Assembly: GCA_002762795.1 (NCBI GenBank)
Contig: PCYA01000017.1
Span: 801 to 64,800, forward strand
From: Candidatus Woesearchaeota archaeon CG10_big_fil_rev_8_21_14_0_10_37_12
GTDB taxonomy: Archaea > Nanobdellota > Nanobdellia > Woesearchaeales > ARS49
Direction of reading: 5' to 3'
Length of the DNA stretch: 64,000 nucleotides
A program made the translations under genes and the position numbers. Within the stretch, counting starts at the first letter, position 1, and each line of letters starts with the position of its first letter. Under the pieces are notes generated by a model. The model had not been told where the DNA came from. It ran no database searches and saw only the letters and a list, made by a program, of their open reading frames with translations. Positions 1 to 64,000 of this stretch are shown one piece after another.

Positions 1-225
1 CGAGACAAAACAAAAGATTTTGTCGAGCCTTTTAACCCCTGTTAGTTGCCCTGAGCCGAAGGCGAAGGTCGAGGAGCGACAGCGACGAGAAGTCGAGAAT
101 GAGTCGTTTTACTCAAAGCGAAGCTCTAAGAGAATAGTAGTGAGGGCAGGTTTGTTAAGAACTATTGGAGCGCAATAGAAAGTTTTAAAAGATCTGTTTT
201 TCAGAAAAATCATAGGTAAATTAAA

Positions 226-546
226 ATGGATAACTTGTCTCTGGAAAGAACATTAGATGATGGTTCGGTGCTTAAATTACGCAGTTACCAATTAGATGAT
301 ACTGGGGCTAATATATTAAATCGCCCTCCTAACTCTTATGAAACAGTATTAGTTTTAGAAACCAGCTTTGATATGCCACAAAGAACCTCTCCAAATGCAA
401 GTCGATACGTAGGACGAGATATTTTCGAGAGTTTATATGAATCAATAAAAGATAAAGAGGGATTTTATTTAGTATCCGGTTTCTTAAGTGAAGTTAAGTC
501 TAGGGTAAGCTTACTAGAAACACGTGAATTAGTAGACCGTCTCTAG
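226..546 (+). CDS. hypothetical protein
   Basis: 106-aa ORF with no recognisable motif; the GC-richer 1-225 region upstream may be the tail of a truncated gene. Confidence 0.3.
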   Translation: MDNLSLERTLDDGSVLKLRSYQLDDTGANILNRPPNSYETVLVLETSFDMPQRTSPNASRYVGRDIFESLYESIKDKEGFYLVSGFLSEVKSRVSLLETRELVDRL

Positions 547-687
547 ATATTACATTTCTTTACCTGCCCTCTATTTTTAACGACTCATTCTCGATTGCAA
601 CTAACAACTATTAAGCGAACAAAATGTTCGTTTAATATCACTATAAGAAGTATAAGGCGAACATTTATGGCTTGATGACTTTTCTCT

Positions 688-1494
688 TTGTTTATGGAAA
701 TAAATTGGAAGCAATTGGTTGAGCAAGAGGCATTGCTTAGGGGTTATTCAAAAAAGACTATTGAGAATTACATCTTTCAAATTGGTCGCTTTCTCAAGAG
801 TGGAAAACAAGCGCGCGAGTATTTGCTTCTTCTCATAAATCAAGGAAAATCCAACGAAACAATACGTCTAACAAATTTTGCAATAAAATTCTATTATTCC
901 GTTATTAATAGCACAGATGAAAACTTAGATTTGATCTTAAAAAATTTGCCGAACTCTAAAAGAGCTAAAACGCTGCCGAATATTCTCTCTAAAGAAGAAA
1001 TACAAAGAATGATTGAAGTAACAAAAAACATCAATCACAGGCTTATTATTCAGCTTGGCTATTCTGCGGGATTGAGAGTTAGTGAAATAATCAATCTGAG
1101 CTGGGAAAATATTGATTTTGACAGAAATATGGTTCACATAAAACAAGCAAAAGGCAAAAAGGACAGAGTTGTTATGCTTTCAACAAAAGTCAAAGAAGCT
1201 CTTGCCTCTTTTACTGCTGAAAAAATGGGGTTACTTTTCATAACAACAAGAGGAACAAAATACACACAAAGAACAATCCAAAAAATTCTAGAAAACGCAG
1301 CAAAAAAAGCTAAAATAAACAAACACGTAACACCACACACTCTTCGTCATAGCTTTGCGACACATTTGCTAGAACAAGGAACTGACATAAGATACATAAA
1401 GGATTTGTTGGGGCATTCGGATATTCGCACTACTATGATTTATACGAAAGTATCAAACAAAGACATATCAAAGATCAAAAGCCCTTTGGATTAA
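688..1494 (+). CDS. xerA: tyrosine recombinase (XerA/XerC-like integrase)
   Basis: C-terminal catalytic motifs LRVSE...HTLRHSFATHLLEQG...LGHSDIRTTMIYTKV (R..HxxR..Y) of the phage-integrase/Xer family; 268 aa as in archaeal XerA. Confidence 0.75.
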   Translation: MFMEINWKQLVEQEALLRGYSKKTIENYIFQIGRFLKSGKQAREYLLLLINQGKSNETIRLTNFAIKFYYSVINSTDENLDLILKNLPNSKRAKTLPNILSKEEIQRMIEVTKNINHRLIIQLGYSAGLRVSEIINLSWENIDFDRNMVHIKQAKGKKDRVVMLSTKVKEALASFTAEKMGLLFITTRGTKYTQRTIQKILENAAKKAKINKHVTPHTLRHSFATHLLEQGTDIRYIKDLLGHSDIRTTMIYTKVSNKDISKIKSPLD

Positions 1495-1571
1495 ATTAAA
1501 TAGTAAACTTTCAACAAAGATGTTTTGTACGTACACCACATTTTTAAACTTGTTTTCTTAAATGGTTTTTC

Positions 1572-2024
1572 GTGAAACAAATATCTCAAAAAGTTGGTGA
1601 GCAGGTAGTTTTTCAAATTATTAAATATGTTGCTGCAGCAGTGTACTTTGCAGGACTGGCATCATTAACTCCTTTGATTCCATTATTATTAACACCCACG
1701 GAACTTTTGCAAGCAAGACAAATAGTAATTACTGCATTTGGCTTTGTTATTGTTGCATTTTTACTCACGTTATGGGCGTCAAAAAACATGAAAATAGCAT
1801 TCAGGGCACTTGGTTACATGACTTTGTTTCCCGGTTTACTTACGGTCATTACAGCATACATTGGCGAGCGAAGAATGTTAGAATACTTATCTCACTTTGG
1901 TGAAATAACACCATACATTCAGGAATGGATACACCAGTACGTCCCAACAGCGTGGATAATTGCAGGAATTTATATTATTCTGGGAGTATTTTTTATTTGG
2001 TTAGGAGAGAAGTTTGGGAAATAA
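1572..2024 (+). CDS. hypothetical integral membrane protein
   Basis: 150 aa with 4 predicted hydrophobic helices. Confidence 0.4.
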   Translation: MKQISQKVGEQVVFQIIKYVAAAVYFAGLASLTPLIPLLLTPTELLQARQIVITAFGFVIVAFLLTLWASKNMKIAFRALGYMTLFPGLLTVITAYIGERRMLEYLSHFGEITPYIQEWIHQYVPTAWIIAGIYIILGVFFIWLGEKFGK

Positions 2025-2311
2025 TTAATAGGAAAAATTTAAATAATGCCTCTTTTACTCTGATCAATCATGGCTGAAAAAAATAATAACATAGCTTCTT
2101 TGCTTTTAACTAGCGTTCAGCCTATGCCCGCACAATAAGTGCAAAGCAGCTTTATTTGATACTTTTCATAAAATTTTCTACAAAACTATAGAGTAGCGTC
2201 ATACTTGATGCTTTCTCTTGAACCTTGGAGGCAGAAAAATGGAACTAGAAAAACGAACAGAAAACAAAGAACAAAACAAATACAGAGGGAGAATAACTTT
2301 CGGAAATACCG

Positions 2312-3100
2312 ATGGTTGTCTTCCTCGACAAGACAATAGGTGTAGTTGGAGCAGGCAGTATTGGAGAGGAAGTAATAAGTGCTTTATATGAAAAAGGTCA
2401 CAGAAATATTATTGCTACACGTCGCGATTCTGATGCTTTGCAAAGGCTAAGTAAAATCTACAAAGGCATAACTACAACTTCTGATAATTTGCATGCTGTA
2501 CGAAACGCAGAAGTGCTTGTTCTAGCCGTAAAACCTAAATCGATAAACGATGTACTTCAGGAGATGACCTTGCTATTAGATAAAAAACTCGTGTTGTCTT
2601 TAGCAGCGGCAAAACCTATTGCATCACTCGAACAAGCAGCAAATAATAAATCTATGCGAATAGGCAGAGTAATGACGGGGATTTATGTTGCCGAACAAAC
2701 AGCAATGTATGCTATGAGTGAATCTTGTACTTGTGAAGACAGAGAAATCGTAAAATATATTTTTGGCAAATGCGCGATGGAAAGAGAGGAAGCATTACTT
2801 GCGCACAGAACTTGGATTGCCTGCGCAACAGGGCTTTTACCTAACGCAATAGAAGAAGAAATAGCAGAACTTGAAAAACTGGGCATGAGTTCAGAAGATG
2901 CAAGGCAAATTTACGCAAGAGATTTAGAAGCAATAGCAAAACGCTTTCGTGAGGGACTCACTGGAAAGCAAATCCTTAATGCAGTTGGTGCACCAGGAAG
3001 TTTTACAAGAGGACTGACAGAACATCTTGAACGTGAAAGATATTATAGTTTGCTTCGGGAATGTGTAACAAAAACAGTAAATGCTTGTTCAGAAAAATGA
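2312..3100 (+). CDS. proC: pyrroline-5-carboxylate reductase-like NAD(P) oxidoreductase
   Basis: N-terminal GxGxxG (VGAGSIGEE), VLVLAVKP motif, C-terminal ...GAPGSFTRGL... resembling the P5CR dimerisation domain. Confidence 0.55.
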   Translation: MVVFLDKTIGVVGAGSIGEEVISALYEKGHRNIIATRRDSDALQRLSKIYKGITTTSDNLHAVRNAEVLVLAVKPKSINDVLQEMTLLLDKKLVLSLAAAKPIASLEQAANNKSMRIGRVMTGIYVAEQTAMYAMSESCTCEDREIVKYIFGKCAMEREEALLAHRTWIACATGLLPNAIEEEIAELEKLGMSSEDARQIYARDLEAIAKRFREGLTGKQILNAVGAPGSFTRGLTEHLERERYYSLLRECVTKTVNACSEK

Positions 3101-3122
3101 TTTTTTTTTTCTTTTTTATTCA
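3101..3122 (+). terminator. oligo-T tract downstream of the proC-like gene
   Basis: tgatttttttttttcttttttatt directly after the stop; archaeal intrinsic termination uses T-tracts. Confidence 0.4.
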
Positions 3123-3458
3123 AAAAGCACCATCTTTATTTGGACAGTTTGAAGGTATTGCTTGTCCTGTGTCCCACATTTCAACAATTTTCCCCTTCTT
3201 AAAACGGAACAAGTGCACAACACTTATATCGAGTTCGTCTTTACTGCGAACAAGACGAGAATGAACTGCAACCAAATCACCATCGCCGAGAATGTTCTTA
3301 ATGATTAATTTTTTGTTTGGAAGCTCTGCATGACTTTCTTTCATCGCAACCTGCAATACAGGAAATCCTTTTGGAAAATAGACATTATGGTGCTTGCCAG
3401 TCATATCAACATATTTTTTGTATGCTTCATCAATTTTTCCTTTCACAACCAACTGCAT
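3120..3458 (-). CDS. NTF2/SnoaL-like small protein
   Basis: 112 aa; length and hydrophobic pattern resemble SnoaL-like cyclase-fold proteins; weak. Confidence 0.35.
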   Translation of the reverse strand: MQLVVKGKIDEAYKKYVDMTGKHHNVYFPKGFPVLQVAMKESHAELPNKKLIIKNILGDGDLVAVHSRLVRSKDELDISVVHLFRFKKGKIVEMWDTGQAIPSNCPNKDGAF

Positions 3459-3491
3459 GAACGCTTTTGCCGATTTTTTGTTTTTTTTCAG

Positions 3492-3875
3492 TCACTTCCT
3501 TTCCTCAACAATTGTTTTAAACCCTCCATACGCAAACTTGTTCATGTCCATAATGTTCTTGAAACTATCTTTACATTCTTCTGCGTGTTTACGCATTTCT
3601 TTCATAACTTTTGCGTTTACTTGGTTTCTGTGCTGCTTTGATTTATAGATAATGAACGAGAAAAGAATAGTCTCATCTTTCTTTGCTTTTGTCATCTTTG
3701 GAAACATCAACGCTTTCATCCCGCCCATCTTTGGATTAAGATCATCTCCTATACACTCAAAATATTCTAATGCGCCATATTTTTTCCAAACCTCGCCAGC
3801 TTCTTTTGCCATCTTTGTGTATTCTTTTAACTTCCCTTTCTTTACTACTAGTACAAATCCATCAACATATTTCAT
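3492..3875 (-). CDS. DUF1428 family protein
   Basis: MKYVDGFVLVVKKGKLKEY...GALEYFECIGDDL matches the DUF1428 (YbaA-like) N-terminus. Confidence 0.6.
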   Translation of the reverse strand: MKYVDGFVLVVKKGKLKEYTKMAKEAGEVWKKYGALEYFECIGDDLNPKMGGMKALMFPKMTKAKKDETILFSFIIYKSKQHRNQVNAKVMKEMRKHAEECKDSFKNIMDMNKFAYGGFKTIVEERK

Positions 3876-3897
3876 TTTGGTTACCTCCTTTTAGCGT

Positions 3898-3980
3898 GTC
3901 AAGAACCACCCGTCAATAGACGGGTGGCATGAAGCGATAGCTTCATCTTCGCTTGTAATGACCAGTGGTTCTTGAGCACA
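3898..3980 (-). repeat. MITE-like element copy A (terminal inverted repeats CAAGAACCAC / GTGGTTCTTG) followed by a hairpin cluster to 4057
   Basis: Inverted repeats gtcaagaaccacc (3898-3910) and agtggttcttgag (3964-3977); internal hairpins CCACCCGTC..GACGGGTGG and GAAGCGATAGCTTC; reverse complement aligns with copies at 44663-44763 and 51441-51533. Confidence 0.6.
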
Positions 3981-4023
3981 CTCGGAATTCCACTTGTCTT
4001 CGTTAAGCACATACACGCTTCGC

Positions 4024-4437
4024 TTAACCACCAGTGAACACACTGGTGGAATTCCGATGTTTAAACAACACTTTGTATTTATCCCAGTATGCGTAACCGA
4101 GATATGCGTTAAGCAGGGCAATAACAATACCAATTGGTAAAAATATTGGAGCTAACATTGCATTAAACACAAGGATGCCAACAGATACTGGTGCTATCAA
4201 AATTGCAGCAAGAGCAGGCAGGAAGTTTAGCATAAGCATTAAACCAGTAACAATCTCAGTCACTTTGATCATTTGAAATAATCCTGCACTCCATAAATTT
4301 TTTGTTATGCTTGCCATTGGTTCTGGAATTCCGTCTGCATTTGGTCCCTGAACAAAACCCATTATGCCACTTGCTAAAAAAACCAGGCCAAATAAAATTC
4401 TTATGGTGTTTAGTAAATATTTGTTTCTAAAATTCAT
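4024..4437 (-). CDS. DoxX-family membrane protein
   Basis: 137 aa, 4 TM helices, DoxX-like pattern; the last 11 codons are encoded by the hairpin repeat at 4024-4060. Confidence 0.5.
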   Translation of the reverse strand: MNFRNKYLLNTIRILFGLVFLASGIMGFVQGPNADGIPEPMASITKNLWSAGLFQMIKVTEIVTGLMLMLNFLPALAAILIAPVSVGILVFNAMLAPIFLPIGIVIALLNAYLGYAYWDKYKVLFKHRNSTSVFTGG

Positions 4438-5477
4438 GCATTCACCTCGTTATTTAATTCTTTTTTAATCTCTTTCTTAAGTTCATCAATTCCGGTTTTT
4501 TCTTTCGCGCTAACTTTCATTGCTTTCTCAAACTCAACATTTTGATCTGCTTTGTTTGAAACTAAGATGATTGGCAGTTTGAATGCTTTCTTAATTTCCA
4601 GCAATAAGTTTTTTTGCTGTTTTACAGTATAACCGCAAGTCTCTGTTGGATCAATCACAAACAAAATAATCTTGGCAACATGCTTTAATGCAATAATTGC
4701 CTGCCGTTCAATAGGGTTTCTGGCTGACAAAGGACGATCAAGCAAACCAGGAGTATCAACATACTGGATTTCTTTGCCTTCATAACCCAAATTAAGCGTT
4801 TGCGTTGTAAACGGATAATGAGCAATTTTTGGAGTGCTTCCTGTCAAAGCAGCCAGTAAAGTTGTTTTGCCAACGTTTGGGAATCCTGCGATAACAACAG
4901 TATTAATATCGGTTTTTATTGAGGGAAAAGATTTCATTATTTTTCTTGCTTCCTCAAGATACTCAAGATTTTTTTTGATCTGTTTCATCACAGAACTTAC
5001 CCTGCCAGAAAAAGCAACACGAGCTTTTATTACGTGATCTGCTGTTCTTGCACCATACAGTCTGCCTTTCACTTCATACTGAACAGATTTGATTTGTTTG
5101 CCTGCCCAATTTAATGCACCTAAGCTTTTTTTTAACAACACATAATCAAGAGCGCATTTTATTAATTCCAGATAAAAAGGATCAAGATCATCAATACTTG
5201 GAAAACAACGCTCGATACGTCCAAGAGAGTCTGTTAAAGATCTTGTGATAGTATCTATTCTTTGACGTTCAGTTTCTTTTGTTTTTGCTAGCGGATCTTT
5301 TATTTTCAGTTTTTTTGTTTCAACAACACGAGCAGTACCTCTTTGGAAAGCAATATCTAAATACGTTTGAAATGATTCAATTTTCCCAAGTCCTTGAAGA
5401 TTCATAAAAAAATGAAAAGAAATTGGCTTTTTAAAGGTGTGTATTATAAATGGCCTGCATACCTGCTTTGCGAGCAC
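4434..5477 (-). CDS. NOG1-family GTP-binding protein
   Basis: G1 GFPNVGKTT, G3 DTPG, G4 NKAD, with a NOG1-type N-terminal domain; 4-nt overlap with the downstream gene. Confidence 0.75.
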   Translation of the reverse strand: MLAKQVCRPFIIHTFKKPISFHFFMNLQGLGKIESFQTYLDIAFQRGTARVVETKKLKIKDPLAKTKETERQRIDTITRSLTDSLGRIERCFPSIDDLDPFYLELIKCALDYVLLKKSLGALNWAGKQIKSVQYEVKGRLYGARTADHVIKARVAFSGRVSSVMKQIKKNLEYLEEARKIMKSFPSIKTDINTVVIAGFPNVGKTTLLAALTGSTPKIAHYPFTTQTLNLGYEGKEIQYVDTPGLLDRPLSARNPIERQAIIALKHVAKIILFVIDPTETCGYTVKQQKNLLLEIKKAFKLPIILVSNKADQNVEFEKAMKVSAKEKTGIDELKKEIKKELNNEVNA

Positions 5478-5637
5478 CGCGCAGGCATACAGGCTAGTAA
5501 TGCATGATTCTTATTATTAAGAAGCCTTGCGGCAGAAAGTCCGTAAAGATTACAATGTCTGCCAGAAACATTACGTGATTTTACAGGAAACGTTTAAAAA
5601 GAAAGAAAACTATTGTCGCTAAAAGAGAGATGATACT

Positions 5638-5988
5638 ATGGGTATATTACAAGGTTTAAGCAGATTACCGCGCATTCTTGCAGTAAACGAACAAAGTAAA
5701 CCCTCTTCTCAAGTCCAGCCTGAGCAGCAAGTATCACAAAGACCGATTGTTAATGATTATCACAAAGCATTTGTTCATGGAACTTCACAAGCAAATTTTG
5801 AAATAATGACGAAAGCAGTGCAATATTTTATTGCAAAAATCGCTCCGGAAGTTGAACGAGTTAAAGAATTATATAAAATTCTTGGCAAAACTGAATGGGA
5901 AAAAATCACTGATGAAATGATGGAACAAGTATTGCGCGAAGATAAAGACTCAGCAATAAAATGTCTTCAAATGTACAAATATATTTGA
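5638..5988 (+). CDS. hypothetical protein
   Basis: 116-aa ORF, no motif. Confidence 0.35.
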   Translation: MGILQGLSRLPRILAVNEQSKPSSQVQPEQQVSQRPIVNDYHKAFVHGTSQANFEIMTKAVQYFIAKIAPEVERVKELYKILGKTEWEKITDEMMEQVLREDKDSAIKCLQMYKYI

Positions 5989-6677
5989 ACAATATAGGCA
6001 GAGGCCTTGAGCGTATGGAATCTGAATACAGTCTTGTACAACACCTGCAACAAAATGGCTGCACAACAGAAGAAATAGCTTTTATTCAGGAACAAACTCG
6101 CAAATATTGGACACAGACATATGGTTTGCTTCGCTGGAAATTTAGAATTATACACAAAGATCTCATTTTGATGCATGACTTGCTTGAGAAACAACTAGAA
6201 AGACTTCAAGAAATAGATCACGAATCATACTTAAAAGCGCTCAGAACAGATAAAGAAATACAAAACATGTTTAATCAAGAATACGTTGCATTCTGGCAGC
6301 TTGTTGAACATGCAAAAATAACGGATGAACAAGTAGGAGGCATCTGGAATAGCATGCTTGTAGAAAAAGATAAACTACAAACACTGGTGAGAATTTACTT
6401 AACAGCCATTCAGCAAGAAGCTCGTGAAAACGTGTTTGAAAAAGAAACCAGATTAAAACAAGCAATAGCAGTTTTGTCATACCTTGTTGGAGCAGCAATA
6501 CTTTGTTACAGAATAAAACTAATACTTGCTGAATCAGTTGCAGGCAAAGTTCTTAGCTGGTTACGTTCAGATGTCAAACAGCAACAAAAACTTCAACTCA
6601 TATCTGATAAACTCAAAAATGTTAATAACGCGTTCGGACAAGATACACTAAAAGATTTGATGTTAGCTTTTGCTTAA
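5961..6677 (+). CDS. hypothetical protein (coiled-coil, C-terminal TM)
   Basis: 238 aa, overlaps the previous ORF by 28 nt in another frame. Confidence 0.4.
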   Translation: MSSNVQIYLNNIGRGLERMESEYSLVQHLQQNGCTTEEIAFIQEQTRKYWTQTYGLLRWKFRIIHKDLILMHDLLEKQLERLQEIDHESYLKALRTDKEIQNMFNQEYVAFWQLVEHAKITDEQVGGIWNSMLVEKDKLQTLVRIYLTAIQQEARENVFEKETRLKQAIAVLSYLVGAAILCYRIKLILAESVAGKVLSWLRSDVKQQQKLQLISDKLKNVNNAFGQDTLKDLMLAFA

Positions 6678-6742
6678 TGATTGTCTCGACAAACAAATAA
6701 GCTTAAATAATCAATCAGTTTTATTGTTGCTGAGGTGATATT

Positions 6743-7126
6743 ATGCCAGTATCTTTAGAAATACTTGCGACAATACTTGTTGTACTTGTAGCAATAAAAC
6801 TGTTATTTGTTTTATTTTCGCCAAAATCATGGCTGAACTTTGCAAAGGAACTTTACTCAAAACCAATAATAACACAAGTTGTTGCTGTTGTACTTGCGGC
6901 AATTGTGTTGTGTTATTTGCTCCAAGCAGGCTTAACAATCGTGCACATTCTTGCAGTGACATTGTTTTTATCTTTGGTGACTATCACAGGATTTGCACCA
7001 CATGGAAAACAACTTGTTTCATGGGCGAACAGACAAGGACTACAAAAATTATGCAAAGAACAATGGCTGCACATTGTTATATGGGTTGTTCTGATATTAT
7101 GGGGCATTAAAGAATTATTTTTTTAA
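6743..7126 (+). CDS. hypothetical membrane protein
   Basis: 127 aa, 3-4 TM helices. Confidence 0.4.
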   Translation: MPVSLEILATILVVLVAIKLLFVLFSPKSWLNFAKELYSKPIITQVVAVVLAAIVLCYLLQAGLTIVHILAVTLFLSLVTITGFAPHGKQLVSWANRQGLQKLCKEQWLHIVIWVVLILWGIKELFF

Positions 7127-7127
7127 T

Positions 7128-7406
7128 TTATTTTTCTCCAATTTTTAAAGGAACTAATTTAATGCTTTTTGCAAGACTTTCTAACAAATCAGTGCCTGCA
7201 TACCCTGCAACAAATGCCATGATTGTGCTGTTGCCGAGAACACTTCCAACAATTGCGCCAATAATAATTGCTATAAGAACTGTGCTCAGCAAATATGTAA
7301 ACACAAAAGTTCTGCCTTCAAGAAGGGCTTTTCTTACTCCAAGAAGACCTCTAACTAAGCCTCCAAGTCCGCCAAGCAATGCAAACATTACCCAGAGATT
7401 GATCAT
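7128..7406 (-). CDS. small membrane protein
   Basis: 92 aa, Gly-rich TM helices. Confidence 0.35.
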   Translation of the reverse strand: MINLWVMFALLGGLGGLVRGLLGVRKALLEGRTFVFTYLLSTVLIAIIIGAIVGSVLGNSTIMAFVAGYAGTDLLESLAKSIKLVPLKIGEK

Positions 7407-7588
7407 ACTGATGCAATATTGTTCAGGTATATAAATTTGTAGGAAGTTTGCAGTTTACAGTTTGCAGAATTAACAATAGAACTCTTAAATAGTTTGGAGT
7501 ATATAGAGAATGAAATAGGAGAAGAGATAAAGCCTAGTGTTGCGAGTGAAAAACCTGCACAAAGAATTATTGAAAAAATTCAGGCAAG

Positions 7589-7756
7589 AAATAAAAATCC
7601 CCGCCGCAAGCAGCGGGGTACAAGAAAATTCTTTGAATTTTCTGTACAGGAAAAGCATGCTTTTCCTTGTATTTTTAAAGTTATGATACTCCATCGATGG
7701 TAAGAAAAACAAGGACGAACCCAACCGCCCCAAGGAGCGGGGTATCATAACAAATG
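7589..7756 (+). repeat. structured ~165-bp repeat copy 1 (multi-hairpin, ends in ATGAA)
   Basis: Near-identical to the reverse complement of 45898-46042. Contains hairpin CCCCGC-CGCAAGCA-GCGGGG, hairpin GTACAAGAAAATTC-TTT-GAATTTTCTGTAC, and a 13-bp outer stem GTTATGATACTCC...GGGGTATCATAAC enclosing CCATCGATGG and CCGCCCC-AAGGA-GCGGGG. Confidence 0.55.
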
Positions 7757-7805
7757 AACAACGAAAAAAGAAAGAAGGATATATGGAGAAAAATTCTAAG
7801 CAACA

Positions 7806-7813
7806 TTTATAAA
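7806..7813 (+). promoter_or_regulatory. TATA box for metG (leaderless)
   Basis: tttataaa 24 bp upstream of the metG ATG at 7837. Confidence 0.4.
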
Positions 7814-7836
7814 CAAATCACCGTCAATAACAATTC

Positions 7837-9795
7837 ATGCCAAAGGAAACATATTATATTACAACTGCAATAGCATATCCTAATGCGAAACCACACATAG
7901 GGTATGCGTATGAGTTAATCATGGCTGATTTTCTTGCACGATGGAATTCTTTACTTGGGAAGGATGTTTTCTTTCTAACAGGAACAGATGAGCACGGACA
8001 AAAAATAGAAAACACTGCAAAAAAAGAAGGAAAAACACCAAAACAATTTGTTGATGAATATGTCACATACTTTCAAGAACTTTGCAAAAACCTAAACATT
8101 GCAAATAATAACTTTATACGAACAACAGAAAAAAGACATACAAAAACCTGTCAAGAAATATTCAAAAAAGTACAAGACAAAGGATTAATTTACAAAGGAA
8201 CATATGAAGGATTGTACTGCACAGGCTGCGAAGCATTCTATACTGAAAAAGACCTAAAAGAAGGTAAATGCCCAAATCATTTGAAAGTTCCAGAACTGCT
8301 TAAAGAAGAAAGCTACTTTTTCAAAATGTCAGTTTTCCAAGAACAATTAATCAAACACATCGAAAATCACCCAAATTTTATTTTTCCAGAATCACGACGA
8401 AAAGAAATATTGAACAGATTACAAGAACCACTTAAGGACTTAAGTGTAAGCAGAACATCCTTCAAATGGGGGATACCAGTACTGGGAGATACCAAGCATG
8501 TTATATATGTCTGGTTTGATGCACTTCTAAACTACATTAGCGGCATTGGATATCCCGGCAAAAAATTTCAAAAATACTGGCCAGCCAACTGTCATGTTGT
8601 CGGCAAAGACATCGCTTGGTTTCATACAGTAATATGGCAAACAATGCTCATGGCAGCAGACATCGAACTGTCAAAAACAGTGTACAGCCATGGATTTTTA
8701 ACAGTAGATGGGCAAAAAATGAGCAAAACATTGGGCAACGTGATTGACCCAATAGAAATATGTGATAAATATAATGCAGACTCAATACGCTATGTTCTCT
8801 TACGTGACGTAGTGCCGGGAGAAGATGGAGATTTCTCAGAAAAAAATTTGGTTAATAGAAACAACGCAGATTTAGCAGATGCACTGGGTAATTTATTGCA
8901 AAGAACATCCACATTAATTCATAAAAATTTCAATGGAAGCATTCCTGTTTGCGGTAAATTAATATCTAAGGAAAAAGAGCTTGAAAGTGCAATTCCAGAA
9001 ATAGCTGAGTTAAATAATTTGGTTGAGCAATATCAGTGGAACAAATTAATAGAGCTTGTCTGGCAATACATTCATCAATGCAACAAATATGTGAATGACA
9101 CTCAGCCATGGACTTTAGAGGGAGAACGATTGGCAACAGTTCTTTATACGTTAATTGAACATTTACGCATTATTAGCATTCTTGTCTGGCCAATAATTCC
9201 GGAAAGTGCAGAAAAACTAGCAGAAAAGCTTGGACAACCATTAGGAAAACTCAAAGATGCGAAGTTCAAAAAATCAACAAGAGGAATAGTGGCTGCACCA
9301 GAGCCGCTGTTCAAAAAGTTTGAGTATGCGGAAGAAGAAAAATCACTGCTGAACATCAAAGCAGGAAAAATAATCAGCGCACAAAAACATCCTGAAGCAG
9401 ACAAACTATACATCTTGCTCGTTGATATCGAAACAGAAAAAAGAACCATTGTTTCAGGACTAAGAGATTATTGCACAGAACAAGATCTGCTTGACAAAAC
9501 AATACTATTGCTTGTTAACCTAACACCTGCAAAAATAAGAGGCATAGAAAGCCAAGGAATGGTATTGACCTACGAACATGGCAGCGTAATAAAACCTGTT
9601 GAAATTAATGCAAAACCAGGAGAACAAATAACAATAGGAGAGCTAAAACCGCAAACGAAAAATATCTTGTTTAGTGAGTTTGAAAAACTAAAACTCCAAG
9701 TACAGAATAATAATTTGATTTGTGATGGAAAAATATTACAGATTAACGGAAAACCAATACACACAGACATGCCAAATGGAACAAAGATACGATAA
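7837..9795 (+). CDS. metG: methionyl-tRNA synthetase with C-terminal tRNA-binding (EMAP-like) domain
   Basis: HIGH motif (KPHIGYAYE), KMSKS (KMSKTLGN), zinc knuckle CTGCEAFYTEKDLKEGKCPNH, EMAP/Trbp111-like C-terminal domain. Confidence 0.95.
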   Translation: MPKETYYITTAIAYPNAKPHIGYAYELIMADFLARWNSLLGKDVFFLTGTDEHGQKIENTAKKEGKTPKQFVDEYVTYFQELCKNLNIANNNFIRTTEKRHTKTCQEIFKKVQDKGLIYKGTYEGLYCTGCEAFYTEKDLKEGKCPNHLKVPELLKEESYFFKMSVFQEQLIKHIENHPNFIFPESRRKEILNRLQEPLKDLSVSRTSFKWGIPVLGDTKHVIYVWFDALLNYISGIGYPGKKFQKYWPANCHVVGKDIAWFHTVIWQTMLMAADIELSKTVYSHGFLTVDGQKMSKTLGNVIDPIEICDKYNADSIRYVLLRDVVPGEDGDFSEKNLVNRNNADLADALGNLLQRTSTLIHKNFNGSIPVCGKLISKEKELESAIPEIAELNNLVEQYQWNKLIELVWQYIHQCNKYVNDTQPWTLEGERLATVLYTLIEHLRIISILVWPIIPESAEKLAEKLGQPLGKLKDAKFKKSTRGIVAAPEPLFKKFEYAEEEKSLLNIKAGKIISAQKHPEADKLYILLVDIETEKRTIVSGLRDYCTEQDLLDKTILLLVNLTPAKIRGIESQGMVLTYEHGSVIKPVEINAKPGEQITIGELKPQTKNILFSEFEKLKLQVQNNNLICDGKILQINGKPIHTDMPNGTKIR

Positions 9796-10339
9796 AAAAT
9801 TTGTTGTACTCGGAATTATTCTTTTCCCACTTTTTTGTTTATTGCTAAGCTTCACTATATTATATACGGATCCGGGATTTACATATTTGCTCCTTGAAAA
9901 AGAACATATTGCGGATACAAAACAACTCTTTTCCTATTTTGCAGGCGAATCAGACCTTCCTGCAGTTTTTAATGAACAGGAAAAAGCACATTTGCAAGAT
10001 GTCAGAAAGGTACTTAAGTCAGCGTTTGCTTTTTCATTAATAATTCTTATTAGCTTTTTAGCTTGCTTTTTTACTAACTGGAGAAAAATCACAAAATACG
10101 GATTTCACTTATTTATTTCTATTTGCTTATTGGCGTTTATCGTACCATTTGACTCGCTATTTACAAAGTTTCACCACGTATTTTTCCCACAAGGAAACTG
10201 GCAGTTTTCCGTTAGCAGCACCATAATTTCATACTACTCGCAAACTTTTTTTATCAGCTACTTTCACGCAATTATTATTCACGCTTTGCTGATCGCAATC
10301 AGTTTCTTTGTGTTTGAATTTGTCTCAAGAAAGCGATAA
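9776..10339 (+). CDS. hypothetical polytopic membrane protein
   Basis: ORF track gives 9722, but the first in-frame ATG is 9776, overlapping the metG end by 20 nt; 5-6 TM helices. Confidence 0.4.
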   Translation: MEQRYDKKFVVLGIILFPLFCLLLSFTILYTDPGFTYLLLEKEHIADTKQLFSYFAGESDLPAVFNEQEKAHLQDVRKVLKSAFAFSLIILISFLACFFTNWRKITKYGFHLFISICLLAFIVPFDSLFTKFHHVFFPQGNWQFSVSSTIISYYSQTFFISYFHAIIIHALLIAISFFVFEFVSRKR

Positions 10340-10475
10340 AAAATTCTGCCCTATGTAACCCTTATTTCAAATACTATTTTTTTTACAATATCTTTTTCAC
10401 TACGTATAAACTTAAATAGGGTATGAGTATTTGAGAATAGTAACAAAATTACCAACTACGTAAAGGGGGTTTCCG

Positions 10476-11714
10476 ATGAAAAAAACAGTATTACTAGCGG
10501 CTATCGCGATTTTGCTTTTAGTTGTTGCATGCGCACCGACAGCACCAGATAATGGAACAAACGAAACAACAGAAGAACCAATAAATAATTCTGCAGATAC
10601 AACAGTAGATACAACGGATGCTGAGGATTCAAATGGCGCAGAAGAACAAACACAAGAAATTTCAGAATCAGAAGAAGCTGAATCTGCAGAAGAAGTTGAC
10701 CTTAGTGATGTTCCAAAGAAACAAGTTACAGAAGGGGACCTTGTCGGCTTTCCTAACTTACGCGCAGTAGACCCTGACGGAGACCCAATCATATATACTT
10801 TCACTGCGCCACTTAATGAGAATGGCGAGTGGAGAACAAAAGAAGGAGATGCAGGAGAACATGTTGTTACTATTACAGCAAGTGACGGAACACACACAGT
10901 ATCTCAGCAAGTTCTCATAACTGTGTTGGCAAAAAATAAAGCACCAGTAATAATGCTTGATCAAGAAGAACCAATAGTTGCATTAGAAGGGGAAACATTC
11001 ACACTTACATCAACTGTTACAGACCCTGACGGAGATGATGTTAAAGTGACATACTCTGGATGGATGACTTCTGACACGCGGGAAGTAAGTTATGATGAAG
11101 CAGGATTGCGCAAAGTTGTAATAACAGCAACAGACGGTAGCGCAACCACAGCAAAAGAAGTACTTATACAAGTAGAAAACGTTAACAGAGCACCAACAAT
11201 ATCCTCAATAAACAATGTAGAAATCAAAGAAGGAGAAAAAATTATTGTTCGACCAACGACACAAGATCCAGATGGTGACAAACTCGTTATAACATACAGT
11301 GAACAGTTTGATGATCTTGGCGTATGGATCACAGAAGCAGGCGATGCAGGAGAATACACGATTACTATAACAGTAAGTGATGGTGAATTTACAGCAGAAG
11401 AAACGTTTAACGTCAAAATAAACGAAATTAATAAAGCACCAGTAATTGAGTTAGACAGCCCAATACAAGTCAGAGAAGGAGAAACAGTGACATTGACACC
11501 AACAATCACAGACAAAGAAGGAGATGAAATAAGAGTAACTTACTCTGGCTGGATGAATAGCAACACAAAAAGAACAACATACGATGATGCAGGAGACCAT
11601 ACAGTAACAATAACAGCAAGAGACTCAGCAGGCAACGAAGCAAAAATGGATGTTGTAATTTCTGTTGAAAATGTAAACAGACAGCCAATCTTTGGAGCAG
11701 GAAGCTTTAATTAA
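10476..11714 (+). CDS. cell-surface protein with four tandem cadherin-like repeats
   Basis: Signal peptide ending in a lipobox-like VVAC, acidic linker, then four ~85-aa repeats each with DPDGD and VENVNRAP-type (cadherin DxNDN-AP-like) motifs; strong SD aaggggg upstream. Confidence 0.7.
   Translation: MKKTVLLAAIAILLLVVACAPTAPDNGTNETTEEPINNSADTTVDTTDAEDSNGAEEQTQEISESEEAESAEEVDLSDVPKKQVTEGDLVGFPNLRAVDPDGDPIIYTFTAPLNENGEWRTKEGDAGEHVVTITASDGTHTVSQQVLITVLAKNKAPVIMLDQEEPIVALEGETFTLTSTVTDPDGDDVKVTYSGWMTSDTREVSYDEAGLRKVVITATDGSATTAKEVLIQVENVNRAPTISSINNVEIKEGEKIIVRPTTQDPDGDKLVITYSEQFDDLGVWITEAGDAGEYTITITVSDGEFTAEETFNVKINEINKAPVIELDSPIQVREGETVTLTPTITDKEGDEIRVTYSGWMNSNTKRTTYDDAGDHTVTITARDSAGNEAKMDVVISVENVNRQPIFGAGSFN
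10731..11705 (+). repeat. intragenic tandem repeats (4 x ~250 bp) encoding the cadherin-like domains
   Basis: Periodic recurrence of gacccwgayggwgay and gaaaaygtwaacag(a)gcacca. Confidence 0.5.
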
Positions 11715-11761
11715 CTTTTATTTTTTTTAATTACTTTTTTTAGTATTTTTTTCTCAGAGGG

Positions 11762-11769
11762 TTTATAAG
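11762..11769 (+). promoter_or_regulatory. TATA box for the sigma-54-type AAA+ gene (leaderless)
   Basis: tttataag 23 bp upstream of the ATG at 11792, preceded by a T-rich terminator of the upstream gene. Confidence 0.35.
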
Positions 11770-11791
11770 TCAACAATATTTTAATAAGAAC

Positions 11792-12949
11792 ATGAGTGGA
11801 GCAGGAACTAGTAGAGGCATATCTCACTATGACCCATATACGGGAAGATATTCTGTAAATGGATCTGAAGGAAAAAGAAATGCTATTATTGGCAAATCTG
11901 GGCCTATGATTGGCCTTTTTTATGTTGTAGATGGACTAGCAAACGGAAATTGTCCTGTCAGGATTCATGGAGAAACAGGCACTGGAAAAGAATCAGTGGC
12001 GCGTGCTTTACATTATAATGGTAAACGTGCTCAGTTCCCTTTCGTTATTGAAAATTGTGGAGGAGTGCCTCCTCAGCTTTTAGAAGATAGACTATTTGGT
12101 CACGTAAAAGGCGCGTTTACAGGTGCAGTCAATTCATATTCTGGAAGTATTGTTAACGCAAATGGAGGCACGCTGTTTTTGGATGAAATTGGTGATATGC
12201 CTCTTGAATTGCAGGGTAAACTTCTTCGTGTGCTTGAAGAACGTGAAGTTGTTCCATTGGGAAGTACAACACCTGTGCCTGTTGATTTTCGTCTTGTTAC
12301 TGCAACACATAGAGATTTAGAAGAATTAACTCGAGAAAGAAGGTTCAGAAAAGATTTGTTTTACCGAATTTCTGGCTGGAACTTAGATGTTCCTTCACTG
12401 AGTGAACGAGAAGATGATGTATTGCAGCTAACAGATTATTTTCTTTCACGATACGCCCCAGATAAAGATATTGCATTATCCAACAAATTAATTCAGGAGT
12501 TGAAGCATCATTCTTGGCCAGGCAACATACGCCAATTGGAATCCGCAGTGCACCGAGCAGTAACAGCGCATTATGGATTTTTTAACTCGCAAAATGATAT
12601 TTTATTAGTTTCTGATTTTGAACCTAACTTTGGTGCACATACAACTCTCGATACAAAACAAACTCCGCGCCTTCACTATCTGAAAGTAGGCGTTGTCTCA
12701 TATTCAGAACTACAACAAATTGATGGCGTCCTTACTGGAAATGCACTCCGTCAAGTTCTTTCTGCGCATGGACAACCAATTTCTCAAAATGGAAACGCAC
12801 CAGAACTCTATGTTGTTACCGAAAGAACACTTCCTTACTTGGTTTCACCACAAGCAGCAAACCGTTCTGCAACAGTAGGAAGACTAGATGTTCTGCTTAC
12901 AGAAAGAGACGCAGTTATACAAGCTTTAAGAACCTCTCTTAATACCTAA
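11792..12949 (+). CDS. sigma-54 interaction (bEBP-type AAA+) domain protein, no receiver or HTH domain
   Basis: Walker A GETGTGKE, ...NCGGVPPQLLEDRLFGHVKGAFTGA with an intact GAFTGA loop, Walker B GGTLFLDEIGDM, Arg fingers, WPGNIRQL; CGT/CTT-rich codon usage unlike neighbours. Confidence 0.85.
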   Translation: MSGAGTSRGISHYDPYTGRYSVNGSEGKRNAIIGKSGPMIGLFYVVDGLANGNCPVRIHGETGTGKESVARALHYNGKRAQFPFVIENCGGVPPQLLEDRLFGHVKGAFTGAVNSYSGSIVNANGGTLFLDEIGDMPLELQGKLLRVLEEREVVPLGSTTPVPVDFRLVTATHRDLEELTRERRFRKDLFYRISGWNLDVPSLSEREDDVLQLTDYFLSRYAPDKDIALSNKLIQELKHHSWPGNIRQLESAVHRAVTAHYGFFNSQNDILLVSDFEPNFGAHTTLDTKQTPRLHYLKVGVVSYSELQQIDGVLTGNALRQVLSAHGQPISQNGNAPELYVVTERTLPYLVSPQAANRSATVGRLDVLLTERDAVIQALRTSLNT

Positions 12950-13582
12950 CACTTTTAATTTTCTGTGTAAAGTTTCAAATCGCAAACCGATTTTTCTGGC
13001 AGTTTTGGAAATATTCCATTTGTTTTCTTCTAATGCTTTTTCAAAATACATTTTTTCAAACTCTAATTCTGCTTCTTTTAATGTTGCAGGTTTTTCAGGA
13101 AGTTCTTTGCTAATGTCTTCAGAAAGTTGTGGAGCTTCAGCATAAAATGCTTTGTATCGATCAAGACTTAACGCGCTTTTGTACTGTTCTAAAGAGTCTT
13201 GAATTATGTCTTGCACGGCCAAGCGCTTCACGTATTTTCCTTTTTGCATGATGTCGCGAAATTTTTCAACTTCAATTTTCATTTCAGCAATAAAGCGATG
13301 AATGCTTCGCCTATCAACATTGGCAAATTTTGCAACATCTGCAACATTGCCAAAATTTAATTGCAATAGCTTAGCAACATATTCTTTTTTGAATTTCTTT
13401 TTTGCTTGCTTGAACTTTAAATTTGTATTAATTTCAAAATCCAGCAAGCTGCTTTTTTTGAGCTTGTCAGAAATATCGCTTTCTAGCTCAGTAATTGTAA
13501 TGCCGAGTTTTGTGTGCATAGCATCTTCTAACAAAGGTTTAATTTTTTGTTCTACAAGGCGCTCTAATTGCTCATCAATCAT
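12926..13582 (-). CDS. protein with two Fis-type HTH_8 domains
   Basis: FGNVADVAKFANVDRRSIHRF and EENKWNISKTARKIGLRFETLHRKLK both match the HTH_8 consensus (GN.s.AA..LGisR.TLyRKLK); convergent with, and overlapping by 24 nt, the AAA+ gene. Confidence 0.7.
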   Translation of the reverse strand: MIDEQLERLVEQKIKPLLEDAMHTKLGITITELESDISDKLKKSSLLDFEINTNLKFKQAKKKFKKEYVAKLLQLNFGNVADVAKFANVDRRSIHRFIAEMKIEVEKFRDIMQKGKYVKRLAVQDIIQDSLEQYKSALSLDRYKAFYAEAPQLSEDISKELPEKPATLKEAELEFEKMYFEKALEENKWNISKTARKIGLRFETLHRKLKVLGIKRGS

Positions 13583-13645
13583 GACTGAATTGTCACAGTT
13601 TTATTATTTAAATGTTTTGCAAAAACTGTGACAAAAAAAGCACAT

Positions 13646-14491
13646 TTACTTAAATAGCCAGCCAAATAAACTTCTAAAAAAATCAGTAATTGCAGAAGTA
13701 GCTTTAATTGTTGCAGACTCTTCAAAATTTTTGCCTTCTAAATCAATAGTTTCTTCTTCAACAGTTTCGGGCTGTTCACTACTTTCTTCTTTTTTGTCTT
13801 CTTTCTTTGGGCGAGCAGAATCTTTCATCTGTTCGATTTCCTCAGCAGACAATTCCTTCACACAAGAACAAGAAGAGCAAACAGCATTGTCTTCACAATT
13901 GTCATCTGTTTCACATTCTTCAGGACTGTCAACATAACCATCACCACAGGAAACAACTCGTTTTTCCAAAGCAGCTTTTGCAATATCGCATGTGCACTTT
14001 GAATTGCACGTTCCGTACTCTGCACTTGAACGTCCAAAACAAATCTCTCCAGGAGGATCGCATGATTCGCCTTTATCTTTTTCCACAATATCGTTTCCAC
14101 AACTGTTTTGTGGAACATTTGTTGTTCTTCTAGTCGTTGATGTATTTGCTGAGCTGCTAGTTTTTACGCAAGCACCAGCATAACATTTGTCATAACCTTG
14201 ACGAACACAATCATAAACTTCACTCTTTCTCTGATCTTGAGAATTGCAAAAATATTCACGTAACCAAACACCTGTTTCAATAGACACACCATCTCTACTG
14301 GTCAAACAAGTATCATACATGGGAGTAATTCCGTATTTAACGTTGCCTTTTGTTTCCAAGGCTACATCGTTACTATCTCCTCCGCCATTGTCAGAATCAG
14401 TGCATAATTTCGGAGGATCTGCAGCCAATACTGAAACTGCTAAACTCAAAAATATAAATATTGCCAACCATCTCATATTTTGGAACAACAT
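13646..14491 (-). CDS. secreted cysteine-rich protein
   Basis: Signal peptide, 28 Cys, acidic C-terminal tail. Confidence 0.45.
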   Translation of the reverse strand: MLFQNMRWLAIFIFLSLAVSVLAADPPKLCTDSDNGGGDSNDVALETKGNVKYGITPMYDTCLTSRDGVSIETGVWLREYFCNSQDQRKSEVYDCVRQGYDKCYAGACVKTSSSANTSTTRRTTNVPQNSCGNDIVEKDKGESCDPPGEICFGRSSAEYGTCNSKCTCDIAKAALEKRVVSCGDGYVDSPEECETDDNCEDNAVCSSCSCVKELSAEEIEQMKDSARPKKEDKKEESSEQPETVEEETIDLEGKNFEESATIKATSAITDFFRSLFGWLFK

Positions 14492-14560
14492 GAAACAAGC
14501 TTATAAAGATTACGCTTTATCTCCGAAACACATATAAACTAATTTAATGGCAGATACTAC

Positions 14561-15475
14561 ATGAAATCAAGGTGGCTTTTTGGGGTACTTATCAGCATTT
14601 TTCTATTTCCTATCGCTTTTGCAGCAAACATCAATGAATCATCAACACTGTTAATCATGGATGATTCTCTTACAATAAATACTTTGTTTGATCTGTATAC
14701 AGAAGAACCAATCAAGAACCTTACACTCATCCTTCCTGAACAAAGCAAAAACCTTGACGTTCAAATAGATAACCAAGAAAGAAAATGTTTGCTTCAGGCA
14801 ACCTTTGCGCGATGCGGAGAACTAGAAAAAGGAAATCACATGATAAATTATAGTTATTTTTCTAAATACCCCATTGCAAAACTGGGCGAAAATACAGTAA
14901 TAAAATACGTTGATGAACTGCCATACACAGCAAATAGTCAAAAAGTAGAATTACAACTTCCTGTAGGTTATGTCATTCCAAGAGAAACCGGAAAAGACGA
15001 ACGATTTTACATTAACCCAAAACCAGAAGGAGTTCATTCTGATGGACAAAGAATCATATTAACTTGGCGACAAAAAGGACAAATGCTGAGCATATCTGTT
15101 CTTACAAAAAAACTCACAACATTGTCAACGGGCTGGATTGCTTTTTTTATCTTGCTAGCAATTGTTCTCGCAGCAATAGTTGCGTTCTTTGTTCTGCGGA
15201 CAGACCACAAAAAAATACAGAAAAAATCTGAACAAAAAATCAAACCAAAACAAAAACCAAAAGAAGAAGTCATTCCAGGCTTAATGGAAGCAGAACAAAA
15301 AGTAGTAGATATTCTCAAAGAAAAAGGAGAAATCTGGCAAAAACAATTACTACAAGAAACAGGATTCTCCAAAGCAAAACTCAGCAGAACGATCCGTAAC
15401 TTAGAACAGCGAGAAGTTGTTACAAGAACGATTTATGGCAATGCGAACAAGATTTCATTAAAAAATAGACAGTAA
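14561..15475 (+). CDS. membrane-anchored winged-helix protein (extracellular domain, TM, cytoplasmic wHTH)
   Basis: Signal peptide, ~170-aa ectodomain, TM helix (WIAFFILLAIVLAAIVAFFVL), then C-terminal MarR/TrmB-like wHTH (EIWQKQLLQETGFSKAKLSRTIRNLEQREVV). Confidence 0.5.
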   Translation: MKSRWLFGVLISIFLFPIAFAANINESSTLLIMDDSLTINTLFDLYTEEPIKNLTLILPEQSKNLDVQIDNQERKCLLQATFARCGELEKGNHMINYSYFSKYPIAKLGENTVIKYVDELPYTANSQKVELQLPVGYVIPRETGKDERFYINPKPEGVHSDGQRIILTWRQKGQMLSISVLTKKLTTLSTGWIAFFILLAIVLAAIVAFFVLRTDHKKIQKKSEQKIKPKQKPKEEVIPGLMEAEQKVVDILKEKGEIWQKQLLQETGFSKAKLSRTIRNLEQREVVTRTIYGNANKISLKNRQ

Positions 15476-15722
15476 GTATCATGAGGCAAACCGTTGACTG
15501 CTTACTGCATACCTCTTGCTGTTTACTATGTCGTTCCACTTTGTTCCATATTGTTTCACGAAGTTATTAAATACTCTCACATATGCTATGATCTTAGAAG
15601 CCACCATCCACGAGTATGCGAAGGGTTCAGCAATGGACCCTCGCTACTCTATTTTCTAAAACTATCTGTTTTACTATACAAACAATTTTAAATACCTCTT
15701 TTGCTTTGTTTATTGAAGTACT

Positions 15723-16964
15723 ATGGTTAGTGATGCAGGACTTGAAAAGATTCTTAGTATTGGTTCAGAAATCACGCTAACTGATTTTAGACGAATTATT
15801 GAACTCATGCGTATAGAGAATATGCGAGTCATATCTTGTAGAGCAGGACAAGAAATCGCAAACAGAATTACAGATCATTTATCTGCCAACATTCGCAAAG
15901 AATTCGGATCAAAATTTCCTAAACTTGCTGACGGTCTAGTTGATACAAGCTCGCGTTTATTGCCTGTGGGAATCAAAAATCATCCTGATGGTGAAACATA
16001 TGCACGGATAGATGCGGATGTAAGTGGACGAGATGTCTATGTTGTCCAAACCTTTCCAAATCCAAATGAAGATATTATGGAACTAGTTACAATGTGTGAT
16101 GCTCTTCATCGTTCTGGCGCAGATAACATTACGATAGTCGCCCCCTATTTACCTTATCAACGGCAAGACAGACAAGTAGGACACCGTGAACCTATAACTG
16201 CAACAGCCCTTTTTCGCTTGTTAGAATCTGTTGGAAAAGGAATATATAGATTTATCACATTTGATTTGCATTCTCCTCAAGTACAAGGAAGTCCAAGCGC
16301 GCCTGTTCAAAATTTATCAGCAGTTCCCCTTTTTGCAGCGCATTACCGTCAAACACTTGCACATCTTTATGACCACGCTTCTGGCGGAGGCAATGGTTTC
16401 TTAGAACGTAATTTATCTGTATTTTCTCCAGATGCAGGAGGAGTTCCACGCGCAGCAAAATTAGCAGAATTATTGGGAGTTGCTCCACGAGCACTTCTTA
16501 AAAGAAGACCTGCACAAGGAGAAGTTAGTACTGATATGTACGTTTTTGACTGGGATCATGATGATGGCGCAAGTGTCATTCTTGTTGATGATATGGTTGA
16601 CACAGGAGGAACAATAGCAGCTGCAGCGTCTTATCTAAGAGATAAAGGTCTCCGAGTATATCTTTGTGCAACTCACGCTCTTATGAGTGAAAAAGAACAG
16701 AAGGGAACGGTTATTCGTGCATATAAAGACAATATTAAACCCTCAGGAGCACACTTTCTCACTACAGATTCTTTGCCAGAAAGAGGTGAGCTTTACGCAC
16801 AAAATGACGTTACTGTAGTTTCACTTGCGTACGATCTTGCATATGCAATATTTGCAAGACAAGCACGAAGATCTATCAGGCGCTTTTTAGAAGCAAGAGA
16901 AACAACAAAATTAACATCTCACAAACTTGACATTCTTACATCAGGCAATCAAAGAATACGCTAA
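15723..16964 (+). CDS. prs: ribose-phosphate pyrophosphokinase (PRPP synthetase)
   Basis: DGETYARIDADVSGRDVYVVQTF, IVAPYLPYQRQDRQ, VDDMVDTGGTIAAAASYL PRPP-binding loop; N-terminal ~35 aa may be an over-extension. Confidence 0.85.
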   Translation: MVSDAGLEKILSIGSEITLTDFRRIIELMRIENMRVISCRAGQEIANRITDHLSANIRKEFGSKFPKLADGLVDTSSRLLPVGIKNHPDGETYARIDADVSGRDVYVVQTFPNPNEDIMELVTMCDALHRSGADNITIVAPYLPYQRQDRQVGHREPITATALFRLLESVGKGIYRFITFDLHSPQVQGSPSAPVQNLSAVPLFAAHYRQTLAHLYDHASGGGNGFLERNLSVFSPDAGGVPRAAKLAELLGVAPRALLKRRPAQGEVSTDMYVFDWDHDDGASVILVDDMVDTGGTIAAAASYLRDKGLRVYLCATHALMSEKEQKGTVIRAYKDNIKPSGAHFLTTDSLPERGELYAQNDVTVVSLAYDLAYAIFARQARRSIRRFLEARETTKLTSHKLDILTSGNQRIR

Positions 16965-16982
16965 ATATACTTTATTTTAGAA

Positions 16983-18872
16983 TTATCTGATCCGTACCGT
17001 CTCCAAATTCTTTGGAGCAACTGTTTCAATTCTGCCAAGCTTATGAATTGCTGACGCAAGATCAAGTACTTTTGTACTTTCGCCATGCTGAACAATAACT
17101 TTTTTAGGTCTTGGCTGGCATTTAAATACAAAATTCATCAATTGCTTTCTGTCAGAGTGATCAGTAACTGCAATTTTACAAACTTCAAGTTTCACAGGAA
17201 CCACTTCTTGTTTATTTCCGTTTTTGAAAATAATCTCGCTTTCACCACCAAAGATTCTTCTGCTTAATGTTCCTGGAGGCAAATAACACGTAAAAATAAT
17301 GCTGTTCTTCGGATTATCAGCAAGATGTTTAAAGTACTCAACAGAAGGACCACCAACCATCATACCAGACGTTGCCATAATGATGGCAGGTCCGGAATCC
17401 TCAATCACTTGCTTTCTTTCTTTTGCACTACCAACACGCTTGAAAATAGGATTCAAAAACGGGTTCTGATCTTTATGGAAAATAAGCTTCCTCAAACTAC
17501 TGTTCAGATATTCAGGGTATGCAGTATGAATTGCAGTAATATCCCAAACCATGCCATCAATATACACAGGAACTTCTTCAAGCTCACCACGACGGACCAT
17601 GCTCTCAACCATAACCATAATATCCTGAGCTCTGCCACTACCAAGAACAGGCATAAGTACTTTACCACCACGTTTTAACGTTAATTTAATCTGAGAACAT
17701 AACTGCTCATCTGCTTCATGCGCAGGAACACCAATATCAGTCTTACCACCATACGTACCTTCCATAATAACTGTCTCAAGACGAGGAAAAATTGTATGTG
17801 CAGGATCAAGCAAAGGAGTTTTACCATACTTCAAATCACCAGTGTACAACAAATTATGCAAACCATTACCAATATGCAAATGAGCCATTGAACTGCCAAG
17901 AATATGACCGGCACAATACAATGTTAAACGAACATCAGGAGTAATGTCAGAAACTTCCTCCCAATTTAAAGTTATACAATGTTTTACAAATTCTTTTACA
18001 TCATCAGTATCAAACAAAGGCTCTTTATTTTCAGACTTCATAATTTTTACCATGTCTAACATAAGCAATGCCGCAACATCACGTGTTGGTTCAGTACAGT
18101 ACACAGGACCTCTAAAACCCATTTTATAAAGATACGGGATAAACCCAGAGTGATCAATATGGGCGTGTGTTAAAACAATAGCATCAAGCTGCTGAATATT
18201 GAACTCAGGAGCGTCAAGAATAGGATATGCTTCAACACCTTCAGAAGAAACATCAATGCCACAATCAAGCAAAATTCTTGACTCAGGTGTCTGCAAAAAA
18301 ATACAACTCCTTCCAACTTGCCTAGCAGCACCAAGATGAGTTACACGAATCCATTCATGTTTTTTCTCTCTTAACCAGCCATCGTAAACTCTATGGCCTG
18401 TTTTATCCAAAAATTTTCTTCTTTCCTCGCTGTTTTCATGCAATACTGCCCTGATATTTTCTATCAGCTGTGATTTTAGTGCAGGAGTTCTTCTTATTTG
18501 AGGAATCCAAAAAGTTTTTTCACGAATATCCTTAAGCAAAGAACCTTGTTTGCCAATAGCTAGACCAGGTTTATCTGCTTCAATGATCACTATAGATCTT
18601 TTTTCGTCGAATAATACTTGAGAAACGCCGGCTTCTTCAGGCAAAATCTTGCGAATTTCTTTCTCTGATTTATCTTTATCTTCAGTAATGCTAGGATCAG
18701 GACGAAGCTCAACACGTTTTTTAAACTCATTCACAACTTCACGAATAATGTTAGAACTATCTAAGAAAAACTTTTTATCCTTTGTGTACAGCACAATGTT
18801 TGCACCCTCAAAAGATGCATCATCTATTTTACCTGATGGTAAAAACTTTAAGATTTCTTTAATGATTTCCAT
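16983..18872 (-). CDS. aCPSF1/FttA beta-CASP ribonuclease with N-terminal KH domains
   Basis: Two KH-like domains, metallo-beta-lactamase HAHIDHSG, beta-CASP and RMMBL C-terminal region; 629 aa typical of aCPSF1. Confidence 0.9.
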   Translation of the reverse strand: MEIIKEILKFLPSGKIDDASFEGANIVLYTKDKKFFLDSSNIIREVVNEFKKRVELRPDPSITEDKDKSEKEIRKILPEEAGVSQVLFDEKRSIVIIEADKPGLAIGKQGSLLKDIREKTFWIPQIRRTPALKSQLIENIRAVLHENSEERRKFLDKTGHRVYDGWLREKKHEWIRVTHLGAARQVGRSCIFLQTPESRILLDCGIDVSSEGVEAYPILDAPEFNIQQLDAIVLTHAHIDHSGFIPYLYKMGFRGPVYCTEPTRDVAALLMLDMVKIMKSENKEPLFDTDDVKEFVKHCITLNWEEVSDITPDVRLTLYCAGHILGSSMAHLHIGNGLHNLLYTGDLKYGKTPLLDPAHTIFPRLETVIMEGTYGGKTDIGVPAHEADEQLCSQIKLTLKRGGKVLMPVLGSGRAQDIMVMVESMVRRGELEEVPVYIDGMVWDITAIHTAYPEYLNSSLRKLIFHKDQNPFLNPIFKRVGSAKERKQVIEDSGPAIIMATSGMMVGGPSVEYFKHLADNPKNSIIFTCYLPPGTLSRRIFGGESEIIFKNGNKQEVVPVKLEVCKIAVTDHSDRKQLMNFVFKCQPRPKKVIVQHGESTKVLDLASAIHKLGRIETVAPKNLETVRIR

Positions 18873-18899
18873 TTTACAAGAATTTTTTATTATTCAAAT

Positions 18900-19547
18900 T
18901 TATATTTGAGGCATCACGATATTTAGCTCTTCATCAAGCGCTACTTTGATTCCTTTCTCGTCAATAATCCAAATTTCAATACCGTTGCCTGTTGCAGTAT
19001 CACGTTGTAATGCTGCGCTCAAGGCCCTCATTGCTAGTTTCACTCCGTCATCAACAGCTAATCCTTTTTTGTACAATGCTTCTAAAACACCAATTGCAAA
19101 AATACTTCCAGAACCATCAGAAACATAATCTTTCACGTTTGTAATACTTCCGTCAATACCTAAATCATACAAGTGTGAACCTTCATGATCAGAACCACCA
19201 AGCAAAAAGCTTACGATACCCGGAACCATACTTGGTTGTCTGATATTCGCGTACAACATATTTGCCAGCAAATTTGCTGTTTCTCGTACAGTTACATCAC
19301 GCAAAGTCTGCAAACTCTTTAATTTAACTTCAGCACGGATAAGTTTAATCATAAGTTGCGCATCAGAAACCAAACCAGCCATTGTTACAGCCATCTTGTC
19401 AGTAACTTTGTGCACCTTCTCTGCGTGCTTGTTCACAATAAAACCAGCAGTAGCACGTCTATCTGCAGCAAGAACAATACCGTTCTTACACACAATGCCT
19501 ACTGTAGTTGTTCCTTTCTGAAATTTTGCTTCAGCATCCATAATCAT
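18900..19547 (-). CDS. psmB: proteasome subunit beta
   Basis: Propeptide then TTTVGIVCKNGIVLAADRRATAG (active-site Thr), 215 aa. Confidence 0.9.
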   Translation of the reverse strand: MIMDAEAKFQKGTTTVGIVCKNGIVLAADRRATAGFIVNKHAEKVHKVTDKMAVTMAGLVSDAQLMIKLIRAEVKLKSLQTLRDVTVRETANLLANMLYANIRQPSMVPGIVSFLLGGSDHEGSHLYDLGIDGSITNVKDYVSDGSGSIFAIGVLEALYKKGLAVDDGVKLAMRALSAALQRDTATGNGIEIWIIDEKGIKVALDEELNIVMPQI

Positions 19548-19653
19548 AAACCCCTGAAGAATAATACCTCTTGGATTATCTGTGTTTGAGGGAGTATTTA
19601 AATGTTTTGGTTTTGATGGTGGTTTGGTGAAGAAACAATTTTAAGGCACATAC

Positions 19654-20175
19654 GTGTTTCTTACAATTATGGAACCAAACTTGCTAGTAAAATATAGCTC
19701 ACAAAGCGGCTATTTGACAGGCAGATCCGAAGTACATGGAATTATCAATAGATTAGGAGATAAAAATAGTGAACAAGAATTGTTAGCTCCTGGGATTATG
19801 GCAGTGCAAACAGAACTTAAAGCACGCAAAGTAACAGAAGAACTAAGAGATATGTACGCAACTGATCCAGACTCAATAAGGCACACAACACTTTGGTTAC
19901 CGGTTGACAATTGGTGCGATGCAAGTGAGATAGCGATCAGAAAAAGTTTAGAAGAAGACATAAAACCATTGTTTACGGAAAGTGATCAATATAGAATTGA
20001 AATTTATTGTCACAAAGGAGAATTAACTGCAGAGAAACTGAAGCGGCTTGTTTTGCTTTTTTTGAAAGGAACAATTAACGAAGAAAACCCACAAAAAATA
20101 CTGCGCATGGACTTGTTTTTAGAGAATGTAGCAATAACAGTTATGCGGCCAAAAGATATTTTTTCAAGAGCGTAA
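19654..20175 (+). CDS. hypothetical protein
   Basis: 173 aa, no motif. Confidence 0.4.
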   Translation: MFLTIMEPNLLVKYSSQSGYLTGRSEVHGIINRLGDKNSEQELLAPGIMAVQTELKARKVTEELRDMYATDPDSIRHTTLWLPVDNWCDASEIAIRKSLEEDIKPLFTESDQYRIEIYCHKGELTAEKLKRLVLLFLKGTINEENPQKILRMDLFLENVAITVMRPKDIFSRA

Positions 20176-20184
20176 TTTGTTTAA

Positions 20185-20964
20185 TCAATCATATTGTTTC
20201 TTCTTTTTCTTCTTAATCAAATCTTTTCCAATTTCAACCTTTCCTTTCTGTTCTTTTTCACTTGTGATAATGTCTTCTTTTATTTCCTTGGCCTTTTTGA
20301 CTAAGTTCTTAGCAGTTCCACGCAATTCTTTTGCTTCATCCTCTCTTGCAACATTTGCTTTTTTGCGTAAATGCTTTGCTTCTTTTTGCATTTCCTTTAC
20401 TTTTTCAACAGACTTAACCTGCCAATACATTACAAGCCATCTCTCAACTAGCTGTGCAAGCGTCAAAAAAATTAACCATCCAAGAAACAGCACTATTGCT
20501 GCAAACAATAAAAACCAAGTAGAATTCAACTGCAAATATACAACGCAAGCAATCACATACGCTTGTACATTAACAGGCAGAGGAGATGCTAAGAAAAACA
20601 TAATATGTTTTGGGAGTGCATGAGTGAACGCGAAATAAAACAGCAGCAGGGCTTCAATAAGAATTATGCAAACAAGTAAAAGAGTTTCCCAGAAAAAAAG
20701 AAAATTTTCAAAAGATGCAGGGCGAGTATAGTGATATAATGTTCGCAGCAAATCAATGCCCACAAACAACAAAACAATTGTGTTGCCCAGCGCAGTATTC
20801 CAGCCAAGTTCTTCTTTTTTGTACAAGCCAAAATAAAAACTCATCACAAGCAAAGTAAAAAGCAAAGGGGCAGCAACCCACCACAATTCAGGCGCCAAAC
20901 GCGGTGCGTTTATTAAGATAAACAATTGCTCCAAAATTCTTTCTAAAAAAACATTTTCTAACAT
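20185..20964 (-). CDS. membrane protein with charged coiled-coil C-terminal tail
   Basis: 6 TM helices then a Lys/Glu-rich tail. Confidence 0.45.
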   Translation of the reverse strand: MLENVFLERILEQLFILINAPRLAPELWWVAAPLLFTLLVMSFYFGLYKKEELGWNTALGNTIVLLFVGIDLLRTLYHYTRPASFENFLFFWETLLLVCIILIEALLLFYFAFTHALPKHIMFFLASPLPVNVQAYVIACVVYLQLNSTWFLLFAAIVLFLGWLIFLTLAQLVERWLVMYWQVKSVEKVKEMQKEAKHLRKKANVAREDEAKELRGTAKNLVKKAKEIKEDIITSEKEQKGKVEIGKDLIKKKKKKQYD

Positions 20965-21041
20965 TCACACCTCTTTTAAATTGATAAAACACGCGTTGTA
21001 TTTAAATTTTTATCACAAATATGTTTAAATAGATACAGCAA

Positions 21042-21788
21042 ATGCTTCAAATCATGAAACTGATAATTGTTTTTTTGTTGTTAATTGCAACAGCGACAGC
21101 ATACACCATATCGGATTATCCTTCTTTTTTTGTACAAGATAACAAATTCAAAGCAGTGTATGTGATAGGAGAAGAAGCAGAATCATTGGATGTTGTGTCT
21201 GCAACAGAAATATCAACAGCACTTGCAAAATATCCCAACTTGACAATTACTATAGGAACATCAAAACTTGACTCAGAAATAACAGACATAAAAACATACA
21301 ATGCAATTGTTATTGGAAGCCCGTGCGATAACAGAGCAGCATATGATTTACAGGGAAATCCAGATCCTTGCTACAAAAATCTCGGAGGCAGCAGCGGTTA
21401 CATTGAGCTATATAGCAACAACGGAAGAACGCAGCTGCTTATAACAGGATTAACTGCAGAGGACAGATATGCTGCAGCAAAATTCCTTGCAACAAAAACA
21501 CTGACGAGTTTAAACACAAAACAATATATTATTTCAACAAACACAGGATCACGGCCACCATTTTTTGCACAAAAACCAAACAACAAAACAAAAACAACAC
21601 AACCAGTTGAAACACCGAAAACATCCAACGAGACAGTAGAGACTGCAAAGACACAAAAAACTCAAGAGCAACAAATACAACAAAAAAGAACTATTGAACC
21701 AGGACCTTATGAACCAATAGAAAAAATTCCTGAACAAAAAAGTTTTTTTGGAAAAATATTGCGGTGGATAACGAACTTATTCACTTAG
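21042..21788 (+). CDS. secreted hypothetical protein with Thr/Gln-rich linker
   Basis: Signal peptide, ~170-aa globular domain, T/Q/K-rich low-complexity region. Confidence 0.45.
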   Translation: MLQIMKLIIVFLLLIATATAYTISDYPSFFVQDNKFKAVYVIGEEAESLDVVSATEISTALAKYPNLTITIGTSKLDSEITDIKTYNAIVIGSPCDNRAAYDLQGNPDPCYKNLGGSSGYIELYSNNGRTQLLITGLTAEDRYAAAKFLATKTLTSLNTKQYIISTNTGSRPPFFAQKPNNKTKTTQPVETPKTSNETVETAKTQKTQEQQIQQKRTIEPGPYEPIEKIPEQKSFFGKILRWITNLFT

Positions 21789-21850
21789 CGTAAAGAAAAG
21801 AAACATTTTTAATAACTTAAACATTTTAATGAGTATAAAGAGGTGCTTTT

Positions 21851-22228
21851 ATGGCAAAAAGAAAATCGAAAAGGTCAAAATCAAGAAACATAGTAGCAAG
21901 CGCTGCAAAAACAACAAAAACCGATACGAAAAGCAGAGTGTACGCGTTCTTAGGAACTCTCCTGCCAGTTATTGGATGGATAATATCTTACTTTGCGTGT
22001 AAAGAAGATAAATACGCAAGTTATTATGGGCGACAAGGTACTTGGCTGCTTGTATGCGCAGTAGTGTTACACTTTGTGTTAATCTTCTCAATAATAGGTA
22101 TTGCACTCATCCCATTACTGTGGGTTATCGCAGTAATCTTATGGGTGATAGGAATTATCAACGCATTAAGCGGCAAAACAAGACCAATACCAATTACTGG
22201 CAGATTTGCAGAGAAGCTAAAACTTTAA
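21851..22228 (+). CDS. small basic-N-terminus membrane protein
   Basis: Basic N-terminus then 3 TM helices. Confidence 0.45.
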   Translation: MAKRKSKRSKSRNIVASAAKTTKTDTKSRVYAFLGTLLPVIGWIISYFACKEDKYASYYGRQGTWLLVCAVVLHFVLIFSIIGIALIPLLWVIAVILWVIGIINALSGKTRPIPITGRFAEKLKL

Positions 22229-22252
22229 TTTTTTCTTTTTACCTTATTTTTA

Positions 22253-22687
22253 TTGGTGTTTGTTATGAAAGAATTTGGCAAGAGAGCAAAAAGAGAATAT
22301 TCAGAAGAAATAAAAACAACTGCATCAGAAGCAACAATCCATTACAAACACGCTTTTCTTATTTTGCGCCTTGGTCTTGGGTTACTATTTTTCTGGTTTG
22401 GCATAGACAAACTAATTCACCCTGCAAATTGGCAACAATTCATACCTTCTTTTCTCGCATTTATTTCAAATGAAATGATTCTCCTTGCACAAGGAATAAT
22501 AGAAACAACTCTTGGACTGTTATTGCTTGCAGGAAAATTTATTCGGATTGCAGCATTTTTCACAGCGATTATTTTCGCACTTATGATTTTTATGTTTTTT
22601 ATGCAGGGAAACATTAACGGGACAATTGTTCACATAGCACTTATTTCATTAAGTATGGCTTTGCTTTTGGCAAGTGATACGAAGTAA
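22253..22687 (+). CDS. DoxX-like membrane protein
   Basis: 4 TM helices, LGLGLLFFWFGIDKL DoxX-like. Confidence 0.45.
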   Translation: MVFVMKEFGKRAKREYSEEIKTTASEATIHYKHAFLILRLGLGLLFFWFGIDKLIHPANWQQFIPSFLAFISNEMILLAQGIIETTLGLLLLAGKFIRIAAFFTAIIFALMIFMFFMQGNINGTIVHIALISLSMALLLASDTK

Positions 22688-22734
22688 AGCATATACAAAG
22701 TCAGAGGATTAATCGTAATCTTTAAATACCACAC

Positions 22735-23481
22735 TTGCTAACAAACATAAAAAAAGGTGACATGATGAATTTATTATCAATTGGAGGCAGTTCTATGAAT
22801 AAGAAAGCAAACTCAGGAATAGCGCTAGTTATATTCGGCGTTGTAGGAATAATAGCAGTTATAGGTCTTGTACTTTTGTTCACTCGTGCAAGCGCAGCAG
22901 GAGCAGCCGTTGGCAATTCTTATGGATGGCAAGGAGAGCAACGAGGTATTGCAGAAACGTATGAGCAAATACCGGGAGGATACTCTTACGCACCAGAACT
23001 TGTTTATCCAGGATATGACTTGCCACCAATCACTGCTGAAACAGCAGGCAGAACTCCAATTTATATCATTCGGGGAGCAAGAGGCTTAGAAAATATGCCG
23101 TCTTGCAACTATGATGTTGGTATTATAACTGGTATGGCTGCACCATCAGACTTGTTAAGTTGTTATGTTGTACCAACAAGTGGAAAGTCTCAGACAAGCG
23201 ATGCATCAGGAAATTTTAACAGAGCAAGCGCGGCAGAAATAAGAGAACCACATGGAACACTTGGACGAACAGGAGGACATGTTTTCTGCTACTTTAACAG
23301 TCCGGGATCAGCATATTATGATGAGGACATGGCGAGACAAACACTCAATCAAAAAATAAGATACAATCAACAATCAGGTAAAAAACCAGGTATCGCAAAT
23401 GTCTGGAGCTTTACATATGTTAACGGAGTAGAAGTGGCAGAATGCGGCAGCTCAACAGAGGCATACGTATTCCCACAATAA
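22735..23481 (+). CDS. secreted/anchored protein, possible class-III (pilin-like) signal, C-terminal YVFPQ
   Basis: MNKKANSGIALVIFGVVGIIAVIGLVLLF N-terminus (basic then hydrophobic), ends EAYVFPQ. Confidence 0.45.
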   Translation: MLTNIKKGDMMNLLSIGGSSMNKKANSGIALVIFGVVGIIAVIGLVLLFTRASAAGAAVGNSYGWQGEQRGIAETYEQIPGGYSYAPELVYPGYDLPPITAETAGRTPIYIIRGARGLENMPSCNYDVGIITGMAAPSDLLSCYVVPTSGKSQTSDASGNFNRASAAEIREPHGTLGRTGGHVFCYFNSPGSAYYDEDMARQTLNQKIRYNQQSGKKPGIANVWSFTYVNGVEVAECGSSTEAYVFPQ

Positions 23482-23491
23482 AGGTGATACT

Positions 23492-24022
23492 ATGAAAAAA
23501 GGAAACACAAAAGTCGGATTAACATTATTAGCAGCAGTAGCACTAACTGCACTAGCAGGATTAGTGTTTACGTTCACTGGAGTTAATGGTGTACAAGGAG
23601 CAGTAAGCATACAACCATCGACTGCACCATTAAATGCGCCATATTATGATGCTGGCAACACAGCAATTGTGCCGCAAAGAGAACCTCCACTCTACTTAAT
23701 TTTAGCTCCGAGAGATATGCCTATGCTTGAAGCAAAACGACTTTGCCAACAGCAAATAGCAGTGCAGGGCACTTCAAGATACGGACAATTAGAAGGGCAA
23801 ACAAGTTGTTTTGCAACAGAAGCACGATTGATTGAACAACTCAAAAATACTCCTGGAAACGAGCTTGACAGAACACTTCTTCGAGAAGGGAATTACTGGA
23901 GAGTTATGAGTTGTTTTGCACAGGGAACCATAACAAAAGAACACATTTTCCAACAAACAGGTTGGTCAGGAGTTCTGGGAATCCCTGTCTGTAAACTGGA
24001 ACCTTATGTGTTCGCACAATAA
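23492..24022 (+). CDS. secreted/anchored protein, possible class-III signal, C-terminal YVFAQ
   Basis: MKKGNTKVGLTLLAAVALTALAGLVF N-terminus, ends EPYVFAQ; 10-nt gap from the previous gene, SD aaaggtga. Confidence 0.45.
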   Translation: MKKGNTKVGLTLLAAVALTALAGLVFTFTGVNGVQGAVSIQPSTAPLNAPYYDAGNTAIVPQREPPLYLILAPRDMPMLEAKRLCQQQIAVQGTSRYGQLEGQTSCFATEARLIEQLKNTPGNELDRTLLREGNYWRVMSCFAQGTITKEHIFQQTGWSGVLGIPVCKLEPYVFAQ

Positions 24023-24054
24023 GTTTTTATTCTTTTCTTGTTTTCTATTTTACT

Positions 24055-24405
24055 ATGGCTGATTATAAACAAGTCATTCTTGTACGAAATGACTTAAAAC
24101 TAAGCAAGGGCAAAATGGCAGCACAAGCAAGCCATGCAAGTGTAGATGCAGTTCTCAAATCAGACGAAACACTTGTTAAAAAATGGAAACAGCAAGGCAT
24201 GCCTAAAATAGTTCTGAAAGTAGATAATGAAAAAGAGCTTATCAAATATTTTCAAAAAACAAAAGATGAAGGATTAATTGCTGTGTTAATCACAGATGCA
24301 GGTCATACTCACATTGCACCTGGAACAAAAACGTGCGTTGGCATAGGGCCAGATGACGAAGAAAAAATAGATCAAATCACTGGTGAATTGAAATTAATGA
24401 GTTAA
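24055..24405 (+). CDS. pth2: peptidyl-tRNA hydrolase, archaeal type (PTH2)
   Basis: KQVILVRNDLKLSKGKMAAQASHAS...GPDDEEKIDQITGELKLM; 116 aa. Confidence 0.9.
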   Translation: MADYKQVILVRNDLKLSKGKMAAQASHASVDAVLKSDETLVKKWKQQGMPKIVLKVDNEKELIKYFQKTKDEGLIAVLITDAGHTHIAPGTKTCVGIGPDDEEKIDQITGELKLMS

Positions 24406-24444
24406 TAGTAAACAGTTTGCAGAAGAAAATTTGAGGCAAGAGGA

Positions 24445-25323
24445 ATGAAATTTCTAATTATTGGAGATTTGCATGGAGCAAAACCAAAAATTTTTGTTAA
24501 GGATTTTGATGTAATAATTGCACCAGGAGATTTTTGTTCAGACGGGTTGCGCAAGTACATGTTTCAAGCACTAATAAAACGTATGAAAACTGACGAGGAT
24601 ATTGATTGGTATGATTTTATCTCAAGACAAAAAGCAAAACAAGCAATTCAAAAATCACTTCGTGATGGAAGAAAAATACTGAACTTCCTCAATTCATTTA
24701 ACAAACCTGTTTATGTCCTGCCGGGAAATTGGGACTGGACACCCCACGAAACAAAGTGGAAGTACCTTCAACAGAACCACTGGAAGAAAATTGTTGGTGA
24801 TCTGAAAAACATAAAAGACTGCCATTTTAAAAATGTCCAATTTAAAAAATTACAATTTGTTGGTCACGGTATTTCAAGCGGGCCAGAAAAATTAATTGTT
24901 TCAAAAAGACTTGAAAGCGAACAGGCATCTCTGTTCAAAGCGTATAATAAATATTTCAAAAAAATCAGTACGTTATTTATGCGTGCAAAAAAGAACAAAA
25001 AACCAGTCATTTTTCTGTCTCATAATGTGCCATATTATACGAAACTTGATAAAGTAATCAACAAGAAATCTCCTCGAAATGGTGAACATTGCGGGTCAAT
25101 CTTGGCACGAGAACTTATTTTAAAACACAAACCGCTTGTTTGCATAGGTGGGCACATGCACGAACATTTTGGTAAAGATAAAATTGGCAAAACAATTGTT
25201 ATTAATGCAGGATTTGGAAAAAATGTGAACACGCTGCTTGAAATTAAAAATGGAAAAATAACAAAACTTCAATTTTATCTGAACAAGAAAAAAACAAAAG
25301 AAAAACATGGACGGTATTGGTGA
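24445..25323 (+). CDS. calcineurin-like metallophosphoesterase
   Basis: GDLHG, PGDF, GNWDW, GHMHEHF metal-binding motifs. Confidence 0.7.
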   Translation: MKFLIIGDLHGAKPKIFVKDFDVIIAPGDFCSDGLRKYMFQALIKRMKTDEDIDWYDFISRQKAKQAIQKSLRDGRKILNFLNSFNKPVYVLPGNWDWTPHETKWKYLQQNHWKKIVGDLKNIKDCHFKNVQFKKLQFVGHGISSGPEKLIVSKRLESEQASLFKAYNKYFKKISTLFMRAKKNKKPVIFLSHNVPYYTKLDKVINKKSPRNGEHCGSILARELILKHKPLVCIGGHMHEHFGKDKIGKTIVINAGFGKNVNTLLEIKNGKITKLQFYLNKKKTKEKHGRYW

Positions 25324-25332
25324 GTAAGAGTT

Positions 25333-25767
25333 TTATTTAAGACTACCATAGAACTCGCTTGGTCTGTTTGCAGGGCGTTGATGCACACCAGATTTTACTT
25401 GCACATCTTTAACATCTGTAACGCCTGACAAATTTGTAGTAATTTTTGCTGCAAGTTCTCGTGCACGTCTTTCCAAGTCAGTATCGCCTTCAATCGTTAA
25501 AAGAATTTCAGGACTTCTTGATGCACCAGAAGTGTATGTTTTTGCACTATATGCAACTGCTGCTTGATCAACAGCTTGTGCAACAGTATCTAAATATCGT
25601 TGTCTTTCTGTACTTGTTCCTTCAACTTTAAATTCAAGAACAACAGCTCCAACAGGACTTGTTGTTTGTTCAAATGCCCAGTAGCCTTTAAAACCAGTGT
25701 CAGTGTCGTATCTGGTGTCTTTTTGTTCTGTAATCTCTGTTCTTGATAGTCTTGTTGAATTATTCAT
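25333..25767 (-). CDS. hypothetical protein
   Basis: 144 aa; strong SD acggggg upstream; composition looks GC-richer than average. Confidence 0.4.
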   Translation of the reverse strand: MNNSTRLSRTEITEQKDTRYDTDTGFKGYWAFEQTTSPVGAVVLEFKVEGTSTERQRYLDTVAQAVDQAAVAYSAKTYTSGASRSPEILLTIEGDTDLERRARELAAKITTNLSGVTDVKDVQVKSGVHQRPANRPSEFYGSLK

Positions 25768-25834
25768 TTTTACCCCCGTACGGGTTTATAGAATAAAGAA
25801 CTATATAAAGGTTTCTTAAATTGTCACTGGTTAG

Positions 25835-26785
25835 TTAAGAACTTCTTCGGTCGCCGTTGAATCTGCCTGTTGTTTTACCGTATGCTTTTCCAGCAGCAGC
25901 CAACAAACGAGTGGTATATTTTTTTAAACGGCTTGTTTCTGGCTTAATATGCAACGGAATTGGTCTTACTGATTCTCCAACTTCGACGATGCGAACTGCA
26001 TTTCGCTCGTGTTTGGAGTCAAGTAAAGCTTCGTCAGCAGCAGTTCGCAATCCAGCAAACCGCTCAAGCATATACGGTTCATCGCCGTGTTCAATACGGA
26101 TGACATCTTCTGCAGTAGGTTTCCATAATGCAACTCCGACGCTGATTGTAACGGGAATTCTCGCATTTTCTCCATATCTTAAACTATCGTGCTTGAATTC
26201 GTAGCCAGCAACACGTTCAACCAATTGTTTTGCACGATGATATGCGACTTCTGCAGGAGTATTGTACTTAGCCCTTTTTAAATCAATTTGGTCCATCACT
26301 GCAGCAAACTCATCACCGCCAATGTGACCCAGCGCATCACCTTTTCTTGCCCACGCTTCCATGTGTCTACCAAGTCCAATTATTACGTAATCGCCTGCAT
26401 CATGGCCATGATGATCATTAATTTGTTTAAATTTATCTCCGTCGAGAAAAACAACTGCAAGAGGTCTCCTTGTTTTTCTGTATTCTCGCATCCCTCTGCT
26501 TAATGCATTTGGACCAGCAACTTCTTGAAAATAGGTTTTGTTAAACAAGCCAGTCATAGGATCAATAGCAACTCTGCGTTCTAAGGCATAAACTTTTGCT
26601 TCTAAAGCTTCTTTTTGATATTTGAGGAGGTCTCTTTCTGTTGTAACTCTTCGTAAATCGCGTTCAGCAGTGTTAACCCACCAGCTATTAAATTCAGCAA
26701 CATCAGCAAGAGCTATGCGTTCTGCTAAGTGTCTGTCTTCTTTGTTTTGATATGCTTCGTAGGTTTCTTCACCCATTTTCTTCAC
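25835..26785 (-). CDS. GGDEF-domain diguanylate cyclase with N-terminal coiled-coil
   Basis: DPMTGLFNK...RPLAVVFLDGDKFKQINDHHGHDAGDYVI...RKGDALGHIGGDEFAAV: intact GGDEF active site and RxxD I-site five residues upstream; no TM or sensor domain. Confidence 0.85.
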   Translation of the reverse strand: MKKMGEETYEAYQNKEDRHLAERIALADVAEFNSWWVNTAERDLRRVTTERDLLKYQKEALEAKVYALERRVAIDPMTGLFNKTYFQEVAGPNALSRGMREYRKTRRPLAVVFLDGDKFKQINDHHGHDAGDYVIIGLGRHMEAWARKGDALGHIGGDEFAAVMDQIDLKRAKYNTPAEVAYHRAKQLVERVAGYEFKHDSLRYGENARIPVTISVGVALWKPTAEDVIRIEHGDEPYMLERFAGLRTAADEALLDSKHERNAVRIVEVGESVRPIPLHIKPETSRLKKYTTRLLAAAGKAYGKTTGRFNGDRRSS

Positions 26786-27014
26786 TCACTTTATTTGAGA
26801 GTTAGCAGGCTGTTTAAAAAACTTTCGCCATGTTACTACGAATAAGTGATTTTTCTAACATTGTTTCTTTTTTGTTGTTCTTTTGAGTATTCTTTTCCAC
26901 ATTTAAGACTCACTGAACTGTCTTTTATTGAATAAGAATCATCCTCGAAACATTTATAAAAGAAACTGCCTTTAAAAAGCAACGAGCCTGAACAGGGTGA
27001 AAAAAGGGGTATAA

Positions 27015-29030
27015 ATGCACAAGCGGGCACAGCTTACGATATTTATCATCATAGGCATAATTCTTCTTATCAGCATAGCAACAGTTGTCTACTTCACGCA
27101 GAAAAAAGCAACACAACCGCTGGAACACATAAGCCCTGTTCCAGAAGACGTTAAACCAGTTTATGATTACGTAACGACTTGTTTAAATCAAATAAGCAAA
27201 GATGGAATTAACTTGCTTGGAGCACAAGGCGGTCACATAAACATCCCGTCAATAATTGAACGGACACCAACAGCATACATTGCAAATGATCCAGCAGAAA
27301 TATCAAAACTCCCGCACTGGTATTATGAAGGAGAAGACAGAACACCAACGCTGGAATTCATGCAAACAGAGTTATCGAGATATGTTCGTGATAACTTGCC
27401 GGAATGTATTAACAACTTTGCAGCATTTCAACCAAGATATTCTATAAGACCAATCACTAACAGCGTTCCTGTTATAACAATTGCAGACGAAACAGTGCTT
27501 GTGCAACTCAATTGGATCCTTCAAGTTGACACTCCAGAACGAACAACACAAATTGAAACATTCATCACAAACCATCCAGTAAAACTCAAACAAGCATGGC
27601 AGCTTGCAAAAGATGTCATGGAAACAGAAAACAAAGAAGACTGGCTAGAAAACTTAACAATAGATTTCATGAGTGCGAACACAAACATACCAATAAGTGG
27701 AATGGAATTCAGTTGTGGAAGAAAAAGATGGCTGCTCAGTCAAGTAAAAAAAGAATTGCAAGACATGCTTTATTACAATGTTCCATACATAAGACTTGCG
27801 AACACAAATTTGCCCGAACCAATAGAATCAGAAAGAACATATGAAAACTTGAAAAAAGAAAAACAAAAAATTCACAATGATTTGTTGAAAGGAAATCAAC
27901 CAGACTGGCCAGAAGACACGCCAACAGATGCATATGAAATTAACAGAATGACATGGAATACGGGCACGAGAAAAACAGATCTTAAAGCAGCATTTCAATA
28001 CCAGCCGCAATGGACAATGCAATTAAACGCGCAACCAAACTCAGGAAATCAATTAGTAAGCGGTAAATTTCAAGGAGCACGAAAATACCTCAGATTCTTC
28101 TGCATAAATCAGTGGCATTTTACATACGATGTGATTTACCCAATAAAACTTGCAATCAAAGATGAAACTGCATTTTATGGAGATGGCTATTTGTTCCAAA
28201 TGAGCTTCCCTGTTATTATCCAAGATAATGCGCCAAGCAGAGCATACTATGGCCACAGACGATTTGATGATATAATAACAGACGGAGAATTCTGCACTAC
28301 ATTCAGCAACCAACGAGCAGACATCAGAGTCAGAGGTTTGGAAGAAGGCGCAATTTTTGCAGAAGAACTTGAAGAAGTAAACATAAGCTATTCATGCTTT
28401 AATCAATATTGCACATTAGGACAAACACGAGCAGACTCTGCAGGAATCATTCGCTTGCAAACATATCTTCCGCAAGGTTGCGGCAATCCAGTAATTCATG
28501 CAGAAAAAGAAGGTTATATTCCAGCGCAAATACATGCAACAGAAGAAAACGTTGAACTCACACTAACACAACTCAAAAAAATGAATTACACAATCATGGT
28601 TCACCCATACAATCCTGTAACAAACACATGGCTGGACAGTCAGATAACAACTATATCACCGACTAGAGATCCAACAAGAAAAGCAAGTATTGCAGTTATT
28701 GTAAACACAGCAGATTATGAGCAATACTATGAATATCCAAGCCCGCAAAACAATACTCAAGCAGATTTTGTATACGGAGATGCTAGATATGATCTTGATA
28801 TAATTTTGCTTAAAGGCGAAAACCCAATAGGCGGCTATCACGCAGAAAACATCAGCATAACATACGAAGAGGTTGCAGGAATGAATAATGCAATATTCCA
28901 TGTCATAGAATGGCAAGGTGCACTCGACAGAAACTTTGATCCGGTAAACATGTTTGAGTTCATCTACGAAACAGGAATGCACAGAGGCAAACAATACGCA
29001 GAAGTACTCAAACCAACATTCACACCATGA
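27015..29030 (+). CDS. large N-terminally anchored extracellular protein
   Basis: 671 aa, one N-terminal TM helix, many N-glycosylation sequons and paired Cys; stop overlaps the next start (ATGA). Confidence 0.6.
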   Translation: MHKRAQLTIFIIIGIILLISIATVVYFTQKKATQPLEHISPVPEDVKPVYDYVTTCLNQISKDGINLLGAQGGHINIPSIIERTPTAYIANDPAEISKLPHWYYEGEDRTPTLEFMQTELSRYVRDNLPECINNFAAFQPRYSIRPITNSVPVITIADETVLVQLNWILQVDTPERTTQIETFITNHPVKLKQAWQLAKDVMETENKEDWLENLTIDFMSANTNIPISGMEFSCGRKRWLLSQVKKELQDMLYYNVPYIRLANTNLPEPIESERTYENLKKEKQKIHNDLLKGNQPDWPEDTPTDAYEINRMTWNTGTRKTDLKAAFQYQPQWTMQLNAQPNSGNQLVSGKFQGARKYLRFFCINQWHFTYDVIYPIKLAIKDETAFYGDGYLFQMSFPVIIQDNAPSRAYYGHRRFDDIITDGEFCTTFSNQRADIRVRGLEEGAIFAEELEEVNISYSCFNQYCTLGQTRADSAGIIRLQTYLPQGCGNPVIHAEKEGYIPAQIHATEENVELTLTQLKKMNYTIMVHPYNPVTNTWLDSQITTISPTRDPTRKASIAVIVNTADYEQYYEYPSPQNNTQADFVYGDARYDLDIILLKGENPIGGYHAENISITYEEVAGMNNAIFHVIEWQGALDRNFDPVNMFEFIYETGMHRGKQYAEVLKPTFTP

Positions 29031-32000
29031 AACAAACAAAATTATTGCTATTCATTTTTATTTTGCTAGCAACGCTTGTAAACGCGCAAGAAATAAACAT
29101 AACAAACGTGAATGTTAATCACACAAACCAAACAAGTGTTATCACATGGCAAACACAGCCAGCAGCAACAAGCCTTCTTCAATACGGCATTAATAATCTT
29201 GCACAAAACGCATCAGACAACAACGTAACAGTGCAACATAGAATAGAAATACCAACAACGCCAGGAGAAACATACCAGTACATCATTACAAGCTGTGCAA
29301 ACCAAAACTGCACAAGCATGCAACCAGCAACATTCACTGCAGGAAACTTCTTTGTCACAGCAGACATACCAACACATGTACGAACAGCAAATATTGATAT
29401 TACAGGAAGAACACAATCAGGAGCAACAATAAGATTAATACTTAACGGAAGAGACTTGCGAACATTAACCACGCAAACAAATACATTCTTGTTCCGAGAT
29501 ATTCAGCTCGACTCATCTAATAATACAATCATTATCCGCGCAACATCAGCAACAGGAGAAACAACACAAAAAAACTATCCTGTACGACTTGATAACTCTC
29601 CAGCAAGAGTATCAATAAACACAACTGCATTCACAACAGAAAAACCAGCACCATTGCGAATAGTAACTTCAGAGCCAGTACAATTGAACATCACAATACA
29701 ACAACTGGATGATGGAAATGAAACAAAAGAAGTGCAACATAATATCACTCTCGCAGGAACAATACAAATTCCAGTAGAATTATACGATGGAAGAAACAGG
29801 ATCAGCATTATTGCAACAGATTATGCAGGATTCACAACACACACAGAAACAGAAATTTATTATGATTTTGGACCGCCACAATTCTTAGAAACAAACCTTA
29901 ACCAATTAACGCCAAGCTACAGCAGATTAATACGCGTAAAAGGAACACTCAGCGAACCAGCAAGCGTGACAGTATTTCTCAACAATGAACCAGAAGAAAC
30001 AGTACAAACAGACAGCAACAATAAGTTCAACATACCAATAAACCTCAAACAATTCGCACAACTTGACAGAAGCCAAGCACCAAACAGAACAACATTGGAA
30101 ACAGGACTAGCATGGCGAAACAACATAAGATTAGAAGCAATAGATGCAGCAGGAAGAATAACAGCAATACAAGGAGATGTTGTTTACGCAAGCTGTTCAC
30201 AAGATGGACTCATAGATGTTGTTGTAACAGAGCCGCTGCCAGACATACTGAACACAAGATTATTAGTGGAAGGATTGCAGCAAGTCGGATTGTCGTTTAA
30301 CTACAGTTACAGAGGAGATCAGGAAGCAATCATCAGACCAGCAGACATAAGAATGCATAAACTCACACCAGGACAGGCATTCCAAAATGAATATGACAAC
30401 GCGCTCGCTACAGTTGCAAAACCAGGAGTAAAAGCAGCAAGCCAAACAGACGGCATAGGATATATCCAAGTAAACTTCAACTCCATAGAAGATCCATGGG
30501 CATTACCAGAAACAGGAAACGCGCCGCAAGCAACAGAACCTCCTTCAAATAATCCAACACTGTTTGACAAAGAAGATAGACTATCAGATCATAGAAAAGG
30601 AGACTGCTTGCTTCCGGGCTTTGGATGCATGCGAATTCTACTACAAATAGAAATACCATACCAAGAAAGCAGCGCAAGATATTACACAGGATCACAAAGA
30701 ACAACAACACAAACAGGGCAACAACCATTAGCACAAGATCTTGTTGACCTAAATGAACGCGTGCACAGAACATGCTTACCAATAGAAGTAGCAATAGACA
30801 GAAGAATACCTCCAGAAAAACTCGGAAGCAGTTTCCTGAACCACACATCAAGAGTTCTTGGCGAAATTGTAGAGAACATAGACAAAGTACTCAAACCAGT
30901 GGAAAATGTTGGACGATTCTTGTTCTACTCCTGTCTTGCAAGCACAGGATTAATGTACTTGCCAAGCCTAAACGAAAGATGGACGTGCAAATACAGCAAC
31001 GCTGTAAACTTATTTAACAGAGACCTAGACGAATCAGCAACATTCAATGAGGGAGTTGCTGCAATAGGAAAATGTGAAGATTTCTACACAGGAGAAGCAC
31101 TTGAAAACTGCAAATCGTGCAGCGAAGCAAAAACAACATTCAACAATTACAAATACTATTACCAGCAAATCTGCGACAGAGTAATGTGCGGAGCAGCACC
31201 AAGCTTACAAACTTACTTGCGAGTAAAAGGACGAACAACACTCGAAAAAATAGAAGGATCAGGATATGAAGCAGGAAGCGACTGTGCAATGTGGATGAAA
31301 GAAAAAGGCAAAATCGGCACAGGAAAAAGAGGAGCAGTTATTTTTTCGTATCAGGAAATAGAAGGAATATACAAAGACTGGTTGGAACACCAAAGTGATG
31401 ATGCAGATGACACAGGATTTTCAGGGGAAGTGAACTGTGCAGGGTTGCACCCAGCTGACGCAAGCTGTTGCGGATATGAATACATGCAGGAATGGAGCAG
31501 CGCTTGCGGAGTAAGCATAGGTGGTGGAGGTCTTGACTTATTCGATGAAATTAAAGAAAGCACATGCTTGAGTGCGCAAAACGCAAACAAAAATGAAATA
31601 CCGGGAGCAGGAGACACAACGATACAATGCAGCAGATTAACAAATGCTCTCAGTGGATTCTGTGATGCAAATGGAGGACCGCCACTAGAACCAATACGAG
31701 TTATGCACTTTGAAGGCGGAGACTCAGGAGTAACAGGCAAAGTACGCCAATTAGGATTAGCAACTAACAAGGAAAAATTCATGTACGTCCTAATAAAAGA
31801 AAATACAGGAGGGCAAACACAAGAAAAGCACTCAATAATGCTTGGATTTGTAGCTGAGAAAGTAAAATACGCACAAACACCGCAATCAGCAACATTTGCA
31901 GAAGAAGATATATTCAGCATTAATACGCAAACAGAAGCAAGAGTTATGCCTGGAGGGTATGAGCTACAACAACAATTCTTCAGAGAAGAACAAACAGCAG

Positions 32001-35000
32001 CTTATTATCAAGGACAGCTTGATGATAACTTTTACACACAATTCGGCAACTATCTTTGTAACCAAGCAGGATATTCTGGACTGCCTTGCCAAGATGGAGA
32101 CTTTACACGAGATGATGCCAAAGACGTTTACGCAAGAGTCATGCAATACATTGGAGATCCAGAACAAGAATACATTGTCAACCCAAGCTCTGGAGTAATA
32201 AATGCAGCACGATGCTTGTGCTTCCCAACACTCATTAGCTTCCTAAAAACTTGGAGGAATATACTGCAAGCAGTGCAAAACTGCGTTAACAGCATAATAT
32301 TAACAGGAGACGGAGATGCAGGAATCTGCCAAGAAGGAGTAACAATACCAATGTGCGATTTGTTATACGATGCAATTGCGTGTTTCACACAACGATTCGG
32401 AGCAGGAGGAGGACGAATAGGACTAGGAGGAGGAGATCCAATAGGAGCTCTCACCAGCGCAGGGGCACAAGTATCACGAACAGTAGAAAGCAGATACGGT
32501 ACGACAAACATGTATCAGGCAACATTCGGAGACAGAAAACTTGTGCATAGCATTTGTTTGTTTGCATTCACAGGAACATGGAACCTTGATCCTTCTGCAT
32601 TATTTGACCAAGCACTCGAAGACGTTCCAACAGAAAGTTATACATTGTTGTATCCTTGTCAGAGAAGGTACGTAAGCTATGATCCTACAACAACACCGGG
32701 AGGTTTAGTAACATGGGTGTACAATTTCGGTGCAGGAATAGCAGCAGGAGCAAACTTAGACGTAGACTTTAAACTCAAATGCAGTGCAGACAGAAGTTGT
32801 CTTCCATCAGAAGGTTTTGAAGGCGGCAAGTGTGATTGTGAAGAATCAGGACAAGAAAAATACTTGCCAATCAGACCACAAGGAACACCAACAAGAGTAG
32901 CAAAAGGAGAAATTTTCAATCAACCAGTGTACTTCACGTTAAAGGGTAATCCAAGAGATGGTTCAACAAGATATGATACGTTAATTATGACTCACAGATG
33001 GAGAGATCAAGGGAAAATAGCAGAAAAACAAACAGAATGCAAAATAGGCCAGGCAGGAGGACCGTTAAGCGTGCCTCCGCATTGTAAATTTGACGCGGCA
33101 ACATTAAGCTTTAGGTGCATGCTTGGAGAAGACGAAGGAGCAATCAGTTTATTGGGCTCAACAGTAGATGCACAGCACAACATACCAAACCCGGCATTTG
33201 CATTAGGAGAAGAACTCAACATTACGCTCGATGTAAGGCAAGCATACCCAAGACAAGACGCAATGTTCAACAAATATTTGGAGTACGCAGTCATGAATTC
33301 AGCAGGGCAAACAGTTGCAACAAATAAAGACGAAGCACTGCATCCCTTGACAACAAACGGCGATTACAAAATAAGAACAACAAACAGAGGAATATTCAGA
33401 ACACAATTAACTGTTACAGAAGACTGGTTCGGAACGCAGCAACAAACAGGCAGAAATTACCAGACAAGCACATGGAACAAAAATGAGCCTAGTGTGTTGT
33501 CGCCAAATGATGAAGGATTAATCGCAGATGTTTTGTTAACAGATGCTACAGGAAATACAAAAACAGAACAATCAGCGTTTGTTATCGAATTTTCCAATGA
33601 AAATGACCAAACAACATGGAAACTATTTGATGGAGGATCAAGAAGAAAATCAGCAGCAGGAATACAAAAAGGAAACCAATTAACAGGAGGAGTGTATAAC
33701 CCAACAACCACAATCATCTTCTATCAGGGAACAACAGCACAATCACAAATTGTCAGAGATCCAAATGCACCAGCAGGAGTACGAGTTGTACAAAGTGCAA
33801 ACGCAAATATCAGAATAACATTCAACAATATGCCTGTGCTTGCGCCAGGAGAACGAAAACAAATCTTAGTAGAATGGCAAAAACAACCAGAACTCGGAGC
33901 ATGCACTGACGAAACAAAAAGACAACAACCACAAAGATTCACCATAACATTCTCAGCATTTGATGCTGACGAAAACGGAAACCCAAGCAACCAAGTAAGC
34001 GTAGATCCAAACACAGGAACACCAGCACAATTGCAAGTACCATTTTTTGCAGTATGTTCAGAACCTTCAGCAATTGCACATTTGGAAACAGCAAACAATG
34101 AAACAATGATCAAACAATTCATGAGAGACATCCACGACGAATTTGGAAAAGCAAAAATAGAACAACAAGAATATCTTACAAGAATTGATGCATTTTTAGC
34201 ATCATCATACCCATTAGATACTCAGCAAGGAAAAGGAGATGTAGTATCAAGATTAGAGGCATTATTAACATATGAATCATTACATTACAACAAAATACAA
34301 GGATTTGTTAATAGACTAACAAGCTTGCCTACAGAGAACAGAATAGCAGGAGTTGATGAATTTGAAACACTTCTGAACAGATATAATGTTGAATTAGGAG
34401 TTGCAATTAGAGTAATCAGAGGAATGAAAGATGACATCAGACAAAGCAGTTTAAGACAAGAAATAGGACCAGCATTACTAGAGATTAAAACAAAACTTAC
34501 AGAATTAATGCAGACTAAAGACCAAGCAATACAGGCAACACAAGAAATAATCTTATTCAGACCAACAACTACAACACAACAATTAAGCCAAAGAGACCCA
34601 GCAACAACACCTTTGTTAGCAAATGATAGGAAAATATTGGAAGAAATAAAAAGATTGATTGAACGTCATCAACAAATAACTCCCATTTCCGCAAAAAATA
34701 GTCAAATAATAGAAATAAATAGGCTTTTCAACTATACTTTTACAGGTGTCACTGTTGAGTATGTTTATAACTTTATTAAAGCAATTAATATAACACAAAC
34801 CACACATTCTCAAACATATAGTGGGCACATAGGCAGACTTTCTTCAGAAGAACGAACAACCAGCATAGTTCAACTTGAAATAGAACTCATGCAATTCTTA
34901 ACACATACAAGATCAGTGCTGCCAAACCTTCAATTAACTGCGTATAAACAACAATTACAACAAATAAATTCAAGTTTCACACAAATCACACAAGCAGAAG

Positions 35001-35830
35001 ACGCAGTGCTAGCATACATTACTCAAAGATTAACAGCGCCAGAAGCGCAAGTAACAGCACAACCAACAATAGACGCGTCAACAAAAGAAGGACAATTGCA
35101 AGCACTCAAAACAGCAATAGAAACAGCAAGACGTGATCGAGAACCTTATTTGCTTACTTTCCAAGATTATGTAACTAATCCAGCAACAATGCCAAATGAT
35201 CATGTACAATTTAGAAATAGTTACGCGAGAGCGCAACAAGTAGAAATACAAAACATGCAAGCATTAGAAACAATACAAATAAATCAATTACCAGACATAA
35301 TTAAACAAGACGTAGAATTGCTTAAGTTCAATATGGGAACAATTACAACAGGAAGTATTGGCAGGTTTATACAGAACATACAAAGTGCTGATTTGCAACA
35401 ACTTAAGAGTCAAGTTCCTGAAATGCACCAGAAATATCAGCTAATAACTGGCCAAGAAGATAGCATTCTCAGACAAATAGACCAAGAACTCAGTTCTTCT
35501 GGATCGGGTGGAGCAGCAGGACCACCACAAGTTCAAACACCTCCGGCACAACCACAACAAACAACACTAGAAGATCAACAAAAACTTGGTGCACTCAAAA
35601 TCATCATTGAAGCAAACCAACAAATAAGAACTAATCACAAACAAAGAATAACAACATATCTCCCGGCACTTGCACCTGGAAATAAAGAAACAGTCAGAAA
35701 CCTAATACGAGCAATACAAGAAACAGAAAGCAGATACGCGAGAAATGTTGAATTAGCTCATATTGGGTTGTCCAGTCAAGAGTTAAGAGCAATACCACAA
35801 CTTGCAGCATTAAAATTCACAACAGACTAA
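29027..35830 (+). CDS. giant secreted surface protein (2267 aa): sequon-rich N-terminus, Cys-rich middle, Gln-rich coiled-coil C-terminal third
   Basis: Signal peptide MKQTKLLLFIFILLATLVNAQE, >60 NxS/T sequons, dense Cys clusters between aa 600-1300, Q-rich heptad-like region aa 1550-2260. Confidence 0.7.
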   Translation: MKQTKLLLFIFILLATLVNAQEINITNVNVNHTNQTSVITWQTQPAATSLLQYGINNLAQNASDNNVTVQHRIEIPTTPGETYQYIITSCANQNCTSMQPATFTAGNFFVTADIPTHVRTANIDITGRTQSGATIRLILNGRDLRTLTTQTNTFLFRDIQLDSSNNTIIIRATSATGETTQKNYPVRLDNSPARVSINTTAFTTEKPAPLRIVTSEPVQLNITIQQLDDGNETKEVQHNITLAGTIQIPVELYDGRNRISIIATDYAGFTTHTETEIYYDFGPPQFLETNLNQLTPSYSRLIRVKGTLSEPASVTVFLNNEPEETVQTDSNNKFNIPINLKQFAQLDRSQAPNRTTLETGLAWRNNIRLEAIDAAGRITAIQGDVVYASCSQDGLIDVVVTEPLPDILNTRLLVEGLQQVGLSFNYSYRGDQEAIIRPADIRMHKLTPGQAFQNEYDNALATVAKPGVKAASQTDGIGYIQVNFNSIEDPWALPETGNAPQATEPPSNNPTLFDKEDRLSDHRKGDCLLPGFGCMRILLQIEIPYQESSARYYTGSQRTTTQTGQQPLAQDLVDLNERVHRTCLPIEVAIDRRIPPEKLGSSFLNHTSRVLGEIVENIDKVLKPVENVGRFLFYSCLASTGLMYLPSLNERWTCKYSNAVNLFNRDLDESATFNEGVAAIGKCEDFYTGEALENCKSCSEAKTTFNNYKYYYQQICDRVMCGAAPSLQTYLRVKGRTTLEKIEGSGYEAGSDCAMWMKEKGKIGTGKRGAVIFSYQEIEGIYKDWLEHQSDDADDTGFSGEVNCAGLHPADASCCGYEYMQEWSSACGVSIGGGGLDLFDEIKESTCLSAQNANKNEIPGAGDTTIQCSRLTNALSGFCDANGGPPLEPIRVMHFEGGDSGVTGKVRQLGLATNKEKFMYVLIKENTGGQTQEKHSIMLGFVAEKVKYAQTPQSATFAEEDIFSINTQTEARVMPGGYELQQQFFREEQTAAYYQGQLDDNFYTQFGNYLCNQAGYSGLPCQDGDFTRDDAKDVYARVMQYIGDPEQEYIVNPSSGVINAARCLCFPTLISFLKTWRNILQAVQNCVNSIILTGDGDAGICQEGVTIPMCDLLYDAIACFTQRFGAGGGRIGLGGGDPIGALTSAGAQVSRTVESRYGTTNMYQATFGDRKLVHSICLFAFTGTWNLDPSALFDQALEDVPTESYTLLYPCQRRYVSYDPTTTPGGLVTWVYNFGAGIAAGANLDVDFKLKCSADRSCLPSEGFEGGKCDCEESGQEKYLPIRPQGTPTRVAKGEIFNQPVYFTLKGNPRDGSTRYDTLIMTHRWRDQGKIAEKQTECKIGQAGGPLSVPPHCKFDAATLSFRCMLGEDEGAISLLGSTVDAQHNIPNPAFALGEELNITLDVRQAYPRQDAMFNKYLEYAVMNSAGQTVATNKDEALHPLTTNGDYKIRTTNRGIFRTQLTVTEDWFGTQQQTGRNYQTSTWNKNEPSVLSPNDEGLIADVLLTDATGNTKTEQSAFVIEFSNENDQTTWKLFDGGSRRKSAAGIQKGNQLTGGVYNPTTTIIFYQGTTAQSQIVRDPNAPAGVRVVQSANANIRITFNNMPVLAPGERKQILVEWQKQPELGACTDETKRQQPQRFTITFSAFDADENGNPSNQVSVDPNTGTPAQLQVPFFAVCSEPSAIAHLETANNETMIKQFMRDIHDEFGKAKIEQQEYLTRIDAFLASSYPLDTQQGKGDVVSRLEALLTYESLHYNKIQGFVNRLTSLPTENRIAGVDEFETLLNRYNVELGVAIRVIRGMKDDIRQSSLRQEIGPALLEIKTKLTELMQTKDQAIQATQEIILFRPTTTTQQLSQRDPATTPLLANDRKILEEIKRLIERHQQITPISAKNSQIIEINRLFNYTFTGVTVEYVYNFIKAINITQTTHSQTYSGHIGRLSSEERTTSIVQLEIELMQFLTHTRSVLPNLQLTAYKQQLQQINSSFTQITQAEDAVLAYITQRLTAPEAQVTAQPTIDASTKEGQLQALKTAIETARRDREPYLLTFQDYVTNPATMPNDHVQFRNSYARAQQVEIQNMQALETIQINQLPDIIKQDVELLKFNMGTITTGSIGRFIQNIQSADLQQLKSQVPEMHQKYQLITGQEDSILRQIDQELSSSGSGGAAGPPQVQTPPAQPQQTTLEDQQKLGALKIIIEANQQIRTNHKQRITTYLPALAPGNKETVRNLIRAIQETESRYARNVELAHIGLSSQELRAIPQLAALKFTTD

Positions 35831-36073
35831 TTTAATGAAGCAAACATTCAAAACAATCAATATCTTATTCACGAAACACAAACAAGAATTAGTACTCCTC
35901 CAAGTCAACTAACTCCAGAACTGCTCAGAACTACATTAAACAAAATAAATCAATATTGCACGGCTGTTGAAAGAATAGAAACAACATTATTACAACAAAT
36001 AAATCAAAAATTACCTACACAAGCACAACCACCAGCACAATCACAACAAGACCACGTAGCGGATATACGGCTG

Positions 36074-36526
36074 GTGGGACAATATGTGGTTGATAATGGG
36101 CGTAGAATCCAATACGCAAGTAGTGTTGATTACACATTTGATTTGCTCATTAAGAAAGACGATGTGACTTACTCGTTTAGTGTCTCATTTAATGCTAGGC
36201 AGGATTACACTCCGGACATAGCGAAAATTGAAGCAGGAGTTCTTGTTGGTCGAGTGCACTATGTTTCCGTTAGGGATGGTAAACTTGATGGTCTTTTCTC
36301 AACAAATGAGCCAATGGACGAGCTTGCTAATTTCTGGGATGGCTGGCCTGATACAACAAATTTCGATGAAGCCGTTTTAATTGATAAAAATTCACCAGAA
36401 AGTAAGAAAAATGAAGCAAGACAACAATATGCTCGATTCATGAATGAAATAGCAGAGTTAATACGAACAGGAGATTTGGTCGTAACTGAAACAGAGTCGC
36501 ATAAAATAGCTGCGCTTCCAGAATAA
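36074..36526 (+). CDS. hypothetical globular domain; probably the C-terminal extension of the giant protein, same frame
   Basis: GTG-initiated ORF; the 243 bp between the giant gene's TAA (35828-35830) and 36074 are open in the same frame, have no ATG/GTG/TTG, and encode Q-rich sequence like the giant protein's C-terminus. Confidence 0.4.
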   Translation: MGQYVVDNGRRIQYASSVDYTFDLLIKKDDVTYSFSVSFNARQDYTPDIAKIEAGVLVGRVHYVSVRDGKLDGLFSTNEPMDELANFWDGWPDTTNFDEAVLIDKNSPESKKNEARQQYARFMNEIAELIRTGDLVVTETESHKIAALPE

Positions 36527-36527
36527 A

Positions 36528-36576
36528 ATGATAACCAAAACCTCGCCAAACGCGTGGAATTTGTTTGTTAAACACA
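36528..36576 (+). repeat. direct repeat 1 (49 bp): duplicated 5' end of the membrane-protein gene flanking the TA cassette
   Basis: atgataaccaaaacctcgccaaacgcgtggaatttgtttgttaaacaca; encodes MITKTSPNAWNLFVKHK then terminates; nearly identical to 37639-37690. Confidence 0.6.
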
Positions 36577-36610
36577 AAAAAAGAAACCTTTAAATACTAT
36601 TGGTTCATAT

Positions 36611-37168
36611 TTGGCACATATGGTTCAAAAAAGAAACAATGTTGAGTTGGAAATTATAGATCTATTGTTTAAAAAAGAGAATCATGTCAGAGGAATATCT
36701 AAAAAACTAAATGAATCTCATTCTACAATATCGAGAAAATTAAACTATCTTAAAGATGAAAACGCGATTGATTATGTGCGGGAAGGAAAAAATAAGGTGT
36801 TTTTTCTGAAAAAAAACATCGTTGCACAAAGTTACATTCTAACCTCAGAAATACACAAACTAATAAAATTATTGAGAATATGCCCAGAATTAAGCGTTAT
36901 TTTTGAAGAAATGCTAAATAAAACAGATGAAAAATTAATCATTCTTTTCGGATCCTACGCAAAAGGGCTTGCTAAAAAAGACAGCGATATAGATGTTTAT
37001 ATTGAGACAAAAAACAAAACCGTTAAAAAAATTGTTGAGGATATAAATTCAAAAATCAGTGTTAAAATTGGTACATTCGATATTGACTCTCCGCTCGTTA
37101 AGGAAATAATAAAAGATCACATAATTATCAGAGGAGTTGAAAAATTTTATGAAAAACAATTTTCTTGA
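36611..37168 (+). CDS. winged-HTH fused to a minimal nucleotidyltransferase (MNT antitoxin-like)
   Basis: N-terminal wHTH (HVRGISKKLNESHSTISRKLNYL), then LFGSYAKGLAKKDSDIDVYIE = GSx9-10DxD Pol-beta NTase motif. Confidence 0.7.
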   Translation: MAHMVQKRNNVELEIIDLLFKKENHVRGISKKLNESHSTISRKLNYLKDENAIDYVREGKNKVFFLKKNIVAQSYILTSEIHKLIKLLRICPELSVIFEEMLNKTDEKLIILFGSYAKGLAKKDSDIDVYIETKNKTVKKIVEDINSKISVKIGTFDIDSPLVKEIIKDHIIIRGVEKFYEKQFS

Positions 37169-37628
37169 AAAACTAAAAAAAGAAGAAAAACTAGAACTGA
37201 TCGACCCTTCAGAGAACATCCATGATTCTTACTTGGAAAAATCCAATAACTGTATGAAAGCAGCAAAATTATTGTTGCAAAACAAATTATATGAGAACTC
37301 TATCGGGATGTCTTATTATGCGATGTATGACTTGCTTGTAGCATTATTATTCAGAGTAGGAATTAAATGCGAGAATCACTCAGCAGCAATTCTATTGCTC
37401 AAATCACTATTTGAAAATGATGAATTGTTTAAACTTATTTCGAATGCAAAAAAAGAAAGAATTGATAAACAATATTATATAACGACTGAAAAAGATACTG
37501 TGACTGAAGAAATAGCAAAAGAATTATTAACTCATGCGGAATACTTTGTTTTAAATCTGAAATCAATTATTGCCAGATTAAAAAACGAGGATGTTCCTAA
37601 AATCAGAGAAAAATTCAAAACATTATAA
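37137..37628 (+). CDS. HEPN-domain protein (toxin-like partner of the MNT)
   Basis: All-helical 163 aa; overlaps the MNT gene by 32 nt; HEPN-MNT gene order; Rx4-6H not clearly assignable. Confidence 0.55.
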   Translation: MKNFMKNNFLEKLKKEEKLELIDPSENIHDSYLEKSNNCMKAAKLLLQNKLYENSIGMSYYAMYDLLVALLFRVGIKCENHSAAILLLKSLFENDELFKLISNAKKERIDKQYYITTEKDTVTEEIAKELLTHAEYFVLNLKSIIARLKNEDVPKIREKFKTL

Positions 37629-37638
37629 CACTGGAAAA

Positions 37639-37690
37639 ATGATCCTTACAAAAACCTTACCAAACGCGTGGAATTTGTTTGTTAAACACA
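37639..37690 (+). repeat. direct repeat 2 (52 bp) matching 36528-36576
   Basis: atgatccttacaaaaaccttaccaaacgcgtggaatttgtttgttaaacaca. Confidence 0.6.
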
Positions 37691-38448
37691 AGCAATACCT
37701 TATATTATTTGTATTGTTAGACTTTGTCTTTTTGTTCTTTACAGCACAAGCCCATTTAACTTATTTTATTCCGACAGCAGATGCGGCAAACAGAGCAGGA
37801 GAAATTATCACGCAAGAACTGCAAACACTGCAAATGACAGATGCATACCAACTGGACGCTATTCTAATGCAAAATTCGCAGTTTAAACAAGCATATCATG
37901 ACTTATTGCAAGGCATAATTTACTTTTTTATCACCATGTTTATCATCTGGATAGTTATCAGGTCAGCAATCTGGCACATCAGCTACAAAATAATTCATAA
38001 AAAAACAAACTGGAAAACAAACGTGCTCAAATTTGCACTGTTTAGCCTTTTTTGGTTTGTTGTTGTTGCAATCGTGTTCGTTCTTTACAGTATATCAACA
38101 GGAAGCACAGCAACATTGTTACCAATAGTTGGAAATCCGTTAATTAGCATATTGATGATTGCTCTGTTTGTTCTAATTTATTATTTCAGTCAGATAAGTT
38201 TTGCTCTTGTGCCGGTACAACAAAGTTTTAATAAGACCTTTGCTTACGGAGTAAAATATGCCAAGAAATTTGTTCCAGTGGCACTTATAAATGCAATAAT
38301 TGTGTTCCTTGCACTCAGTCTGCCACTTAACTGGCTGCAAACATACCCAATAATATCACTTGCAATAATCATAATCATCAGCATACCAGCACTCGCATTT
38401 GCACGAGTGCATATAATCGGAGCAACAGAATGGGTAAAAAAATATTAA
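37639..38448 (+). CDS. polytopic membrane protein
   Basis: Start set at ATG 37639 (MILTKTLPNAWNLF), since this N-terminus is what is duplicated at 36528; ORF track extends to 37591; 6 TM helices. Confidence 0.5.
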   Translation: MILTKTLPNAWNLFVKHKQYLILFVLLDFVFLFFTAQAHLTYFIPTADAANRAGEIITQELQTLQMTDAYQLDAILMQNSQFKQAYHDLLQGIIYFFITMFIIWIVIRSAIWHISYKIIHKKTNWKTNVLKFALFSLFWFVVVAIVFVLYSISTGSTATLLPIVGNPLISILMIALFVLIYYFSQISFALVPVQQSFNKTFAYGVKYAKKFVPVALINAIIVFLALSLPLNWLQTYPIISLAIIIIISIPALAFARVHIIGATEWVKKY

Positions 38449-39104
38449 TAGCACTTGTTTGTCTGGTAATAATAGTTATTTTATTACTTCTTGCACTGCA
38501 ATATCCAGTTATACAACAAACAAAAACAGTGCAGACAACACCACAACAATATCCTGAACAACAGGAAATGGTTGAACAAGAACAACTATTAGAATTACCA
38601 ACTGAATTGGAGATACCAACGCCAAGAAGCCCTGCACTGGAAACAAGACCGGCAGCAACACCAAAAGCACCGGAGCCAGAACTATCACCGACAGGAGTTT
38701 CAATAGACAAAGTATTCCCACAAACAGTGCAGTTCTGGGTAAATACAATCAAAGTACCTGACACTACAGGTGCAACTGAGTACACGTACAATTACATTCC
38801 GGTACAAGCAAGAGAACTCAAAACATTTGCCGGAAGTTTCGGACCATATGCAGAAGACCCAATAGAACACATAATAATACTTCTTTGTGCAGAACTTACA
38901 AAAATAACAGCAGCACCATCATGTCAGCCAGTCAACATTGTATTCAGAGATGGTTATGTGAGCTTTGCAAAAGGCTACCAATATGACGAATATATTGGTG
39001 GGATGGCTGCAAAAGATTATACGGCTTACTATGAAATACACTTAAAAGAAACAGACACAATCATCAGAACAAGCAACAAAGCGTTTGTGAGAACAGTTAA
39101 TTAA
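38430..39104 (+). CDS. secreted protein with Pro/Glu/Gln-rich linker
   Basis: N-terminal TM/signal, PEQQEMVEQEQLLELPTELEIPTPRSP linker, ~120-aa C-terminal domain. Confidence 0.45.
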   Translation: MGKKILIALVCLVIIVILLLLALQYPVIQQTKTVQTTPQQYPEQQEMVEQEQLLELPTELEIPTPRSPALETRPAATPKAPEPELSPTGVSIDKVFPQTVQFWVNTIKVPDTTGATEYTYNYIPVQARELKTFAGSFGPYAEDPIEHIIILLCAELTKITAAPSCQPVNIVFRDGYVSFAKGYQYDEYIGGMAAKDYTAYYEIHLKETDTIIRTSNKAFVRTVN

Positions 39105-39125
39105 AAAACTAAAAAATATAATAAT

Positions 39126-39344
39126 TTATTTTTTCTTTACAGCTTGCTTCTCAATCTTTTTTCCACACTTGCCTGCAAAATCTTTGCTTACAACACGCCA
39201 GCATTCATGCGGACCTGATTTTGATTTTGCAACTGCAAAAAATCTGCCGCCTTTGTCAACGATCTTGTAATCGTCAGTTTTAAATTTGCCTTTACTTTTT
39301 ACGTCAAAAAATTCAACTTGTTCTGCCATTATGCTCACCTCCAC
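39126..39344 (-). CDS. small basic protein, possible nucleic-acid binder
   Basis: 72 aa, Lys-rich with beta-strand pattern; no confident family. Confidence 0.35.
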   Translation of the reverse strand: MEVSIMAEQVEFFDVKSKGKFKTDDYKIVDKGGRFFAVAKSKSGPHECWRVVSKDFAGKCGKKIEKQAVKKK

Positions 39345-39449
39345 GAACCAATCGTGATACTTTCTTGTTCATGCAGGCTTTTATAAACTTTTGGGTAACT
39401 TTCCAGAGAATAGTTGCTATTACTGAGTGATGCTTGTCTGTTTCATTAA

Positions 39450-40037
39450 CTACATATCTACAAAAATTTTGTGTTTTTCATCACCAGAAAGCTCTTTCAG
39501 AATTCTCTTTACAATAGCTTTTTCAGGATCAGGAATTAACTTAACACGCTCACGCAGGTCTTTGAAACTTTCGAATTTTTTCTCGTCGCGTTTTTCAAGA
39601 ACATCCCACATATGCTTTTTGCCAAAACCGGGAACCAGCTCAAGCTGATGCATTCTTGTCGTTAACGGTTTTGCTGTGTTGAAAAAATTTACAAAGAAAT
39701 TTTCATTTTTCTGAACTAAATCCTTAATTACAAAATCAAGTTCATTTTTTGCAGTAACTGTAAGTTTATCTATTGAAAGCTTGCCTGAAATGTGATGGAT
39801 TTGGTCACGCTTTCCCTCACCAATATATGCTTCCTGCAGAGGCTGAAGAAAAATGTCTTTTTTGGGTACTAATTCCAATAATACAAAATGCTTCGTGCCT
39901 ATTGCTTGAACAATTGCGGTTTTTCTATGAGAAGGCCTAGTGTCATGCGGGTAACCATGCGGCAAGAAGTCTAGCACAATCACTGTTTCTTCCCGAACTT
40001 TGTGTTCGAGTACCTGGTCTCGTGTAGCTCCTTCCAT
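39450..40037 (-). CDS. COG1491/DUF655-type OB-fold plus HhH nucleic-acid-binding protein
   Basis: Conserved archaeal gene order L21e-RpoF-COG1491; N-terminal OB-like VIVLDFLPHGYP, C-terminal HhH-like region. Confidence 0.55.
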   Translation of the reverse strand: MEGATRDQVLEHKVREETVIVLDFLPHGYPHDTRPSHRKTAIVQAIGTKHFVLLELVPKKDIFLQPLQEAYIGEGKRDQIHHISGKLSIDKLTVTAKNELDFVIKDLVQKNENFFVNFFNTAKPLTTRMHQLELVPGFGKKHMWDVLEKRDEKKFESFKDLRERVKLIPDPEKAIVKRILKELSGDEKHKIFVDM

Positions 40038-40152
40038 TTCCGTATGGTTTACTGTCTAACATTGTAGTTTACAGAATTGTTAAGGATAGGATATATAAAT
40101 AGTTAGTGGTTAATTAGTAGGAAGTTAACATTAAGCAGTTCACAGAAAATTG

Positions 40153-40503
40153 TTATTTCTTTGAGGCAAATTCTGCAACAACATCCGCAATCTTTTTGCA
40201 GTTTTCATTCGTAACAGTAATGTTATATCCTTGCAAGACAACTTTGACATCTTTCTCTGTGATGGGAAGAACATCAATTAATTTGTTAAAATGCACGTCT
40301 CTTAAACGAGGAACATCTAATGCAGTAAGTTTCTGCTCAAGCTCTTTTGCTTTTTTTACGTCAATGAAATGCATTGACTCAAGATAATCCACTGTTTTCT
40401 GTGCTCTAAAACCAAGTTCATCATCGCGTTTTTTTATTCTTTTTAACTCATCATGCAGCTCTGCTGCGCTGATTGGTGTTTGTGAAATGATTGTTTGAGT
40501 CAT
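40153..40503 (-). CDS. rpoF: DNA-directed RNA polymerase subunit F (Rpo4)
   Basis: 116 aa; ISAAELHDELKRI...AKELEQKL...KLIDVLP...DVKVVL...IADVVAEF matches the RpoF pattern; sits next to L21e as in most archaea. Confidence 0.6.
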   Translation of the reverse strand: MTQTIISQTPISAAELHDELKRIKKRDDELGFRAQKTVDYLESMHFIDVKKAKELEQKLTALDVPRLRDVHFNKLIDVLPITEKDVKVVLQGYNITVTNENCKKIADVVAEFASKK

Positions 40504-40793
40504 TGTAATCTCCTCAAATGAACTGGATGAACGATGATCAATTTTTTCTGATTACCGTCTTTAATCTGTACTTCATAACAATTGCCGCGCTTTCCTGTCA
40601 CAACTCCTGGTCTGCTGTGAAATCTTCTGTGATAAAGGTTTTTTTGCACAGCAGGTTCTGCAGAAAGTATTGTTTTGTCGCCTACTTTGAACGCAGTGAA
40701 AAACTTTGTTAAAGATATCTTTCCTTTAGTTCTCGGATGCTTACGAAACAAGCGCCTTGTACCAGCGCGAGAACCGCCTTTTCTTTTACCCAT
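40500..40793 (-). CDS. rpl21e: 50S ribosomal protein L21e
   Basis: MGKRKGGSRAGTRRLFRKHPRTKGKISLTKFF...GKRGNCYEVQI...IVHPVHLRRL. Confidence 0.85.
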   Translation of the reverse strand: MGKRKGGSRAGTRRLFRKHPRTKGKISLTKFFTAFKVGDKTILSAEPAVQKNLYHRRFHSRPGVVTGKRGNCYEVQIKDGNQKKLIIVHPVHLRRLQ

Positions 40794-40893
40794 ACACGAT
40801 GATTTAAATGAGGGGTTTATAAAGGTATCGGATTTGCTTTTTGTTGTTAAACTGAGTAGAAAAACTTAAATAATTTTGCTTTAACGATTAATT

Positions 40894-41283
40894 ATGCCAA
40901 GATGGGAAGATGATAGTTGGGAAGTGGAAGCAGATGAATATTTGGCAGGACGAAGAGGAGAAATAGCAGTGGGATGTCTGTCGTCCAGAAGACCAACACA
41001 AGTTTACTTAGATCCTCATCAATTAAAAATAAGCCAAGATGCATCTAGACAAGGATGGATTCTTCATCGTGATTATCAATGGGAGGGTGCGATTGCAGCA
41101 AATCACGTTGACGCTCCTCCTGAACCGGACTCAGACGAACTTCAAGGAAGAATAGAATGGGCTGAAACAAGCCATCTGTATGTTGTTGGTTATGATTTAA
41201 AAGATCGTCTGGCTGTAGCTCGTGATTTAAGATGTATGCAAAAGGCAAGAAGAGATTTTGAATCATATAAATCGCCCGATTAA
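40894..41283 (+). CDS. hypothetical protein
   Basis: 129 aa, Trp-rich, no motif. Confidence 0.4.
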   Translation: MPRWEDDSWEVEADEYLAGRRGEIAVGCLSSRRPTQVYLDPHQLKISQDASRQGWILHRDYQWEGAIAANHVDAPPEPDSDELQGRIEWAETSHLYVVGYDLKDRLAVARDLRCMQKARRDFESYKSPD

Positions 41284-41373
41284 AAATATGGCTTTTTTGT
41301 CACTAAGAATTATATCTTAAAAAGACTTCTCACTATATATTGTGACTAAATTGTCAAGGGTGTGAACTACTGA

Positions 41374-41622
41374 TTGGAGATGAAGGAGGAAAACATGGCA
41401 GAAAACAAAGATGAGCAGATTGGCTTTCATAAAGGATCATTAACAACGCTTGCAAAAGAAAGACAAGAACTTGCACGCATGCTTCAAATAGTTGAACAAT
41501 TAATGCAAGCACACATCAAAGCACTTAAAGATTTGGGCGTTGATTTAGAAGCACAAGCAAAGCAAGCAAAAGAACCAGTTAAAGAAAGTAAACCATTAGA
41601 AGAGGCAATCAGAAAAGCATGA
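41374..41622 (+). CDS. small coiled-coil protein
   Basis: 82 aa, heptad pattern; stop overlaps the next start. Confidence 0.35.
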   Translation: MEMKEENMAENKDEQIGFHKGSLTTLAKERQELARMLQIVEQLMQAHIKALKDLGVDLEAQAKQAKEPVKESKPLEEAIRKA

Positions 41623-42368
41623 ATTACGGAACAGGAGGGTACAGCCCAGTAAGCGGTTACGGAGCAGGATTTCAACACAGCTCTGGCAGTTATACGCTTC
41701 CTACAGCAACCTACAGCTCAGTTAGTAGCGGATACAACTCAGCAAACAATTATGAAAGCTCTTCGCTAAAACCATATGCTGCACAAGAACACGCACACTT
41801 TTCTTTCGCAGAGAGTTTTCTTGTAGAAAACAGGCCAACAACGCAATTTGTCTCGGAATTAGGAGAAGTACGGGAAATTGTAGAAGAAACATACTGCAAG
41901 ATAACAGGACAGGAATTTCCACACGATGACATCAAAATAGTTATTTGCAATTCAGAACAATTAAAATCAATTCATGAACAATCAGGAAGCAGATGGAGTC
42001 CTGGAATATTGGGATTCAGTTTCAACAAATACGCTAAAGGAGTGTCTGAAATTTACGTCAAAGAAGACCACCTGGACAGTTTACTGCTCACAATCGGACA
42101 TGAGATAGGACACGTATTAAGCCCAACGTTACTTAATGCACAAGATGAAGAAGCAAAAGCACACGCATTCAGCTTAGCATGGATGGAAACAATCAGAGAC
42201 AACAACATTGGGGGCTTGCAGCCAAACATATCATTAAATCCTGCACAAAACGGATTGCATGACGTTGCATTTGATTACGTAAAATATTTACTTCGCACAG
42301 GAAGCTCATCATTTGACATATTTCAAACCCTTGCACACGGATTAACCAGTATAATAGCACGAACCTGA
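41619..42368 (+). CDS. HExxH zinc-metallopeptidase-like protein (ImmA/IrrE-DUF955-like) with Gly/Ser/Tyr-rich N-terminus
   Basis: LLLTIGHEIGHVLSP HExxH motif in an all-helical context; low-complexity G/S/Y N-terminal 60 aa. Confidence 0.5.
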   Translation: MNYGTGGYSPVSGYGAGFQHSSGSYTLPTATYSSVSSGYNSANNYESSSLKPYAAQEHAHFSFAESFLVENRPTTQFVSELGEVREIVEETYCKITGQEFPHDDIKIVICNSEQLKSIHEQSGSRWSPGILGFSFNKYAKGVSEIYVKEDHLDSLLLTIGHEIGHVLSPTLLNAQDEEAKAHAFSLAWMETIRDNNIGGLQPNISLNPAQNGLHDVAFDYVKYLLRTGSSSFDIFQTLAHGLTSIIART

Positions 42369-42376
42369 GGTGGAAA

Positions 42377-44383
42377 ATGGCAGCAAAAAAACAAATAGAG
42401 AATTTTGAAAAATCATCAGAAAATAGTCAAAATTCTCTAAGCAGTGCTTTGAATAATAAAAAAAGTAACCAGCCAAAGCACTCAGCAAAGAAAACAGAAA
42501 CATACGAAAAACAGGAAAAACCAGAACAATCATATGGTCAAAAACAAACAACAAAAACAGAACAAAAAGAAGACTTTATTCCACTAAGTGTACCAAAAGA
42601 AGTTGTGGAGCAACTCAAACCAATCAAAGACAAACTTGTCAAGTTTCAAAAAACAATTACTGAAAAATTTGACAAATACATCATGGGTATTGCGTTATTA
42701 CCACCACCATTACCACCTCTGAAAAATTTACCTCCAGATATACTGGCACAAGAACAAAAAAGATACGATCAGGAAAAAGACAAATACCACACCTTAGTTC
42801 TCATAGATGATACAGAACCAACACGAATGAGCAAACTTGAGTTAAAAGATAAATTAACTGCAATCATGGATAAATCAGCAATAGAAATTGACCAAAAAAT
42901 ATACCCTCAGCCACTATTGCTCACAGAACTCTGGCAAAACTGTTATGATGGGAAATATGACTTGCTCAAACTTATAGGGATGAGTGCTCCTATTTATGAC
43001 ACTGGAATGCTTGGAGCAGTACGCATTGCAGAAATGCACAAAAATATGGTTCTCAAAAAATTTGAGAAGTACATTGTAACATACGTTCTTGCAGGATCAT
43101 TAGTACAAGGACGAGCAACAAAAGAATCAGACATAGATGTCTTTATTGTTATTGATGATACTGACGTTAAGAAAATGTCACGAACAGAACTTCGTGACAA
43201 ATTGCGAGCGATTATTCTAGGAATGGGTGCAGAAGCAGGTGAATTAACAGGCATCAGAAACAAAATCAACATTCAACCGTACATCCTAACAGACTTCTGG
43301 GATATGATACGAGAAAGTAATCCTGTTATATTTACTTTCCTGAGAGATGGAGTTCCTTTCCACGACAGAGGAATATTCATGCCATGGAAACAACTGCTCA
43401 AAATGGGCAAGATAAAACCATCAACAGAAGCAATAGACATCTTCATGAGCTCAGGAGAACAAACGCTAAACAAAGTCAAACTGCGATTGCGAGACATTGG
43501 AGTAGAGGATTTTTTCTGGGGAATTCACACACCAACACAAGCAGCATTGATGTTATATGGTGTTGCACCACCCGCACCTAAAGAAACGTGTGGAGTACTT
43601 CGAGACTTATTTGTCAAAAAAGAAAAACTGCTTGAAGAAGATTATGTAAAAATCCTTGAAAATGTTATTCAGGTCAGAAAAGACATAGAACACGGAACAA
43701 AAAAAGAAATCACAGGCAAAGAAATAGACCAATTGCTTGCAGACTCTGAAAAATACATGAAAAGACTCAAAAAATTATTTACACAAATCGAAAAAATTAA
43801 GGAAGAAGAAAGCATGTTGCACATATATGACACCATGCAAACAATGCTACGCGATGTACTGAAAGTAGAGGGTGTTGATAGGGCAGCAGAAGGGGAATTA
43901 GCGCATGTTTTCGAGGAAGAATTAATTAGTACTGGAAAAGTTCCTGCTAAGTATTTGAGAACTCTGCATGACTTGCTAAAAGCAAAAGCAGACAGTGACA
44001 AAGGAAAACTTGGCAAAACAGAAATTGATCAGGTGCGCAAACAAGCAAATGAGCTAATCAGATATCTGGTTGATTACACACAACGCAAAAGAGTACGCGC
44101 ATTTGAACGAAGCAAAATCAAGGTAAAACACGGCAATAAATACGGCGAAATAGTGTTGCTTGGTGATTCAGCGTTCATAATTACTGACATGGATGCAAAA
44201 GAACGCGTTGTAGAAGAAGCACCAGTGAAAGAAGACGGAAGTTTTGGAACAGCAAAAAAAATAAAACCAGAAGAGTTTGAAGAAGCAATGACAAAACTCT
44301 CACCAAGAAAAGTAACATTGACTTCGAATTTGTTTGAGAGCATAACAAAAATATTCGGTAAAGATTGCGAAGTGCTTTATTGA
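42377..44383 (+). CDS. large Lys/Glu-rich protein with tandem Pol-beta-type nucleotidyltransferase domains (first degenerate) and helical C-terminal region
   Basis: YHTLVLIDDTEPTRMSKLELKDKLTAI (degenerate copy) and YVLAGSLVQGRATKESDIDVFIVIDDTDVKKMSRTELRDKLRAI (intact GS..DxD); 300-aa helical C-terminus. Confidence 0.55.
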   Translation: MAAKKQIENFEKSSENSQNSLSSALNNKKSNQPKHSAKKTETYEKQEKPEQSYGQKQTTKTEQKEDFIPLSVPKEVVEQLKPIKDKLVKFQKTITEKFDKYIMGIALLPPPLPPLKNLPPDILAQEQKRYDQEKDKYHTLVLIDDTEPTRMSKLELKDKLTAIMDKSAIEIDQKIYPQPLLLTELWQNCYDGKYDLLKLIGMSAPIYDTGMLGAVRIAEMHKNMVLKKFEKYIVTYVLAGSLVQGRATKESDIDVFIVIDDTDVKKMSRTELRDKLRAIILGMGAEAGELTGIRNKINIQPYILTDFWDMIRESNPVIFTFLRDGVPFHDRGIFMPWKQLLKMGKIKPSTEAIDIFMSSGEQTLNKVKLRLRDIGVEDFFWGIHTPTQAALMLYGVAPPAPKETCGVLRDLFVKKEKLLEEDYVKILENVIQVRKDIEHGTKKEITGKEIDQLLADSEKYMKRLKKLFTQIEKIKEEESMLHIYDTMQTMLRDVLKVEGVDRAAEGELAHVFEEELISTGKVPAKYLRTLHDLLKAKADSDKGKLGKTEIDQVRKQANELIRYLVDYTQRKRVRAFERSKIKVKHGNKYGEIVLLGDSAFIITDMDAKERVVEEAPVKEDGSFGTAKKIKPEEFEEAMTKLSPRKVTLTSNLFESITKIFGKDCEVLY

Positions 44384-44535
44384 TTTTTTATCTCAAATGT
44401 TGGGTCTAATACAAAGAAAATTCTCAGAGTTTTCTGTGCGCGAAAAATGTATTTTTCGCTGTAGAAAAATGAACGATACCAATAAAATTCTTAGAATTTT
44501 ATGGCGCCAAAAAATGCTTTGAATTTTTTGAGCGA

Positions 44536-44580
44536 AATACCCTGACCTTCAGGTCGGGGAATGGTGCGTTTTTCTTTATT
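44536..44580. repeat. GC-hairpin plus T-tract element copy 1 (CCTGACCTTCAGGTCGGGGAATGGTGCGTTTTTCTTTAT)
   Basis: ~90% identical to 49991-50035; sits between convergent gene ends. Confidence 0.5.
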
Positions 44581-44662
44581 TTATACGTCAGAAATATACC
44601 ATCAGTCTATTTGACTGATGGACAACGTCCCTATTACTATAGTAATCTGGTATATTTCTGAG

Positions 44663-44763
44663 CATGCTCAAGAACCACTGGACTATATTTTCTTATAACT
44701 TTCTGAACAGTCATGCCACTGGTGTTTAGCGACGAAGGAGCGATCACCAGTGGTTCTTGACAT
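44663..44763 (+). repeat. MITE-like element copy B
   Basis: Inverted repeats ctcaagaaccactgg (44668-44681) and ccagtggttcttgac (44747-44761); internal sequence ~80% identical to copy C; preceded by nested hairpins 44589-44660. Confidence 0.6.
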
Positions 44764-44790
44764 ATTTGATAAGATTTGAGTAGAAGCAAC

Positions 44791-45900
44791 TTAACTCTTC
44801 TTCGCAAACAAATCAACCATTTTTGCAAATACTTTTGAAATTGGTGTTATTATTGATGTTTTGTATTCGCTTAACACTAATTTTTCAATTGCATGTTTAA
44901 TAAGTGCAGGCAATCGTCCAGTAATTACTTTTTTATTTGGCAAAGTCAATATTGCATTATGATCTCCTAAACTTATTACAAGCGGAGCACTTTTTGGAAT
45001 ATACTTCTTTAATGTCTCTTTTCTCTCCAAACAAAGAATATTCCTGACAATCGTGTGCGCATGACGCTCTGCATTCTGAGCAGTCTTTTCCTCTTTAACA
45101 TTATTTATGTCACCGCCAACAAAAATGTTCTTTGTACCTTCTAACTGCAAATAATTATTTACCTTTAACGCACTTCGTTCGTCGCAAAACTTTTCTTTGT
45201 TTTTCATAAACCAAGGGTTGTATCTGATTCCTGCACACCACAACGCAGTATCTGCAACAATTTTTTTTCCTTTATCAGTTAAATACGTTTTTTTTCCTTT
45301 ATGTTTTTTAACTCGTTCACCAAATATGATTTTAACGTTATGGGCTTTCAAAAAATTTTCTGCATAAGTTGATGCTTTTACAGGATTTCTTTCAAGCAAA
45401 CGTTCTTTTGGATGAACAAGTGTGACATTTACTTTTGGAGCTTTTGTAATAAGTTCGCCAGTAATTTCTGTACCAACAAGACCTCCACCAACAATTAAAA
45501 GATTCTTGCTTTTACAGATATATTTTCCAATTCTCGTAGCCTCGCTGCCTGATTTTAGCGTGTACACATTTGTTTTATTTTCTAAAAAAACAGGATAATC
45601 AATTCCTGTGCAAACTATCAAATAATCAAAGTTTAGTGTTTCTTTGGCTGTTTTGACGTGTTTTTCTGTAACTTCCAGTAGTTTGTCCGTTACTATTCTT
45701 GTACGTTTTAGAAAATTTTTGAAAGGAACAATTATTTTTTTGTGATATTTTGAATCAAAAATAATTCTGTGAATGCTCGGCGTGTATTCAAAATAATTTT
45801 TCTTATCAATTAAAATAACTTGAAAATCAGGCAAAACATTAAGTTTCTTTGCAGCTAATGCTCCGCAAAAACCTCCACCAAGGATAATTATTTTTTTCAT
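44791..45900 (-). CDS. FAD-dependent pyridine nucleotide-disulfide oxidoreductase (NDH-2/SQR-like)
   Basis: Two Rossmann motifs IILGGGFCGALAA and LLIVGGGLVGTEI, 369 aa. Confidence 0.7.
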   Translation of the reverse strand: MKKIIILGGGFCGALAAKKLNVLPDFQVILIDKKNYFEYTPSIHRIIFDSKYHKKIIVPFKNFLKRTRIVTDKLLEVTEKHVKTAKETLNFDYLIVCTGIDYPVFLENKTNVYTLKSGSEATRIGKYICKSKNLLIVGGGLVGTEITGELITKAPKVNVTLVHPKERLLERNPVKASTYAENFLKAHNVKIIFGERVKKHKGKKTYLTDKGKKIVADTALWCAGIRYNPWFMKNKEKFCDERSALKVNNYLQLEGTKNIFVGGDINNVKEEKTAQNAERHAHTIVRNILCLERKETLKKYIPKSAPLVISLGDHNAILTLPNKKVITGRLPALIKHAIEKLVLSEYKTSIITPISKVFAKMVDLFAKKS

Positions 45901-46042
45901 TTGTTATGATGCCCCACTCCTTGGGACGGTTGGGTTCGTCCTTGTTTTTCTTACCATCGATGGGGTATCATAACTTTAAACCCGAGAAAATTCAAAGAAT
46001 TTTCTTGTACCCCACTGCTTGCGGTGGTTGGGATTTTTATTT
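45898..46042 (-). repeat. structured repeat copy 2 (reverse orientation), abuts the start codon of the oxidoreductase gene
   Basis: Reverse complement aligns with 7589-7756 but lacks a ~30-bp internal segment; its terminal ATGAA supplies the start codon of the 44791-45900 gene. Confidence 0.55.
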
Positions 46043-46480
46043 AAAATCAAAACCATAACGTTTTTTCCATTTTGTAAGGTTATTAAATATATTTGTAACA
46101 TCCTTGTTTTCTTTTGTGAGCATAAAAACATATGCTGCAAGCTCAACAGAACTCAAATCTTTTGTCAAGTCATACAAGCTCTCTCTTTTGTTTTTTGCAT
46201 AATCAATGCCCTCTTTACAAACAGCATCCACTAAGACCCCTACTTTTTCATCTTTTATTTGTCTTACCAAATCATCTTTAAGTTGGGAAATCATATCAAT
46301 CATTTTTTCAGAGAATAGTTCAGCAAGTTCTTTTGGCTTGTTTAAGACGGAAATTATCGCATCTTCATCATTTTGAGTTAGTCCTTCAAAATATTCAAGA
46401 ACAGGTTCTGCAAACAAACTAAGAGAAATAACAGAGCTATTCAACAAAATATTCCTAACTTTTTCCTGAAGAGCATTCAT
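46037..46480 (-). CDS. hypothetical acidic helical protein
   Basis: 147 aa, no motif. Confidence 0.4.
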   Translation of the reverse strand: MNALQEKVRNILLNSSVISLSLFAEPVLEYFEGLTQNDEDAIISVLNKPKELAELFSEKMIDMISQLKDDLVRQIKDEKVGVLVDAVCKEGIDYAKNKRESLYDLTKDLSSVELAAYVFMLTKENKDVTNIFNNLTKWKKRYGFDFK

Positions 46481-46588
46481 TTACTCTGTTATTTCTCGCT
46501 TACTTAAAATACCTTTCTTTTTTAGAAAACAGTATGAATTTTTTGTGAAAAAAATAAAAAAGAACAAGTTGCTAAAGAATAAAAAGAC

Positions 46589-46663
46589 CTATCGTCTCTT
46601 CTTCTTAGTTGCTTTTTTCTTTGCTGGTTTCTTTGCAGCTTTTCTTCTCTTCTTTGCAGCCAT
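46589..46663 (-). CDS. possible 24-aa Lys/Arg-rich micro-protein
   Basis: MAAKKRRKAAKKPAKKKATKKKRR* with SD gaggtga 5 nt upstream and a TATA-like tttttaaatg ~60 nt upstream; too short for statistical support. Confidence 0.25.
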   Translation of the reverse strand: MAAKKRRKAAKKPAKKKATKKKRR

Positions 46664-47022
46664 ACTTTTCACCTCTTTTTTGATTTCAAACCATGAAATG
46701 TGGTTTTTCACCAATAATTTATATCATAAGCATTAATCATTTAAAAAGTTAACTGAAATTTTAACACGAAGTACGTTTTCGAACTTTTTGAAAAAACAAA
46801 ATTCATTTTGTATTTTTTTGTTTTTGTTTTTTCGTTTTTGAAATTCTCCGACGATAAACTTGTGAAAAGTTAACTCTGTGCAATTTTTAGTTTTAAACTT
46901 TGAAATTTTCTCGCGATTTTTCACAAATGCTAATTATTAGACTTTTTTTAGTAAACTCGCAAAAAAATGTTTTTTTTTTAATTTTTTTGATTAGACATAT
47001 TTTTTTGATGACGAAACATACT

Positions 47023-47454
47023 TTATCTTGCCTTATCTGATAATTGTTCAACATAATTTTTTTTCTCAGCGTTCAAATAACTTTGACAGGCAAGAACAAC
47101 TGCTTGTTCAATTTTTTTAGCAACGGATCCAACATCAGTCATATCAGAACCGATCTTAACTTGAGCATCTGTGAAGTTATTTCTGTCTCGAGTTAAATAA
47201 CCTAATCTCACATTGATTTTATCATCTATGCAAAATTTCCATTCAACTGCAACACCAAGTTGTGTTCTTCTCGCTCCGCGATGTTCTAACTCTCTCCCAG
47301 AATCTTTCAACGCATATAATGTTTCAAGAGTAACATATGCAAGACCTTGTCTTAACTCATCGCCATCAGATTTTCCATCATCCTGAAGAATGTTCACTAG
47401 TTCAGTTTTTAGAGATATCCTTTGCTGAAATCTATATCTGTAGCTCATAAACAC
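47023..47454 (-). CDS. hypothetical protein with alternating beta-strand pattern
   Basis: 143 aa, no signal peptide, amphipathic strands. Confidence 0.35.
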   Translation of the reverse strand: MFMSYRYRFQQRISLKTELVNILQDDGKSDGDELRQGLAYVTLETLYALKDSGRELEHRGARRTQLGVAVEWKFCIDDKINVRLGYLTRDRNNFTDAQVKIGSDMTDVGSVAKKIEQAVVLACQSYLNAEKKNYVEQLSDKAR

Positions 47455-47651
47455 ATCTCTAAAAAAGCACTATAAAATACTTTGTTTCGTATCTTGCGAA
47501 AAAGTGCAATGTCTTATTTTCAGAAACATTTATATTTGCTTGCTGTTTTCTTTGACATATGGCGAACAGAGTTGATTGTCTTCATCATTGATGATTTTTT
47601 TCTAGATAACATTATATACAAATACAGTAAACAACAAGGAGTTGATACACT

Positions 47652-48914
47652 ATGAACTATCAAAAACCAAAAGGTACGACTGACTTTTATCCAAAAGAAA
47701 AAGCAGTTTATGAATATTTGCGCAATACAATATCTGAAGAGTGCAAAAAATTTGGCTTTCAACAGGTGAACAGCCCAGCATTTGAAACAGTAGAGTTATT
47801 GACTGCAAAAAGCGGAGAAGAAATAAAACAACAGCTTTTCGTCATGGAAAAGCGAAGTAATGAACAATTTGCCTTACGATTCGACTTAACTGTTCCTTTA
47901 ACGCGCATGTTTGTAACAAAGCAAAAAGAATTGCCAAAACCAGTCAAATGGTTTGCAATCGAGCCAATGTGGCGCTACGAAGCTCCACAAAAAGGACGGG
48001 AAAGAGAGTTCACACAAGCAGATGTTGAGATATTTGGATCAAACACTCCAGAAACAGATGCACAAGTCATTAACTTAATTATTTCTTGCTTTGAGCGTTT
48101 TGGAATAACAAACAAAGACATTGCAGTTAAAATTAACAACAGAAAACTACTTGAAGGATTGCTGCAAGAAATTGCACCAAAAGACAAATTAGATGATGTT
48201 GTTCGCATTATAGACAAATCTGCAAAAATAAGTGAATCACAATTTGTTGAAGAATTATTGCAAATTGGCATCGATAGGCAAAAAATCGAAGTTGTCAAAA
48301 AAATAATCAAGTGCAGAGGAGAACCCAGCATTATTCAATCTATCAAACAAGAACTACCATTAAATGATCTTGCACAAGAAGGATTAGCAGAATTGGCAGC
48401 AATTTTGCCACTCATCACTCCTGGATTTGCAATCGTTGACTTAAGCGTAGCGCGAGGACTAGCATACTATACAGGCACTGTGTTTGAATTTTTTGACAAA
48501 AACGGAGAGTTCAGAGCACTAGCAGGTGGCGGAAGGTATGATAGCCTTATTGAATTATTTGGTGGAGATCCTTGCCCAGCAACAGGATTCGGGTTTGGAT
48601 TCTCAACACTTACATTATTTTTGGAATCAAAAGGAAAACTTCCAGCAATTGATTTGGGCCCTGAATATTATGTAGCACCAGTTAATGAACAACTATTGAC
48701 TAAATCACTTGAGATAACAGAAAAACTGCGTGAAAAGACATCAGCAGACGTTGATTTAATGCGCAGAAGCCTATCAAAACAAATAGAATACGCAAATAGT
48801 ATTGGAGCAAAAAAAATTGTTATAGTTGGCGAAAAAGACCTCAAAGAAGGAAAAGTAACAGTTCGAGACTTGCAAAGTGGGAAAGAAGATAAAGTTGAGG
48901 TTGATGAATTATGA
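47652..48914 (+). CDS. hisS: histidyl-tRNA synthetase
   Basis: Class II motifs, RFDLTVPLTRMF, GGGRYDSLIELFGG, C-terminal anticodon-binding domain; SD aaggag and a TATA-like tract upstream. Confidence 0.9.
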   Translation: MNYQKPKGTTDFYPKEKAVYEYLRNTISEECKKFGFQQVNSPAFETVELLTAKSGEEIKQQLFVMEKRSNEQFALRFDLTVPLTRMFVTKQKELPKPVKWFAIEPMWRYEAPQKGREREFTQADVEIFGSNTPETDAQVINLIISCFERFGITNKDIAVKINNRKLLEGLLQEIAPKDKLDDVVRIIDKSAKISESQFVEELLQIGIDRQKIEVVKKIIKCRGEPSIIQSIKQELPLNDLAQEGLAELAAILPLITPGFAIVDLSVARGLAYYTGTVFEFFDKNGEFRALAGGGRYDSLIELFGGDPCPATGFGFGFSTLTLFLESKGKLPAIDLGPEYYVAPVNEQLLTKSLEITEKLREKTSADVDLMRRSLSKQIEYANSIGAKKIVIVGEKDLKEGKVTVRDLQSGKEDKVEVDEL

Positions 48915-49544
48915 TCTTGGATCAAGTCCTGTTTTATCACTATGACTTGTTAAATAAACCTCTAACTCGTCTAGAAAACCAGCTTTTACTTCAGAATAAC
49001 ATTTACTGATATAAGGCTCTAAACAGGTTTCTCTCACAAGCTCTTCAAGAATCTCACGCTCTCGTATCATAGACTCTTCAAACTGATCATCTGCCTCGTC
49101 AATCAATGCACGTGCAGTAAAATATCTTTCGATAGGAGACCCACCAAACATTGGCTCTTTAGGATCACCGTCTAAATTTAACGTTTCTACAAAGGCATCT
49201 CTCTCAGCTAATGCATCAATCGCATCACCAGTTGCAGCCAAACCAGCACTTTTTGCTTCATCATATGCTTTGTTTCCTTTTGCTTCAAATAGACTCGTTA
49301 CGTAAATATAGCCGTCCTGCGAAACTGACATAGCAAAATGATATTGTTCAGCAAAACTAAATACCTCGAATTCAAGACCTATCAGAGTTTCTGTCAAGGT
49401 AAACCTTGCTCGATCATTCTCAGCATATACTGCTTTAATATCAGAGTCGTCATCAAATGTAATATCTTCAGCAAATACAAGACTATATACTTCTAATCTT
49501 GCTTGTAAATCAACCTGCGCTTCTTTATATGCATCCATGCACAA
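48909..49544 (-). CDS. hypothetical acidic protein
   Basis: 211 aa, no motif. Confidence 0.4.
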   Translation of the reverse strand: MCMDAYKEAQVDLQARLEVYSLVFAEDITFDDDSDIKAVYAENDRARFTLTETLIGLEFEVFSFAEQYHFAMSVSQDGYIYVTSLFEAKGNKAYDEAKSAGLAATGDAIDALAERDAFVETLNLDGDPKEPMFGGSPIERYFTARALIDEADDQFEESMIREREILEELVRETCLEPYISKCYSEVKAGFLDELEVYLTSHSDKTGLDPRS

Positions 49545-49608
49545 GTTCTTTTAAATTTATTATAAAAAAGTATCTTTGAATTTTTTAGTCAAAAAGGAGC
49601 TGTTAACT

Positions 49609-49923
49609 TTAAGAATACTTCCACTTAACACCAATCTGAACAATACTAATCACCAATGCAACAATATTGCACAATACAACTGGAATTGCAGCGATAAGAA
49701 AGCCATAAATTGCCCACAGCAAACAATTAAATAAATATAACGTAAGCATAAGCCAAGACAAATCTTGCACACTCTTTGTTCTTATTGACTTAATCACTTG
49801 AGGCAACATTAAGGCAGTGCCAATTATTGCAGCAAGATATCCTATTACGTTTATTATTGCAAAGTTCGCAAGAACTTTGTAGATGGGTTTAATACAAGGA
49901 AAAGCAGAGCTTTTCCTGTACAC
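49609..49923 (-). CDS. SemiSWEET/PQ-loop family small transporter
   Basis: 104 aa, 3 TM helices, LMLPQVIKSIRTKSVQDLS PQ-loop motif; GTG start. Confidence 0.55.
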   Translation of the reverse strand: MYRKSSAFPCIKPIYKVLANFAIINVIGYLAAIIGTALMLPQVIKSIRTKSVQDLSWLMLTLYLFNCLLWAIYGFLIAAIPVVLCNIVALVISIVQIGVKWKYS

Positions 49924-49975
49924 AAAAATCTTTGATTTTTGTTGTACCCCGCCCTTTAGGGCGAACTTTGCAAGT

Positions 49976-50035
49976 AGAAAAACGCACGATAAAATACCCC
50001 GACCTTCAGGTCGGGGAATAGTGCGTTTTTCTTTA
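49976..50035. repeat. GC-hairpin plus T-tract element copy 2 (AAAAACGCAC...CCCCGACCTTCAGGTCGGGG...GTGCGTTTTT), likely bidirectional terminator between ftsZ and the SemiSWEET gene
   Basis: Nested perfect stems CCCCGACC/GGTCGGGG and AAAAACGCAC/GTGCGTTTTT flanked by T-runs on both strands; a second hairpin CCCCGCCCTTTAGGGCG at 49947-49963. Confidence 0.5.
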
Positions 50036-50110
50036 TAATTGCATTCATTGTTTACCTGAAAAAAGGATATTCACAAAATTAAAAATAGTTAATAAAAAAG
50101 AAAATAAAAA

Positions 50111-51175
50111 TTACAGCATTTCAATGCCAAGATCTCTGTTTAATGCTTGTCTTTGAGGACTTCCTTGTTTTCCGCTTTGTTTGCCAAGAAGCCAGGGTGA
50201 GTTAACTCCTGTTATAATGGTCATCACCATAAGTTTTCCTTTCATGTCATCAGAGACTCGTGCTCCCCAGATTACATTTGCATCTTCGTCCATTGTTTCA
50301 GTAACAAGTTGACCAACTTGGCTGATTTCTTCTAATGTTAAGTCAGGACCGCCTGAAACATGAATTAATGCTCCAGTTGCACCGTGGTAATTGATATCTA
50401 ACAAGGGGTTTGCTAATGCGCCTTTAACTGCTTCTTCGACTTTGTTGTTAGTGTCAGAACTTCCAACACCAATAGCTGCAACACCACCGTTTGTCATAAT
50501 TGCTTTAACATCAGCATAGTCTAAGTTGACTAATGATGGTACTGCGATTGTTTCAACAATGCCTTTGATCATTGTGCTTACTAATTCGTTTGCAACTGCA
50601 AACGCTTGCTGTACTGGCAAATTGCCTGCTATTTGCACTAAACGGTTATTGTCAATTACTACGACAGTGTCGCAAACTTGTCTTAATTGTTGCAAGCCAA
50701 ATTCTGCTTTGTCAATTCTTGCGCGTTCAATGTTGAATGGCATTGTTACTGTGCCAATAACAATTGAACCCATTTCTTTTGCAACACTTGCAACAACAGG
50801 TGCTGCACCTGTGCCAGTACCGCCGCCCATTCCTGCACAGACGAAAATCATGTCAGATCCTCTTAATGATTCTTTGATTTGCATCAAAGATTCCTGAGCA
50901 GCTTCTGCACCTTTTTGTGGAAAACCGCCGCAGCCAAGACCGCGAGTTAAATCACGACCTATCATGAACTTTTTATCACCTTCAGAAATATCAACGTGCT
51001 GTTTATCTGTATTGCACACAATTACTTCTGCACCTTTCACGCCTTTTTTGTACAGCCAGGAAACCATATTGTTTCCAGCGCCGCCAACGCCTACTACTTT
51101 AATGTTTGCCTGACCGAAGTCAGCTTCTTGTGTTGTTGTTTCTTGTGCTAAAGCACTTTTTACTAGGAATTCCAT
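50111..51175 (-). CDS. ftsZ: cell division GTPase FtsZ
   Basis: GVGGAGNN, tubulin signature AGMGGGTGTGAAPVVA, T7 loop NVDFAD-like; SD aggagg upstream. Confidence 0.95.
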   Translation of the reverse strand: MEFLVKSALAQETTTQEADFGQANIKVVGVGGAGNNMVSWLYKKGVKGAEVIVCNTDKQHVDISEGDKKFMIGRDLTRGLGCGGFPQKGAEAAQESLMQIKESLRGSDMIFVCAGMGGGTGTGAAPVVASVAKEMGSIVIGTVTMPFNIERARIDKAEFGLQQLRQVCDTVVVIDNNRLVQIAGNLPVQQAFAVANELVSTMIKGIVETIAVPSLVNLDYADVKAIMTNGGVAAIGVGSSDTNNKVEEAVKGALANPLLDINYHGATGALIHVSGGPDLTLEEISQVGQLVTETMDEDANVIWGARVSDDMKGKLMVMTIITGVNSPWLLGKQSGKQGSPQRQALNRDLGIEML

Positions 51176-51440
51176 CTTTGCAGCCTCCTCTTTTATTTAC
51201 GGGATCACTCCCTGTAAGCATAAAAGGCTCTCCATGTTTGTGGGTTTGGGGGGTGGATATGGGGAAAGAAACAGTGGAGAGCCCATTTTGAGCATGAAAT
51301 GAGACGCTGATTCAGTGTCTCGGAATATATTACCTCTCTTTCCCTTTTTTCATATGTCGGAATGTCACTCGTCGGCATTCCGAGCATGATCAAGCCAAGA
51401 AAATGCAAAGCATTTTCTGGCCCAGAAAATCCTCTGGATT

Positions 51441-51533
51441 TTCTTGGGAACCGCTGGTCATTTTTTCTTATGATTTTCTGACCAGACACTGGTGTTGAGC
51501 ACCGCATTGCGATCACCAGTGGTTCTTGACATG
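51441..51533 (+). repeat. MITE-like element copy C
   Basis: Inverted repeats cttgggaaccgctggtc and gatcaccagtggttcttgacat; right half ...cactggtgttgagcacc..gcgatcaccagtggttcttgacat near-identical to copy B; hairpins 51330-51440 precede it. Confidence 0.6.
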
Positions 51534-51682
51534 TGACAACCAGTTGCCTAATGTACTAATTGTCACAATTGTGTATACTGGTAGCTAAGCTAGTATTTAA
51601 AGGTTGCGATTCAGCACAAAATTAATATACGAGTACACTATAAGGCTATACTGGGGTGTGTATAGACTAAATCAGGTGTGCA

Positions 51683-52078
51683 ATGGTAATACTATATGAT
51701 AGATATAATTTGCCTGAAGATGTGTACGAGATTATTTTCTCGACGAGTCAACAGATTATTGTAGCAAAAGAACTCATCAAATACATGGCGAAGAAAAAAG
51801 GAGAAATTAGCAAAACAGAGATGAGTGACTTTGCAACAAGGCTGCATGACGGCAATTATGAATGTGTTCTAGATGAGCCACCCTATAAGGGAAAACGGGT
51901 AAAGCTTTCTTACAACAAACGGCAGTTTTATGACAGAATATTAACTCCTATGAAAGCCATGGGACTTATCGACTACGATCTATATAAAAAAACATATAAA
52001 TTGTCAGCGAAATTTGCGTTAGAAATGGTTCAAATAGGCGAAAAGTGGAAAAAAGAACTACAAAAGTTCAATTTATGA
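51683..52078 (+). CDS. hypothetical protein (possible wHTH)
   Basis: 131 aa. Confidence 0.4.
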   Translation: MVILYDRYNLPEDVYEIIFSTSQQIIVAKELIKYMAKKKGEISKTEMSDFATRLHDGNYECVLDEPPYKGKRVKLSYNKRQFYDRILTPMKAMGLIDYDLYKKTYKLSAKFALEMVQIGEKWKKELQKFNL

Positions 52079-52147
52079 GTCGAAAACTCTTAATTTTAGT
52101 ATTTTATTCTAAAAGGATTTATATGTTTTCCAATTTTAAATTTACTT

Positions 52148-53566
52148 GTGGGTGGTGACATGAAAAAGCTAGTGGACAAACTTTGGTTAGCAGACGACCT
52201 TGAGGAAATCAATAGATTATCGACAAGATTGTATGCAGTAGTTAGAGGAACTTCACAAGAGGCTCTTGCACATTGGCAATCGCGGGAAGCAATCGGTAGA
52301 TTTGTGATGAGCAGAGCAAAAACAAAAGATGCACAATTCGAAACCAGACTCGATGATCTGCTCGGGCAAGACAAACAAACTAGAAACAACTACATTACTA
52401 ATCTTTTAGAACAGTTAGAACAAGACGAACCAGACATATGCCCGCTATTGGTTCTTCACAATGTAGATAACAATGATATTTTTGCAGGCGCACTACGAGA
52501 TGAAGTATATGCTGTTGCAAACGAACTTCAAGATGTTATACTCACACACAGCATTGCACACAAATACGAAGGTAAAGCAAACATAACACTTGACCCAGAC
52601 CTGGAAACAGTAACGGGAAACACACCAAATATAGACAGAGTATTGCGCCTTCTTAACGAAACTCGATTCTTAGACAATTGGCTACTTGAATACGCAGTTC
52701 TACTTACTGGAGCAGAAGATGCACTCACAAAACTTGAACAATTAGGACTTGAAAGCAACAGACCACAAGAACTCCTCAGACAAGACTACGGAACAATCGG
52801 AGCATTAGCATATGCAGCAGTAAACACAATCCTTGATGAGTATGAAGCAGGCAGAGCAGAAGACTTGGTAGCAGAAGACACTGAAACAGGATTCATGGCA
52901 TTATACTCAGTTGCACTACATTACTTACGACGTGCAAACGCAACAAAATATGAAACAGAACTTACAGATAGATTAGCAACACATGAGTTTCCTATACAAA
53001 TACCAGAGGAAAGACAAGAACAAAGCAGGATAGATCTTTACGACAAACGATTACAAAGAACATTTGACGCGTTACCTGTTGAAAAAAGACTTGAGTTATT
53101 ATATGAACAAGCACAAGCAGCAGCAGAACAAGCAGGAGACAGAAGATACCACCAAACAAAAATGGCCTTTGTAGACTTTGCGGAAAAATATCAATTGGAA
53201 CGTTGTATGGGAGAATCAGATGTTATTGATGCGGTAACTGAGCTGGATGTTTTACGAGTTCATTCATTGATGCATAGAGTTAAGGAAGCACAATCAGAAG
53301 ATGACTGTACTGATTATTTCATAGGAGACATTCAAGCAGGAACAGAAAAAGCTCTTGATGAGTTTGGTTCAGTTCATACAGAAAGAAAGCTGTACGACCA
53401 AGCAAAAATCACAGCACAATTTGGAGGAAAAAATAGATACTTAGAACTAGCAATGACTTATGCAGTCCTTGTAAGAAACTATGGCAAAGAATTAGAAATG
53501 ACAGAACGTGATCTTGCAGAAAAACTTCAAGAACTTGCAGCACTACGACAAAGTGCAATGAATTAA
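52148..53566 (+). CDS. hypothetical acidic helical protein
   Basis: 472 aa, no motif. Confidence 0.4.
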   Translation: MGGDMKKLVDKLWLADDLEEINRLSTRLYAVVRGTSQEALAHWQSREAIGRFVMSRAKTKDAQFETRLDDLLGQDKQTRNNYITNLLEQLEQDEPDICPLLVLHNVDNNDIFAGALRDEVYAVANELQDVILTHSIAHKYEGKANITLDPDLETVTGNTPNIDRVLRLLNETRFLDNWLLEYAVLLTGAEDALTKLEQLGLESNRPQELLRQDYGTIGALAYAAVNTILDEYEAGRAEDLVAEDTETGFMALYSVALHYLRRANATKYETELTDRLATHEFPIQIPEERQEQSRIDLYDKRLQRTFDALPVEKRLELLYEQAQAAAEQAGDRRYHQTKMAFVDFAEKYQLERCMGESDVIDAVTELDVLRVHSLMHRVKEAQSEDDCTDYFIGDIQAGTEKALDEFGSVHTERKLYDQAKITAQFGGKNRYLELAMTYAVLVRNYGKELEMTERDLAEKLQELAALRQSAMN

Positions 53567-53820
53567 CGAGTTCTTTTTGGCTCAGGACGCTTATGTGCGT
53601 GCGTCAAACCGTAAATAGCAATCGCAACCCACGCAGCATTCAGAAGCAATGCAGGATATGATGTTCTTATCCATCCTTCAAACACTAACGCAGCAGCACC
53701 AATTAAGTTCAATCCAAGATACGTTTTTGAATGCGAATGAATGACTTTATGGGTTAATAACCAGAACGCTAACAAAATCAAAAATGCTCCCAGCCAGCCG
53801 ATAAGATCTATTGGATTCAT
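53563..53820 (-). CDS. small membrane protein
   Basis: 85 aa, 2-3 TM helices. Confidence 0.35.
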   Translation of the reverse strand: MNPIDLIGWLGAFLILLAFWLLTHKVIHSHSKTYLGLNLIGAAALVFEGWIRTSYPALLLNAAWVAIAIYGLTHAHKRPEPKRTR

Positions 53821-53929
53821 AAAACCTCTTTAAGTAACAAGTAGGTAGTAAGTGGTTTTAAATGTTGTTCTTTCTGCAAAAGTTTTGAAAATAAAAACAT
53901 TTAAATAATTGAATAATGTAAATGTTTGT

Positions 53930-54169
53930 ATGGTGACAATAACTGTGAATGTGGATGATGAAACAGATGCTAGATTTAGAGAAACCGTAAAAGAAAAACT
54001 TGGAACTGGAAAAGGAACTCTCGGAACTGCAATAGCAGAGGCACTCAACAACTGGGTAAATGAAAAACAGGAAGAAGAAATAACCAAAAGACAGTTGTAT
54101 TTGCTGCATAAATCTCGAAAACTAGTGAAATATGTTTTCAACAGAGAGGATGCATATGGCCGATACTAA
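53930..54169 (+). CDS. VapB-like antitoxin
   Basis: ~80 aa directly upstream of, and overlapping, the PIN gene; TATA tttaaata 25 bp upstream of ATG 53930; ORF track start 53909 is TTG. Confidence 0.45.
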   Translation: MVTITVNVDDETDARFRETVKEKLGTGKGTLGTAIAEALNNWVNEKQEEEITKRQLYLLHKSRKLVKYVFNREDAYGRY

Positions 54170-54599
54170 CAGACAAATTTTTTTTATTGACACGAACATT
54201 TTAGTTTATGCATACAACAAAACCGATACTCGAAAACAAGCCGTTGCGATTAAGCTATTAGAGCGTTGCTGGCAAAAACAAGCAGCATACGCGCTCTCTT
54301 CTCAAAATCTTGCTGAGTTTTTTAATGTTTCAATATACAAAATACGTGAATCCTTATCCATTGATGAGGCTGAAAAAATAATAAAAGACATTTGCACATT
54401 CTCTCATTGGAGCATTTTCAATTACGATCACGAGACTGTTCAACACGCTATAGGCTTATGCAAAAGCAAAAATACTCACTTTTGGGATGCAGTACTTGCA
54501 GCAACCATGCTTGAAACAGGCGTTCTACATATTTACACAGAAAATGTGAAAGATTTTAGCAAATTTGATGGGATAACTGCAGTGAATCCGTTTGAGTAA
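54156..54599 (+). CDS. vapC: PIN-domain ribonuclease (VapC toxin)
   Basis: IFFIDTNILVYAY (first acidic residue), central E, HFWDAVLAATML, C-terminal D; start trimmed to ATG 54156, overlapping vapB by 14 nt. Confidence 0.8.
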   Translation: MADTNRQIFFIDTNILVYAYNKTDTRKQAVAIKLLERCWQKQAAYALSSQNLAEFFNVSIYKIRESLSIDEAEKIIKDICTFSHWSIFNYDHETVQHAIGLCKSKNTHFWDAVLAATMLETGVLHIYTENVKDFSKFDGITAVNPFE

Positions 54600-54751
54600 G
54601 TTTTATCTGATTAAACAAAAATAACACATTTATTTTATTGATCTTTAAACTGACTTAATTTGCATCTAAAAGTTCTTCAATTTCCTTTAATTTCTCCGTG
54701 GTCAATTAATAAATCACCATCTTTATTAACTCTCTGTTTTTCTGTTACTTT

Positions 54752-55306
54752 ATGATTACTAAAAAACAGAGGATTCTTTTGTGGGGGAGTACTCTTTGGT
54801 ATTTAGGGGAAGGGATGCTCGGACCTTTGTTTGCAGTGTTTGCCCAGCGAATAGGAGGAGACCTTCTGGAGATAACTTGGGGATGGGCAACGTATCTTTT
54901 TGTAATGGGAGTCCTCACAATAATTTTTGGACATTATTCTGATAAATTAGATCAGAAGAAAGTAATGCTTTTTGGTTATGGTCTTAACGCGCTGTTTACT
55001 TTCGCCTACGTTTTTATTTCCACACCAACACATTTATTCATGGTACAAGCAGGATTAGGATTTGCAACAGCATTATCTACGCCAACATGGAGTGCGCTTT
55101 ATGCAAAATATGCAGCAAAAAATAAACATGGTGCAGCATGGGGGCTTGCAAACGGATTGCCAGATGTCATAACTGCAATCGCAGTAATCATCGGAGGACT
55201 TATTGTACAGTATTTTTCGTTTACTCTTCTGTTTCTTATTATGGGGAGCATACAAATAATAGCAACAATTTATCAGGCAGAAATACTTTATGGAGATAAT
55301 AAATAA
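54752..55306 (+). CDS. MFS-like 6-TM half-transporter, possibly a truncated gene
   Basis: 184 aa with 6 TM helices resembling one MFS half; no partner half upstream. Confidence 0.4.
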   Translation: MITKKQRILLWGSTLWYLGEGMLGPLFAVFAQRIGGDLLEITWGWATYLFVMGVLTIIFGHYSDKLDQKKVMLFGYGLNALFTFAYVFISTPTHLFMVQAGLGFATALSTPTWSALYAKYAAKNKHGAAWGLANGLPDVITAIAVIIGGLIVQYFSFTLLFLIMGSIQIIATIYQAEILYGDNK

Positions 55307-55324
55307 GTATTCTATAAAACACCA

Positions 55325-56797
55325 ATGTTTTTAAATCACACATTCTATTCACATATTATGTCGAAAGAATCTTCAAAAAAAGAAGAACAAGGAATAACAG
55401 TCAAAAAATCAGAAAACATATCTGAATGGTACACGCAAGTAATTCAAAAAGCAGAACTTCTTGAGTACACAGATGTAAGTGGTTGTATGATTTACCGCCC
55501 AAGAGCATATGCAATCTGGGAAAAAATACAACAATTTTTGGATGGAGAAATCAAGAAATTAGGCGTGCAAAACTCTTACTTTCCAATATTTATTCCAGAA
55601 AAATTATTGACAAAAGAAAAAGAACACGTTGAAGGATTTGCGCCAGAAGTCGCATGGGTGACTCATGGAGGAAATTCAAAACTAAATGAACGCCTTGCAG
55701 TCAGACCGACAAGTGAAACAATAATGTATGATGCGTACGCAAAATGGATAAGAAGCCACAGAGATCTGCCGCTCAAATTAAACCAGTGGAACAATGTAGT
55801 AAGGTGGGAATTCAAGCATCCGACTCCCTTCCTTCGAGGAAGAGAATTTCTTTGGCAAGAAGGCCACACAGCATTTGCAGCAAAACAAGAAGCAGACAAA
55901 GAGGTGCTTGACATTCTTGAACTTTACAGACAAGTTTTCGAGGATTATTTGGCAGTTCCAGTTATTTTAGGCAAAAAAACAGAGGAAGAAAAATTTGCAG
56001 GAGCAGATTATTCAATGAGTGCAGAAACTTTAACGCCAAGCGGTAAAGCAGTGCAGGCATGTACGAGCCACCATCTTGGACAACGATTTGCAAAAAGTTT
56101 CGACATAGAATTTCTTGACGAAAAAGGCAACAAAGCATACCCTTATCAAAACAGTTGGGGAATCTCCACCAGATCGATAGGAGCAATGATTATCTATCAC
56201 GGAGACGACAAAGGTTTAGTGCTTCCTCCAAAAGTCGCACCATTACAAGTAGTAATCGTGCCGATATTGTTTGATGATTCAAAGAAAAAAGTTTTAGAAG
56301 AGTCCGCTAAACTTGTAAAACAATTTGAAAAAGCAGGAATCAGCGTTAAACTTGACAATAGAGAAGGCTATACAGCAGGATGGAAATTCAATGAGTGGGA
56401 ACTAAAAGGCGTTTGCATTAGAATAGAGCTTGGACCTAAAGATTTAGAGAAAAAACAAGCAATTGTTGTACGAAGAGACAACAACAAAAAAGAAGCAGTA
56501 AAACTTGACGACATAGTCAAATTTGCTTCAAAAGAACTTGAACAAATGCAAAAAGATATGTTTGAAAAAGCAAAAAAATGGATGTCCGAAAATACAGTGC
56601 ATGTCGGAACTGTTGAGAAACTAATTGAAGCAGTGAACCAACACAAAATGGCAGTTATTGAATGGGACAAAGCAAAAAATCGTATTGACGAAATTAAGGA
56701 GAAAGCAGCAGGCAAATGTTTGAATCTGCCGTTTAAAGAATATTTCATGATTGATAAAGAAGACAAAGAATACGCAATATTTGCGAAGAGTTATTGA
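55325..56797 (+). CDS. proS: prolyl-tRNA synthetase (archaeal/eukaryotic type)
   Basis: Class II motifs 1-3, C-terminal zinc-binding-like domain; probable true start ATG 55358, 22 bp after TATA gtttttaaat. Confidence 0.9.
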   Translation: MFLNHTFYSHIMSKESSKKEEQGITVKKSENISEWYTQVIQKAELLEYTDVSGCMIYRPRAYAIWEKIQQFLDGEIKKLGVQNSYFPIFIPEKLLTKEKEHVEGFAPEVAWVTHGGNSKLNERLAVRPTSETIMYDAYAKWIRSHRDLPLKLNQWNNVVRWEFKHPTPFLRGREFLWQEGHTAFAAKQEADKEVLDILELYRQVFEDYLAVPVILGKKTEEEKFAGADYSMSAETLTPSGKAVQACTSHHLGQRFAKSFDIEFLDEKGNKAYPYQNSWGISTRSIGAMIIYHGDDKGLVLPPKVAPLQVVIVPILFDDSKKKVLEESAKLVKQFEKAGISVKLDNREGYTAGWKFNEWELKGVCIRIELGPKDLEKKQAIVVRRDNNKKEAVKLDDIVKFASKELEQMQKDMFEKAKKWMSENTVHVGTVEKLIEAVNQHKMAVIEWDKAKNRIDEIKEKAAGKCLNLPFKEYFMIDKEDKEYAIFAKSY

Positions 56798-57046
56798 AGG
56801 CGGTGTAAAATTCAAGACAATAAAATGTATAAAATTTGAGATAATGCGGATAAAAATAACATATAAAATCCCCAGTAATAATCTATCTTTTGTTTGATTA
56901 AACTATCTTTTAAAAAAGAATTTCCACCAAACATGGTTGAGGTCTCTAAAACAATTTGATATTTTGTTTTAAATGCCCCTTTAACTAGGAAAAATGCGGA
57001 AGCTAAACTAAAAACAAAACTTATTCATTGCAAATTTTTAATTCCA

Positions 57047-57277
57047 TCAGAGAGGCTTCAGCAATGGTATGTTTGTGTATTTCGTCATCATATATGTTGC
57101 TGTAAAGATCAAAAGCATAATAACAGCTATCTTAACCAATTGATTGTTTTGCAGTTTTTCAACAAGTTTAACATCTCCTTGAAGATTCAATCTTTCACAT
57201 TCACTTTTGTGGTAACGCCTTTCTTTGCCAAGATTTTCCTTAATCCAATAAATAAATGAATAGGGTTTGCAACTCAT
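57047..57277 (-). CDS. hypothetical small protein
   Basis: 76 aa. Confidence 0.3.
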   Translation of the reverse strand: MSCKPYSFIYWIKENLGKERRYHKSECERLNLQGDVKLVEKLQNNQLVKIAVIMLLIFTATYMMTKYTNIPLLKPL

Positions 57278-57281
57278 ATTT

Positions 57282-57569
57282 TCAATCTACCGTAAACAAC
57301 ACATTATCGCCATCTACGTCAAACAATCCTATTCGTGCTCCGGCATCTAACCAACCATGTGCGTAATTTAATGCTGCAAATGCAGTCACAACATCGCCTT
57401 TCTCGGCAAAGTGCTTGGCATCATCAAAATATCTTTGTGCCATGTCTAAGAAATCTTTTGCGGATTTTTCACAATCAATTTCTATAGAACAAGCAATCTT
57501 TACTTTTGCAAGAGCGCGTGAGGTCACATCAAAATATTTTTCCAGTTTTTGTTTTGTTATTTTGTCCAT
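57282..57569 (-). CDS. conserved uncharacterised archaeal protein (superoperon member)
   Basis: 95 aa, immediately downstream of rpoK. Confidence 0.35.
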   Translation of the reverse strand: MDKITKQKLEKYFDVTSRALAKVKIACSIEIDCEKSAKDFLDMAQRYFDDAKHFAEKGDVVTAFAALNYAHGWLDAGARIGLFDVDGDNVLFTVD

Positions 57570-57612
57570 TGTATTTGCTGATCGAGTAACTATGATAAAG
57601 AAAAAAATAAAA

Positions 57613-57849
57613 TCAAGCTGCTGCTTTAGCTTCTTTTTTCACAGCTTTTCTTTCGTGATATTTTATTGTGATTGGGAGCAAATCAGCATCAAATTCCTTC
57701 TTTGCAATTTCAATTGGGTTATACCCGATTGCTTCCAAATCTTTCTCAGAGAGCTTCACCAAAAATGGCGCACCCATACTGATCTGCAATGCTCTGCTTC
57801 CAATCAATCGAGCTTTTTCATATTTTGTGTATTTCTTCATTTTGGCCAC
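57613..57849 (-). CDS. rpoK: DNA-directed RNA polymerase subunit K (Rpo6)
   Basis: [24 protein letters not shown] matches the RpoK/Rpb6 signature. Confidence 0.75.
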
Positions 57850-57853
57850 CTGT

Positions 57854-58627
57854 TCATAATGCTTTTCTCAACTTTTGTGCAGCTTTTTGCGCAATTTTTA
57901 TCATTTCATCAACATCTTTTAGTGTAAGAGGGGACTGGCCGCCTTTTTGCAAAGCACAAACAGTGTCCTTCTCAGTAACACCAACAGTTAATCTTGCTTC
58001 AACTACTTTTTCTTCATCTGAAAGAGGGTCAACAAAGAACTGATCACCTACTTTCAAAACAGTAACTTCCAAAGGTTCACGCTTTAGAGGCAACTTATTT
58101 TTCGTTCTTTCTTCATAATTTGCTTTGCCCTCTTTCGTTAAACCAGGAAACTTTGCATCTTTCAATGCTGCAAGAGCAGCCAATGCAGCAGCATCAAACA
58201 AATTGCCTGCATCGTTTATTGAACAAACATCAATCATTACTCCCCAGGCATTCTCTCCGGGAGAAATGCACAATTTCTTAACATCGATAGATTTGCTTTC
58301 TCTTATGCTCCTGTCAACAACACGGGCGAGTTCTGTTGCTTGATCACCAGGAGGACCTGGTTCAAATTCAGGATTGCTCATTGGCAACAATTCAGCGTTA
58401 ACCATTAAATTACCTTCATTAGGTCTGTCTGGGTATGGAGTTGCTGTTTCTAATTTAATTCCTGCAATCACTTCAGTTTCTCCAATTTTGACTCTTGCAG
58501 AACCTTCTGCACTTCTTGAAATCCCGTATTCTACTGTTATCTCTCTGTAATCAAAAGGTTTTCTGCCATCATATCTGCAATTCTTTTTTAATGCTGCCAA
58601 TAAATGCGCTTTTCTTTCACTGTTCAT
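57854..58627 (-). CDS. rrp42: exosome complex component Rrp42
   Basis: RNase PH-like, 257 aa, [13 protein letters not shown], lacks the Rrp41 catalytic motifs; 4-nt overlap with rrp41. Confidence 0.85.
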
Positions 58628-59328
58628 TTTTTCACCTGTGTAAACTTTTCTTTCAGTGCAACTTTTTGCACATCATAAATTTGCTTTGCAGTATTATTTG
58701 CAAGCTTCAATGCATCACTCAGCATCTCAGCAGAAATTTCTCCGTCCATCTGAAGTAAAGTAACTTCTCCTGTGCTTGGCAAAATCGCCATTGGAATGTC
58801 ACATCCATCTTCATGTGAATCTTCTAAATAATTCAAGTCGATAACAACTTTATCTTCAACTCTGCCTGCAGCAATTGCACAAACAAGATCTTTCATTGTA
58901 AGACCGGCATCAGCTAAAGCCATAGATGCAGCATTTAGTCCTGCACAGCGTGTTCCTGCATCTGTCTGAGGAAACTCAATAAACACATCAACCACTGCAT
59001 TTGGATAGTCTTTCAAATCAAGAACAGGTGTTAATGCATTTTGCATTACCATACAAATTTCTTTGCTTCTTCTTCCGCCGCCAGGACGAACTCTATCTCC
59101 ATGACCTGAAAAAGGCATCATATTATAATGCACTCTCAAAATTCCTGTAGATGGATTTTGCATAAATTTTGGATGTAAATCACGAGGACCATATACTGCT
59201 GCATACGCAATGGTGTCTCCTGCTTGAAACATTGCAGAACCATCTGCACGAGGAATGATGCCAACTTTTGCAATCATAGGTCTTGTTTCATCAAACTTTC
59301 TGCCGTCAAATCTTTTTGTGTAAGTCAT
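58624..59328 (-). CDS. rrp41: exosome complex exonuclease Rrp41
   Basis: RFDGRKFDETRPM, AVYGPRD, phosphate-binding GxxGRR-like SGHGDRVRPGGGRRSKE. Confidence 0.9.
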   Translation of the reverse strand: MTYTKRFDGRKFDETRPMIAKVGIIPRADGSAMFQAGDTIAYAAVYGPRDLHPKFMQNPSTGILRVHYNMMPFSGHGDRVRPGGGRRSKEICMVMQNALTPVLDLKDYPNAVVDVFIEFPQTDAGTRCAGLNAASMALADAGLTMKDLVCAIAAGRVEDKVVIDLNYLEDSHEDGCDIPMAILPSTGEVTLLQMDGEISAEMLSDALKLANNTAKQIYDVQKVALKEKFTQVKK

Positions 59329-60017
59329 TGTGAACCTCCATTAGCAAGCATTTCGCTTACTCTTTCTGTCAAACCACTCAAATGTGCCTGTTGTTCAATA
59401 GTTTTAATCGTGTTAACTGCAACAACTTCTTGATGTGGCTCTCCTGAAATCCAAACCAATCCGTTTTGTCCAACAACAATATCACAGCCAGTTTTTTCTT
59501 TGATCAGAGTTACCATGCTGCCTTCTTTGCCTATAATCCTTGGGACTTTTTTTGGTGAAACAGAAATAATTCTTCCACCTCGCAATTTTCTCAAGCCAGG
59601 ACCTTTTGTTGCAATATCAACAAGTTTCTGGCTTGTCACATTTGTAATCATGCCAATCGCATAATCGCTGATGTTAAAATATTGCGTTAAATCAGCACCT
59701 CTAGGAATAAACTCACTCACAGCGTCTTTCATGTTAAGTACTGCAGAGTAAGGGCAGTTAATGTCAAATCTCCACCCAGTCATCAGCACATCAACAACGC
59801 GACCAATAACACGATCTTTTACTTTCGGATCATATTTGCCGGACAATGTGATTAATTTAATCACTTTTCCATCAACAGAAACCATTCCCAGCTTCTGTGC
59901 AACAATATTTGATTCATACCTATACGTTCCTGGACCAGGAAGAAAACTCATTCCTGTTGCAATTGTTTCTCCAGGAACAACAATATCTTTGTCATTCACT
60001 TTTAATTCTTCTTTCAT
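59325..60017 (-). CDS. rrp4: exosome complex RNA-binding protein Rrp4 (S1 plus KH)
   Basis: N-terminal domain, S1 domain, KH GxxG IIGKEGSMV. Confidence 0.85.
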   Translation of the reverse strand: MKEELKVNDKDIVVPGETIATGMSFLPGPGTYRYESNIVAQKLGMVSVDGKVIKLITLSGKYDPKVKDRVIGRVVDVLMTGWRFDINCPYSAVLNMKDAVSEFIPRGADLTQYFNISDYAIGMITNVTSQKLVDIATKGPGLRKLRGGRIISVSPKKVPRIIGKEGSMVTLIKEKTGCDIVVGQNGLVWISGEPHQEVVAVNTIKTIEQQAHLSGLTERVSEMLANGGSQ

Positions 60018-60748
60018 TCGTCTTCACCTTTCACTTTAAGAACAGTTGCCTGCACGTTTCCGTGAGTAATCTTGTTCAATTTATCATACAATTCACTTTC
60101 TAAACCGCCTGGAATTTCAATAGTGCCATACCATGCGCCGTTACTTCCCCATTTTTCTCTCAAAATCTTAGCAAAGTTTTTCACAACAGAAAAAGATTTG
60201 CTGGCATATTCTGCAGGAATTGTAATATCGATTTCTTTTGTTACGAGCTTTATTGGCAGAATAGGACGTAACGCTTTGAGAAGAACAGGAATTTGCTCTT
60301 CTGCTGTTTTTTGCGGATCAATTTTTGCATGAGCTTCGTCTAATGCTGATTCAATCCTGCCAATAGGATGAGGCAATTTCGTTCGAGGATCAACACCTTG
60401 TCTGTGCAACAAGTCAATAATTCTTCTTTTTTTCTGCTCAACTTGCTGTTTTCTAAATTCAGCAGTGATCTGAATTTCTCCTTTCTGAATAATCTGCTTT
60501 GCAACTTCAAGATAATCATCAGTTCCAAATAACTCGGACATTTTTTCTTCAGAAGCAAGCAAACCTTTCTTAGCATCAGAATACACTTTTGGATAAACAA
60601 GAGCGTCGCTTACACTAGCATTTCCTGATTTGCATTTGATTGCCATATCAGGATGAATAACTATTTCAAAATGCTCGTTGCCTTTTTTAATTCTTGCAAC
60701 GTTTATATGTTCGCTTTTATTTTTTTTATTTTGTACGTGTTCGCTCAT
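60014..60748 (-). CDS. SBDS/Sdo1 ribosome maturation protein
   Basis: VARIKKGNEHFEIVIHPDMA FYSH domain; conserved position between psmA and rrp4. Confidence 0.8.
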   Translation of the reverse strand: MSEHVQNKKNKSEHINVARIKKGNEHFEIVIHPDMAIKCKSGNASVSDALVYPKVYSDAKKGLLASEEKMSELFGTDDYLEVAKQIIQKGEIQITAEFRKQQVEQKKRRIIDLLHRQGVDPRTKLPHPIGRIESALDEAHAKIDPQKTAEEQIPVLLKALRPILPIKLVTKEIDITIPAEYASKSFSVVKNFAKILREKWGSNGAWYGTIEIPGGLESELYDKLNKITHGNVQATVLKVKGEDE

Positions 60749-61494
60749 TTCTTCTTTGCATCTTTCAATGCCTTCTCAAGTTTATCTTTTTTCACAGAGG
60801 TAAATTTCAAATCGTCTTTCTTGATGTATGCTGCATCAACACGATCAATATTAAACTCGTGATCAAGTACAGTATTCAGCGCATTGACTGCTAACAATAA
60901 GCCTTCATCTATTGTCATTTTTGAATTGAATTTCTTATCAAGAATTTCTTCTATCTCAAGCTCTCCCTCTCCAATAACTGTTGCTCTGTACTGGAAATAA
61001 ATTCCTGTAGGATCAGTCTCAAATAGTTTTGGACCGTCACTGTCAACACCGGCAATAATAACAGACACGCCAAAAGGTCTCAAGCCGCCAGATTGCGTAC
61101 ACATTTGTTTTAATGAACAAATGTCTTTGACAACAGTAACTGTGTCAATAGGAGTATCATAAGTAACTCTGTGCTGTTGCGCTTTTACCTGGCCGCGCTC
61201 AATTAAAACACGCGCATCAGACAAAATTCCGCTTGCAGTTGCTCCAATATGTTCATCAATCTGAAAAATTTTTTCAACACTTTCGGGAATAACAAGCTTA
61301 TCAACAATACGCTTGTCTGCAACAAGCAACACGCCATCGGAACAAACCATGCCAATAGCTGTAGAACCTTGTCTTACAGTTTTTTTTGCATACTCAACTT
61401 GCAATAATCTGCCATCAGGCGAGAACATTGTAATAGCTCGATCATAACCCATTAATTGATGGGGCATCGGTTGCATACTCTCTTCTTTCACCAT
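60745..61494 (-). CDS. psmA: proteasome subunit alpha
   Basis: GYDRAITMFSPDGRLLQVEYAKK alpha-subunit N-terminal signature. Confidence 0.92.
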   Translation of the reverse strand: MVKEESMQPMPHQLMGYDRAITMFSPDGRLLQVEYAKKTVRQGSTAIGMVCSDGVLLVADKRIVDKLVIPESVEKIFQIDEHIGATASGILSDARVLIERGQVKAQQHRVTYDTPIDTVTVVKDICSLKQMCTQSGGLRPFGVSVIIAGVDSDGPKLFETDPTGIYFQYRATVIGEGELEIEEILDKKFNSKMTIDEGLLLAVNALNTVLDHEFNIDRVDAAYIKKDDLKFTSVKKDKLEKALKDAKKK

Positions 61495-61503
61495 TTTTTC
61501 CTC

Positions 61504-61983
61504 CTAAACCACATATTTTTTCTCAGCTTTCGTTAACATGCCAGAAATTCCAACAGATCTGACAATAACATCTTGATTGTTAATTTTTGTTACTAGTGCT
61601 AAACTTGCCTTCATTTCATCTACACTCATATGTGATACTTTGATTAAACCTCTTTGTTTATTTTGATTAAACTTATCTGCAAAATGCTTAACGCCTATTC
61701 TAGCAGCACCTCTTGTTCCAACAAATGCAAGAACAGAATGCCAGATTGCTCTTGAAACATCAGCAAAAGAAAACCTGCTGCTGCTTATAACTTCAAATGC
61801 AACATAGCGCTTTTTCTCTTTTAATGTTGGCAAAATTGGTTTTAAGCGTTTGCTAATCTTTGTCACGTTTGAACACCTATGTTTTAGGTGCGAAAGAACT
61901 ATTTTTTCCCTCTCGCTCCTGTCTCTCGTACAGGACGTATTAAAAAATGATCCTTTATAAATGTTGTGGATTTGCCTCGCCAT
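61504..61983 (-). CDS. RNase P protein component Pop5 (Rpp14-like); 5' end uncertain
   Basis: KRYVAFEVIS...VIVRSVGISGMLTKAEKKY resembles Pop5; conserved position upstream of psmA; first ~45 aa may be over-extension. Confidence 0.5.
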   Translation of the reverse strand: MARQIHNIYKGSFFNTSCTRDRSEREKIVLSHLKHRCSNVTKISKRLKPILPTLKEKKRYVAFEVISSSRFSFADVSRAIWHSVLAFVGTRGAARIGVKHFADKFNQNKQRGLIKVSHMSVDEMKASLALVTKINNQDVIVRSVGISGMLTKAEKKYVV

Positions 61984-62911
61984 TATGAATCCACCACTTA
62001 TTCAGAGTAACCTATTTAAAAGACTGCATTTTAAGCAAATTATGCCTAGAGATTATTACAAACTCATTGAAACACCACTTGGAACATTTTCTTTGCAACA
62101 AAAACTTGGTGGAAAGGGCGATAATTGGCTTGGCAAAAACCAAGATGATAAAACACACTATGTGGTCTTTAAATTTGACACGGGATCATCACAATTTAAC
62201 AGAGAAGCTGTTGCGTTAACCTGCTTAGGTCAATCAGGTAATCACCCAAATATTACAACACCTCTCGGAGAATACTCTGACTCAGATGGAAACTACTTGA
62301 TGTTGGCGCATATTCCAGGAAGATCACTCAATCGCATAAAAACAAATCAAAACCCACAAAGTCTTCGTGTGCTATTGCCAGTACTAGATGCTCTTGATCA
62401 TTGTGCACGTTCAGGGGTTGTTCATAACGATCTAAAACCAGAAAATCTTGTTGTTCAACTTTCTGGATCACGCTACCAATCTGCACACGTTGTCGTAGTT
62501 GATTTTGGCAGTTCAGAACATGTCACCCAACCACCGAGCCTTATTATTTATGGTTCGCCCATATACATTGCTCCAGAACGTTTTAACCTGAACAACAAAC
62601 CCCATATTCGCAGTGACTTGTTTTCTGTTGGAAGTATAGGATGTAAGCTGCTTACTGGTATGGGTCCTTACGCACAAACAACAACAGAAGTTTTTCGATG
62701 TGTTGATGATTTAATTATGATGCGCGCAAAACAAATTGACCCAAGAACAATAAATAGAAGAATATCTCCACGCTTAAATGCAGTTCTTAGAAAAAGTGTA
62801 ACTGTTGATCCTGACAAACGTTTTCAAGAACCACGTGAACTTAAAGCAGCACTAGAAGACGTATTGACGGACAGAAGCTGGTTTAGTTTATCTCTTAGAA
62901 GAAACTGTTAG
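61961..62911 (+). CDS. Hanks-type Ser/Thr protein kinase
   Basis: Catalytic loop VHNDLKPENL (HRD replaced by HND), DFG (VVDFGSS), APE (IAPERF); beta3 Lys in HYVVFKF. Confidence 0.75.
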   Translation: MLWICLAIMNPPLIQSNLFKRLHFKQIMPRDYYKLIETPLGTFSLQQKLGGKGDNWLGKNQDDKTHYVVFKFDTGSSQFNREAVALTCLGQSGNHPNITTPLGEYSDSDGNYLMLAHIPGRSLNRIKTNQNPQSLRVLLPVLDALDHCARSGVVHNDLKPENLVVQLSGSRYQSAHVVVVDFGSSEHVTQPPSLIIYGSPIYIAPERFNLNNKPHIRSDLFSVGSIGCKLLTGMGPYAQTTTEVFRCVDDLIMMRAKQIDPRTINRRISPRLNAVLRKSVTVDPDKRFQEPRELKAALEDVLTDRSWFSLSLRRNC

Positions 62912-62947
62912 ACTTATTATTTAATAAGATAAAAAAATAATAAAAAA

Positions 62948-63202
62948 TTAACGGCATTTGCCGCATGCTTTCATTTTGATACATTTTGCAATGCACCAGA
63001 GCAAGAAACCGCCTGCATACCAGAGGGTTACTTGCGACCATACAAAACCTGCTGTTTGCATTTGCCAGCCTGCTACTAACATCCACAAGCCACCTGCAGT
63101 AAGCAAGATTGCTATCAAGACCAAAATAATACATTTTGGTCCGCATGCTTCCGGAGCACATGTAGGTGCAGCCATCATAGGTGCACTTCTTTTTTTCGCC
63201 AT
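62948..63202 (-). CDS. small membrane protein with C-terminal Cys cluster
   Basis: 84 aa, 2 TM helices, CIAKCIKMKACGKCR. Confidence 0.3.
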   Translation of the reverse strand: MAKKRSAPMMAAPTCAPEACGPKCIILVLIAILLTAGGLWMLVAGWQMQTAGFVWSQVTLWYAGGFLLWCIAKCIKMKACGKCR

Positions 63203-63334
63203 TGAATATCACCTCTTAAAAGATTTACAGGAAGATTATTTGTTTTGTATTTAAGTTTTGCGTAATATTCTGACACTTCTTTTGAGGAATAACGAGGAGA
63301 AGGTTTTTTATTTGTCAAGCATATTCATAACATC

Positions 63335-63736
63335 ATGCTAAACGAGATTTTGCTTGCGTTATACGATGCTGAGTTAGATGTGTTTGTTGAAGCAAAACTT
63401 CAGGAACATACTGGTGAACTGTATAGAAGAGAACCATTAACGACCCTTGCTGGATGGGATGACATTCTTCGCAATGAAAAAGGAAAAGTAAGTAGCCCGG
63501 GTTATTTTACTGCACGAGACCGAGAAAGTTCTGAAGCACTTCATCAACGCAGCGCGTTATATTTTGCAACTCAATATTGGGCAGTAAGACAAGGAATCAA
63601 CGCAACATTTGTCACAACAGAACAGTTTGATGCAGAACCGATAGGCAAACAAAGATTTTCAGGAAAATTCTTTCGGAGACAAGCAGAACGCTGGATAACA
63701 ACCGCAACTGCTTACGCATTAAAATCAAGAAAATGA
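63335..63736 (+). CDS. hypothetical protein adjacent to tRNA-Lys
   Basis: 133 aa. Confidence 0.4.
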   Translation: MLNEILLALYDAELDVFVEAKLQEHTGELYRREPLTTLAGWDDILRNEKGKVSSPGYFTARDRESSEALHQRSALYFATQYWAVRQGINATFVTTEQFDAEPIGKQRFSGKFFRRQAERWITTATAYALKSRK

Positions 63737-63757
63737 TTAATTCAAAGTTGCCTTTAC

Positions 63758-63852
63758 GGACCGTAGGGGCTTCGAACCCCCGACCACTCGGTATCTGTCT
63801 TGAGTATATCAAGCTAAGAGCCGAGTGCTCTACCAGACTGAGCTAACGGTCC
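63758..63852 (-). tRNA. tRNA-Lys(CUU) with a 22-nt intron at the canonical 37/38 position
   Basis: Reverse complement GGACCGT-TA-GCTC-AGTCTGGTA-GAGC-A-CTCGG-CUCUUA-[GCTTGATATACTCAAGACAGAT]-A-CCGAG-TGGTC-GGGGG-TTCGAAG-CCCCT-ACGGTCC gives a perfect 7-bp acceptor, D, anticodon and T stems, U33, anticodon CUU; no encoded CCA. Confidence 0.8.
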
Positions 63853-64000
63853 AATATAAAGAAAAACAAGCGTTTCTTTTAAATATCTTGCGCAGTTATT
63901 TCCTTAACTTTTTAATTTGCAATCTAAAAAATTTCTTTACTTCTTTCACAACAGAATCTGTACTTGCAAAGAAGTCAAACAAACTTCCTATGAAAAGTGT

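Follow-up and report, generated by a model that had tools for sequence, protein, structure and literature searches.

Organization of the locus

The window, i.e., the whole stretch of 64,000 nucleotides that was analysed, carries on its forward strand a giant gene whose ATG-started open reading frame (29027..35830, 2267 codons) is closed by a TAA at positions 35828-35830. Beyond this codon the same frame stays open for another 231 sense codons (35831-36523) until a second TAA is reached at 36524-36526, in agreement with the coordinates given in the initial annotation. The features of the locus are given below, whereby L007, L008, L009 and L010 denote four related loci.

29027..35827, forward strand: truncated giant secreted or surface protein of 2267 codons (COV18_05905 of Candidatus Woesearchaeota archaeon CG10_big_fil_rev_8_21_14_0), with a signal-peptide-like N-terminus, a conserved body of about 1700 residues and a helical modular tail
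34637..35074, forward strand: tail module M2, amino acids 1871-2016, with a P/Q/T-rich linker at its end (end-to-end alignment to M4 joined across the stop)
35093..35575, forward strand: tail module M3, amino acids 2023-2183, four predicted helices and a P/Q-rich linker (alignment to M4; AF2 secondary structure of low confidence)
35576..35827, forward strand: first half of module M4, amino acids 2184-2267, two long predicted helices (module alignment, structure prediction)
35828..35830, forward strand: in-frame TAA, probably premature, close to position 85 of a module of about 160 residues (module alignment; codon in L008; same in two other assemblies)
35831..36073, forward strand: two predicted helices forming the second half of M4, then the P/Q-rich linker, 81 start-less codons (frame-0 coding and module alignment)
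36073..36088, forward strand: possible secondary initiation site, consisting of a GGTGGG Shine-Dalgarno-like motif (36073-36078) and an in-frame GTG at 36086, compatible with chance
36074..36526, forward strand: orphan region of about 150 residues, beta strands followed by helices in a low-confidence model, with its natural stop TAA at 36524-36526 (frame continuity, synteny)
36528..36593, forward strand: decayed duplicate covering the 5' part of the membrane-protein gene, reading MITKTSPNAWNLFVKHKKRNL and then a stop (comparison with the L008, L009 and L010 junctions)
36611..37628, forward strand: inserted gene pair of a nucleotidyltransferase (MNT) and a HEPN protein (44-nt direct repeats at 36534-36577 and 37648-37691)
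37639..38448, forward strand: conserved multi-pass membrane-protein gene, next after the giant gene in relatives (269 aa in the JGI call; 41-51% identity to L007-L010)

No TATA-like box (TTTAWA) was found between 35500 and 36588, and T-runs of at least four are absent from 35000-36293, as are T-runs of at least five before 36800, which is why the region is regarded as one transcription unit.

The reading frame beyond the stop codon

The earliest in-frame ATG, GTG or TTG behind the TAA at 35828-35830 is the GTG at position 36074, which is the 82nd codon, and the 243 nt in front of it are start-less, so that the earlier count of 81 codons free of these three triplets is correct. Within these 243 nt frame 0 is free of in-frame stops, the other two frames holding 6 and 4, and frame 0 was left open in 96 of 20,000 mononucleotide shuffles of the sequence (P ~0.005). 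Codon log-likelihoods placed frame 0 ahead by 20-46 nats, depending on which of three training sets was used. The distribution of stops, the shuffles and the codon statistics taken together identify the stretch as coding in frame 0. With respect to start-less codons upstream of an ORF, the value of 81 is the maximum among the 50 window ORFs of at least 150 aa, the runner-up having 33. Inside the giant gene the longest start-less run amounts to 114 codons, and a run of 81 is thus normal within this gene. As read from the sequence, the 81 post-stop codons are former coding sequence of the giant gene.

A helical module continuous across the stop codon

The tail of the giant protein is built from helical modules of about 155-165 residues with P/Q-rich linkers in between. 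The fourth of these, M4, is made up of the last 84 residues in front of the stop and the first ~79 residues behind it, and is collinear and end to end with both preceding modules. Joined across the stop, M4 yielded a Smith-Waterman score of 95 with M2 (z 8.0, 0/300 shuffles) and of 80 with M3 (z 6.4, 0/300 shuffles), and an hhalign comparison with the M2/M3 profile returned an E-value of 4e-5 over 143 columns spanning the stop. As M4 aligns end to end with M2 and M3, the TAA sits in the middle of a module, and the frame-0 alignment to the repeat modules resumes at the third residue after it. The post-stop sequence, initially described as being of the same character as the preceding coiled-coil, can thus be addressed more precisely as the second half of the repeat module. 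AlphaFold, run on the single sequence of the extension, gave pLDDT values of ~65-72 for the first 60 residues (two helices) only, the 150-residue region remaining below 50. A displaced 'orphan' C-terminal cassette, as found in polymorphic toxin loci, was considered and dismissed, as no end domain precedes the stop and module 4 is continuous across it.

It was further considered that a downstream gene starts from the ATG at 35835, which belongs to the +1 frame and is found 5 nt past the stop, and reaches frame 0 by programmed frameshifting or an indel. This location would suit termination-reinitiation, the product would begin with MKQT like the giant protein, and ATGAAGCAAACA matches the start of the giant gene, ATGAAACAAACA, in 11 of 12 bases. 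However, the +1 frame shuts after 25 codons, inspection by eye found no X XXY YYZ slippery heptamer in it, and the codon statistics of the entire 243 nt prefer frame 0, whose translation follows the modules almost directly from the stop onwards, as described above. The probability of such a gene is regarded as negligible.

The giant gene in related archaea

Comparison of orthologous loci, as the initial annotation had proposed, identified four Woesearchaeota/Nanoarchaeia loci (L007, L008, L009 and L010) in which the giant gene is a single ORF without interruption (2419-2915 aa) that extends to the membrane-protein gene and has no stop at the equivalent place. The relatives match the giant protein from residue ~2 to ~1850, with 38-41% identity in the best segment, and Pfam returned weak Ig-like matches only. 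The C-terminal third of the giant protein is wholly different between the relatives, and the tails encoded in L007-L010 are not residue-for-residue orthologous to that of the window, L008 being a partial exception. In L008, the closest of these relatives, a tail module was aligned across the window's stop (Smith-Waterman score 72, z 3.7, 0/200), with GAC CAA TTC AAT of L008 standing opposite GAC TAA TTT AAT of the window; this is a single alignment of moderate significance, and the module may be a paralogous or an orthologous one. Most simply, the ancestral codon would have been CAA (Gln), which a C-to-T change would have converted into TAA. Database searches retrieved no close relative of this species, and an exact pattern across the stop with NNN in place of the codon, used to search metagenome contigs and genome contigs for strain variants, gave no match.

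The operon order is conserved and comprises up671, the giant gene, the membrane-protein gene and p224. In all four relatives the stop of the giant gene overlaps or abuts the start of the membrane-protein gene; no gene separates the two in L007, L009 and L010, and L008 harbours an inserted toxin-antitoxin pair alone at this position, the stop of its giant gene abutting a duplicated membrane-gene start. The L008 giant protein ends straight after a module and its linker, without a globular end. In the window it is the post-stop frame that is followed, after 1 nt, by the original ATG (36528) of the membrane-protein gene, and from this spacing between the TAA and the ATG of the decayed duplicate the former end of the giant gene is placed at 36524-36526. 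A template/variable repeat pair, as diagnostic of a diversity-generating retroelement, was not found in the window.

Nature of the stop codon

The window is matched with 100% identity, stop included, by a contig from JGI (3300004210) over 25.7 kb and by a Logan contig (SRR6240789) over 17.5 kb; both contigs may share the sampling site or reads with it. At the consensus level the stop is real. An artefact, or a minority allele that entered the consensus while a sense codon is the true majority at 35828, would be in keeping with the origin of the sequence from a metagenome-assembled genome and with the common origin of all copies in Crystal Geyser-type samples, which possibly extends to common reads. 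Against this stands the base-for-base agreement of three assemblies from different pipelines over 17-26 kb, and single-base substitution errors are rare in the consensus of short-read assemblies. The sequencing error, which had initially been offered as one option, is left with a very slim chance.

Whether TAA is a normal stop elsewhere had also been raised, and this is the case, as it terminates 30 of the 50 window ORFs that reach 150 aa or more. Other TAA codons of the window are followed by the next in-frame stop within a few dozen codons, except where the following gene is by chance in frame with them. This usage in the window speaks against a genome-wide reassignment of TAA. A UAA suppressor tRNA was not found in the window, a part of a 784-kb contig: the four-base anticodon 'ctta' reported by ARAGORN (63756-63853, reverse strand) is a mis-parse, as sequence and Rfam alignment reveal a tRNA-Lys(CUU) with a 37/38 intron, which is the sole tRNA in the window.

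Programmed or regulated readthrough of UAA, the second option put forward initially, would imply that most ribosomes stop at 35828, and that a functional fraction reads UAA as sense by means of a near-cognate tRNA (e.g., tRNA-Gln), so that a minor long isoform includes the remainder of module 4 as well as the C-terminal domain. The 231-codon extension is fully intact and in frame, a start, a promoter and a terminator are all absent in between, and the stop is fixed in every available assembly, which would suit such a scenario. Yet UAA is the standard terminator here and is generally the least leaky stop codon. The stop context, for which a readthrough-promoting sequence or structure had been suggested as a check, reads GAC UAA UUU AAU, with U as +4 base and no CARYYA-type motif, whereby the underlying rules are bacterial and eukaryotic and may not be archaeal. 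Also, the 139 nt downstream of the stop fold with a minimum free energy of -4.7 kcal/mol, i.e., no better than shuffled sequences (z +1.08), 174 of 200 of which fold at least as well. The window offers no suppressor tRNA, the stop interrupts a structural repeat midway and does not coincide with a domain boundary, and stop and extension are not jointly conserved, the relatives having neither a stop at this place nor a homologue of the end domain. A review on archaeal recoding cites stop-codon readthrough for selenocysteine and pyrrolysine cases only, and the term UAA is absent from its text (PMC8211752). That the UAA at 35828 serves as a functional, low-efficiency readthrough site in this DPANN archaeon, supplying a minor fraction of the protein with the whole fourth module and the distal 150-residue domain, is therefore considered very unlikely, with nothing positive in its favour.

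The distal 150-residue region

Two annotations treat the end region as a separate gene, i.e., COV18_05910 with 150 aa from GTG 36074 and the JGI call with 146 aa from GTG 36086. Homologues of the 231 post-stop residues were not found beyond the sequence itself, neither in a word-indexed search of 5.8 billion proteins nor in a HMMER scan of 1.84 billion representatives; Pfam (E-values up to 10), PDB sequences and a metagenome scan returned the sequence itself or nothing, and tblastn of the post-stop region on nine related loci gave no match. Frame continuity and synteny suggest that the 150-residue region probably once served as the C-terminal domain of the giant protein. The doubt that had been cast on GTG 36074 appears justified, since the module runs across the stop and the relatives possess a single ORF, and this codon is probably not the ancestral start.

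As an alternative, the ORF of 146 or 150 residues could be, or have become, an independent gene whose translation begins at GTG 36086 or 36074 with the help of the GGTGG motif. The giant gene would once have ended within or just after the last linker, as it does in L008, and would later have lost this stop; the TAA at 35828 would still be premature, but would cost the giant protein only ~80 codons. In support of this, the distance from GGTGG to the downstream GTG 36086 is 8 nt, which falls within the range of other internal operon genes, the motif is located at the boundary between linker and domain, both annotation pipelines call a separate gene, and module and linker directly precede the stop in the L008 giant gene. 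Secondary initiation at GTG 36086 is possible in view of this motif. However, combinations of a Shine-Dalgarno motif and an in-frame start arise by chance at a rate of 0.0025 per codon, and six of them are located inside the giant gene. As linker and ORF are not separated by a stop, an extra stop-loss event would be needed, and the gene order of the relatives, with nothing but the L008 toxin-antitoxin pair between giant and membrane-protein gene, speaks against an additional gene. Furthermore, the product would have no signal peptide, and the rest of the operon encodes membrane-bound or secreted proteins. The usage of A at fourfold sites, which is 0.37 in the ORF as compared to 0.64-0.72 in the giant gene, would at first fit a separate gene; it was discarded as a sign of one, because the drop in A-ending codons recurs at the 3' ends of the uninterrupted giant genes of L009 and L010 and in the giant gene's own tail. 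Considering both sides, an independent gene is unlikely.

Proposed history of the giant gene

Of the explanations put forward by the initial annotation, a nonsense mutation within one gene of ~2,498 codons fits the continuity of the module and the CAA codon of L008; a sequencing error and programmed readthrough are both considered very unlikely. An ordinary and apparently recent nonsense truncation of the giant gene is the probable explanation. The gene would once have formed one frame of ~2,498 codons (29027-36526) encoding a secreted or surface protein, composed of the conserved body of ~1,700 residues, the four-helix modules with their P/Q-rich linkers, the last linker and, at the C-terminus, a lineage-specific domain of ~150 residues, with the ancestral stop directly before the gene that follows in the operon. 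A single-base nonsense change at 35828, most simply from CAA (Gln) to TAA, would have caused translation to end at codon 2268 in the midst of the fourth module, and the protein would now be made without the second half of module 4, the linker and the C-terminal domain. Past the stop, 696 nt would still be co-transcribed but no longer be translated as part of the giant protein, and residual translation beyond the stop would be due to background near-cognate readthrough and possibly to weak initiation at GTG 36086. As the tail has acquired no further stop or frameshift, the change is assumed to be recent.

Several points were counted against this explanation. An intact tail of 231 codons would equally be expected from continued selection, be it by readthrough or by separate translation. 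The 150-residue region has no orthologue in the databases and loci searched, the L008 protein ends without a globular domain, GGTGG is found near GTG 36086, the L008 alignment is moderate, and the assemblies are possibly not independent, so that a CAA/TAA polymorphism in the population is conceivable.

Comparison with known systems

Sulfolobus is among the archaea whose interrupted genes have been catalogued (reviewed in PMC8211752). The giant gene resembles such nonsense-interrupted ('split') genes or young pseudogenes in that one in-frame stop lies in a sequence which is continuous in paralogous repeats and in relatives, that the part behind the stop lacks a start and that, going by the L008 alignment, the stop would be one base away from the aligned sense codon of a relative. 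Unlike usual split genes, it loses the C-terminal 9% only and would hence be truncated rather than inactivated.

The architecture of an ORF, a lone in-frame stop and a long open extension with a separate end domain is shared with the Qbeta A1 coat protein (UGA), MuLV gag-pol (UAG) and the tobamovirus replicase (UAG), in which programmed readthrough yields a C-terminal extension, as does the redefinition of stop codons for selenocysteine and pyrrolysine in archaea. The giant gene differs from these systems by its UAA-U, which is devoid of stimulatory context and structure, is not conserved in relatives, lies inside a structural repeat and is accompanied by no identified tRNA or cis element. A further likeness, which concerns the gene and not its stop, exists to the giant cell-surface proteins of episymbionts, DPANN archaea among them, and comprises the signal-peptide-like N-terminus, the Ig-like N-terminal domains, the very large size, the operon with membrane proteins and the variable distal end.

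Implications

The stop would be of far greater importance only if it were read through, as this would be the first archaeal UAA readthrough with standard amino acids that gives two isoforms, and nothing found here points that way. With regard to annotation, COV18_05905 and COV18_05910 would be one gene cut by a premature stop and not a 2267-aa protein followed by an unrelated hypothetical protein of 150 aa. The sampled groundwater population would possess a giant surface protein without its distal end, and this truncation could mean that the hypervariable tip of what is probably a host-interaction protein of an episymbiotic archaeon was lost recently or is undergoing turnover.

The interrupted frame of the giant gene

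The window is part of a 784-kb contig of a DPANN archaeon sampled in the Crystal Geyser aquifer, on which the giant ORF of a secreted/surface protein carries the annotation COV18_05905 (hypothetical protein) and the ORF downstream of it COV18_05910.

29027..35830, + strand: giant ORF, 2267 aa, ATG start, signal-peptide-like N-terminus, ending at TAA 35828-30

Past this TAA, 231 sense codons follow in the same frame up to TAA 36524-26, with GTG 36074 being the earliest in-frame ATG, GTG or TTG. Within the 243 start-less nt, the giant's frame (frame 0) contains no stop as compared to six and four in the other frames, stays open in just 0.5% of shuffles and is ahead by 20-46 nats in codon log-likelihood, whether the other genes, the whole giant or the giant's tail served as training set. 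Of the 50 window ORFs with 150 aa or more, none besides this case has a start-less open stretch upstream that exceeds 33 codons. The start-less coding frame reported by the initial annotation to continue to 36526 was thus confirmed. A further ATG locates to 35835, 5 nt past the giant's TAA in the +1 frame, opening a 25-codon ORF (35835-35912; MKQTFKTINILFTKHKQELVLLQVN) whose first 12 nt differ by a single base from those of the giant (ATGAAGCAAACA vs ATGAAACAAACA), which is probably a coincidence in A-rich sequence.

A helical module continues across the stop

Helical modules of ~155-165 residues each, with P/Q/T-rich linkers between them, make up the giant's C-terminal quarter. The 81 post-stop residues by themselves match aa 1949-2016 of the giant (z 4.3, 1/500 shuffles), and the 84 pre-stop residues match aa 1911-1942, directly upstream of that region. 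Joined across the stop, the fourth module (M4; aa 2184-2267, the stop and post-stop residues 1-79) was found to align collinearly and end to end with both M2 (aa 1871-2016; Smith-Waterman score 95, z 8.0, 0/300 shuffles) and M3 (aa 2023-2183; score 80, z 6.4, 0/300), and a profile of M2 and M3 matches M4 over 143 columns that include the stop (hhalign E 4e-5). Therefore, the TAA resides at ~position 85 of a ~160-residue unit, and the 81 start-less codons, earlier described as being of the same character as the preceding coiled-coil, represent the second half of M4 plus a linker. Single-sequence AlphaFold models of low confidence, which predict four helices for M3 and, for M4, two long ones before the stop and two after it, are consistent with the module continuing across the stop. 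For the 150 residues past the last linker, sequence comparison detected no relationship to the giant or to anything else searched.

Related loci and the probable original end of the giant

To identify relatives, GTDB genomes were pattern-scanned using the giant aligned to two distant homologues, which recovered seven loci, four of them with the complete region. In all four, the gene order is a membrane-anchored protein (~670-720 aa), the giant, a multi-pass membrane protein (~265-285 aa) and an anchored protein (~200-225 aa), the three flanking proteins sharing 39-53% identity with their counterparts in the window. Each giant is a single uninterrupted ORF (2885, 2419, 2674 and 2915 aa), and a separate small gene between the giant and the membrane-protein gene is without precedent among the relatives. 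The relatives' giant stop overlaps or directly adjoins the membrane-gene start: both overlap as ATGA in locus L009, the start follows immediately after the stop in L010, and in L008 (Ca. Woesearchaeota SURF_65) the stop adjoins a duplicated copy of that start. The window keeps the original membrane-gene start as a decayed duplicate (ATG 36528, MITKTSPNAWNLFVKHK..., vs MILTKTLPNAWNLFVKHK at 37639), parted from the functional copy by an inserted MNT-HEPN pair. As the post-stop frame ends 1 nt before ATG 36528, the giant by synteny probably once extended from 29027 to 36526, and these ~2,498 codons lie within the relatives' size range.

The tails of the relatives show no relationship to each other past residue ~1700, so a lineage-specific end domain is normal for this family. 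Among the relatives, only L008 possesses a similar helical tail, one module of which aligns across the window's stop (score 72, z 3.7, 0/200), with the codons ...ACT ATT GAC CAA TTC AAT GCA... facing ...ACA ACA GAC TAA TTT AAT GAA... in the window; this suggests, without proving, that the stop derived from CAA via a C-to-T transition. The module being continuous across the stop, the relatives uninterrupted and CAA standing at the aligned L008 codon, the nonsense mutation in a ~2500-aa gene initially proposed fits.

The four-gene operon (window 27015-39104 and loci L007-L010) is conserved in Woesearchaeota/Nanoarchaeia-type MAGs and combines a secreted giant of 2,400-2,900 aa, having a Cys-rich conserved body and a hypervariable last third, with an N-terminally anchored ~670-720-aa, a ~270-aa multi-pass membrane and a ~200-225-aa anchored protein. 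None of these belongs to a Pfam family, weak Ig-like matches at the giant's N-terminus excepted. Several GTDB records of the operon bear the label 'uncultured Methanosarcinales', which looks like mislabelled binning.

The 150-residue ORF

The 150-residue ORF (36074..36526) was also considered as a gene of its own, given that GTG 36086, the start called by JGI (NCBI calls GTG 36074), carries GGTGG 8 nt upstream and that fourfold-site A drops to 0.37 from 0.64-0.72, an apparent codon-usage break. However, an in-frame SD-plus-start arises by chance at 0.0025 per codon and six occur within the giant itself, the same drop is found at the 3' ends of the uninterrupted L009 and L010 giants and in a 75-codon stretch of the window giant's own tail, and neither a TATA-like box nor a T-run lies between the giant and this ORF. 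For these reasons, ancestral fusion of the region to the giant is considerably more likely than a separate gene. The earlier proposal that GTG 36074 is probably not a real start accordingly fits the ancestral gene, but secondary initiation may occur following truncation, at GTG 36086 with its GGTGG.

Readthrough and sequence error as alternatives

Programmed readthrough of the stop, the other explanation initially offered, was not borne out. TAA is the commonest ordinary stop in the window (30 of 50 ORFs), and other TAAs are backed up by a further in-frame stop a few dozen codons on at most, unless the gene that follows happens to share the frame at a gap of 3-6 codons. The stop has the context GAC UAA UUU, the 139 nt around and after it fold no better than shuffles (z +1.08), and the 64-kb window contains no suppressor tRNA. 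Moreover, the TAA sits within a structural repeat, away from a domain boundary, and the relatives have no stop at the equivalent place. A review of archaeal recoding cites readthrough for selenocysteine and pyrrolysine stop codons only, the term UAA being absent from its text (PMC8211752). Traces of the long form could still arise through background near-cognate decoding; functional UAA readthrough in this archaeon, for which no positive support was found, is very improbable.

An error in the sequence had likewise been considered. However, the identical 2267-aa product is encoded on two other contigs, one from JGI (metagenome 3300004210) and one from Logan (SRR6240789), which share 100% identity with the window over 25.7 kb and 17.5 kb, respectively. 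An assembly artefact is therefore unlikely, even if the datasets are perhaps not independent.

Toxin-antitoxin inserts and further features of the window

In two Woesearchaeota genomes, the position right after the giant's stop, within the first codons of the membrane-protein gene, is occupied by a toxin-antitoxin pair, a different one in each.

Window, 36534-37691: MNT (36611-37168) and HEPN (37137-37628), between 44-nt direct repeats, 93% identical
L008, 13135-14067: MazE/AbrB-type antitoxin and PIN toxin, between 116-nt direct repeats, 93% identical

In both, the repeats duplicate the membrane-gene 5' end, the upstream copy having decayed; no insert is present in L007, L009 or L010. Toxin-antitoxin cassettes may thus have a recurrent insertion hot spot here, or integrate by a mechanism that duplicates the target.

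Two further features were identified, the first of them with a c-di-GMP signalling domain, a kind of domain that is rare in Archaea.

25835-26785, - strand: 315-aa protein with a clear GGDEF diguanylate-cyclase domain (Pfam PF00990, E 2.5e-25, residues 72-225)
63757-63852, - strand: tRNA-Lys(CUU) with a ~24-nt intron at the canonical 37/38 position

The latter, listed by ARAGORN as 'tRNA-???' with the four-base anticodon 'ctta', was rejected as a UAA-reading suppressor. Together with the mixed start types of the window (first genes TATA-box/leaderless, internal genes GGTG/GGAGG-led), it fits an archaeal origin.

Two intergenic sites 5.5 kb apart (44535-44579 and 49992-50036) carry a 45-nt direct repeat (96% identical) in which a T-run follows a G+C-rich hairpin (CCC(T/C)GACCTTCAGGTCGGGG), possibly a terminator common to both or a small repeated element. 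A 48-nt stretch (75% identical; 11738-11785 and 52094-52141) with TATA-like TTTATAAG/TTTATATG precedes two genes 40 kb apart (starts 11792 and 52148) and is a candidate promoter or regulatory region common to both.

Implications

Nonsense truncations of this sort are ordinary events; the interesting alternative would be that an archaeon makes functional use of UAA readthrough. TAA 35828-30 most probably marks a real and apparently recent nonsense mutation by which the gene of a giant DPANN surface protein was truncated. The product would lack half of a helical module, a linker and the orphan end domain, and COV18_05905 and COV18_05910 are to be read as one interrupted gene.

What the first reader, a model, noticed from the sequence alone, without database searches (positions are those of the whole stretch)
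36528..37690. HEPN/MNT toxin-antitoxin cassette inserted with a ~50-bp duplication of the target gene's 5' end
The wHTH-MNT gene and the overlapping HEPN gene (32-nt overlap) are bracketed by two near-identical direct repeats: atgataaccaaaacctcgccaaacgcgtggaatttgtttgttaaacaca at 36528, and the same with three changes at 37639. The downstream copy is the true start of the 6-TM membrane protein (MILTKTLPNAWNLFVKHK...). The upstream copy encodes the same 17 residues and then terminates (MITKTSPNAWNLFVKHKKRNL*). This is the footprint of a mobile TA cassette that duplicated its target on insertion, or recombined in. It also shows that the membrane-protein gene originally followed directly after the giant-protein locus. 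The MNT is fused to a winged helix, an uncommon arrangement that would make the antitoxin its own repressor.
Basis: seen in the sequence. Interest (0 to 1): 0.55.

Follow-up and report, generated by a model that had tools for sequence, protein, structure and literature searches.

The report
Inserted toxin–antitoxin cassette, duplicated target
A self-contained toxin–antitoxin gene pair was spliced between two tightly abutting genes of a tiny DPANN archaeon, copying the first ~55 bases of the downstream gene, and other toxin–antitoxin pairs landed at the same spot with the same kind of copy in three other lineages, which gives a rare footprint of how these gene pairs move without mobility genes.

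Summary
Window 36525-36577 and 37636-37691 are a unique direct repeat (49/53 identical plus a 3-nt indel; a 32-nt identical core; none expected by chance). It brackets a 1.06-kb, low-GC (28% vs 37%) unit containing only an archaeal TATA box, a wHTH-MNT antitoxin gene (36620-37168) and an AF0298-type HEPN toxin gene (37149-37628). The downstream copy is the true start of a conserved ~6-TM protein.

In 17 related Woesearchaeota/Nanoarchaeia lineages the giant-protein gene ends on or next to that start codon, usually as ATGA, so these are empty sites. In three further lineages another cassette sits at exactly this junction. Two carry different MNT/HEPN families and one carries VapBC. Each has a 33-60-nt duplication of that genome's own membrane-gene 5' end.

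The cassette family is far better conserved (70-76% identity) than the flanking gene (55%), so it arrived horizontally. There is no integrase, attC or inverted repeat.

Best reading: "insertion with long target duplication", described for bacterial restriction-modification genes, here for archaeal TA cassettes at a recurrent hot spot. How the duplication was made is unresolved. The wHTH-MNT fusion is real but common in this clade. The MNT/HEPN overlap is 20 nt, not 32.

The parts
36074..36526 (+). Last ORF (150 aa) of the giant-protein locus. Its TAA stop lies 1 nt before the ATG of the upstream repeat copy. It marks the left, undisturbed side of the target junction.
   Evidence: ORF list. No homologue in any related locus. 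In relatives the gene at this position ends on or next to the membrane-gene ATG.
36525..36577 (+). Upstream copy of the duplicated target (a relic of the membrane-gene 5' end). Its first ~22 nt carry 4 substitutions and a 3-nt deletion. Its last 32 nt are identical to the downstream copy.
36528..36593 (+). 21-codon relic ORF (MITKTSPNAWNLFVKHKKRNL*) opened by the upstream copy. Its stop lies inside the cassette's TATA box. It is probably a by-product with no function of its own.
   Evidence: Less consensus-like than the downstream copy (lacks L3; S instead of the conserved L7) in alignment A1.
36578..37635 (+). The inserted unit (1058 nt), running from promoter to stop codon. GC is 28.4% against 36.9% for the window.
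   Evidence: Homology with cassette relatives begins ~10 nt 5' of the TATA box and ends ~6 nt after the HEPN stop. GC values.
36589..36596 (+). Archaeal TATA box TTTAAATA, ending 23 nt before the antitoxin ATG (geometry of a leaderless transcript).
   Evidence: Sequence. The same element sits at the same distance in cassette relatives and in the other cassettes at this junction. Its function is inferred.
36600..36623 (+). Non-coding segment TTGGTTCATATTTGGCACATATGG, conserved between TATA and start codon. Candidate operator for the wHTH of the antitoxin.
   Evidence: Nearly invariant among cassettes whose proteins are only 70-80% identical. Binding is not tested.
36620..37168 (+). Antitoxin gene: ArsR-type winged helix (aa ~10-70) fused to a minimal nucleotidyltransferase (GSYAKGLAKKDSDID motif).
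   Evidence: Pfam HTH_5 23.4 bits (cut-off 22), NTP_transf_2 E 6e-10, NCBIfam MntA sub-threshold. PDB ArsR-family repressor 4ggg, E 0.008. Start codon fixed by homologues.
37149..37628 (+). Toxin gene: HEPN domain of the AF0298-like HEPN-T type. It overlaps the antitoxin gene by 20 nt.
   Evidence: Pfam HEPN E 3e-12. PDB 9xbd/9xbc/2hsb (AF0298). The motif pattern (R kept in KKERIDKQYY, alternative H in CENH) matches the description of this family in PMC3710099.
37636..37691 (+). Downstream copy of the duplicated target, which is the functional 5' end of the membrane-protein gene.
   Evidence: Encodes the consensus-like N-terminus MILTKTLPNAW.
37639..38448 (+). Target gene: conserved 269-aa protein with about six hydrophobic segments and no Pfam family. 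It is followed, overlapping, by a conserved 224-aa gene (38430-39104).
   Evidence: 24 homologues; all invariant residues are present in the window protein. Hydropathy. Synteny with the 199-224-aa gene in all loci.

Best explanation
What it is. The region holds a horizontally acquired, self-contained type VII-like toxin-antitoxin operon. It consists of its own TATA promoter, a wHTH-MNT antitoxin gene and an AF0298-type HEPN toxin gene. It was inserted at the boundary between the giant-protein locus and a conserved membrane-protein gene of a Woesearchaeota-like DPANN archaeon.

Why the duplication matters. In relatives the stop of the upstream gene and the start of the membrane gene overlap or abut, usually as ATGA. 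A plain insertion there would therefore destroy one of the two genes. The insertion that survived duplicated about 55-65 nt of the target, from a few bases before the ATG to codon 18/19. The upstream gene keeps its end and the membrane gene keeps an intact start. The upstream copy is now a decaying relic.

Recurrence. The junction is a recurrent landing site. At least three different cassette families (two MNT/HEPN and one VapBC) occupy it in four lineages, each flanked by a 33-60-nt copy of that genome's own membrane-gene 5' end.

Mechanism of insertion (inferred, not shown). I think the most likely route is recombinase-independent 'insertion with long target duplication'. That would be break repair or template switching using short microhomologies, followed by selection for events that keep both neighbours intact.

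How the cassette works once in place (inferred from homology). HEPN would act as an RNase toxin. The MNT domain would neutralise it by nucleotidylation. The N-terminal winged helix would repress the cassette promoter through the conserved segment between TATA and ATG. The membrane gene is probably now co-transcribed with the cassette.
For: - Repeat: real, unique and limited to 53/56 nt.
- Content: the insert holds only MNT and HEPN genes and a promoter. Cassette homology with relatives starts ~10 nt before the TATA box and stops ~6 nt after the toxin stop.
- Foreign origin: GC 28.4% vs 35-39% in the flanks. The antitoxin has >1900 homologues, the best at 70-76% identity and full length, in unrelated contexts (defence islands, after OmdA, before MFS). 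The membrane protein's best homologue is 55% identical.
- Empty sites: in 17 lineages the giant gene ends on or within a few nt of the membrane-gene ATG (75 nt in L008).
- Recurrence: L012 (MNT+HEPN-like; copies of 37 and 33 nt sharing a 24-nt perfect core), L014/L025 (MNT+HEPN; 47-48 nt) and L018/L028 (MazE-type VapB + PIN VapC; 40 nt) all sit at this junction with their own duplicated 5' end. Empty-site controls show no repeat.
- Phylogeny: the occupied lineages are separate branches among empty ones.
- Independent families: the window's and L014's antitoxins are 28% identical. Each belongs to its own widespread family, ~183 aa and ~204 aa, with 61-76%-identical relatives elsewhere.
- Site preference: all MNT hits in ~250 kb of membrane-gene-anchored loci lie at this junction.
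- No mobility signals: no integrase or transposase within -9/+7 kb (precomputed Pfam). No terminal inverted repeats or attC-like structure. No tRNA at the site.
- Relic status: upstream copies are the degenerate ones in all four events, by frameshift, lost ATG or loss of conserved residues.
- Same footprint elsewhere: 22-92-nt unique direct repeats bracket other 1-2-gene insertions in these genomes, often at junctions where neighbours' signals overlap.
- Precedent: long target duplication without mobility genes is described for restriction-modification gene complexes (PMC2853133).
- Possible microhomology at the left junction: TTAAACA is shared by the target and by the 5' flank of cassette relatives.
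Against: - No empty site at the DNA level exists for this species; the nearest relative's membrane protein is 55% identical. The pre-insertion sequence is therefore inferred from gene order only.
- The duplications start within 0-13 nt of the ATG in every event but extend 33-60 nt into the gene. A purely random staggered break plus selection does not obviously predict that asymmetry.
- Differences between the two copies cluster in the 5' part (12 of 14 changes across the four events by my count, binomial p about 0.007). In the window they look allele-like: an in-frame codon indel and two synonymous changes. This fits att-type or homologous recombination between two alleles as well as, or better than, uniform decay.
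- Most cassettes of the same families at other sites have no flanking repeat.
- In L046 the repeats are tRNA-like 3' ends, the classic integrase target.
- Toxicity, neutralisation and autorepression are untested.
Confidence: 0.62

Rival explanations
1. The repeats are attL and attR from att-type (Campbell) integration. A circular DNA carrying the cassette plus a copy of the membrane-gene 5' end recombined with the chromosomal 5' end. This could have used a tyrosine integrase acting in trans, or host homologous recombination over ~30-55 nt. Alternatively, the cassette is all that remains of a larger integrated element, retained because it is addictive.
For: - There is an identical 3' core with diverged 5' arms in all four events.
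- In the window the arm differences are in-frame and partly synonymous, as between two functional alleles. The shorter MITKT... form exists in real homologues.
- The same site is used repeatedly.
- Repeat lengths of 33-56 nt are typical of archaeal att sites (general knowledge).
- In L046 two TA cassettes sit between copies of a tRNA-like 3' end that also share 18 nt of element-side arm.
- An integrase gene lies ~4 kb from TA cassettes in L060.
Against: - No integrase lies in the insert or within -9/+7 kb.
- The insert is flush from promoter to stop. In L012 and L018 the toxin stop lies inside the duplicated ATGA, which is hard to obtain by random decay of a larger element in every case.
- The repeat sequence is each genome's own 5' end and differs strongly between lineages, so no single att specificity explains the events.
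- Other repeat-bracketed insertions in these genomes use unrelated targets.
- Neither the repeat core nor the cassette family was found in IMG/VR viral contigs.
Confidence: 0.25
2. There was one ancient insertion of an MNT/HEPN cassette at this junction in the common ancestor. It was inherited vertically, its two repeat copies were kept alike by gene conversion, and it was lost precisely by recombination between the repeats in most lineages. The cassette was later swapped for VapBC in one lineage.
For: - Three of the four occupied lineages carry an MNT plus HEPN pair, each with an N-terminal extension on the antitoxin.
- Recombination between direct repeats would restore a scar-free empty site.
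- Occupied lineages sit on deep, long branches.
Against: - The window's antitoxin is 28% identical to L014's and only locally similar to L012's. It is 70-76% identical to cassettes at unrelated sites. L014's antitoxin belongs to another family with 61-75%-identical relatives elsewhere. So the cassettes at this site are not each other's closest relatives.
- 30-55-nt copies staying nearly identical while the gene's 5' end diverged beyond recognition between lineages would need sustained conversion.
- In the 99.3%-identical pair L014/L025 the upstream copy already differs at 2 positions, so it decays quickly.
- At least five or six independent precise losses would be required.
Confidence: 0.07
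3. It is an integron-type gene cassette captured by an integron integrase at a secondary site.
For: - TA cassettes are typical integron cargo, and integrons have been reported in archaea (bioRxiv 10.1101/2022.02.06.479319, listed).
- The repeat ends with GTTAAAC, which fits the GTTRRRY core.
- A TCGCTGTTAWA motif followed by GC-rich palindromic sequence lies next to some cassette relatives.
Against: - Only 10 nt separate the toxin stop from the membrane-gene ATG, which leaves no room for an attC. No inverted repeat lies at either end.
- No integrase is nearby.
- Integron recombination does not create 50-nt target duplications.
Confidence: 0.02
4. The repeat is a chance match, an assembly artefact or part of a larger segmental duplication.
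For: The sequence is a metagenome-assembled, AT-rich genome.
Against: - Zero matches are expected by chance.
- The identical structure is present in an independent JGI contig, and the antitoxin protein is on record from four contigs.
- Similarity is limited to 53/56 nt.
- The same architecture recurs in unrelated assemblies.
Confidence: 0.01

Closest known systems
'Insertion with long target duplication' of restriction-modification gene complexes (Nobusato et al. 2000, from memory; Furuta, Abe & Kobayashi 2010, PMC2853133, read)
   Same: - The cargo is an addiction-type gene complex of a few genes.
- The insert carries no transposase or integrase and has no terminal inverted repeats.
- It is flanked by a long direct duplication of a target that is single-copy in empty-site genomes. 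Duplications there exceed 30 bp and vary in length (45-420 bp); here they are 33-60 nt.
- The inserted DNA has a deviant GC content.
- The mechanism is unknown in both cases.
   Different: - The cargo here is a toxin-antitoxin operon, not an R-M system, so the DNA-breaking activity proposed for R-M cannot be invoked.
- The host is a DPANN archaeon; no archaeal case survived their screen.
- The same gene junction was hit independently by at least three cassette families.
- The duplicated piece is the 5' end of a coding gene whose start overlaps the upstream stop.
HepT/MntA (HEPN/MNT) type VII toxin-antitoxin systems, e.g. Shewanella SO_3166/SO_3165 (PMC4621449, PMC7641770; abstracts seen)
   Same: - It is a two-gene operon with the MNT gene first, overlapping the HEPN gene.
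- The nucleotidyltransferase motif is intact.
- A conserved tyrosine follows the conserved arginine in the HEPN C-terminal part, which is the predicted nucleotidylation site.
   Different: - The HEPN is of the AF0298-like HEPN-T type, with the canonical H of Rx4-6H replaced and an alternative upstream H.
- The antitoxin carries an N-terminal ArsR-type winged helix of ~90 aa.
- NCBIfam MntA scores 33.5 bits against a cut-off of 60.
- No biochemistry has been done.
Integrative elements that duplicate the end of their target gene (tRNA-targeting archaeal integrative plasmids and viruses; e14 in icd) and integrase-less remnants such as CIMEs (general knowledge)
   Same: - Direct repeats are made of the target gene's end.
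- An intact gene is restored on one side.
- An identical core is combined with diverged arms.
- A site is used repeatedly.
   Different: - No integrase is present.
- The 'element' is only a promoter-to-stop operon.
- The target is a protein-coding 5' end that differs in sequence between lineages.
Integron gene cassettes, including archaeal integrons (bioRxiv 10.1101/2022.02.06.479319)
   Same: - Small units of one or two genes, often TA pairs, are inserted at a recurrent site next to resident genes.
   Different: - There is no attC and no IntI.
- The cassette carries its own promoter.
- The insertion is flanked by a 50-nt target duplication.

Membership tests
HEPN/MNT (type VII-like) toxin-antitoxin module | Minimal nucleotidyltransferase with an hG[GS]x9-13Dh[DE] motif | tested here: met
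   Pfam NTP_transf_2 E 6e-10 and Polbeta E 3e-8. LFGSYAKGLAKKDSDIDVYI is present and invariant in 18 homologues.
HEPN/MNT (type VII-like) toxin-antitoxin module | HEPN domain with Rx4-6H or the family-specific alternative active site | tested here: met
   Pfam HEPN E 3e-12. Best PDB relatives include AF0298 (2hsb). The R is kept (KKERIDKQYY), the canonical H is absent and an upstream conserved H is present (CENH). This is the pattern PMC3710099 describes for AF0298-like HEPN-T. Catalysis is not shown.
HEPN/MNT (type VII-like) toxin-antitoxin module | Two small adjacent co-oriented genes, MNT upstream, overlapping or coupled | tested here: met
   36620-37168 and 37149-37628 overlap by 20 nt. 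The same overlap is seen in relatives L030, L046 and L052.
HEPN/MNT (type VII-like) toxin-antitoxin module | Toxin inhibits growth and the antitoxin neutralises it by (oligo)AMPylation | not testable with these tools
   Needs expression and biochemical assays.
NCBIfam MntA_antitoxin (NF047752) equivalog | Score at or above the curated cut-off (60 bits) | tested here: not met
   33.5 bits over aa 105-159 only. It is an MNT-fold antitoxin but not a member of that equivalog.
Insertion with long target duplication (criteria of Furuta et al. 2010) | Direct repeat longer than 30 bp flanking the inserted genes | tested here: met
   53/56 nt in the window. 37/33, 47-48 and 40/39 nt in L012, L014/L025 and L018.
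Insertion with long target duplication (criteria of Furuta et al. 2010) | Empty-site genome with the repeat sequence present once and the flanks contiguous | tested here: inconclusive
   Met at the level of gene order in 17 lineages. No genome close enough for nucleotide alignment exists in the collections searched (best 55% protein identity).
Insertion with long target duplication (criteria of Furuta et al. 2010) | No mobility genes (integrase, transposase) in or next to the insert; insert under 20 kb | tested here: met
   The 1058-nt insert holds only MNT and HEPN. No integrase or transposase Pfam hit appears among genes from -9 to +7 kb.
Site-specific integrative element (tyrosine integrase, attL/attR) | Integrase encoded by the element | tested here: not met
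   A trans-acting integrase elsewhere in the genome was not tested, because only 64 kb is available.
Site-specific integrative element (tyrosine integrase, attL/attR) | Identical core sequence at both ends | tested here: met
   A 32-nt identical core with diverged 5' arm.
Integron gene cassette | attC (imperfect inverted repeat, 55-140 nt) at the 3' end of the cassette | tested here: not met
   Only 10 nt lie between the HEPN stop and the membrane-gene ATG. No inverted repeat lies at the ends.
DNA transposon / IS-derived element | Terminal inverted repeats and a short (<15 bp) fixed-length target duplication | tested here: not met
   No terminal inverted repeats. Duplications are 33-60 nt and variable in length.
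Autoregulated TA operon with a DNA-binding antitoxin | DNA-binding domain in the antitoxin and an operator at the promoter | tested here: inconclusive
   The wHTH is present: HTH_5 23.4 bits vs cut-off 22, and ArsR-type PDB hit 4ggg. A 24-nt non-coding segment between TATA and ATG is conserved across cassettes. Binding is not tested.

The most novel reading that the evidence does not exclude
Woesearchaeota-type DPANN archaea may have a general pathway that inserts bare promoter-to-stop gene cassettes, above all toxin-antitoxin pairs, at gene boundaries. The pathway would use no cassette-encoded recombinase and would create 20-90-nt target duplications. Duplicating the zone where neighbouring genes' signals overlap would be what lets extremely compact genomes accept new genes. 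On this reading the giant-gene/membrane-gene junction acts as a natural capture site, analogous in outcome to an integron attI but built on a different mechanism.
Probability: 0.2. Interest if true: 0.8.

Novelty: new variant of a known kind. Interest (0 to 1): 0.58.

Why it matters
Toxin-antitoxin modules are among the most horizontally mobile genes in prokaryotes. Yet most carry no mobility genes, and how they enter chromosomes is a long-standing open question.

This case supplies four independent insertions of at least three cassette families at one defined junction, plus 17 empty sites, so the junctions themselves can be compared. The comparison shows three things:
- The mobile unit is exactly promoter-to-stop.
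- Insertion comes with a long, variable duplication of the target.
- The duplication is what preserves two genes whose stop and start overlap.

The case also extends the 'long target duplication' phenomenon from bacterial restriction-modification genes to archaeal TA cassettes. This hints at a common mechanism for addiction modules that does not depend on the cargo. Finally, it suggests how very compact DPANN genomes can take up genes without breaking overlapping neighbours.

Tried and rejected
- **Larger segmental duplication.** Rejected, because similarity stops at the repeat ends.
- **The 150-aa ORF as a displaced C-terminus of the giant protein.** No similarity to giant proteins of relatives. 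The L001 giant aligns only to window 29336-34582.
- **Flanking repeats as a general property of the 183-aa cassette family.** No target duplication in L030, L044, L046, L048 or L052, and the repeat screen found none around the cassettes in L055-L058 or L060. The 47-nt repeat around the L040 cassette belongs to a GC-rich multi-copy family (GAGCGTCAGCGAGAGCG...) and is probably REP-like, not a target duplication.
- **tRNA target at the window site or in other occupied loci.** None found.
- **Virus or plasmid origin.** The repeat core, the L046 att-like core and the cassette family (single sequence and alignment) gave nothing in IMG/VR viral contigs.
- **L027 as a fifth occupied site.** Its upstream '90-aa ORF' is just the end of a giant gene running in from the contig edge, so the site is empty.
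- **A native promoter at the membrane-gene ATG defining the duplication boundary.** A TATA-like ATAAAATA exists upstream of the window's upstream copy, but nothing comparable is present in L012, L014 or L018, so the idea is not general.
- **A full chain of ATGA couplings in L018.** Corrected on inspection: the relic ORF and vapB are separated by 1 nt (TGA A ATG) and do not overlap.
- **Literature searches for TA cassettes with target-5' duplications.** No direct precedent was found. Pandey & Gerdes 2005 is not held in the library.
Full report
**1. The observation**

Window 36525-36577 and 37636-37691 form a direct repeat of 53 and 56 nt. Of the aligned bases, 49 of 53 are identical and there is one 3-nt indel. 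All five differences lie in the first ~22 nt, and the last 32 nt are identical.

The 32-mer occurs exactly twice in the window even with three mismatches allowed, against none expected in 100 shuffles. The pair is the strongest short-range direct repeat in the 64 kb.

An independently deposited JGI contig is 100% identical over 17 kb, including this structure.

**2. What lies between the repeats**

The 1058 nt between the repeats (36578-37635) contain the following features:
- A TATA box, TTTAAATA (36589-36596).
- A 24-nt non-coding segment that is nearly invariant among related cassettes (36600-36623).
- A 182-aa gene starting at ATG 36620. It encodes an ArsR-type winged helix fused to a minimal nucleotidyltransferase.
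- A 159-aa HEPN gene starting at ATG 37149.

Homologues fix both start codons, so the genes overlap by 20 nt, not 32.

The HEPN is of the AF0298-like HEPN-T type. The arginine of Rx4-6H is kept (KKERIDKQYY), the histidine is replaced, and an upstream conserved histidine (CENH) is present. This is the pattern that PMC3710099 describes for that family.

The nucleotidyltransferase motif GSYAKGLAKKDSDID is intact and invariant in homologues.

Function as a toxin-antitoxin pair, neutralisation by nucleotidylation and autorepression through the winged helix are all inferred from homology and from the conserved promoter-proximal segment. None of them is shown.

**3. The target gene and its neighbourhood**

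The downstream repeat copy is the start of a 269-aa protein with about six hydrophobic segments and no Pfam family. It has 23 homologues of 259-281 aa whose N-terminus, MxLxxTLPKAWKAF..NKKYL, is conserved. The window protein has every invariant residue.

The organisms are Woesearchaeota/Nanoarchaeia-type DPANN archaea.

In 17 related lineages a giant gene of 1300-2400 codons ends on or within a few bases of the membrane-gene ATG, mostly as an ATGA overlap (75 nt away in L008). The membrane gene is followed by a conserved 199-224-aa gene. These are empty sites at the level of gene order.

The giant proteins' C-terminal parts are unrelated between lineages. In the pair L027/L017, nucleotide homology begins at the membrane-gene start. 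The junction is therefore a boundary between a hypervariable region and a conserved one.

In the window, the gene that abuts the upstream repeat copy is a lineage-specific 150-aa ORF, not the 2267-aa ORF itself.

**4. The site is used repeatedly**

Three other lineages carry a two-gene cassette at exactly this junction:

| Locus | Cassette | Duplicated membrane-gene 5' end |
|---|---|---|
| L012 | MNT (176 aa) + HEPN-like (143 aa) | 37 and 33 nt, 24-nt perfect core |
| L014/L025 | MNT (206/207 aa) + HEPN (160 aa) | 47-48 nt |
| L018/L028 | MazE-type VapB (80 aa) + PIN VapC (132 aa) | 40 and 39 nt |

In each case the first 33-60 nt of that genome's own membrane gene are repeated directly after the giant gene's stop. 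Empty-site controls show nothing comparable.

Each cassette brings its own TATA box, placed 10-36 nt after the upstream copy. In three of the four lineages this is 23-25 nt before the antitoxin ATG. In L014/L025 the called start is about 47 nt downstream.

In L012 and L018 the toxin's stop codon lies inside the duplicated ATGA.

The occupied lineages are separate branches among empty ones on the membrane-protein tree.

**5. The cassettes arrived independently and horizontally**

- The window's antitoxin has more than 1900 homologues. The best 120 clusters are ~183 aa, full length and 68-76% identical. They sit in unrelated contexts.
- The flanking membrane protein's best relative is only 55% identical.
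- L014's antitoxin is 28% identical to the window's. It belongs to a second widespread ~204-aa family with 61-75%-identical relatives elsewhere.
- The window cassette has 28.4% GC against 35-39% for its neighbours.
- In ~250 kb of loci anchored on the membrane gene, every MNT hit lies at this junction.

So there are at least three cassette families, four lineages and one junction. The winged-helix-MNT fusion is confirmed but is common in this clade rather than unusual.

**6. How the insertion worked**

Shown:
- The mobile unit runs exactly from promoter to stop codon.
- It carries no integrase, transposase, terminal inverted repeats or attC.
- Insertion is accompanied by a long, variable duplication of host-specific target sequence.

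Inferred: the upstream stop and the downstream start overlap in the empty state, so only an insertion that duplicates the overlap can keep both genes. This explains why a duplication is always seen here.

The closest described phenomenon is 'insertion with long target duplication' of restriction-modification gene complexes. Those are addiction-type cargo with no mobility genes and 45-420-bp duplications. The mechanism is unknown, and no archaeal case was found in that screen (PMC2853133).

- A 22-nt repeat flanks a nucleotidyltransferase pair inserted between a ThiI-like gene and cysS. The repeat contains the TATA-like sequence upstream of cysS.
- A 34-nt repeat of a stop/start coupling region flanks a gene inserted after an R-M gene.
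- A 24-nt repeat flanks a 402-aa gene.
- A 92-nt perfect repeat is present in L014/L025.
- 28-47-nt copies of a tRNA-like 3' end separate two TA cassettes in L046.

This suggests a general, cargo-independent process in these genomes.

**7. What remains unresolved**

Two molecular routes fit the data.

(a) De novo duplication by staggered breakage or template switching, with microhomology at the junctions. In support:
- The targets are diverse and host-specific.
- The repeat lengths vary.
- TTAAACA is shared by the window's target and by the 5' flank of cassette relatives.

(b) Campbell-type recombination of a circular cassette that already carried a copy of the target, by an integrase acting in trans or by short-homology recombination. 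In support:
- There is an identical core with diverged 5' arms in all four events. By my count 12 of 14 changes fall in the 5' half, binomial p about 0.007.
- The differences in the window look allele-like: an in-frame codon indel and two synonymous changes.
- The duplications always begin within 0-13 nt of the ATG.
- The L046 case uses a tRNA-like end.

I rate (a), combined with selection, somewhat more likely than (b). The sequence of a true empty-site allele would decide between them (see next steps).

A single ancient insertion with many precise losses is unlikely, for two reasons. The cassettes at this site are not each other's closest relatives. Also, the upstream copy already differs between the 99.3%-identical genomes L014 and L025.

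**8. Verdict**

The TA module itself is an ordinary member of a very large DPANN cassette family.

The interesting part is the insertion footprint and its recurrence. It is a new, archaeal, TA-cargo variant of insertion with long target duplication, at a hot spot with many empty-site comparators. This makes the mechanism of TA mobility more directly testable.

Noticed in passing
L046:520-2720 (minus strand): A tRNA gene with an 89-nt intron lies at 2713-2558 (Rfam 42 bits). It is followed by a tRNA-like 3' end, CCCCAGTTCGAATCTGGGCGGGCCCA (Rfam tRNA only 15.7 bits). Next comes a MazE/PIN_3 cassette, a 47-nt copy of that 3' end (1606-1652), an RHH/PIN cassette, and a 42-nt copy (523-564). The PIN_3 stop codon lies inside the repeat. 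The two distal copies also share 18 nt upstream of the tRNA-like core. The arrangement looks like tandem TA-only insertions at a tRNA end.
   Followed up: partly
L056:17670-18742 (also L057): A 22-nt perfect direct repeat brackets a nucleotidyltransferase (193 aa) + 113-aa gene pair inserted between a ThiI-like gene and cysS. The repeat holds the ThiI-like gene's last codons and a TTTAAATA 26 nt upstream of the cysS ATG. The upstream gene's last two codons and stop are supplied by the insert.
   Followed up: partly
L061:3036-4270: A 34-nt direct repeat (94% identical) of a stop/start coupling region brackets a 401-aa gene inserted directly after an MmeI-like type IIG restriction-modification gene.
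   Followed up: no
L014:3117-3810 (L025:7406-8099): A 92-nt perfect direct repeat flanks 510 nt holding a 50-aa ORF and a low-molecular-weight phosphatase-like gene. On the minus strand the repeat encodes a hydrophobic peptide, so a gene fragment is duplicated here too.
   Followed up: no
L056:11588-12966 (also L057, L058): A 24-nt perfect direct repeat brackets a single 402-aa gene with no Pfam hit. The first copy lies in the 3' end of the preceding 172-aa gene.
   Followed up: no
L030:430, L040:4763 and 6222, L052:1987 and 2033: A recurrent motif, TCGCTGTTAWA, followed by GC-rich palindromic sequence, lies next to TA cassettes in different genomes. It begins right after the HEPN stop in several cassette relatives. 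It could be REP-like, IS200/IS605-related (a Y1 transposase gene lies in L030) or attC-like.
   Followed up: partly
L014 vs L025 (L014:1-3300): The two genomes are 99.3% identical overall. However, 42 of 43 differences in the first 3.3 kb fall in the giant gene's 3' end, the relic repeat copy and the TA cassette, and only one falls in the membrane gene and its neighbour. This suggests a recombination boundary at the cassette/membrane-gene junction.
   Followed up: partly
window:35831-36526: The 2267-aa ORF ends at 35830. It is followed by 244 nt without an ORF and then by a 150-aa ORF with no homologue in any related locus. Giant-protein C-terminal parts are unrelated between lineages.
   Followed up: partly
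window:63756-63853 (minus strand): ARAGORN reports a 98-nt tRNA-like gene with an undetermined four-base anticodon (ctta). It may be an intron-containing or otherwise atypical DPANN tRNA.
   Followed up: no
L044:8580-10555: A large gene (over 1369 aa) with Cas12-type REC1 and RuvC_1 domains lies about 3 kb from a decayed copy of the cassette, in which HEPN is reduced to 48 codons.
   Followed up: no
window:42377-44383: A 668-aa protein with weak nucleotidyltransferase (NTP_transf_2/Polbeta) hits lies about 5 kb downstream of the cassette (precomputed Pfam for L003:14739-16745).
   Followed up: no

Follow-up and report, generated by a model that had tools for sequence, protein, structure and literature searches.

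A conserved, chromosomally inherited operon, and not a mobile module, is our best reading of a three-gene locus in a Woesearchaeota (DPANN) archaeon whose last and largest product, of 668 aa, combines two nucleotidyltransferase (NTase) modules of the MNT type with a HEPN domain. We consider it somewhat probable (roughly 55%) that this large protein is a domesticated single-chain descendant of an MNT–HEPN (type VII toxin–antitoxin, TA) system that now serves as a housekeeping enzyme, with two accessory partners, a small helical protein and a zincin-like HExxH protein, encoded in the same chromosomal operon. The window referred to below is the whole stretch of DNA that was analysed, 64 kb in length.

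Gene structure and signals

Three open reading frames on the + strand occupy positions 41374-41622, 41619-42368 and 42377-44383, and since each product has hundreds to thousands of conserved homologues, they must be regarded as genes rather than chance ORFs. The stop codon of the small gene overlaps the start of the HExxH gene in an ATGA at 41619-41622, whereas a spacer of 8 nt separates the HExxH stop (42366-42368) from the ATG of the NTase gene at 42377. The original prediction of three coupled, co-transcribed frames agrees with these overlapping or abutting genes, with the Shine-Dalgarno sequences, with the T6 run after the last stop codon and with a gene order kept in many genomes; what needs amending is the start of the first frame, which most likely lies at ATG 41395 (75 aa) and not at TTG 41374, because homologues of the small protein start with 'MA..EQIGFHKG', the ATG is preceded by GGAGG at a distance of 5 nt and the JGI product call for this gene is also 75 aa. 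The TATA-like box was read by eye, the promoter scanner not covering archaeal promoters. The features of the locus are as follows.

41334..41341, + strand: TATA-like box TATATATT, some 55 nt before the ATG of the small gene and possibly the archaeal promoter of the operon
41385..41389, + strand: GGAGG Shine-Dalgarno sequence, supporting 41395 as the start
41395..41622, + strand: small helical protein, 75 aa (ORF and JGI call)
41619..41798, + strand: Ser/Gly/Tyr-rich disordered N-terminal tail of the HExxH protein, aa 1-60 (pLDDT, composition)
41811..42368, + strand: zincin-like catalytic domain of the HExxH protein, aa ~65-249 (AlphaFold2 model, invariant columns)
42370..42376, + strand: GAGGTGG-type Shine-Dalgarno sequence in the spacer region before the NTase ATG
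42377..42586, + strand: Lys/Gln/Glu-rich disordered N-terminus of the 668-aa protein, aa 1-70 (pLDDT 30-56)
42656..43012, + strand: degenerate, catalytically dead MNT-type NTase module (copy 1), aa ~94-212 (hhalign against copy 2)
43049..43378, + strand: intact MNT-type NTase module (copy 2), aa 225-334 (Pfam, motifs, Foldseek)
43340..43432, + strand: NTase–HEPN junction, LRDGVPFxDRGxFxPWKxLLKxGKIKPSxEA, aa 322-352, the most conserved stretch of the family
43412..43867, + strand: HEPN domain of the UPF0332 type, aa ~346-497 (Foldseek, profile, motif)
43868..44110, + strand: second helical region, aa ~498-578 (helices 505-517, 525-541 and 547-578 in the model)
44111..44383, + strand: C-terminal α/β domain and stop codon, aa ~579-668 (modelled at pLDDT 86-93 as five strands, then two helices and one last strand)
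44384..44389, + strand: T6 run directly after the NTase stop codon, possibly an archaeal terminator-like element

Architecture of the three proteins

The small protein, for which 1907 homologous clusters were found, consists of a conserved core, EQIGFHKGxLTTLAKERQEL..VEQLMQxHxKxLKDLGVDLEAEAK, behind which come a linker rich in Lys and an acidic tail, KPLEE; 26 columns are invariant among 25 aligned sequences, and its hydrophobic residues, as read from the sequence, are set with heptad-like spacing from L16 to L51. Family and PDB searches returned no significant match for it. A local resemblance to the recognition helix of BirA covers only 21 residues, with no full HTH, and HTH_11 is matched below threshold by 15 of the 25 homologues and above threshold by none.

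The HExxH protein (640 homologous clusters) has no sequence match in Pfam, NCBIfam or PDB. The G/S/Y-rich character originally ascribed to its N-terminus is evident both from low pLDDT (below 50 over aa 5-56) and from a biased composition (pooled values of 18% S, 12.6% G and 11.3% Y, compared with 1.7% Y in the folded domain); the composition is conserved, whereas sequence and length (48-170 aa) vary, and the tail occurs throughout the family, with or without an adjacent NTase. The remainder is modelled by AlphaFold2 with a pLDDT mostly of 93-98, dipping to 75-86 at aa 201-220 and at the C-terminus, as a helix, three strands, the HExxH helix and a Glu-bearing helix. The HEIGH motif (aa 161-165, nt 42099-42113) is invariant in 39 homologues, and DEEAKAxAF (aa 176-184, in the next helix) and PAxNGxH (aa 208-214) are also invariant. 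The predicted fold is, with confidence, zincin-like.

The more specific label of an ImmA/IrrE-type peptidase is not supported. None of the 39 homologues matches Pfam Peptidase_M78 above the cutoff (one reaches E=0.06), a Foldseek search with the model gave nothing significant (the top entries were YbeY, with E=0.23, and a phage 'IrrE', with E=0.11), and the upstream partner carries no Xre-type HTH above threshold. What the two have in common is an HExxH motif placed on a helix and, after it, an acidic helix, 'EEAxA.AF', that recalls the M78 motif 'ExEANxFA'; what sets them apart, besides the partner, is the spacing from HExxH to Glu, which is shorter in the archaeal protein (12-13 residues), and the Tyr/Ser/Gly-rich tail, a feature not known from ImmA/IrrE proteins.

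As foreseen, the 668-aa protein begins with a Lys/Gln-rich disordered segment (pLDDT below 50 at aa 17-70), which differs in length and sequence among homologues, continues with tandem NTase modules, the first degenerate and the second intact, and contains a long helical region. The two modules align in hhalign with a probability of 98.6% and E=6e-16 over 104 columns, and only copy 2 keeps the GS and DxD motifs. In copy 1 a PP / Pro-rich insert replaces GS and K136/H138 replace the D252/D254 pair, and a shorter remnant of this module is still discernible in relatives of 30-35% identity. Copy 2 carries G240-S241, D252-I-D254 and D306, with GS and DxD invariant in 70 sequences, and is matched by Pfam NTP_transf_2 (E=1e-6, 29.5 bits against a cutoff of 21) and Polbeta (E=6e-6) and by Foldseek to the MNT antitoxins 8xeo (TM 0.70) and 2rff, as well as to ANT enzymes; by motif and by an HMM match above the gathering score it classifies as MNT-type, whereas copy 1 does not. 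The junction that follows is invariant even at 29-35% identity and where the catalytic motifs have been lost.

The helical part beyond the junction, for which a HEPN or KNTase_C fold had been suggested as a check, turned out to include a HEPN domain of the UPF0332 type with an Rx4H motif, R434-K-D-I-E-H439-G (nt 43676-43696). The HEPN superfamily is characterized by a four-helix up-down bundle with an Rx4-6H motif, and the region can be assigned to it: Foldseek matches it to the AF0298 HEPN structure 2hsb with probability 1.0 and TM 0.69, and a PDB search with a profile of the region yields AF0298 (E=0.012), in which R-x4-Y-G is the counterpart of RKDIEHG, while the same stretch has sub-threshold Pfam matches to HEPN_MAE_28990 (E=0.005) and HEPN_Apea (E=0.034). 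Among 70 sequences, K435, E438, H439 and G440 never vary, while R434 is conserved in at least 90%; G440-T441 come directly after H439, and the Rx4H region of 16 aligned sequences contains no Tyr. Only one Rx4H was found per chain, and RNase activity would therefore require either dimerisation or a degenerate second bundle. The second helical region is possibly such a degenerate HEPN-like bundle, its hhalign match to the first HEPN region being weak (E=0.011, probability 4%); Pfam searches found nothing for this region or for the C-terminal α/β domain. The best Foldseek matches of the whole model are ANT(9)/ANT(4')/AadA, MNT antitoxins, HEPN–MNT complexes and the Hailong HalB, and because the AlphaFold pTM is only 0.45, the inter-domain (pseudo-dimer) arrangement is putative. 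In one lineage (P0404/P0405) Rx4H has been lost together with the GS and DxD motifs of the NTase, which suggests that both sites work together.

Distribution and genomic context

Relatives of the large protein lie in at least 592 places of a species-representative genome set, all of them in MAGs of the Woese/Nanoarchaeota type. Clustering at 50% identity gives 180 clusters with E<=1e-30; named matches belong to Woesearchaeota, Nanoarchaeota/Nanoarchaeia, Tiddalikarchaeum and one MAG labelled Aenigmarchaeota. The best 120 matches are 57-77% identical over about 90% of the length. No relative was found among the 2.9 million viral contigs of IMG/VR, and a PHROG search gave no match. The relatives usually reside among ribosomal, RNA-polymerase or DNA-ligase genes: within the window the housekeeping neighbours are L21e, an Rpb4-like gene, DUF655 and HisRS, in other genomes DNA ligase or an S13-S4-S11-RpoD-L18e-L13 cluster, and a CBS protein is encoded immediately downstream at 38 of 80 loci. 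The window also encodes a stand-alone MNT protein, which matches PDC-M05A over 128 residues with E=1e-8.

The proposed search for the same neighbourhood in other archaeal genomes recovered the order small gene, HExxH gene, NTase gene at 21 of the 80 species loci, where most gaps range from -7 to +15 nt, and on 4 further contigs reached through divergent homologues. The species loci with the trio occupy one side of the NTase tree, with one locus (L047) on the other side, and part of the conservation of the operon may accordingly reflect simple vertical inheritance. Partial combinations exist as well. Most metagenomic HExxH loci keep the order of the trio, the small gene accompanying the HExxH gene in 49 of 70 testable cases and the NTase gene doing so in 42 of 67; the small gene directly precedes the NTase gene without an HExxH gene at L027, is separated from an upstream HExxH gene by c17 at four metagenomic loci (L113, L117, L131, L132), follows the HExxH gene at L108 and L145, and occurs without either partner at L082-L084. 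The NTase gene lacks both partners at about 49 testable species loci, and the HExxH gene is found in other contexts at about 20 metagenomic loci.

Relation to known systems and likely role

The closest precedent by description is a DPANN-specific cluster, cls.004259 (NEQ050), listed as 'MNT fused to HEPN', typically in a house-keeping context and with unusual conservation (Makarova, Wolf & Koonin 2019, PMC6393860). The large protein fits this cluster as a DPANN-restricted, conserved single-chain NTase and HEPN protein with housekeeping neighbours, the correspondence being one of domains and context. The original impression of an unrecognised architecture thus holds only in part, given that the fusion and its context were on record in 2019, whereas the main text of that paper, which devotes a table line and a paragraph to the cluster, does not mention a dead/live NTase duplication, extra C-terminal domains or an operon with small and zincin-like genes. 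Among experimentally characterised systems, MntA oligo-AMPylates HepT (PMC7641770), and FhepTA of Shewanella prophages, the sole fused form studied experimentally, oligoAMPylates itself and uses its MNT domain to block HEPN dimerisation (Yao et al. 2026, PMC13000451). The archaeal protein shares with HepT/MntA an MNT with GS and DxD and a HEPN with Rx4H (Foldseek 8xeo/8xeh, 7ae9, 7bxo, 6m6u), and with FhepTA the single polypeptide having MNT at the N-terminus and HEPN at the C-terminus. It departs from the former in being one 668-aa chain with two NTase modules instead of the product of two small genes, in scoring 22 bits against the cutoff of 60 for NCBIfam MntA_antitoxin, in lacking a Tyr after the motif where HepT has its acceptor Tyr (Rx4HxY; PMC13000451) and in being inherited vertically in a housekeeping context, whereas HepT/MntA is patchy and mobile (plasmids, prophages, islands). 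FhepTA, for its part, is a bacterial, mobile protein that has a length of 276 aa, a single MNT and a Tyr by the RNase motif, whereas the archaeal protein is 2.4 times longer, chromosomal and lineage-wide and has a pseudo-NTase and two extra regions.

Several other explanations must be weighed against a domesticated MNT–HEPN enzyme. It is unlikely, in our estimation, that the large protein is a KNTase/ANT-like transferase whose HEPN-derived domain binds a nucleotide or an acceptor (small molecule, hydroxyl of a protein or 3' end of an RNA) without cleaving RNA. ANT(4'), ANT(9), AadA and LinB share the order of an NTase followed by a helical HEPN-derived domain, and the best two-domain Foldseek matches are ANT(9), ANT(4')/KNTase and AadA (E 1.5e-3 to 1e-2, probability about 1.0, some 275-300 columns), although the high RMSD (about 17 Å) means that only the domain types match; the single Rx4H per chain, the missing acceptor Tyr and a junction more conserved than the HEPN motif point in the same direction. 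Kanamycin/aminoglycoside nucleotidyltransferases act as dimers, which the tandem modules could, by analogy, mimic. Against this stands the retention of Rx4H: the motif and its following Gly are near-invariant in the 70 sequences and in most of the distant relatives, whereas Anantharaman and colleagues are said to have described in 2013 that KNTase-type domains lost it, and where it does disappear (P0404, P0405) GS and DxD disappear as well; moreover, the NCBIfam ANT_9 match is weak (21.2 bits against a cutoff of 340) and does not amount to family membership. That the large protein is simply a housekeeping NTase already known, for instance the archaeal CCA-adding enzyme, with the peptidase gene adjacent by coincidence, had been named at the outset as the finding that would refute the original reading; it was rejected and has next to no probability left. 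The Pol-beta-type motif and the housekeeping context would fit it, but no CCA-adding enzyme appears in the PDB sequence matches (single and profile) or among the 50 Foldseek matches listed, and Pfam, NCBIfam and fold matches fall into the MNT, ANT and HEPN classes. Class I CCA enzymes also have a domain order unlike two MNT modules and a HEPN domain.

Concerning the operon, a defence function, as envisaged in the original derepression or anti-phage reading, is very unlikely. Under that scheme, modelled on COG2856–Xre–toxin operons or PDC-M05, the zincin would sense a signal and cleave the small repressor or antitoxin, thereby freeing an NTase–HEPN effector of a three-component module. MNT and HEPN are indeed usual TA and defence parts (PMC2701414; PMC12988326), a small gene upstream and a TA-type effector downstream of a protease-like gene recall the COG2856 operons (PMC2701414), PADLOC gives weak matches to PDC-S09 and PDC-M05A, and the sub-threshold HTH_11 matches would suit a repressor. 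Yet the NTase is lineage-wide, vertically inherited and sited among housekeeping genes at the identities given above, it is absent from viral contigs and PHROG, and the PADLOC matches span only a generic NTase motif of about 45 residues (E>=1.5e-5); the small protein is commoner than the protease, is also found alone and has no full HTH, and the HExxH protein is not detectably COG2856/M78. DPANN genomes are compact and contain many unrelated overlapping genes, and an ancestral rearrangement may have joined three unrelated, lineage-specific genes in one Woesearchaeal clade, after which the pressure for a compact genome would have kept them co-transcribed without shared function. The restriction of the operon largely to one side of the tree and the occurrence of each gene without the others would fit such descent-only neighbours, which we hold to be improbable, though not strongly so, for the coupling survives divergence to 37-40% identity in the HExxH protein and 58% in the NTase, the trio is conserved whereas its flanking genes are not, partial pairings recur and L047 belongs to the opposite side of the tree.

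For the domesticated MNT–HEPN enzyme, the data show how the genes are built, which domains they encode, that the catalytic motifs are conserved, and that the family is spread across the lineage in a housekeeping context with a conserved gene order, whereas the mechanism that we infer comprises a pseudo-dimer, a substrate, AMPylation, an RNase activity and physical contact among the three proteins. The dead and live NTase copies would take the place of the MNT/KNTase dimer within one molecule, and the live copy, using ATP, may nucleotidylylate a hydroxyl of a partner protein or of the HEPN part itself, thereby gating how HEPN cleaves or binds a housekeeping RNA; the outcome would be an ATP-responsive switch of RNA processing or turnover, indispensable to a reduced-genome lineage. 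In one large clade the small and zincin-like proteins would be translated from the same mRNA as the NTase and would most likely act in the same pathway as a binding partner and a processing or turnover protease. HepT and FhepTA have a Tyr beside Rx4H that becomes AMPylated, and its absence from the archaeal protein counts against this model.

A broader proposal, which we hold to be improbable, is that the three DPANN-specific proteins constitute a single housekeeping pathway that only these symbiotic archaea possess. In it a TA pair would have been domesticated into a single-chain, ATP-sensing NTase–HEPN switch of RNA processing, whose activity or localisation would be set by the invariant 75-aa coiled-coil adaptor and by a zincin with a FUS-like low-complexity tail. 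Were this the case, the Tyr/Ser/Gly tail of the zincin could, for instance, be a poly-tyrosine AMPylation acceptor or a condensate-forming element.

Gene structure and conservation of the operon

The 668-aa protein encoded by the last gene of this operon is most likely a domesticated single-chain MNT–HEPN derivative that has become a core gene of its lineage. The three + strand reading frames that had been claimed are all present in our ORF check (locus tags COV18_05960 to COV18_05970; a MAG of the CG10_big_fil_rev series, Candidatus Woesearchaeota):

41374-41622, + strand: small-protein ORF as first noted
41619-42368, + strand: ORF of the HExxH (zincin-like) protein
42377-44383, + strand: ORF of the 668-aa nucleotidyltransferase (NTase) protein

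The overlapping or abutting stops and starts of the original prediction are likewise found, as an ATGA at the first stop and second start and as 8 nt between the second stop and the third start; this spacer contains GAGGTGG, and a T6 run lies directly after the last stop. The small protein likely starts at ATG 41395 and not at TTG 41374, since 'MA..EQIGFHKG' is the N-terminus of its homologues, a GGAGG stands 5 nt upstream of that ATG and the JGI product call is 75 aa. Between L21e and the operon lies an ORF of 129 aa (40894-41283, + strand; Arg/Trp/Asp-rich, 41.8% GC), which was considered as a fourth operon gene and rejected, given that it has no homologue at any related locus and that upstream genes vary between loci; it matches no family and is perhaps an orphan gene, perhaps a wrongly called one. 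Within the intergenic region 44384-44790 (407 bp), 74 nt (44588-44661, + strand) fold into a compound hairpin or three-way junction whose 14-nt outer arms are perfectly paired (MFE -29 kcal/mol, z-score -5.0 against shuffles). This element matches no Rfam family at threshold; a small RNA, a cluster of terminators and a repeat are all possible identities.

With the NTase gene as anchor, 80 species loci were compared for the same neighbourhood: 21 of them have small→HExxH→NTase, the genes being spaced mostly by -7 to +15 nt, one that is truncated by its contig end shows HExxH→NTase, and another (L027) has small→NTase directly. Trio-type loci occupy one side of the midpoint-rooted NTase tree, plus a single locus (L047) on the other side. 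Four more contigs with the trio were reached from divergent small or HExxH homologues, one locus (L088) has two extra small genes inserted into the trio, and the genes flanking the trio are not conserved. When a metagenome scan was anchored on the HExxH gene, the small gene accompanied it at 49 of the 70 loci that could be tested and the NTase gene at 42 of 67, the trio being the commonest context. The earlier view that the HExxH gene always lies within the trio (26/26 contexts) was overturned by about 20 metagenomic loci in which it is found ahead of a gene for ~100 aa and one for a DUF483 protein, ahead of a tandem series of 'HELGH' paralogues, or in the order HExxH→membrane protein→small, often with a Fis-type HTH protein nearby. 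Taken with the trio counts, these loci therefore establish that the operon is real and conserved within a large clade, yet that its three genes are separable.

At one metagenomic locus (L154) the HExxH homologue precedes a tandem row of seven ~200-aa paralogues from a different family ('HELGH ... EMYADNKAF'), an arrangement repeated on a smaller scale at two others (L140, L150). A ~215-aa protein with a Fis-type HTH_8 (E=1e-7) and, by reading of the sequence, a second HTH-like stretch recurs near HExxH and small genes (metagenomic loci L108, L113, L117, L132, L136, L141, L144, L153 and L162) and may be their transcriptional regulator.

Domain anatomy of the 668-aa protein

Pfam recognizes a single NTase motif in the 668-aa protein (aa 227-279; NTP_transf_2 E=1e-6). 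The claimed internal NTase duplication was borne out by profile–profile comparison between the two halves of a 70-sequence alignment of the family, in which aa ~94-212 (copy 1) proved homologous to aa 225-334 (copy 2) with a probability of 98.6% and E=6e-16 over 104 columns. The first copy had also been rightly said to lack the GS motif and the second to be intact: in copy 1 a proline-rich insert replaces the GS loop and K136 and H138 replace two aspartates, and in copy 2 G240-S241, D252-x-D254 and D306 are all invariant in the family alignment. Judged by its residues, copy 1 is catalytically dead yet conserved, and a shortened remnant of it is still present in relatives at 30-35% identity.

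The AlphaFold2 model of the 668-aa chain (mean pLDDT 78.6, pTM only 0.45; aa 17-70 disordered) displays two α/β NTase modules, a four-helix region at aa 350-497, further helices to aa 578 and a C-terminal α/β domain. Its Foldseek matches in the PDB include MNT antitoxins (8xeo, TM 0.70), HEPN–MNT complexes, Hailong HalB, ANT(9), ANT(4')/KNTase and AadA, as well as the HEPN protein AF0298 (2hsb; probability 1.0, TM 0.69). The suggestion that the C-terminal helical region might adopt a HEPN fold is upheld by this fold match and by a profile match of aa 340-505 to AF0298 (E=0.012), in which R434-KDIE-H439-G aligns on the R-x4-Y-G of AF0298; sub-threshold Pfam HEPN matches fall on the same stretch, and within the family alignment K435, E438, H439 and G440 never vary, with R434 conserved to 90% or more. 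The duplication, motif, model, Foldseek and HEPN profile evidence therefore define the following order along the chain: the dead NTase copy, its live counterpart, the Rx4H-bearing HEPN domain, a stretch of helices and finally an α/β domain. The idea of a second, clear copy of the HEPN domain was rejected (hhalign only E=0.011, 4% probability). The original prediction had named homology to a CCA-adding or other housekeeping enzyme as its counter-case, and the CCA scenario is refuted: neither sequence nor fold searches support any known housekeeping NTase, and no CCA-adding enzyme is among the Foldseek PDB matches listed for the model.

Two distant relatives from one lineage (P0404 and P0405) have lost the NTase GS and DxD and the HEPN Rx4H together and have kept the LRDG..YDRG.F.PWK..L junction; this single loss event hints that the NTase and HEPN sites act as a unit, and the retained junction suggests a separate, non-catalytic conserved function. 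Longer relatives of 1100-1340 aa (P0417, P0425, P0439-P0443, P0465) carry ~700 residues of TPR repeats ahead of the NTase–HEPN core. The window itself contains a classical stand-alone two-gene MNT/HEPN module, usefully contrasted with the fused protein of 668 aa, along with other features:

36611-37168, + strand: ArsR-like HTH plus MNT nucleotidyltransferase (NTP_transf_2 E=6e-10; PADLOC PDC-M05A E=1e-8, 128 residues)
37137-37628, + strand: HEPN protein (PF05168 E=3e-12), overlapping the preceding gene
29027-35830, + strand: 2267-aa ORF with only a sub-threshold Cadherin-like match (E=4e-4), probably a giant surface protein
37591-39104: membrane-protein-like ORFs, downstream of the 2267-aa ORF
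63756-63853, - strand: 98-nt tRNA gene (Rfam tRNA, 53.9 bits), probably intron-containing because ARAGORN gives no assignment ('tRNA-???') and a 4-base anticodon call

The small and HExxH proteins

The small protein has 1907 homologous clusters, three times the count for the HExxH protein (640), and its gene is also found solitary in unrelated contexts. Across 25 sequences 26 positions are invariant, many of them polar (E7, GFHKG, K21-E-R23, VEQLMQ, H40), and a hydrophobic heptad pattern read in the sequence from L16 to L51 makes a coiled coil plausible. No significant family or structure match was obtained; an HTH repressor was considered and rejected, as HTH_11 and DUF6447 are sub-threshold and the likeness to the BirA recognition helix extends over just 21 residues.

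The HExxH protein has no sequence match in Pfam, NCBIfam or the PDB, and its invariant residues comprise LTxGHExGH, DEEAKAxAF on the next helix and PAxNGxH. Its AlphaFold2 model, confident over aa 65-249 with a block pLDDT mostly of 93-98, has the topology of a zincin (helix, β-sheet, HExxH helix, Glu-bearing helix); Foldseek returned nothing significant against the PDB (best, YbeY TM1509, E=0.23) or against BFVD (best, polyvalent-protein zincins, a phage 'IrrE' at E=0.11 and SprT-like proteins). With the PDB profile search equally non-significant and Peptidase_M78 touched by only 1 of 39 members (E=0.06), the 'ImmA/IrrE-like' label is not supported; the protein is zincin-like and belongs to an unclassified family. 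The description of its N-terminus as G/S/Y-rich is accurate: the first 48-170 residues are disordered, and their composition (S 18%, G 12.6%, Y 11.3%, versus 1.7% Y in the folded domain) is kept without sequence conservation. A tie between this tail and an adjacent NTase was discarded because tails from loci without the NTase are equally Tyr-rich, so that the Tyr/Ser/Gly-rich tail is a family-wide trait, independent of NTase adjacency.

Distribution and proposed role of the MNT–HEPN fusion

The best 120 database matches of the 668-aa protein (57-77% identity over ~90% of its length) all belong to Woese/Nanoarchaeota, and many carry the JGI annotation 'nucleotidyltransferase/UPF0332'. A scan that took one genome from each GTDB species confirmed at least 592 relatives, and clustering at 50% yields 689 clusters at E<=1e-3, of which 180 reach E<=1e-30. 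One distant, named member belongs to Ca. Tiddalikarchaeum. The neighbours of the 668-aa protein's gene are housekeeping genes, in the window L21e, an Rpb4-like gene, DUF655 and HisRS, and in other species DNA ligase and the S13-S4-S11-RpoD-L18e-L13 cluster, among others. A viral or mobile origin was rejected: no relative occurs among 2.9 million IMG/VR contigs, the PHROG search gave no match and PADLOC matches are confined to the generic NTase motif. The protein behaves as a core gene of the lineage, not as a selfish module. Directly 3' of the NTase gene, 38 of the 80 species loci have a gene for a CBS-pair protein with a C-terminal Zn-ribbon (for instance at 8285-8830 in L019), and behind it there is often a tandem array of two to four ~180-aa genes with no assigned role; the window has no homologue of either.

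In lineage, domains, context and conservation the family agrees with DPANN cluster cls.004259 (NEQ050), which Makarova, Wolf and Koonin (2019) described as DPANN-specific, 'MNT fused to HEPN ... typically in house-keeping context', and singled out for unusual conservation (PMC6393860); the NEQ050 link was sought through cluster names and in that paper's supplement, and nothing was found there. The original remark that the architecture was not recognized thus stands in part, in that the family had already been flagged, uncharacterized (PMC6393860), and what is apparently new, as far as the searched literature shows, is the internal dead/live NTase duplication, the Rx4H kept without an acceptor Tyr, the extra domains, and the conserved operon that joins the NTase to a 75-aa protein present lineage-wide and to a Tyr/Ser/Gly-tailed zincin of an unclassified family.

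Both in HepT/MntA and in FhepTA, the fused bacterial form, oligo-AMPylation by the NTase falls on a Tyr adjoining the HEPN motif, and the MNT domain impedes HEPN dimerization (PMC7641770; PMC13000451). To the observed anatomy, conservation and genomic context we would add, by analogy with these systems, a putative pseudo-dimer in which the live NTase pairs with its dead twin instead of forming the usual dimer; with ATP it would modify, presumably by AMPylation, the HEPN part or a partner, and this modification would gate the action of a candidate HEPN RNase on a housekeeping RNA substrate, the small protein and the zincin being possible interacting partners co-expressed in the clade that holds this genome. 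Counting against this mechanism are the absent acceptor Tyr (H439 is followed by G-T), the single Rx4H per chain and the low pTM of the model; a serious alternative mechanism is that of a KNTase-like transferase whose HEPN domain has no nuclease activity. The anti-phage or derepression reading first offered, which would make the trio a three-component toxin–antitoxin or defence module like COG2856–Xre–toxin (PMC2701414), is disfavoured by the distribution, conservation and context of the 668-aa protein, and M78 membership of the HExxH protein and HTH membership of the small protein were not found. It is also possible that the three genes are neighbours by descent alone, because the trio is mostly confined to one clade.

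DPANN archaea have tiny genomes with very few genes that are at once DPANN-specific and broadly conserved. Among those genes is that of the MNT–HEPN fusion, for which a concrete anatomy is now given, and the conserved operon structure links it to two further lineage-specific proteins. Since the anatomy is defined and the operon ties the fusion to two candidate partners, its role becomes testable through catalytic residues to mutate, partners to co-express and the clear difference from FhepTA, the fused toxin of bacteria. If the domestication reading holds, the fusion would clearly exemplify how a toxin–antitoxin module can be recruited as essential machinery of the cell. The locus is a well-defined, testable way into DPANN-specific biology rather than a new defence system.
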